Assembly (NCBI GenBank): GCA_003990765.1
Contig: RBNJ01000169.1
Coordinates: forward strand, 1-38,133
Direction: 5' to 3'
Source: Jimgerdemannia flammicorona
Taxonomy: Eukaryota
Length of the DNA: 38,133 nt
Shown: one piece after another, positions 1 to 38,133 of the stretch
Position numbering within the stretch: position 1 is the first letter of the stretch
How the letters are laid out: every line of letters starts with the position of its first letter
The notes under the pieces: model-generated
Told to the model about the DNA's origin: nothing
What the model saw: only the letters and a program-made list of their open reading frames with translations
Databases searched by the model: none
Made by a program: the position numbers and the translations under genes

Positions 1-194
1 CCCCTTTTTTTTTTTTCTTGGTTTCAATCAATTATTTTAATTGGAGTGCTATATAATTATACCTTCCGGAACACATTGCCCCACAGAAAATGTATAGTGT
101 CTCTCATTCCCCTCCTCCCAACACAAAAGAAAATTGTCCGAATGCTTTTGCTTGATATAAACATGACTCAGCTATTTTATGGCCCAAGTCTCCT

Positions 195-642
195 TCACTG
201 AGAATTATCAGAGGCCTGATCTGCAGCCCAGGGTTGTGTGGCGTTGACATACATGGTGGCACTGTCCGACACGGAGGCACTGTCCGACTTTTGATCCTCC
301 GGTGGGTTTCGCTTCCGCGTGTAGTGGACTATGACGCCCAAGAGCACGAAGACGGCGAGGATCACGCCACCGATGATGTTGCCGGCGATGTCGGAGATGC
401 CCCCCTCTGTATTGGTTGATGATAATATGCTGGGGGTGACCGAGCCGGAGCTGGTGACCGTGCTGGAGGGGGTGGAAGTATTGCTCTGGTTGACTGCGGG
501 AGCTTTGAGAATCCTATAAAATTTATGATAAAAGTAAAACGTGTGAGGGTGCTGTTGTTTGGTTGAACAATTGGCATATTCTAAACCGATTACGGTACTT
601 ACCATTGCGCTTCTGCCATATCGAATATAAAAAACTAGTCAA

Positions 643-678
<36 letters not shown>

Positions 679-2071
679 GAATGATCATGAGGTTGGGAGA
701 AAATTAAATTGGATAAGGCAAGCGGATTGGGATCTTCACATCTTATTTACCTTGTCATCGATTGTCGTTCCGTTGTTCCCACCATAGATTACAAACTAAG
801 ATAAAGCCAAACCAAGTTAATTACGCACTTCAAGAGCCAGAAAAAGAAAAAAACAAAAACCTACCGTGCTCCCTTCTTGTGCTGCACATCCTCCAATTCG
901 TGTAGATGTCGCGGGAAGAAGTGATGCGTTGATACCAGTATGGGTGATGCTCAGCACCTGCATGTTTTTCGCTGGGATAGTCGAGCTGTTTTTCAATAAT
1001 GTGCCTGTGCCCGACACTCCTGTTTTGATTTTGACCATGACGAAAAAGGTTGAATACGGTCAGCAATATTGAAAGGGGACTACCAATTCAACGACGTGCG
1101 CGACAGAGACGGTTTTACTTTACCTGGGTAAACGTACAGTTTGTTGGAGGGAGAGTGGTAGAATAGATGATGGCGGCTGACTCCTGTAGGCAGCTTCGTC
1201 GGTGACGAAACCCACGAATACGATTGCAAATCGAACATCCAAATGATCTGGTTATATTGGGAATTTGTCGCATTCACCTGCGTCACTCCACCAACCATGA
1301 ATATCATCCCGTTTGCGGAAATGGCAAGGTCTGCGGGCGACAAGTAATAAAGTGCGGTGAAATTCATTGCTGATGGTATGGACGTGTTGGTGATATGTTG
1401 TTGCCTAGTGGTCCACGTAAACGTCGTCAAGTTGAGAATGTAGATATTTGTCGCGCCAGGAGTGTTGAGCCCCTGAAAAATCCACAGCGAATCGTTCACT
1501 TGGACCATGGGTTTCCAGCAGCTGTCCCAGTCGATGCAGGAGGGATACAAACGGGAGGAGACGTTGCCGACGAGGTTCAAAGGCCCCAGCCAGCGATCTT
1601 TGGAGATGTCATAACCAATCCAATCGTTGCCACCGACGATCAGGGTCCCGTTCGGCGACACCACGCAGGGATTCAGATAGGGTTGAATGACGGTGGCGCT
1701 GCTGTTGCGGGAAGAACTAAGGAAGGTTTGATTGACGGATAGAGGGTGCCAGGTGGGCGGGCCTTTGGTGAGGTCGAGGGGGAATTCAGTGTAGGCGAAA
1801 ACGTCATAAGTGGTGCTGTTGACTCCTTCGCCGCCGAGGACGTGGAAGCGGTTGTTGTAGACGAAGGTGCAGCCATACTGGCGGGGCCCTGTTTGACAAA
1901 TGGCAAAGGATTAGAGAGCGGGAGAGAATCTCAACGAGGATGTTCTGTAAGAGTCACGAAAACATCAAACCACAAACGCGACTAACCTAGATCGGCGGCA
2001 ACCAACGTCGCGCCTAAAACCATGAAGACAACGAAGTCCAAGAGCTCTTTCGGCGTTAAACTTGTTGCCAT
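195..2071 (-). CDS. Kelch/galactose-oxidase-like beta-propeller protein with N-terminal hydrophobic segment, Ser/Thr-rich stalk and C-terminal TM helix (6 exons, apparently intact)
   Basis: ATG at 2071 (MATSLTPKELLDFVVFMVLGATLVAADLG). GT-AG introns join exons at approx. 2071-1987, 1888-1124, 1019-865, 795-751, 635-603 and 513-195 in frame. Kelch-like motifs RQYGCTFVYNNRFHVLGG, LWIFQG, IFMVGG..IWMFDL..W, FVIYGG. TM segment IAGNIIGGVILAVFVLLGVIVHY followed by RKR. Confidence 0.8.
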
Positions 2072-2254
2072 CGGAAGTATTGTCAATTGTAGAGGATCAA
2101 ACAACAATGTTTGCCAACGTGCCTGCACACTTTTCAACGGTCGATGATGGTTGTCACGCAACGGAAAGCTATATGAGTTATATAATCATCGGCAGTCTTT
2201 AGTTGCGTAATAATTTTGGTCAGTCAAAATTGGCTAATCAGAAACATGATGTCA

Positions 2255-2327
2255 CACAGCAAAAGCGACCCTAGCAATTAAACCACCGCTGCCGTAAATA
2301 ATTATTGCTAGGGTCGCTTTTGCTGTG
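2255..2327. repeat. Perfect 24-bp inverted repeat with 25-nt spacer (hairpin or miniature TIR element)
   Basis: cacagcaaaagcgaccctagcaat (2255-2278) and attgctagggtcgcttttgctgtg (2304-2327); the right arm is partly duplicated again at about 2339-2372. Confidence 0.85.
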
Positions 2328-2426
2328 CACCCATAAATTCGCTTTGCTGTGTGCCACCCATAAATTGCTAGTAGGTGGTAACCAGGTCACACAAGGCCAG
2401 CCACATACATTCTGACGACACCAACA

Positions 2427-3010
2427 ATGACCAATGACCCCACCATTCAAGGGTTCTCAGAGCCAGGTTTGTCATATCGGATATTCCTGATTACATTACT
2501 GCAACCCAGTTTTCCTCGTTTTCTTGAAACACACTCATCAATACCCTTATTCCACAACAGCACTAGCACTAAACATTGTTGCCCGCTTACGAAAGCAAAA
2601 CACCGAGTAAACCTACTCTTGCGAGCCATCCTACCCAACCTCACCTAGGGCAACCAGAGCCAGTTCATCGATGGTACCCCGCACACACACGTCATCGTTG
2701 TCGCCAACATTGTTCAACCCAAGCTGCCATTGCTGCAGGGTGTAATCCGTCGGTATTACCCAACGTGTAACGTGATAGCCCCAAAGTATAGTTTATTTAT
2801 TTATTCTCATGGTATTCGAGGCACTTGGTTATAGTTTATGGTTCGATACGATTCCTTAACCTCTGCTTTTTTTTTTTTTTTTTTTTTTTTTTTTTGTATC
2901 CATTCATCCCTCCCCACCCACAGAAAAACCCTCTGGGCAATAACCTATATCAACCGCTTTGGTGCGCCATACTTTGGTGGCCAGCAATTATGGAAGATAA
3001 ATGGGATTAG
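2427..3010 (+). pseudogene. Possible degenerate spliced gene remnant, product unknown
   Basis: Reading ..LRAILPNLT*GNQSQFIDGTPH..VIAPK splices (gtatag..polyT..cacag) in frame to KTLWAITYINRFGAPYFGGQQLWKING; it contains an in-frame TAG and no domain was recognised. Confidence 0.25.
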
Positions 3011-3166
3011 GTATGTTGATAAGGTTGGATTTGTTGGATGAGAATCGAGAGAGATGGTGCACAAGACAAGAATGGAAACATTGGTTGTGTTAAGATGGCG
3101 GTTCACCATTTGTGGCCTTTGGTTAGCTTCGATGGAGGTGAGATTATCCTGGTTTCGCATCGTTAT

Positions 3167-3338
3167 CTGTTAGTTTGTATCACAAGCAAATTTGCTTGCA
3201 AAAAAAACTATCTATAAATTTATTTACTAACTTATTTTTAAAAAAATTATCAATTTTGCCATATTATGATAATAATTAAAAAAATAAAAAAAAATAAAAA
3301 TAAAAAGTGCAGGCAAATTTGCCTGCATCAGATTACAG
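3167..3338. repeat. Small AT-rich element with diverged inverted ends, each holding a perfect palindrome
   Basis: caagcaaatttgcttg (3183-3198) and tgcaggcaaatttgcctgca (3308-3327); the outer ends ctgttagtttg.. and ..cagattacag are imperfectly complementary. Confidence 0.5.
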
Positions 3339-3574
3339 ACTATCGATTATCGACGAAAGAGTTAAGTATACTTTACCTTATTTGGTTGCTCTCGTGTTCA
3401 TTCTTTTGGAGACCTCCACACCGGTCTTGGCTACTCTAGAAGCCAACTGACGAGCCCCTTGAGTAAGGGCGAAACCGGGGATACCTTCCAACGCACTCGG
3501 CATTCTTTTCGGTTTTTTTATTTTATTTTTGTGGGTGGAGGAAGAGCGCAGGTATTGGCGATTGCTGCAGCCAC

Positions 3575-3608
<34 letters not shown>

Positions 3609-4723
3609 GAATTTCTTTCCCATTTCTCTTTCAACCAGCTCTTTCCTTTGGCAACAGCGAAAAATTTTCAATCCCTAAATGCGGCGAGTACAAGTTTTGT
3701 GGGCCCAGAACATTCCATTCCACGCTCGATCAGCATGCGAGATACCGTGTGGATATGTGCAGGATGGGGATTGTGTGGGTTGGGCCCAGGTGAACGGAGG
3801 TAGGTAGGTGAACGGGTGGAGGACGAGGTTTTTGAACGCAGATGAACACGTAAGCGTGCAGGTTGGCTTGGATGGAGTGGCGCGAACAAAGTGGACATGT
3901 TTGTACCTAATGACCCTTCAACCAGCTCCTCGCGACGCGATCCTCCCCTTTTTGAGCATGTCACACCGTCCTCTTCCGGTTGGCTTCCTCGTCTTCCCCT
4001 CATTGTCATAACCCCGGTCACCACCGCCGGTCACACAATCATTCGGTATCATGGTCCTCACCACTGGTAGTGCATTACGGGCGGTTCTGAGATGGGTCCG
4101 TTGAGGCACAATGCAAAATGGTGGAGGACGTGCCGAGGGAGACGGTTGAAGAGCAGGTGCGTGGGTTAGAAAGTTGGGCTGTGCCGAGAAAGCGGATATG
4201 AAATGGTGGATGTGGCAGAATAGGACGAGCGCGGCTGGATGCGAGGTGGAAAATTAGGACGGTCGTGCCGATCGAGGAGCTGGATGCGATCTTGGGGAGA
4301 TGCACATGCGCCAGCACGGAAACAGCCCTCTGGACATGCGACCGCGTCAACTTGTTGGGATCGGACAATCTCTTGCATCGTTTCCAATGGGGTTTGTAAC
4401 TTTGAAGAAAAGAAGGTTTATTTTATTTTATTTTATTTTATTTTTGCGTATAGAATAAACGAATATGTGGCTCCATGCTACAAAATTTTCCAGTCAGCTG
4501 AGGAGTGAGGACTTGAAAGATGTCGATATAATGGCCACATGGTCGGAATCCATCGTCACATTGGTGGATGGGCCTCCTGGTAAACAGATACACGCTGTAC
4601 AGGAGGCTGAGAAGCTCCCATAGCATCCACCAAAATATACATGACGACATACCTGGTGCTACTCCACTCTACTCCCCAGCGCCAATCATCGATGTCGATA
4701 CCACCGAAGCCGTTGACTCCTTT

Positions 4724-5770
4724 CTGGGCCATTCTTTAAAGGTGCGTAGAGTCGCTCGGTAGCCTTTCGGGTTATTGGGTCATGCTGAGAATGAAGTTTT
4801 CGTGGGTTATCATTTCATGTCTGGATTCTTCATTGAACTCTGACAAGAGTTCAGTCTGCAGGAAAGTGGTAAGGTTGCTCATTGATCTTTGGGGTCGACG
4901 AACAAACCGGACAAACCACACAAACTGGTTCTATAAAACTAAGTCACCTTCCACGTGATTGTTTCTATGCACTCTACCCTTTGCAGTCGTTTGAGTGCAG
5001 AACAAAAAGTCGTTTAAAATGACCAGTAGATACTTGAAGTTTACGCCAATTAGTGCTCTCAAATGAATCAAATTAATTCAAATTGAATCAAATGGAGGGT
5101 CATTGGAATCAAATCAAATTGAGGATTTTTTAATTTGAATAAAATTCAAATCTAATTAAATTTGAATTGAATTGAGGATCTGATTCAAACCCTATTTTTT
5201 GAAATGTAATAACTTGATAAAAATATGTCCAAATTTAATAAGCTAAAGATCATTAAATTTGGACATATTTTCATTGAGTTATTATATTTCAAAAATAGAG
5301 TTCAAATCAAATCTTGAATCAAATTGAATTTGGGTCAAATTCAATTCAATTCAATTTATTGAGAGCACTAATACCAATTGTATATATTTTGGCAATAGCT
5401 ATTTTGCTATTAGAGAATAGTTCTATAGAATTCTATTAGTTCTTTCAATATTTGAAAAAACAGATATTGGTATATTAATAACTATTCTCTAAAAACAAAA
5501 TTTTCTTTTCTTATCTCATTTTGTTATTTATCATATAAAAGAACAGTCTGATATATAGTAAAAGCCCTTAACCATAGTTATATTCTTTATAATAGTATAA
5601 TGGTAGTATGGTATTTTGTCTTTGAGTATTATAAATAAAAAATAAAGAATTATATTTAAATTGTTAAATCCATAGTAATGGTCTCTTTCTGTTCTTTTTT
5701 ATTATAAAAATTAAAATAAAAGTAATTAGGTTAATATATAAAGAAATAAATATATTATATATATATACTA
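4724..5770 (+). repeat. Left arm of a long inverted duplication (interrupted by the MITE at 5051-5370)
   Basis: 4724-5050 is the reverse complement of 22871-23179 (e.g. ctgggccattctt..gtcgctcgg..gggtcatgctgagaatgaagttttcgtgggtt). 5375-5550 pairs with 22695-22875 and 5555-5760 pairs with 15490-15730. Confidence 0.9.
5051..5370. mobile_element. hAT-like MITE, family A, copy 1
   Basis: TIRs tagtgctctcaa / ttgagagcacta; subterminal aattg/aatca repeats; 8-bp TSD acgccaat (5043-5050) vs ataccaat (5371-5378); absent from the inverted partner near 22871. Confidence 0.85.
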
Positions 5771-8700
5771 CTGATTTTAAGTAACTGATTAGTATAATAA
5801 GTTTAATAAATAACTATAAATAAAAGTCTGTATACTTAATAAAAAATACTTTTTTTTAAATTTCTATTTTAATTGAGTAATCTTTTAAACTTACTATCTA
5901 AGAGGAATATATATAACCTATTACTATAAGTGGAATATGTACTGATTATATGAGAAATACTGGTTTTTAATAGTTTGAAATTTTCTTCTTTTAACTTTAG
6001 ATAGAGAGTTAGTCACTTTGTTAAGATTTTATTCTTTAGGCTACAGACTGGAGGTTCAAATCTGACCAGATGACTTTTTGTAATTACTGATAAATACTAT
6101 ATCATACTGATATAGTTGTCACATATTGTACTAGTTTTATATAGTCTTTCTGATTTAACTATATATAGAAGGTCCAGAGAAGTTCTTTAACAAAATAATC
6201 TTTTTATCTCATTGGCTAATTATAGTATTTCTTTTCTCTCAATATTCAAAATTATATATTCCAGATAAATATATATATATATTATTTGCTATATTTGCTA
6301 TATACTCTAAGTTTAGAGCTATAGTTCCTTTCTTTGCTATAGGATAAGTATTTCTATATAGTTCTGAAAAACTATATATATATTTTCTAATACTTCTTCT
6401 TTTTTCTAAGTAGTGTTATGAGTAGAATAATCCTTCTACTTGATAAGAAAAAACTACTTAACTATTTTAGTATATTTGTAGACCTTGTGATCAAGTATCT
6501 TCTCAATTTTAAATTCTCCATAATTATTAATTCTAATTAGAAGTAGTAGTAGAACTATATATTTGGAGAATGGATTTATATAATAGTCTACCAGTTGACT
6601 GATATAGAATACTAAGTGAACTTAAATATTATAGAGAAGTTATAGCTTGTAGTTGACTTTACTAATTTTTTCTACAATTTTATATAGTCTAATTCTTCTA
6701 ATATAGAGTTTCTTGAATAATTGCTAAACCAGGATATCTGGATAAAGATAGCCTGTTCTGAGTATGACTATATCATTAATATTATAAGAGACTTCACTTT
6801 GCTTCAAGTTGATATATCTGATCTTGTAGTTCTGTACTTTTATAAGAGTATTTCTTATTATTTATATAAGATTAAAAATAGTTTTGGCTAAGTTTTGGGC
6901 TACTGAGACTACTGATTTTATAGTAATATTTGGGATCCTTAGATATTGATCATGATTTAGAAAGAATGGGGTCTTCTTCATAGAGATTTGCTGACTATTG
7001 TTATAAGTAAACTTGGTATAGGCCAGGTACTTATCCTAATTATTTTACTTATAACAGCAGAAGATACTGAGTATCTATTTAAGAGTCCTGTTGATGTGCT
7101 TAGTCTATCTATCTATCTAGAGATAGTAGACTATAGAGAACTTCAGTTTGGTACTATGGAGAGAGAAAAATATCTTCTAGAAGTTACTTGTGAACTTGGT
7201 ATCTCAGTCAGATATAATGGTACTAGATATATCATATAATCTGAATATTTGATTGAGAAATATTTCAGCAATCTCAGAGACTATAACAGTAGTTTTAGTG
7301 AGTATAAAGTAGGCTTGTTTGCTTAGATAGTCTATAAACACTATGATTGTATTTTATCTTACCTTTGTTTTGAGTAGCTGGATGATAAAGTTTATTATAA
7401 TCTGATCTCAGTTATGGCTAGAGATGGGCAGAGACAGCAGAAGTCCTACTGATAGCTTATTGTTACTCTTAAATCTTTGACATATTTTATATGAGGCTAT
7501 GAAATCTTTGATTTCCTTAGTCATCTTTGGCCAGTAGAACTCTCTTGAGAGGAGATTGTAAGTCTTCTTGAAATCAAAATATCCTACTATAGGAGTATCA
7601 TAGAGTTCCTATATTATCTTAAGTTATAGAGTATCATCTTTAAGTATTACTACTCTGTTATAGTCTCTATAAATGAGTTTATCATAATAGATAAACCTTT
7701 TAGTCATTCTTTTTATAGGTTCTGAGACTTTAGTCTTAGGGTTTTAGTAGAGTTGAAGGAATTTTAATAGAGAGCTATCTTGTTAGTAGCCATCCTTGAT
7801 AATCTGAATAAGGTCTCCAATTATCTCAACTATAAAGATAAGTTTATTTTCTATAAATCTAGAGAAACTATAAGCTATATAGTTAGTTTTGTCTGAGATA
7901 CATATACTTGATTTTTATATCAAAGTTGGTAATAATTTCCATCTAGCAGGCTTGTCTATAAATCAGCATAGGCTATATATAAATATACTATAGAGTATGA
8001 TGATCAGTATAGGTTATAAAAGGTTATTCTAGAAGAAAATAGCATTATTTCTAAAGTACAGTAATAATAGCTAAGAGTTCTTTCTCATGGTTAATATAGG
8101 GTCTTAGTTGACTTGAGCTTTTGGGAAAGATAGATTACTAGTCAATCTTCTTGGCTGAGTACTAGTCTAATAGCAATATCAGATGTATCTGTAGTCAAGA
8201 TAAATAGCCTAGTAGGATTAGGTGCAATTAGCACAGAGGTCTCAATAAGGAGTCTCTTGAGATAGTCTATAGCCTAGATATACTCAGAAGTCTATTTATC
8301 TTAATGTTTACTCTTTTGTAGACCAGACTGATCAGTGGAGCTATAATAGTAGAGTATCCTTAGATAAATCTTTGATAGTATTCTGAAATACTCAGAAAGC
8401 ACTGAAGTAGCTTGAGGATAATAGAGATAAGAATATCTTAGAGAGCTGATACCTTTTAGGAGTTTATATTAATATCTTTAGCAGAGATAATATGTTCTAG
8501 ATATTTGATCTGGTCTTGATAGAACTTATACTTACTCATTTTGATATAAAGCTAGTATTTCTATAGAAGAGTTAGTATCTGCCTAAGATAGATATAGTGA
8601 AGTTCTATAATCTTACTGTAGATTAGTATATCATCTATATATATAAAGATACAAATATTGAGTAGTGGTATTCATTAGATATTAAAATATTATTAGAATA

Positions 8701-10075
8701 TTGGTTAAACCAAAAGATATAACTTGGAACTTATAGTATTCAAAATATATTCAGAAAGCTGTCTTTTCAATATTCTTTTCATCAATAAGGATCTGGTGAT
8801 AACTATTTCATAAGTCTAATAGGGAAAAGGTCTTGGCCTTGAAGATTTTATATAACAACTTATCAATCCTAAGTAAGATATATTAGTTTTTGATGATAAT
8901 CTTATTGAGAGCTCTATAGTTAATGCATATTTATAGAGAGCCATCCTTCTTCTTGATAAATATAATAGAGACTTCAAATGGAGAATAGCTGAGTTTAATA
9001 TATCCTTGGACCAATAGTTTAGTTAACTCATCCTTGAGAATCTTGAGTTTAGATTGAGCTAACTGATAAATACTCTTGTATGGAGATTTAGATTCTAAAA
9101 TAAGATCAATTCTATACTAGATTTGGTACTTGGGTAGGAGTTCTTTGGGTTTCTAGAATATATCTTGAAATTTCTCAAATAGTTCTTGAGCTTCTAGTAA
9201 GACTGGACTACTTGGGGCTTTAGGGACTTTTTGTACAATATAGATAAAATATATGTTTTCCTTTTTACAAAGAAGTCTCTTTATTTAAATTGTAGAAATA
9301 ATCTCAATTTCTTAGTAGTTGATACTCTTCTGAGATATTAGGGTGATTTTTCTGCCTTTATGAGTCAGATTAATCTTATTGGTCCTTCAGTTGATGTCTG
9401 GATTATACTAGATCAATCAGGTCTTTTCTAGAATAATATCTTGTTCTGGGAGATCTATAATACTAAAGTCTAACTTTCTTGATATTTGTTAATCTTGAGC
9501 AATAGGTCTTTACAGATTTTGGTCAAAGGTGCAGTCTTACATCACTAAAGATAACACTTCTTTTCTCAGTAGCTGGTCTGCTTCAGACTCTAATTCTCTT
9601 GATAGTCTTGGTACTAATATAGTTTTCAGTAACACTACTATCCAATAAGTTACTGACATCTTGCCTGTGAACTTGGCCTGTAAACTTGATTCAACTGTTC
9701 TCTTTTTTGATAGTATTGAGCTCTTTATCATTATTGCTCCAATTGTCTTAATTGCTATCAGTCTTCTCAGAGTCAGTCTCTCTCTATCCTTTATAAAAAG
9801 AGTGGTCTAGTTTGAGTTTCTCAGTATATTGGGCTTAGTATTTCTCAAATTGGATTTTAAAATCCTTAGAGAGATATATATGATATTTACTAACATATTC
9901 TATGCAGTATATTTAAATAGAATAAGAGGATCATCTATATGATACATAACTATCTGTAATTCTCTTATACTAGTTTTCATCATATTTCTTTATAATAGTA
10001 ACCTTTTAACTGAGAGGTTTATTAGTTGATCTAAACTCTTTCTTACTTCAATCTGTCTGAAAGAGCTTAGGGACT

Positions 10076-10135
<60 letters not shown>

Positions 10136-10379
10136 CTTTCATTGCATTTATTTTGGAATTTACAAAACGCGAAGATAGCTTTTAGCCTCCCCGAAAAGAA
10201 AAATGAAAAAACCTCGTAGGTTCGATGTTATTATCAATACAATTTACATGTCGCGATGAAAAAACACACTAATCAAATCCTTGAAACCCTTGATCACACC
10301 ACAATATTGGTCATCGCACCCTCGACAACCGTTTGCTGGGTCCCTCGGATTCGCAATTAGTTTCGCGTTGATGATCGGA

Positions 10380-10946
10380 CTAACAATCGCTGTCAGTATC
10401 GCAATCAGTTGTGTGATGGTCGGAGCAAGATGACTCGTGGTCGGAGCATGATGTGTCATGGTCGGAGCAAGATGTTTCATGGTCGGAGCAAGACGTTTCA
10501 TGGTCGGAGCAAGACGTTTCATGGTCGGAGCAAGACGTTTCATGGTCGGAGCAAGACGTTTCATCGTCGGAGCAAGACGTGTCATGGTCGGAGCAAGACA
10601 TTTCATCGTCGGAGCAAGACATGTCATGGTCGGAGCAAGACATGTCATGGTCGGAGCAAGACGTGTCATGGTCGGATGTGTTGCAATCAGAGTAGCGGGG
10701 CTTGTGGTCGGACTCGGAGGAGTGGCAAGACTCATCGGAATCATGGTGGTGCTTCTTAATCGGATCACAAGGCTTCTTCCCCTTCTTTGATTTCTTCCCT
10801 TTGCCTTTCGGAGCGGGATGCGTAGGTTCTCCTCTATGTGCGAGGGCGGCACTATCCCTATGAGCGATGGGGATTGGGGTGGACATGACAATAGTGGCGA
10901 ACATCGCCAGAAGGACAAGGGAAACGAGGGCGTTGGAAGGCTTCAT
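10380..10946 (-). CDS. Secreted-type His/Cys/Asp/Ser-rich heptad-repeat protein (188 aa), putative metal binder
   Basis: ATG start, signal-peptide-like MKPSNALVSLVLLAMFATIVMS, Lys-rich linker, about 12 copies of SD(H/D)(E/D)(T/M/S)SC; orientation agrees with the poly(A) tail. Confidence 0.75.
   Translation of the reverse strand: MKPSNALVSLVLLAMFATIVMSTPIPIAHRDSAALAHRGEPTHPAPKGKGKKSKKGKKPCDPIKKHHHDSDESCHSSESDHKPRYSDCNTSDHDTSCSDHDMSCSDHDMSCSDDEMSCSDHDTSCSDDETSCSDHETSCSDHETSCSDHETSCSDHETSCSDHDTSCSDHESSCSDHHTTDCDTDSDC
10417..10678. repeat. 21-bp coding tandem repeat, about 12 copies
   Basis: Unit approximately tcatggtcggagcaagacgtt with variants. Confidence 0.95.
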
Positions 10947-12529
10947 GGTGATGAAGAGGAGAGGAGATGAGGGTATGAGATTGCGAAGTGGGCTGATGAG
11001 GCTGAGCTTAGGAACTTCTTTGATAGTAAGATCTTAATAGATTTTCTTAATGATTTCTTGGGCAATTCTTTAAAGTCTAAATGGTAGTTCCTAAAGACCT
11101 TATATAGGTCTTTATACATATATCTTATTAATTAGTAGCTAGTGTAGCCTTGGGTCTATATTTTTCTGGTGCTATCTAGTCCTAGTGGCTATTGCTAGAT
11201 AGGTTCTAGTTTATGGATTTGTTCCTTAAAAATCCACAGTTAGTTTTATAGTTACTCTTATCTATACTTGGTTTTGTTCTAACTTCTCAGAAGTATATTC
11301 TTGATACCATATTGGCTTGGTAATTCTATAGTTACTAAGTTGTAATACTCTTTCTTATTTCTACCCCTCTCTTATTCTTAGATAATTAAGGAAATATAAT
11401 ATTACTTAGAGACTTAGTCCAAGAAGTCTTCAGTATAAAGAAGTATTCACTTAAAAGTAGTTATAGTGACAATGTCCTTCTTGATAACTATAGTTATAGA
11501 AGACTTATTCTTAGCTATATAGACTGAATTTACCTTAAAATTCAGATTCAATAAGGAGTTTTCCTTAAGTCTTTGGAATTTATATATCAGTCTCAGTTTT
11601 AGTAGAAGTTATCTAGACTTCTAAAGTTTAGTTAGAAATACTAGAGTTACTTGGATATTATTACTAAGACTCAGAAGAATGTGTGTGTATGGTGGAGAGA
11701 CTTAATGATTATATTAAAGACTGAACTAAAACTGCTTATTTCAGATGGAAAACTGGGGGTAATTATACAAGTTGGTTCATGATTTCTGACTAAGTATGAG
11801 TGACTAATTTGGTAACTATGGATGAGTTTTATAATTATAACCTTATAATTAGAACCTTTATAATATAGGTTATTAAATAATAATCAGTTACTATAATAAT
11901 TACTGTGGTACCAGTTGTTGAAGATAGGCTAGATATTATTTATCTGTATTATTTATATCATTTATATTCTACTCATTATATTTATCATATATACTTAATT
12001 GTGATGTCATCACTGGTCACATGATTACTCATTATATCTTATTTATTATTTTATTATAGTCAGCTGACTCTCTATATAACTTATAATATACTAAGATAAT
12101 ATCTTATTAATAATAACAAAGAAAGAAAGTACTATATCAAAACAGATATGTATATTTCAGACACAGTCAGAGATATTAGAAACTGTAAAAAAGTAGAGAA
12201 AGCACTGATTCAATACTAATAAAAGAGCAACTTGTCATTATTATCTCTCTTCTACTGCTCTGTAATAGATATAATAAACTAACTTAAGATAAAAAAGATA
12301 TAAAATATAGAAAAGAGATATAGAAGATTGCCTACCAAAATCTTATAACCAGTATAGTAGTAGAGAAAGAGATCACTTATATATATACTCTTATTCAGAA
12401 GATACTCTAAAAACTTATTAAGTATATATATATATAACTCATTAGTTTCATAACTTATTGACTTATATCTTATATATTAATCTCTTAACTATTTAATTTA
12501 TATATATATATATCTTATCTGTTTATATA

Positions 12530-12796
12530 TAGAAATCCCAGATGGCTGACCATATGGCCAATGACTGGCTAGAGTAATTTGGCCTTAAATTTAAGACTGA
12601 GCTACTCTATCTCAGCTTTAAATTTACAGCCAACTAGTCAAGTGGTATTTATAGACCTTTTATTTAATTTGGAAAATTTAAAAATCAAAATTGCCAAATA
12701 AGACCTGATCACTTAATCAACTAGCCAATCTATAAATTTTAAAGCTGAGCCACTCTGGCCAGCTATTGGCCATAAGGTCAGTTATCTGAAATCTCT
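12530..12796. mobile_element. MITE family B with about 70-bp imperfect TIRs, in a (TA)n context
   Basis: agaaatcccagatggctgaccatatggccaatgactggctagagt.. vs the reverse complement of ..actctggccagctattggccataaggtcagttatctgaaatctct; mismatches are mostly transitions. Confidence 0.75.
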
Positions 12797-13047
12797 CTCT
12801 CTCTATATATATATAAATCAGTAAAATTTATATAAATATTATATAAGTATATAGGCTTTTATAAAGATGAAGTAAAAGAGAGAGTAGTTAACAATGGATC
12901 TATCAGTAGTTCTTTTTATACTTATTATACTATTTTATAAATATATTTATATATCTCTTATACTTATTTATAGTTAGAACAGAGTACTATTTCTATTAGA
13001 ATTTAGTATTATAAGTTATTTTCAAAAGTAATACAGAAGAAATATAT

Positions 13048-15444
13048 TGTGACGTACACAATTGACAATGGAGTACTAGTGACTGCTAAGATCAGATGAC
13101 ATAATGGCATGACAATCAAACAGACAGCCTGACTCATTAAGTGATCATTCCAAAAGAAGACAAGATGATCCGAGCCAAAATAAAGACCACGTTATTTAAG
13201 GAACCATACTCCACCTCAAGGATCAGCACCAAAGAACCAAGCACCCACCACACAATGCCTCCTATTCGCCGAACCAACCAGACCTCCTGCTGCTCTACCC
13301 CTTTGCCTGGCCCAAAGACCCTGATCTTTGAAGCTATCAAGAAGGCCATCTGGCGCCCAGATACTTCCGAACACTTGAACTTCTATACTGAGGACCTTGG
13401 ACACTTCATCAACTACTGGTATATAATGACCCAACAGCTCAAAGACACTACTGAATGAATGACCCTCTGGCATGACTACGAAATTGGATACTGCCTTCGC
13501 AATGAGACTCAAGAAGGTGACCAGGAAGACCTCATTGCCGAAATGTTAACCACCAGCCAGCTAATCAAGAGAGCCCTCCATGTCCACCAAATCTTCCGCT
13601 ATATTCTCTGGGCCATAGCACACTTGCAAGGAGTAACAGCTGGCAGTCTTGCCCGTCTCTCAACTGAAGATGTAGACTGGATAGAATCAGAAGTAGCCAA
13701 CTCTACTGGTAGTAACCGGGTCGCTGTAGGAAGCCAACAAACTGAACCTACTCAGCCAGGTTTCCACACCACCCCACTCCAAGACAACCATCAAGGTCAC
13801 CTAATGAGTCTTATGGAGATATTTGAAGGACCGCCCATTACCATAGAAGTACCCATTGGAGCTACCCCAACCACCCACCACCCTGTCAGCCACAATTCAC
13901 ATCTCATCATTTGGGAACCGAATCAAGAAGAAGCCCAAGAGGTCCCTGTCTTTAAGGGGGAGCCCCAAGAACTCCAAGGCCCTGCCCCTGAAGAAACCCC
14001 CTCTGACACTGAAACTGACGAGTCTTCAGAAGAAGAAGAGGAGCAACAGAGAGTCTACCAGTCCTCTGTCTACATTCAAGCTGTTCAAGGGTTGGAGAAT
14101 GTTGTTGAAGATGACTGGCCACTTTTCTACCCCCTCACCTCTTGGCTGGTGCTTCCCCCTTTTGAGGAGAGATATGATGAAGAAGAAATCGCAACCCAGC
14201 AAGATTTGCCCACCGCAGACAAATGGTACTATTCCCTCTAGAGTACCGCCTATCAGCCGTGAGAACCAAGCTTTTAGTCAGCATCCATTTTCAGTATTGC
14301 CACCCTCTACAACTGTTTCTGGCAACAATCAGCAATCATGTCAGCAAGTCTGAATCCAGCGTTGCTACCCAGTACCACCATTTTCAGCATTTTGTCAGCA
14401 AGTCCGTTTTCAGCATTGCTACCCTCCACAACCGCTTCTGGCAACAATCGTCGCATCCATATCCATCTGTGTCAGCATTTTGTCAGCAAGTCCGAATCCA
14501 GCATTGCTACCCAGCACAACCATATCCAGCGTTGCTATCCAGTACGACCATTTTCAGCATCTTGTCAGCAAGTCAGCCCTTCACATTGTGCAAGCCAATA
14601 GCATAGCAAAGTTTGCCACAATGTAGTATACCTTAGCCTTAGTCGCGTGCCCCCCCCCATAGCTAGCAAACTTGTATAAATAACCCATATTCTTAGAGTG
14701 AATAAACCTCAGTCAGATAGTTTTACAGAGAAAACACACTGCCTCCAAGAGACCGGATAAATTCTGAGAACAAGATAACAACCTAGAGCAACGGATTGCT
14801 CGGAAGTTTGAGTTAAAGAATTTTCTCTTGCCATGGAAAGAAAGAAAACGTTACCCGACTGCCGCCATTCGAGACCCGAGACCCAGCCAAGGATTCAAGA
14901 CCAAACCGCCATTCGGACTGCACATTCGAGACCGCCATTCGAGATTCAAGACCCAGAAACCCAAGGGTACCCAGCCAAAGACCGACCCGCTGCCAAAGAC
15001 CCGAACAACCACCAAGGACCCCAGTAAACCTGCCCTCAAGTTAACAAGTTAGACGGACGAGCGAGCCATCAACCTCTGTTTTCCGACCTACTGCGCCATG
15101 AACTGCTTAAAGTCAAGACCGTCGACTGCTTTAATTGACCGCATAAAGAGCAAGACCATCAAGACCATTGCCACATAAATCCGAAGTTTGCCACCAAGTT
15201 AAACACTGCCAGGAAACTTAGCCAGCATAATTGCCGCCCTTATCCACTAAACAATTGAGCCACCATCGACATCCTGAGCCCACCATCGTCGAACTCCCGT
15301 TATTACCGCATGAATCGAATGACCCGTCACATGACCAACGACCCACGAAACGTCACCAATGCCTTCAGTTATATACATCGCGCACGTCATCTGTGACATA
15401 TTGAGCCGTACAGTCGAAGTTCATTATATATAACCAATGTCACA
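13048..15444 (+). mobile_element. 2.4-kb TG..CA element, most likely a very long solo LTR
   Basis: Ends tgtgac..gtcaca; TSD atat/atatat (13042-13047, 15445-15450); tgtataaata at about 14673 followed by aataaa at 14701; internal tandem repeats at about 14300-14580 and 14870-15020; normal GC inside AT-rich flanks. Confidence 0.7.
13255..14241 (+). pseudogene. About 328-codon ORF of unknown function inside the TG..CA element, interrupted by one in-frame TGA
   Basis: ORFs 13141-13458 and 13459-14241 share a frame; ATG at 13255 (MPPIRRTN); single stop TGA at 13456-13458; acidic C-terminal part. Confidence 0.6.
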
Positions 15445-15489
15445 ATATATATAAAATAACAAAATGAGTTTTAATCTAAATATATAAAT

Positions 15490-15730
15490 ATATACTATTT
15501 ATTTCTTTATTAACCCAATTATTTTTATTTTGTTTTTTATAATTAAAGAATAAAAGAGACTATTGTCAAAGATTTAACAATTTAAATATAATTCTAACTA
15601 TAGATATAATATTATTTTCTTCTTATCTATATTAAAAATTAATTCTTTATTTATAATACTTAAAGACAAAATATCATATCATTATTGTATTATAATATAA
15701 AGAATAGAGAGTTAAAGATTTTTACTATAT
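15490..15730 (-). repeat. Inner part of the right arm of the inverted duplication
   Basis: Reverse complement of about 5555-5760 (e.g. ttatttataatacttaaagacaaaata vs tattttgtctttgagtattataaataa); separated from the outer part by the gypsy insertion. Confidence 0.8.
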
Positions 15731-16213
15731 TGTAATAATTTTATAATATTTCTTATTATTTCTTAGTTATAGTCTATTTTTGTATCTTTTTCTCTAGTCT
15801 TTTTTGTCTTTTCTTAAATATTTCACAATGTTCCAGTATCTTCTACATACTTAGAAATCCTCTCCTAGTATCAAGACTTTATAAGAACATTCTTATCTTC
15901 TTTTAGAACCAAGTATCTTATCTTAGCTAGTTATAAAACCTTTTAGAACATTGTAGAATTCTATTAGTCAACTTTGCTGAATACTTATTTTTTGGCTTTT
16001 CTCTTCATTTCTAAGATATTTCTGGATTCTTCTTTCAGATCTATATAAATATCTTCATCTTCTACTTAAATAAAAAATAGCTTATTTTCTTTTAGAAATT
16101 CTTCAAGATCTCTTAAATCTATATATAAGTATCTCTTTAAGTTACATACTTTAGGTCTATCTAAATATCTTCAGATTTAGTCACTTCCTCTTAAAGAAAC
16201 TAGAACTGTTATA
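15731..16213 (+). repeat. 5' LTR
   Basis: tgtaataatt..aaagaaactagaactgttata; colinear with 22214-22689. Confidence 0.9.
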
Positions 16214-16653
16214 CTTTGTAACAGTGGTGAAGTTATATCTTATCTTATTAAGAAATCTCATATAAATTTAAAAACTAGTTATAACTAGTTATATGAGTTT
16301 AAAATGAACTACAGAGAATCTGCCAATCAGCCAGAACCTACTCTAGAAGAAGATACTGATCTAGAGATATAAGTAAATTTAGCAGAAATAATTACTACTA
16401 TGATACATTAGCTCTAATATCTATAAATATAACTAAAATAATAGAAAACAAAGAATATAGTAGTATATCCTATAATCATATCTATCAGTTTCAAGTTACT
16501 TAAGTCAGATATTTTTGATAATCACTAAGAAGAACTATTTACTGATATCTAGACCTTCTAATTAGACTAATACTTTGAACTTATAAGTATAGAAGAAGAT
16601 ATATAAGTCTAATTATCATCATTCTTCTCTAAGAAAATACTACTCTCTAGTAG

Positions 16654-17113
16654 TATAATAGTTCTAGTTTCTTTAAGAGAAAGTGGCTAAGTCTGATAAT
16701 TTTAGTGGACCTAAAGTAGCTCAAAGAGATACTTATAGGTTTAAGTATTCTTAAAGAAATTCTAGGAGAAAATATTCTGAACTTTATTTAAGTAGAGAAT
16801 AAGAATATTTATACAAGATCTAAAAAAAAGATCTGGAAGAATCTTAGAAAAGAAGAGAAAAGTCAAGAAATAAGTTCTTGATAAAGATGACTAATAGAAT
16901 TCTACAATATTTCAAAAGGTTCTATAACTAGCTAAGATATTTGATACCAAAAAAAGACAAAAATGTTCTAGTAATATCTTAGTACTAAGAGAAGATTTCT
17001 AGATATTTGGAAGATACCAGAACATAGTAGAATATTCAAGAAAAGACTAGAAAAGACTAGAGAAAAGATATAAAAAAGTACTAAGACTAAGATATATCTG
17101 TAAAATTGTTATA
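16654..17113 (-). mobile_element. Inverted solo LTR of the same family inserted in gag
   Basis: Starts tataatagttctagtttctttaagag (reverse complement of the LTR end) and ends taaaattgttata; flanks agtag (16649-16653) and gatag (17114-17118). Confidence 0.85.
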
Positions 17114-17850
17114 GATAGTATAATTATATTATGATTATATATCTACTAAAGAATAAAAATAGAAGATTGGGCAGCCTTCAAGAAAGTCCTTCACAAGCAA
17201 TTTAAGTCTGCAAATATCACCAAACTAGTCAGAGACAGGCTAGTATATATTAAGTAACTTAAGTCTGTACAAAGTTATAATATATAATTTTTATTAATTT
17301 TTTTGGAGCTATGTACTAAATATTGTTAAAGATGAGAAAATTGATTACTATGTCTGAGGCTTAAAGAGAAATATATGAGTCAAGATCAATCTAGAAGAAC
17401 TAAAATCTCTTGAAGATATCATGAGAATAGCTGACAGATTTGATATTATGATCTATGATTACTGCTTTAAACTATCAAGTTCTTTAAGACTGCTGATATT
17501 TGAAAAAATTAGAACAATATAGAGAAGATTAGTATGGCCCCTATATAAGAATGATACTATCTTTTTGAGTAAATAGCTCTATCACTACTTTGAACCAGAA
17601 TACTATAAGAAGAATTACTTTAAGAATTGTAATAAAAATCAGCCTCAAATAGTAAGATCAGTCTCAATAGATTTGGACTCTATATATAGAATAAACACTA
17701 AGCTTACTTTTGAAGAGAAAGAATATCTAAAGAAGTCAGAAGTAAATTTTTTCTACTATCTGATAGGATATACATATTATAATCAAATATTCTAAAAAGA
17801 CAAATAAATCCATAAGACTAGTTACTATATTGTCTAAAGATATACCCATC

Positions 17851-18240
17851 TAATGCTCTCAAATAAATTGAATTAATTTAAATTGAATTGAATTGAGAGT
17901 CATTTGAATCAAATCAAATTGGGGATTTTTAATTTAAATCAAGTTCAAATCAAATCAAATTCAAATTGAATTGAGGGTCTGATTTGAACTCTATTTTTCA
18001 AAATATAATAACTTGATAAAAACATTTCCAAATTTAATGATCTTAAGCTTGTTAGATTCTTCTTATATAAAGGAATCTAATAAGCTAAAGATTATTAAAT
18101 TTTGATATATTTCTATTGAGTTATTATATTTCAAAAAATAAAGTTCAAATTGAAGCTCAAATTAAATTAAACCTTAGATTTAATCAAACCAAATTAAATT
18201 TGAGTCAAATTCAATTCAATTTGATTCATTAGGAGTACTA
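17851..18240. mobile_element. hAT-like MITE, family A, copy 2
   Basis: taatgctctcaaataa..aggagtacta; colinear with 5051-5370 plus a central hairpin at about 18041-18091; TSD not recognisable. Confidence 0.8.
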
Positions 18241-21200
18241 GTTCAGAAGACCACTATGTAAGAATTATACCCAGATCAGAACTCAGTATCAATTATTATT
18301 TAGATATTAGTACTGATATCATAATCTAGACTATTGAGAACAAGTTCAAGTTCTCTTTATCAATTAGAAGGATTAAGAATATATAGTCAAGGAAGGAGAC
18401 TGAGTTGTATAAATAATCTTAGAAGAAGCAAGTCAATTCAAGATTACAGAAGTCCAAGAACTACTCTCAACTATATAAGATTAGAAAGACTTTAGAAGTA
18501 GTTATATAGCAGATAGTACTTTATATCCTATTAAGTCAATTACTGCCAAACTACCCATTAAGATCCAGAAATATTAAGAATGAGTTGACTTTAATATTAC
18601 TCTACAATAAGACAGAGTTAATATCACTATCAAGTCAGACAAGTTAGTGAATAAGACTCAGATTGTTTCTCTGTTAGTAATATAATATATACTCAAGAAA
18701 GAACTATATACTTTTATTGCTATTATCTATCTTAAGAAATAAGACAAGAAGCTATCAATCAATAAAAGTATTAAGTTACTACTAGAAGAATTTAAGAATG
18801 TCTTCCCAGACAAGCTACCTGATTTATCCCTTATATAAGAAGTAGACTATAAAATTAAACTGATCTCAGAAACCTTACTATCCAAGAAGTATATATATTA
18901 TATATCATCTCTTAAGATAGAAGTAGTTAATAAAGAATTAGAAAAACTATTTATCTGAGGAGCCATCTAGTCTAGCAAGTCTCCCTATAGCTCACTAGTT
19001 CTTTTTATTAATAAAAGGATAGAACTTTATAAATATATATAAACTACTATACACTCAATAAGCTTATAGTTAAGAACTAATATCTACTATCTCTTATTAA
19101 TCAGATCTTTAATACTCTCAAGAATGCTAAGTATTTCACCAAGCTAGACCTTATATCTAAATATTACCAAATTTGAATCAAGCTAGAAAATATCTTCAAG
19201 ATTGCTTTTTTGACCTCTTTTGGACTTTACAAATTCCTAGTTTTAGCATTTGATCTCACCAATATATCTACAATATTTCAGACTCTTATAAATAAGATAT
19301 TCAAGAGCCAACTGTTTATTTTTCTATTGATATATCTTAATGATATTCTGATCTTTAGTATAACTAAAGAAGAATATCTTAAGTATATCTGTCTTATTTT
19401 GAAAATCCTGTAAGAATATAAGTTATATATTAAACTTAAAAAATTGAATATCTTGATCACATTATCTCTGCTCAAGAAATTCAGATAGATCTATACAAGA
19501 TAAAGATAATTCAAGAATGGTCTGAACCAGTAAACCTTACAGAACTCAGATCTCTGGACTTAGTCAGTTATTACTACTGCTTTATCAGAAATTTCTCTGG
19601 GATTGCTAAACCTCTCACAAATCTAATAAAGAAGATACTATACTTAGAGTATTATATATCTTATATCTGATATCTCATTTGTCAATAAGTACTTCAAGAA
19701 CTCAAAAACATCTAATAAATATCTCAATATTATAAAATTCTAATTCAAACCTAAAATTCATAGTTACTATTAATGCTTCAAATTTTGCTATTAGAGCAGT
19801 CTTTTTACAAGATAATAGAAATGAATACTACTCTATTGTCTTCAAGTCATAAAAACTATCACTTGCAGAACAGAAGCTAGTAACTTATGAAAAGAAATTA
19901 CTAATTATTATATATATCTTAGACTATTGGAGATATTATCTAGAAGATATTGAGTTTGATATTATTACTAATCATCAATCTCTTAAGTATATTAACAGTC
20001 AATCTACCCTGTAATTTCAATAAGCTAGTAGAGTTAGAAATTTCAAACCTTCAATTTGATAATTATCTACAAGCCTAGCAAGATACTTGTAATATCAGAT
20101 ATCTTATCAATATATCTAGATCTTACTATAGTTATATAAGTTACCTTGATACCAGAATTTCTAGACCAAATTAGATAAATCTATAAGAAAGATACTATAA
20201 CTACTAGAGTTACCTTGAATGAGCTCAAGGATATATATATTCTCAAAGATAATCTGATCTACCATTAAGACAAAGTCTATCTATTTGATAATTCAGAACT
20301 TTACTATAAGATATTATAAGAACACTATAACTCCCCACTTACCAGTTATCTTGAAATTGAAAAAACTATCAAAAATCTTTAATATTACTACTACTAATCT
20401 AATTTAATTAAGGAAATCAAGAACTATATTACTAGTTATAATCTTTATCAATATAATAAATCTAGCAACTAAGTATTAGCTAGTCTACTCTAATCACTTC
20501 TAATTTCTATCAAGAAGTTTGAATAAGTTACAATAAACTTTATAATAAACTATCTTAAACTAAGTCTAGTACTGATATTATTATTATATTCAAACTATCT
20601 GATTAAAACCATAGTTACTGAATCTACTACTTTCAATATTACTGCTCCTGAGATTGTAAGAATCTTCTTTAAGTTTATCTTCTATCATTATGATCTACCA
20701 TAAGTTATAGTCAGCAATTAAGACCTTAAGTTTATCAGTTACTTTTGGCAAGTTCTCTTTAAGACTCTAAGTATACAAATTGTTATATCTACTATCTTTT
20801 ACCCTCAAACTAATGGACAAACTGAGTTTATAAACAGAATACTTAAAAAGATGCTCAGAAACTATATTTTTTACAAATAAGATAATTGAGACTATTATCT
20901 GATATATTTAGAATTTGTATACAATAATACTGTCCAATTATCTTCTAGTCTTTCCTCTTTCTGGCTACTTTATAATCAAGATCCTAAGACTTCTATAAGT
21001 CTAGTTCCTTTTTAGAAAAATAGTCAAATACAAGTCTTTACTATTAAAAACCTCATAGACAAAAAGAATGAACTACTTAAGATTACTATTATAAACTTGC
21101 AGAAGACTCAATAATATCAAGCTAAATATGCTAATAAGAAATACTATAAATATTACTTATACTATTAATAATCAAGTTCTTCTATCAACCAAAAATCTCA

Positions 21201-21674
21201 AGATATAATTGCAAGTTAACCATCTATTGAATAAGTTCTAACTCAAGTTTATTAGATTCTTTGAGATCATAGAATAAGTTTCTATAAATATCTACTATCT
21301 CAAGTTATCTGAAACTATGAGAGTATATCTAGTATTTTATATATCTTACCTCAAGACCTGAAACCAATCACTACTCTACTTTGGTCAAATTCTGAAGTCT
21401 TCTACTTCTATAATCATTAAAGACCATATCAAGTATAAAGCTGAGAAAATTCTTAATAAATGAATCTGCTACTACTAATCTAAATATCTAATCAAATAGA
21501 TGAGCTACTCTGAATATAATATAATCTAAAAACTACTAGTTAATTTCAAGAATACTTAAGATCTTATATAAGACTTTGAAGTAAAAATACACACTTCTGC
21601 CTCTATCTACTAGTTTGATATACTTTTGTATATAGGTATAATTACTAATAATAAGCTTATTTAGAATATATAAC

Positions 21675-22035
21675 TAGTACTCTCAAATAAATCAATTTGA
21701 ATCAAATTGTATTTAGGGTCATTCAAATTGAATTAAGGTCTGATTTAATTTAATCAATTTGAAATATTTATTCCAAATTCAAAATGTAATGACTCAATAT
21801 AAATATGTCCAAATTTAATATTCTTTATTATACTAGATTCTCTATTATAAGATATATTAAATAAGCTAAAATTTATTAAATTTAAATATATTTTGATTAA
21901 GTTATTGAATTTTGAATAATTAGATTTAAATTGGACTTTGAATTAAATTGAATTAATCATTAATTCAATTTGAATATTTTAAATTGAATTGAATTAGAGG
22001 TAATTTTGATTCAATTAAATTTGTTCTGAGTACTA
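21675..22035. mobile_element. hAT-like MITE, family A, copy 3 (more diverged)
   Basis: tagtactctcaaataa..ctgagtacta; flanks tatataac / gaaataac (6 of 8 match). Confidence 0.75.
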
Positions 22036-22213
22036 GAAATAACAAGGGTTTTTTCCTAAATAGTTTAAATCTCCAACTACTAAGTCTTTAGCTCTCATCT
22101 TATATAAGATGACCAATTCTTCATAGTGGCACCTGTATAAGTTTGATAAATATAACTATTCTTATATAATCTTAGAAATTCAATGAGAATATTAATTCTT
22201 AAAAATGGAGAAA

Positions 22214-22689
22214 TATAATAATTTCTTAGTATTTCTTAGTATTCTTTAGTTATAGTCTATTTTTGTATCTTTTTCTCTAGTCTTTTCTTATCTTTTCTTA
22301 AATATTCCATAATGTTTCAATATCTTCTATATACTTAGAAATCCTCTCTGGATATAAGACTTTACTAGAACATTCTTATCTTCTCTTAGTCCTAAGTACC
22401 TTATCTTAGCTAATTATAGAACCTTTTGAAATATTGTAGAATTCCATTAGTTATCTTTATTGAGAACCTATTTTTTTGGCTTTTCTCTTTATTTCTAAGA
22501 TTCTTTTAGATCCTTCTTTCAGATCTGTATAAATATCCCCATTATCTGCTTAAATAAAGGATAGTTTATTTTTCTCCAGAAAACCTTTGAGACCTCTTGA
22601 ATCTATAAGTATCTCTTCAAGTTACTTTAGGCCCATCTAAATACTTCCAGATTTAGTTACTTCCTCTTAAAGAAACTAGAACTATTACA
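22214..22689 (+). repeat. 3' LTR
   Basis: tataataatt..aaagaaactagaactattaca, preceded by a purine tract. Confidence 0.9.
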
Positions 22690-22694
22690 TATAT

Positions 22695-23179
22695 AGTAAA
22701 CTGTTCTTTTATGTAATAGATTATAAAATGGGATGAGTAAGGAATTTTTTAGAGAACCCAACTTAATATGATTAGTTATTAATATACCAATCTGTTTTTC
22801 AAACATTGAAAGAACCAACAGAATTCAATAGAACTATTCTCCAATAGCAATATAGCTACAAAGCATATACAATTGTCATAAACCACAAGCATCTACTGGT
22901 CATTTTAAACAACTTTTTGTTTGGCACTCAAACTACTAGTGCGCGAAGGGACTATTTGGGTCATAGAAACAATCACGTTGTCTGGTTTGTTCCCTCGACC
23001 CCAAAGATCAATGGGCAACCTTACCGCTTTCCTGCAGACTGAACTCTTGTCAGAGGTCAATGAGGCAAGGAGGAAGAATCCAGACATGAAATGACAACCC
23101 ACGAAAACTTCATTCTCAGCATGACCCAATAACCCGAAAGGCTGCCGAGCGACTCAACGCACCTTCAAAGAATGGCCCA
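22695..23179 (-). repeat. Outer part of the right arm of the inverted duplication
   Basis: Reverse complement of 4724-5050 plus 5375-5550. Confidence 0.9.
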
Positions 23180-23359
23180 GTAACGACATCTCAAAAGGTT
23201 TCTGGCATGTTTCTTTACCATCGCATGCGCCCTCTATTCTTTTCCATCTTGAGGCATTGCACCTTTTCCTCCTCGGCCAACAAGATCTTCACAGGCTCAA
23301 GCACCTCACTCAGCTCACTGCCACCGCCGCAGACTCCTCCGCCTCCAACCTCTCTAACA

Positions 23360-23650
23360 AGAAGCTACGTGTGCATTAACCAGTGCGACGTCCTGCTGGC
23401 GTGCGGCCATCCGTGTAAACTTAACTGTTACGACTGCCAGACGACCACCATCAGCTCGGAACCAGCCCTGACACCGTGCGCATCGTGCGAACCGCCCACG
23501 GGCCCCGCGGTCAGGTATGCGACCGGAACTTGTTCTGCGGTTATGCTTGCGCGGCGAACTGTCATCCAGACGAAGACTGCCCGCCGTGTATGATGAACTG
23601 CGCAGCGTTGTGTGTGCATTTCAGCTGCTCGCGGCCGTGCAATGATGTGT
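23360..23650 (+). pseudogene. Fragment of NFX1-type zinc-finger repeats (ZNFX1/NFX1-like), frameshifted
   Basis: CINQCDVLLACGHPCKLNCYDC in one frame, then VCDRNLFCGYACAANCHPDEDCPPCMMNCAALCVHFSCSRPC in another; no helicase domain nearby. Confidence 0.7.
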
Positions 23651-23922
23651 CCTGCGTGTTGCGTGTGGGAATGAATGCCTCATCAGGAAAGGTATCATGA
23701 ACATGAACTCTTCCTGTTATCTACAAATTCGACATCGCACCTCGCACCCTACTCGCCGTCTAATGCGGCGATCGAGTCCTTGAACGGTTGAAGACGCCGG
23801 GGTGGCCTTTTTAAACTTGCAACCGCCAAACATCCATTAGACATTAGACCTCTCCTGGTTAAATCACCCCGTCCGACATCCACCATTGCCCATGAGCTTT
23901 TATTATGCCACTTTACAAGATC

Positions 23923-23974
<52 letters not shown>

Positions 23975-24172
23975 AGGGGGGAGGATCCACAGGGAAAGAA
24001 GAGAAATAGCCAACGGAAAGAGTGCTCGTATTTTGTATGTAAGAATGAAAATGTGAGTAAAAATAAATAAATTTTTGGTTGGGATTTTGCTATATTGGAA
24101 ATGTACCGCAAACCCGTTCTTTGTGGTAGGGATACCGTTTTTGTAAGATTTGCTGGTGTTCGGGACGATGAC

Positions 24173-38133: not shown

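Follow-up and report, generated by a model that had tools for sequence, protein, structure and literature searches.

The window analysed here, a 38,133-nucleotide stretch of DNA from Jimgerdemannia flammicorona, contains a nest of dead Ty3/gypsy elements and palindromic MITEs whose mutations run from C to T on both strands, arose after insertion, depend on the 3' neighbour of the cytosine, stop at sharp edges and pass over ordinary duplicates. Every CpG of the nest and roughly half of the remaining cytosines have disappeared in this way, leaving a scar like that of RIP in a lineage of fungi lately scored as without it. For this one locus, we see about an even chance that the scar reflects C>T mutagenesis linked to methylation, in which CpG would be the target of DNMT1/5 and the other contexts that of a DIM-2-like enzyme; this would give a RIP-like result distinct from classical RID-dependent RIP.

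Host and base composition of the window

An initial annotation of the sequence had proposed a Mucoromycota-like, non-Dikarya host. This placement holds, as the following exon identifies the mycorrhizal fungus J. flammicorona (Endogonales, Mucoromycota), and the closest match of an eIF4G-like ORF, at 73%, is to the same species.

1080..1910, minus strand: Kelch-repeat gene exon of the host, matching a J. flammicorona protein at 100% identity along 93% of the ORF

The J. flammicorona genome is reported to consist of >77% repeats, and a 2025 kingdom-wide screen lists the species as 'no_rip', consistent with the earlier suggestion that mutagenesis of this kind is poorly documented here. Three blocks of the window stand apart in base composition:

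5045..10167, no strand: CpG-free AT-rich block 1 (GC 0.271; 0 CpG against 93 expected)
10985..13052, no strand: CpG-free AT-rich block 2 (GC 0.267; 0 CpG against 37 expected)
15416..22941, no strand: CpG-free AT-rich block 3 (GC 0.249; 0 CpG against 115 expected)

Over their combined 14,717 bp, no CpG was observed against 245 expected from base composition, and GC is 25-27%, while the flanks have a GC of 42-51% and a CpG o/e of ~1. When 5001-23000 is divided into 18 bins of 1 kb, twelve have a CpG o/e of 0.00, and no CpG-free stretch longer than 300 bp was found in the window outside the three blocks. T is the next base after 57% of the remaining C in block 1 and 61% in block 3. The initial annotation had described a near absence of CpG and abundant TpA over about 14 kb of transposon sequence and had called for RIP indices in windows; the CpG count bears out the first point, and the indices separate the same blocks, with TpA/ApT at 1.11-1.23 versus 0.32-0.76 in four other blocks, and the composite RIP index at +0.08 (block 1) to +0.40 (block 2) versus -0.52 to -1.00. 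The RIP substrate index is only 0.83-1.02. Although the hypermutated blocks are real, the single island proposed at 5051..22870 is not uniform, since 10168-10984 and 13053-15415 are of normal composition. Block edges are sharp at element boundaries, with CpGs present up to 7 bp from the first MITE copy.

The island consists of dead Ty3/gypsy elements and a palindromic MITE family, and block 2 probably belongs to the minus-strand gypsy element as its upstream part:

6355..9735, minus strand: dead Ty3/gypsy pol (protease-RT-RNaseH-integrase), from profile matches
15731..22689, plus strand: dead Ty3/gypsy LTR retrotransposon with TG..CA ends, an LTR pair and pol hits at 18584-21595
15731..16214, plus strand: its 5' LTR, 83% identity with 22216-22687
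22214..22689, plus strand: its 3' LTR, from the LTR pair alignment and termini
16652..17096, minus strand: third, inverted copy of this LTR inside the element, 78-79% identity with both LTRs
5051..5370, no strand: palindromic MITE-like copy B1, inserted in repeat X copy 1, self-inverted at 5131-5358 and matching 17851-18240
17851..18240, no strand: MITE-like copy B2, nested in the plus-strand gypsy element, from repeat alignment
21672..21988, no strand: MITE-like copy B3, nested in the same element, from repeat alignment

The plus-strand element has RT, RNaseH and integrase in order (profile coverage 132-1152) and, besides its TG..CA ends, a 5-bp target-site duplication, TATAT, at 15726-15730 and 22690-22694; its pol contains 43 stops in 984 aligned codons. 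The minus-strand pol was recovered as five profile hits across three frames, spanning positions 13-1147 of 1177, with 59 stops in 1211 aligned codons, and a search for an LTR pair belonging to this element found none.

Direction of the mutations

Conserved pol positions reveal a one-way process. The minus-strand pol retains 77 of 128 conserved residues, and of its 51 differences 34 are explained by C>T/G>A only; for the plus-strand pol, which retains 58 of 112, this applies to 43 of 54, and neither element has a difference explained by the reverse changes only (T>C/A>G). Of 105 differences, 73 are C>T/G>A only and none is reverse only, versus 22/291 forward and 29/291 reverse in 42 held-out intact homologues (p = 2e-34), which upholds the direction originally claimed. 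The catalytic decay reported earlier is likewise evident against a profile of 70 intact homologues (YLDD>YLND, DAS>NAS and qtDGqtE>QTNGQTE), with sDRD>SN*D as a further case. Coding-strand G>A is frequent, with D>N, G>D, G>S and G>R heading the substitution list, and coding-strand C>T is about equally common (P>S, H>Y, T>I, A>V), so both strands were mutated. In-frame stops lie opposite a profile lysine in 31 of 102 cases, which requires a transversion unless the ancestor had Gln or Arg.

The LTRs are less telling. Their termini have decayed as described in the initial annotation, the 5' LTR starting TGT and the 3' LTR TAT, and the 3' LTR ending in ACA where the 5' LTR end is degraded; the LTR strings it cited lie at 15800-15864 and 22284-22348. 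The transition bias that it saw in the pair is present (52 transitions and 11 transversions in 417 well-aligned columns), but a ts:tv of 4.7-5.1 is only moderately above the 2.6-3.1 of normal-GC repeats in the window, and the excess in transitions per G:C site is modest (0.39 in LTR pairs versus 0.28 in normal-GC repeats, p = 0.02). Majority-rule polarisation of the three LTR copies is directionless (T>C 35 versus C>T 33), which we read as saturation and do not count as independent support. The proof is carried by direction and context, not by ts:tv.

The elements were mutated after insertion

Repeat X, a duplicated sequence into which both a MITE and the plus-strand gypsy element inserted, dates the mutations relative to the insertions:

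4723..5770, minus strand: repeat X copy 1, comprising normal-GC part A1 (4723-5050) and AT-rich part C1 (5371-5770), with MITE B1 between
22690..23181, plus strand: repeat X copy 2, right part, AT-rich C2 followed by normal-GC A2

Over its full length, copy 1 can be aligned with 23181-22690 followed by 15730-15494 in reverse complement, the latter being the left part of copy 2, split off by the gypsy insertion. MITE B1 is missing from copy 2, and the empty site of the gypsy element is kept in copy 1 at ~5552/5553; both elements thus inserted after the X duplication, and both are mutated. Within X itself, transitions per G:C site amount to 5/80 in part A and 35/70 in part C (p = 7e-10), and part A, at 96-97% identity, is unmutated.

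The LTRs and the MITE copies were mutated independently, after insertion and in their present location. B1 and B2 differ by 36 transitions and 7 transversions in 276 columns, and among the three MITE copies 13 ancestral CpG sites are now TG/CA polymorphisms, with CG kept at none. Across repeat copies overall, 18 sites that were ancestrally CpG differ between copies, one reading TG and another CA, again with CG kept at none. In LTRs and MITEs, the observable share of mutated sites agrees with what independent hits at codon-derived rates would give.

Sequence context of mutated cytosines

Alignment of the transposon copies with tabulation of mutation contexts, a check suggested by the initial annotation, gives a clear 3'-base effect. 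The mutated fraction is 100% at CpG, 65% at CpA, 50% at CpC and 9% at CpT; in conserved codons, the counts are 13/20 for CpA, 24/48 for CpC and 3/33 for CpT (p = 8e-6). In the repeat-copy comparison, the fractions by 3' neighbour are 0.53 (G), 0.35 (A), 0.30 (C) and 0.13 (T), while those by 5' neighbour are flat (0.25-0.34). The contexts proposed earlier, CpG, CpA and some CpC on both strands, are therefore confirmed, with CpT largely spared.

The frequent coding-strand G>A might suggest that an AID/APOBEC-type cytidine deaminase edited retroelement cDNA before integration. This is contradicted by mutation of both strands, with coding-strand C>T about as common, by the mutated MITEs and non-coding X sequence, by the independent mutation of the two LTRs after integration and by the flat 5' neighbour, and we regard it as extremely improbable.

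Another explanation is ordinary slow decay, in which spontaneous deamination of methylated CpG and AT-biased neutral drift erode old, unselected transposons. The total loss of CpG fits, as does the fact that ancestral CpG sites were mostly hit once (TG or CA, not TA), as if methylation were CpG-only, and the background ts:tv in the window is high already. CpG depletion with TG/CA products is indeed what the 18 sites record, but mutation is not confined to CpG: certain non-CpG events include His CAY>TAY at 7/8, Pro CCN>TCN at 8/14 and Gly GGN>GAN at 14/29 positions, and the sparing of CpT is not expected from plain AT drift. Together with the age and composition of the spared sequences described below, these observations leave slow decay improbable.

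Spared sequences in and near the island

Four sequences in the window serve as points of comparison:

10380..10946, minus strand: intact 188-aa ORF inside the island, with a signal-peptide-like start and 18 copies of a 7-aa (21-bp) repeat
13053..15415, plus strand: normal-GC insert, a repeated family with no assigned function (GC 0.48, CpG o/e 0.52), with ORFs at 13141-14241
27668..29381, plus strand: internal control, direct repeat of 33060-34489, normal GC, 72-88% identity, not hypermutated
36845..37708, minus strand: internal control, another gypsy-type integrase (rve domain, profile hits), normal GC

The 188-aa ORF has a 54-nt poly(A) downstream, at 10079-10133, and looks like a recent retrocopy of a gene for a predicted secreted protein; it has no Pfam family and no Atlas relative. 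Its insert, 10168-10984, is not mutated (GC 0.50, CpG o/e 1.06). JGI and ENA data contain sequences related to the insert at 13053..15415 (69-76% identity), which has no Pfam family; its intermediate CpG o/e at normal GC is what slow decay might produce. The direct repeat, in contrast, is difficult to reconcile with slow decay. It shows 67/26 and 50/16 transitions/transversions with a CpG o/e of 0.85-1.34, and its transversion divergence of 4.5-5.7% versus 2.6% for the LTR pair makes this ~1.5-kb duplication the older of the two, yet it is the LTR pair that has fallen to a GC of 0.26. GC also stays at 0.42-0.50, with a CpG o/e of ~1, in the non-coding flanks and in part A of X. The control integrase has 1 stop in 278 aligned codons and 8 differences at 31 conserved positions, 6 of them requiring transversions, with no C>T signature.

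Because the older 1.5-kb duplication, the retrocopy-like gene and another gypsy element are unmutated, what sets off the mutations seems to be the identity of the DNA as transposon or heterochromatin and not duplication of any kind, with the caveat that selection on coding copies and length thresholds bear on the sparing of duplicates. A true repeat-induced, homology-sensing mutator, probably premeiotic and Neurospora-RIP-like but RID-independent, with another context and with past or episodic activity, is in our view unlikely. In its favour, all of the mutated DNA is multi-copy (the LTRs, the third LTR copy, the three MITE copies and the AT-rich part of X), the copies were mutated independently, the edges are razor-sharp, the single-gene insert at 10168-10984 is spared and standard RIP indices are positive only in the three blocks. 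Part A of X is a qualified counterexample, as it is only ~320 bp long and severed from the rest by the MITE, and might have escaped a mechanism that senses homology above a minimum length. The older direct repeat, which keeps normal GC and CpG, the intact retrocopy-like gene and the unmutated gypsy element all speak against such a sensor, as do the high reported repeat content of the species and its 'no_rip' listing. RID is reported to be confined to Pezizomycotina (PMC9963178), which also counts against this explanation.

Proposed mechanism

Because the 3' base sets the risk, as in the way DNA cytosine methyltransferases read their substrate, we infer methylation-linked mutagenesis limited to silenced transposon DNA. 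CpG methylation of the DNMT1/DNMT5 type would account for the complete loss of CpG, and a DIM-2-like enzyme methylating other contexts would account for the loss at CpA and CpC, the non-CpG step being either deamination of 5mC or enzyme-promoted conversion. A gypsy and MITE nest heavily mutated in situ in this manner would end as stop-riddled, AT-rich relics resembling those of RIP. The methylation itself, the enzymes involved and when in the life cycle they would act are candidate elements of this proposal. DIM-2-like homologues are reported in Endogonales (PMC9963178). In the island, non-CpG C>T is limited to AT-rich repeats without fresh duplication, as the contrast between parts C and A of X illustrates.

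Two context preferences count against this mechanism. The Dim2-dependent mitotic C>T mutator of Zymoseptoria, active in methylated repeats at ~tenfold over background, places >98% of its events at CpA and does not deplete CpG (PMC8016269), and a review table gives CpT as the preference of DIM-2; both mismatch the context order of the island.

More tentatively, the sequence pattern may point to a RID-independent mutagenic genome defence in Endogonales, probably employing a DIM-2-like methyltransferase, that converts C to T in silenced transposons with the signature CpG > CpA ~ CpC >> CpT. Ascomycota would then not have invented mutagenic defence by C>T, which would either be older than the Mucoromycota/Dikarya split or have arisen repeatedly; the 'no_rip' listing would in that case be artefactual, caused by fragmented assemblies and by relics no longer counted as repeats.

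Comparison with known systems

Like RIP in Neurospora crassa and other Pezizomycotina, the process is directional, affects both strands of transposon DNA to near saturation and leaves AT-rich, stop-filled relics with sharp edges and positive TpA/ApT and composite RIP indices. Unlike Neurospora RIP, which is CpA-dominant, the island has the order CpG > CpA ~ CpC >> CpT, and the Jimgerdemannia lineage is reported to lack RID. Ordinary duplicates in the window (the 1.5-kb repeat, the retrocopy-like gene and part A of X) are also spared. Of the hallmarks of classical RIP, we thus found directional transitions on both strands but neither CpA dominance nor a response to any duplication, and the evidence counts against a Neurospora-style trigger.

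Neurospora RIP also has a RID-independent branch, in which C>T mutagenesis is linked to DIM-2 and heterochromatin. Microbotryum has a TpCpG mutation bias, from which the island differs in that its non-CpG sites show no 5'-neighbour effect. In Leptosphaeria maculans, effector genes reside in AT-rich isochores, and here too an intact gene lies within an island of AT-rich relics, encoding a small protein that is rich in repeats and has a start resembling a signal peptide; unlike those genes, this one resembles a recent retrocopy by its poly(A), and its secretion is predicted.

In Basidiomycota, C-to-T signatures in transposons have been linked to Dnmt1 subfamilies (PMC4352252). The island shares with that CpG-biased hypermutation the erasure of CpG without RID and the TG/CA products, and differs in adding strong CpA and CpC mutation and in a fall in GC of ~20 points. 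Relative to the Zymoseptoria tritici Dim2 mutator (PMC8016269), CpG is erased in the island and CpC is mutated as hard as CpA, while the two systems have in common non-CpG C>T within silenced repeats with no need for fresh duplication.

Base composition and anatomy of the island

Outside the island at ~5.0-23.0 kb, the window has a GC content of 0.39-0.51 and an observed/expected (o/e) CpG ratio of 0.7-1.3; within it, GC falls to 0.21-0.31. From a list of every CpG, we found the dinucleotide to be absent entirely from 5045-10167, 10985-13052 and 15416-22941 (sum 14,717 bp), with no further CpG-free stretch longer than 300 bp in the window. Base composition alone predicts 245 CpGs in these three blocks and none was seen, while TpA/ApT is raised to 1.11-1.23 versus 0.32-0.76 in four other blocks, bearing out the near-total CpG loss and TpA abundance described in the initial annotation. 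The composite index for repeat-induced point mutation (RIP) is likewise positive in the three blocks (+0.08 to +0.40) and negative in the other four (-0.52 to -1.00). Two inserts interrupt the island, one at 10168-10984 (GC 0.50, CpG o/e 1.06) and one at 13053-15415 (GC 0.48, CpG o/e 0.52).

A pol profile derived from 70 intact homologues of the island's translation, searched in all six frames with X in place of stops, identified two Ty3/gypsy pol regions in the island, each spanning the profile in order over several frames. These lie among long terminal repeats (LTRs), a MITE-like family and repeat X, an inverted pair that brackets the island.

Repeats and retroelement remains of the island
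9735-6355 (-): pol of the minus-strand element, by profile search; 59 stops in 1211 aligned codons
18584-21595 (+): pol of the plus-strand element, by profile search; 43 stops in 984 aligned codons
15731-16214 and 22214-22689 (+): LTRs of the plus-strand element, TG..CA ends
16652-17096 (inverted): third LTR copy
5051-5370, 17851-18240 and 21672-21988: three copies of a palindromic MITE-like family
4723-5770: repeat X copy 1, inverted relative to copy 2, split by a MITE copy
15494-15730 plus 22690-23181: repeat X copy 2, split by the entire gypsy element

The plus-strand element is flanked by a 5-bp target duplication, TATAT, and its empty site is preserved in repeat X copy 1; the element and the MITE were therefore both inserted later than the duplication of X. 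LTRs of the minus-strand element were not found: short-word blastn and transition-collapsed searches returned only noise, and local alignment tolerant of transitions reached a score of 115, with shuffles averaging 112. Taxonomically, the best ten pol homologues, from an alga, frogs and metagenome proteins, were of no help. At the island's edges, where the normal part of repeat X ends, comparison of its final 70 bp (4980-5051 with 22871-22942) revealed that three CpGs of the left copy are gone from the right one; the CpG-free zone thus reaches ~70 bp farther out on the right of the island than on the left, which may represent short-range leakage.

The host and the genes around the island

The initial annotation had guessed at a Mucoromycota-like host, and the flanking genes identify it as Jimgerdemannia flammicorona. 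The Kelch ORF (1080-1910, -) matches, at 100% identity across 93% of its length, an NCBI protein named for this species on a 45,383-bp contig, and the MIF4G ORF is 73% identical to another J. flammicorona protein, compared with 52-63% for other Mucoromycota and at most 53% for Dikarya. The latter ORF, of the eIF4G type (25639-26586, -), has immediately upstream of it an ORF with a Crinkler N-terminal domain (26695-27195, -). One J. flammicorona database protein (66% identity) combines Crinkler, MIF4G and MA3 domains, which suggests a lineage-specific fusion family whose copy in the window is only 66-73% identical to the named ones. Words sampled from 23001-27000 occur in two sequencing runs, at fractions of 0.23 and 0.10, and no RNA run was listed as containing them. 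In the left flank, 2253-2329 forms a 77-nt palindrome in purine/pyrimidine coding (65% at the nucleotide level).

Within the island, the first insert carries an intact 188-aa ORF (10946-10380, -) whose start resembles a signal peptide and which contains a 7-aa repeat, rich in Asp, His, Ser and Cys, in 18 copies; it is followed on the same strand by a tail of 246 nt and then by 54 nt of poly(A) (10079-10984 region). Since the block of normal GC corresponds in extent to a transcript-sized unit, the ORF looks like an mRNA retrocopy inserted into a dead transposon. Searches of Pfam and the Atlas found neither a family nor a relative for it (best Atlas score 0.77). The presence of an intact gene of predicted secreted type here hints at the AT-island and effector arrangement of some plant pathogens. 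The second insert contains ORFs at 13141-14241, with one in-frame stop and no Pfam family, which are 69-76% identical to relatives on short contigs from JGI and ENA; this insert could be a mobile family of more recent origin in which CpG decay is still at an early stage.

Mutation in the island is directional

To orient the changes we used conserved pol positions of the profile, classing every difference by the smallest codon change. Strongly conserved residues were retained at 4613/4904 positions in 42 held-out intact homologues, as against 58/112 in the plus-strand element and 77/128 in the minus-strand element.

Differences at conserved pol positions, by smallest codon change
Two island elements, amino-acid level: 105 differences; 73 C>T/G>A only, 0 reverse only, 21 transversion, 11 ambiguous
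Two island elements, codon level: 105 differences; 77 C>T/G>A only, 0 reverse only, 21 transversion, 7 ambiguous
42 intact controls: 291 differences; 22 C>T/G>A only, 29 reverse only, 222 transversion, 18 other

The forward-only share is thus 73/105 in the island versus 22/291 in the intact controls (p = 2e-34), and with no reverse-only difference this confirms the claimed C>T/G>A direction. Each of the catalytic-motif decays named at the outset (YLDD>YLND, DASD>NASN, QTDG>QTNG) is also present relative to the profile consensus. Both C>T (P>S, H>Y, T>I, A>V) and G>A (D>N, G>D, G>S, C>Y) changes are frequent on the coding strand, and mutation therefore struck both strands. A normal-GC gypsy-type integrase in the same window (36845-37708) has 8 differences at 31 positions, 6 of which require transversions, and one stop in 278 codons; it is adjoined by overlapping ORFs (36012-36707) containing short tandem repeats at 36144-36474, with units offset by 9 to ~130 bp.

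Given the directional non-synonymous decay and the stops, we rejected the reading of an element that was AT-rich from the start or that arrived by horizontal transfer. Of the 102 in-frame stops, 31 lie opposite a profile lysine at weakly conserved positions, and these are compatible with C>T only where the true ancestral codon was one for Gln or Arg. When the LTRs and the MITEs (three copies each) were polarised by majority rule, no direction emerged, a result that carries no information at saturation; the LTR counts (35 T>C, 33 C>T) stand in the ratio expected from independent hits at ~50% per site and are no evidence alone.

The risk of cytosine mutation depends on the 3' base

We tabulated context in conserved codons whose neighbouring base is fixed.

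Mutated cytosines by 3' base in conserved codons
CpA: 13/20 (His CAY 7/8; Gln 0/2; Cys TGY 4/5; Trp second G 2/5)
CpC: 24/48 (Pro first C 8/14; Gly second G 14/29; Trp third G 2/5)
CpT: 3/33 (Leu CTN>TTY); at most 10/40 if all 7 TTR leucines are scored as derived

CpA and CpC together differ from CpT at p = 8e-6. Surviving cytosines are followed by T in 57-61% of cases in the blocks versus 21-29% elsewhere in the window. Aligned repeat copies, with the ancestral base taken as C at every C/T alternation, gave mutated fractions of 0.53, 0.35, 0.30 and 0.13 for a 3' G, A, C and T, respectively, and of 0.25-0.34 across 5' bases. LTRs contribute 5 and MITEs 13 of 18 ancestral CpG sites at which one copy reads TG and another CA, and no copy has kept CG. 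The alignment agrees with the contexts first proposed (CpG, CpA and some CpC) and also shows CpT to be low. The LTRs show visible fractions of 0.44, 0.37 and 0.12 for CpA, CpC and CpT. By our own arithmetic, ~0.52, 0.43 and 0.15 would be seen among three copies if each were hit independently at the rates taken from the codons; the two sets are close, and nearly all of the damage therefore followed insertion, separately in each copy.

Dependence on the 3' base without dependence on the 5' base is a methyltransferase-type recognition pattern, not that of an APOBEC-type deaminase, and APOBEC editing is ruled out by this context. Editing of retroelement cDNA is excluded because DNA transposons and non-coding sequence are mutated too.

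Rates relative to internal controls

The transition excess that had been claimed is present, in that transitions outnumber transversions in the LTR pair (52 to 11; 417 well-aligned columns) and the MITE pair (36 to 7; 276 columns), but the ratio is only modestly raised, at 4.7-5.1 versus 2.6-3.1 in direct repeats of normal GC and CpG content. The latter (27668-29381 and 33060-34489) are 72-88% identical and ~5.4 kb apart.

Control direct repeats, transitions/transversions
27668-28222 / 33060-33656: 67/26
28974-29381 / 34021-34489: 50/16

Transitions per G:C site differ between the LTRs and these repeats at p = 0.02. Repeat X is a better control than their transition bias: 5/80 G:C sites carry transitions in its normal-GC part (part A) versus 35/70 in the adjoining AT-rich part (p = 7e-10). 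With transversion divergence of 4.5-5.7% versus 2.6% for the LTR pair, the control repeats are the older, though they retain GC of 0.42-0.49 and CpG o/e of ~1. Scaling them to LTR age yields a rough estimate, from small counts, of mutation over background of ~10x for CpA and CpC, 1-4x for CpT and at least 70x for CpG. Plain CpG decay plus drift is quite improbable to us.

A candidate methylation-linked process

The observation of a hypermutated island is real and strong at this one locus. The explanation we favour, at even chances, is methylation-linked C>T mutagenesis restricted to silenced transposon DNA, in which the CpG component would run to completion and the non-CpG component would stand near one half. 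A RIP-like process triggered by homology is a rather doubtful alternative. A sensor reacting to any duplication is unlikely because the older 1.5-kb direct repeat, the retrocopy-like gene within the island and part A of repeat X (96-97% identical) were all left unmutated, although these duplicates may have been spared because they fell below some threshold in length or because selection acted on coding copies. Whatever process acts in the island, the genome's high repeat load argues that it does not stop transposon spread.

RIP-like mutagenesis is customarily regarded as an Ascomycota trait, and a 2025 kingdom-wide screen calls ascomycetes unique in repeat-directed mutation signatures (PMC12543289). 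Its supplement labels J. flammicorona and Endogone sp. "no_rip" (file 12, "Jimflamm", "EndFLAS") and reports a 4.0-fold enrichment of TATA in J. flammicorona non-coding DNA (file 13); in that screen, k-mers were counted solely on scaffolds >50 kb, and this assembly has an N50 of ~11 kb (file 1) (PMC12543289). A review of zygomycete genomes gives >77% repeats for J. flammicorona and does not use the word RIP. Among the papers covered by our literature searches, none describes RIP-like or C>T hypermutation for Endogonales or Mucoromycota. A C>T island with such clear direction and context, in a mycorrhizal fungus from an early-diverging lineage, raises anew the questions of when mutagenic defence originated and of the methyltransferase behind it. 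Two J. flammicorona assemblies apparently exist (locus tags BC936 and BC938), and ongoing activity is therefore testable by comparison alone.

According to a further source, RID-1 is exclusive to Pezizomycotina, and DIM-2-like homologues are present in Endogonales and Glomeromycota (PMC9963178). J. flammicorona would offer a system in a lineage reported to lack RID and to carry DIM-2-like genes. In Zymoseptoria, Dim2 brings about a tenfold rise in mitotic C>T changes within methylated repeats (PMC8016269). That mutator acts at CpA only (PMC8016269), whereas the island is mutated at CpG, CpA and CpC, a context signature that is unlike Neurospora RIP and also unlike the CpG hypermutation of basidiomycetes.
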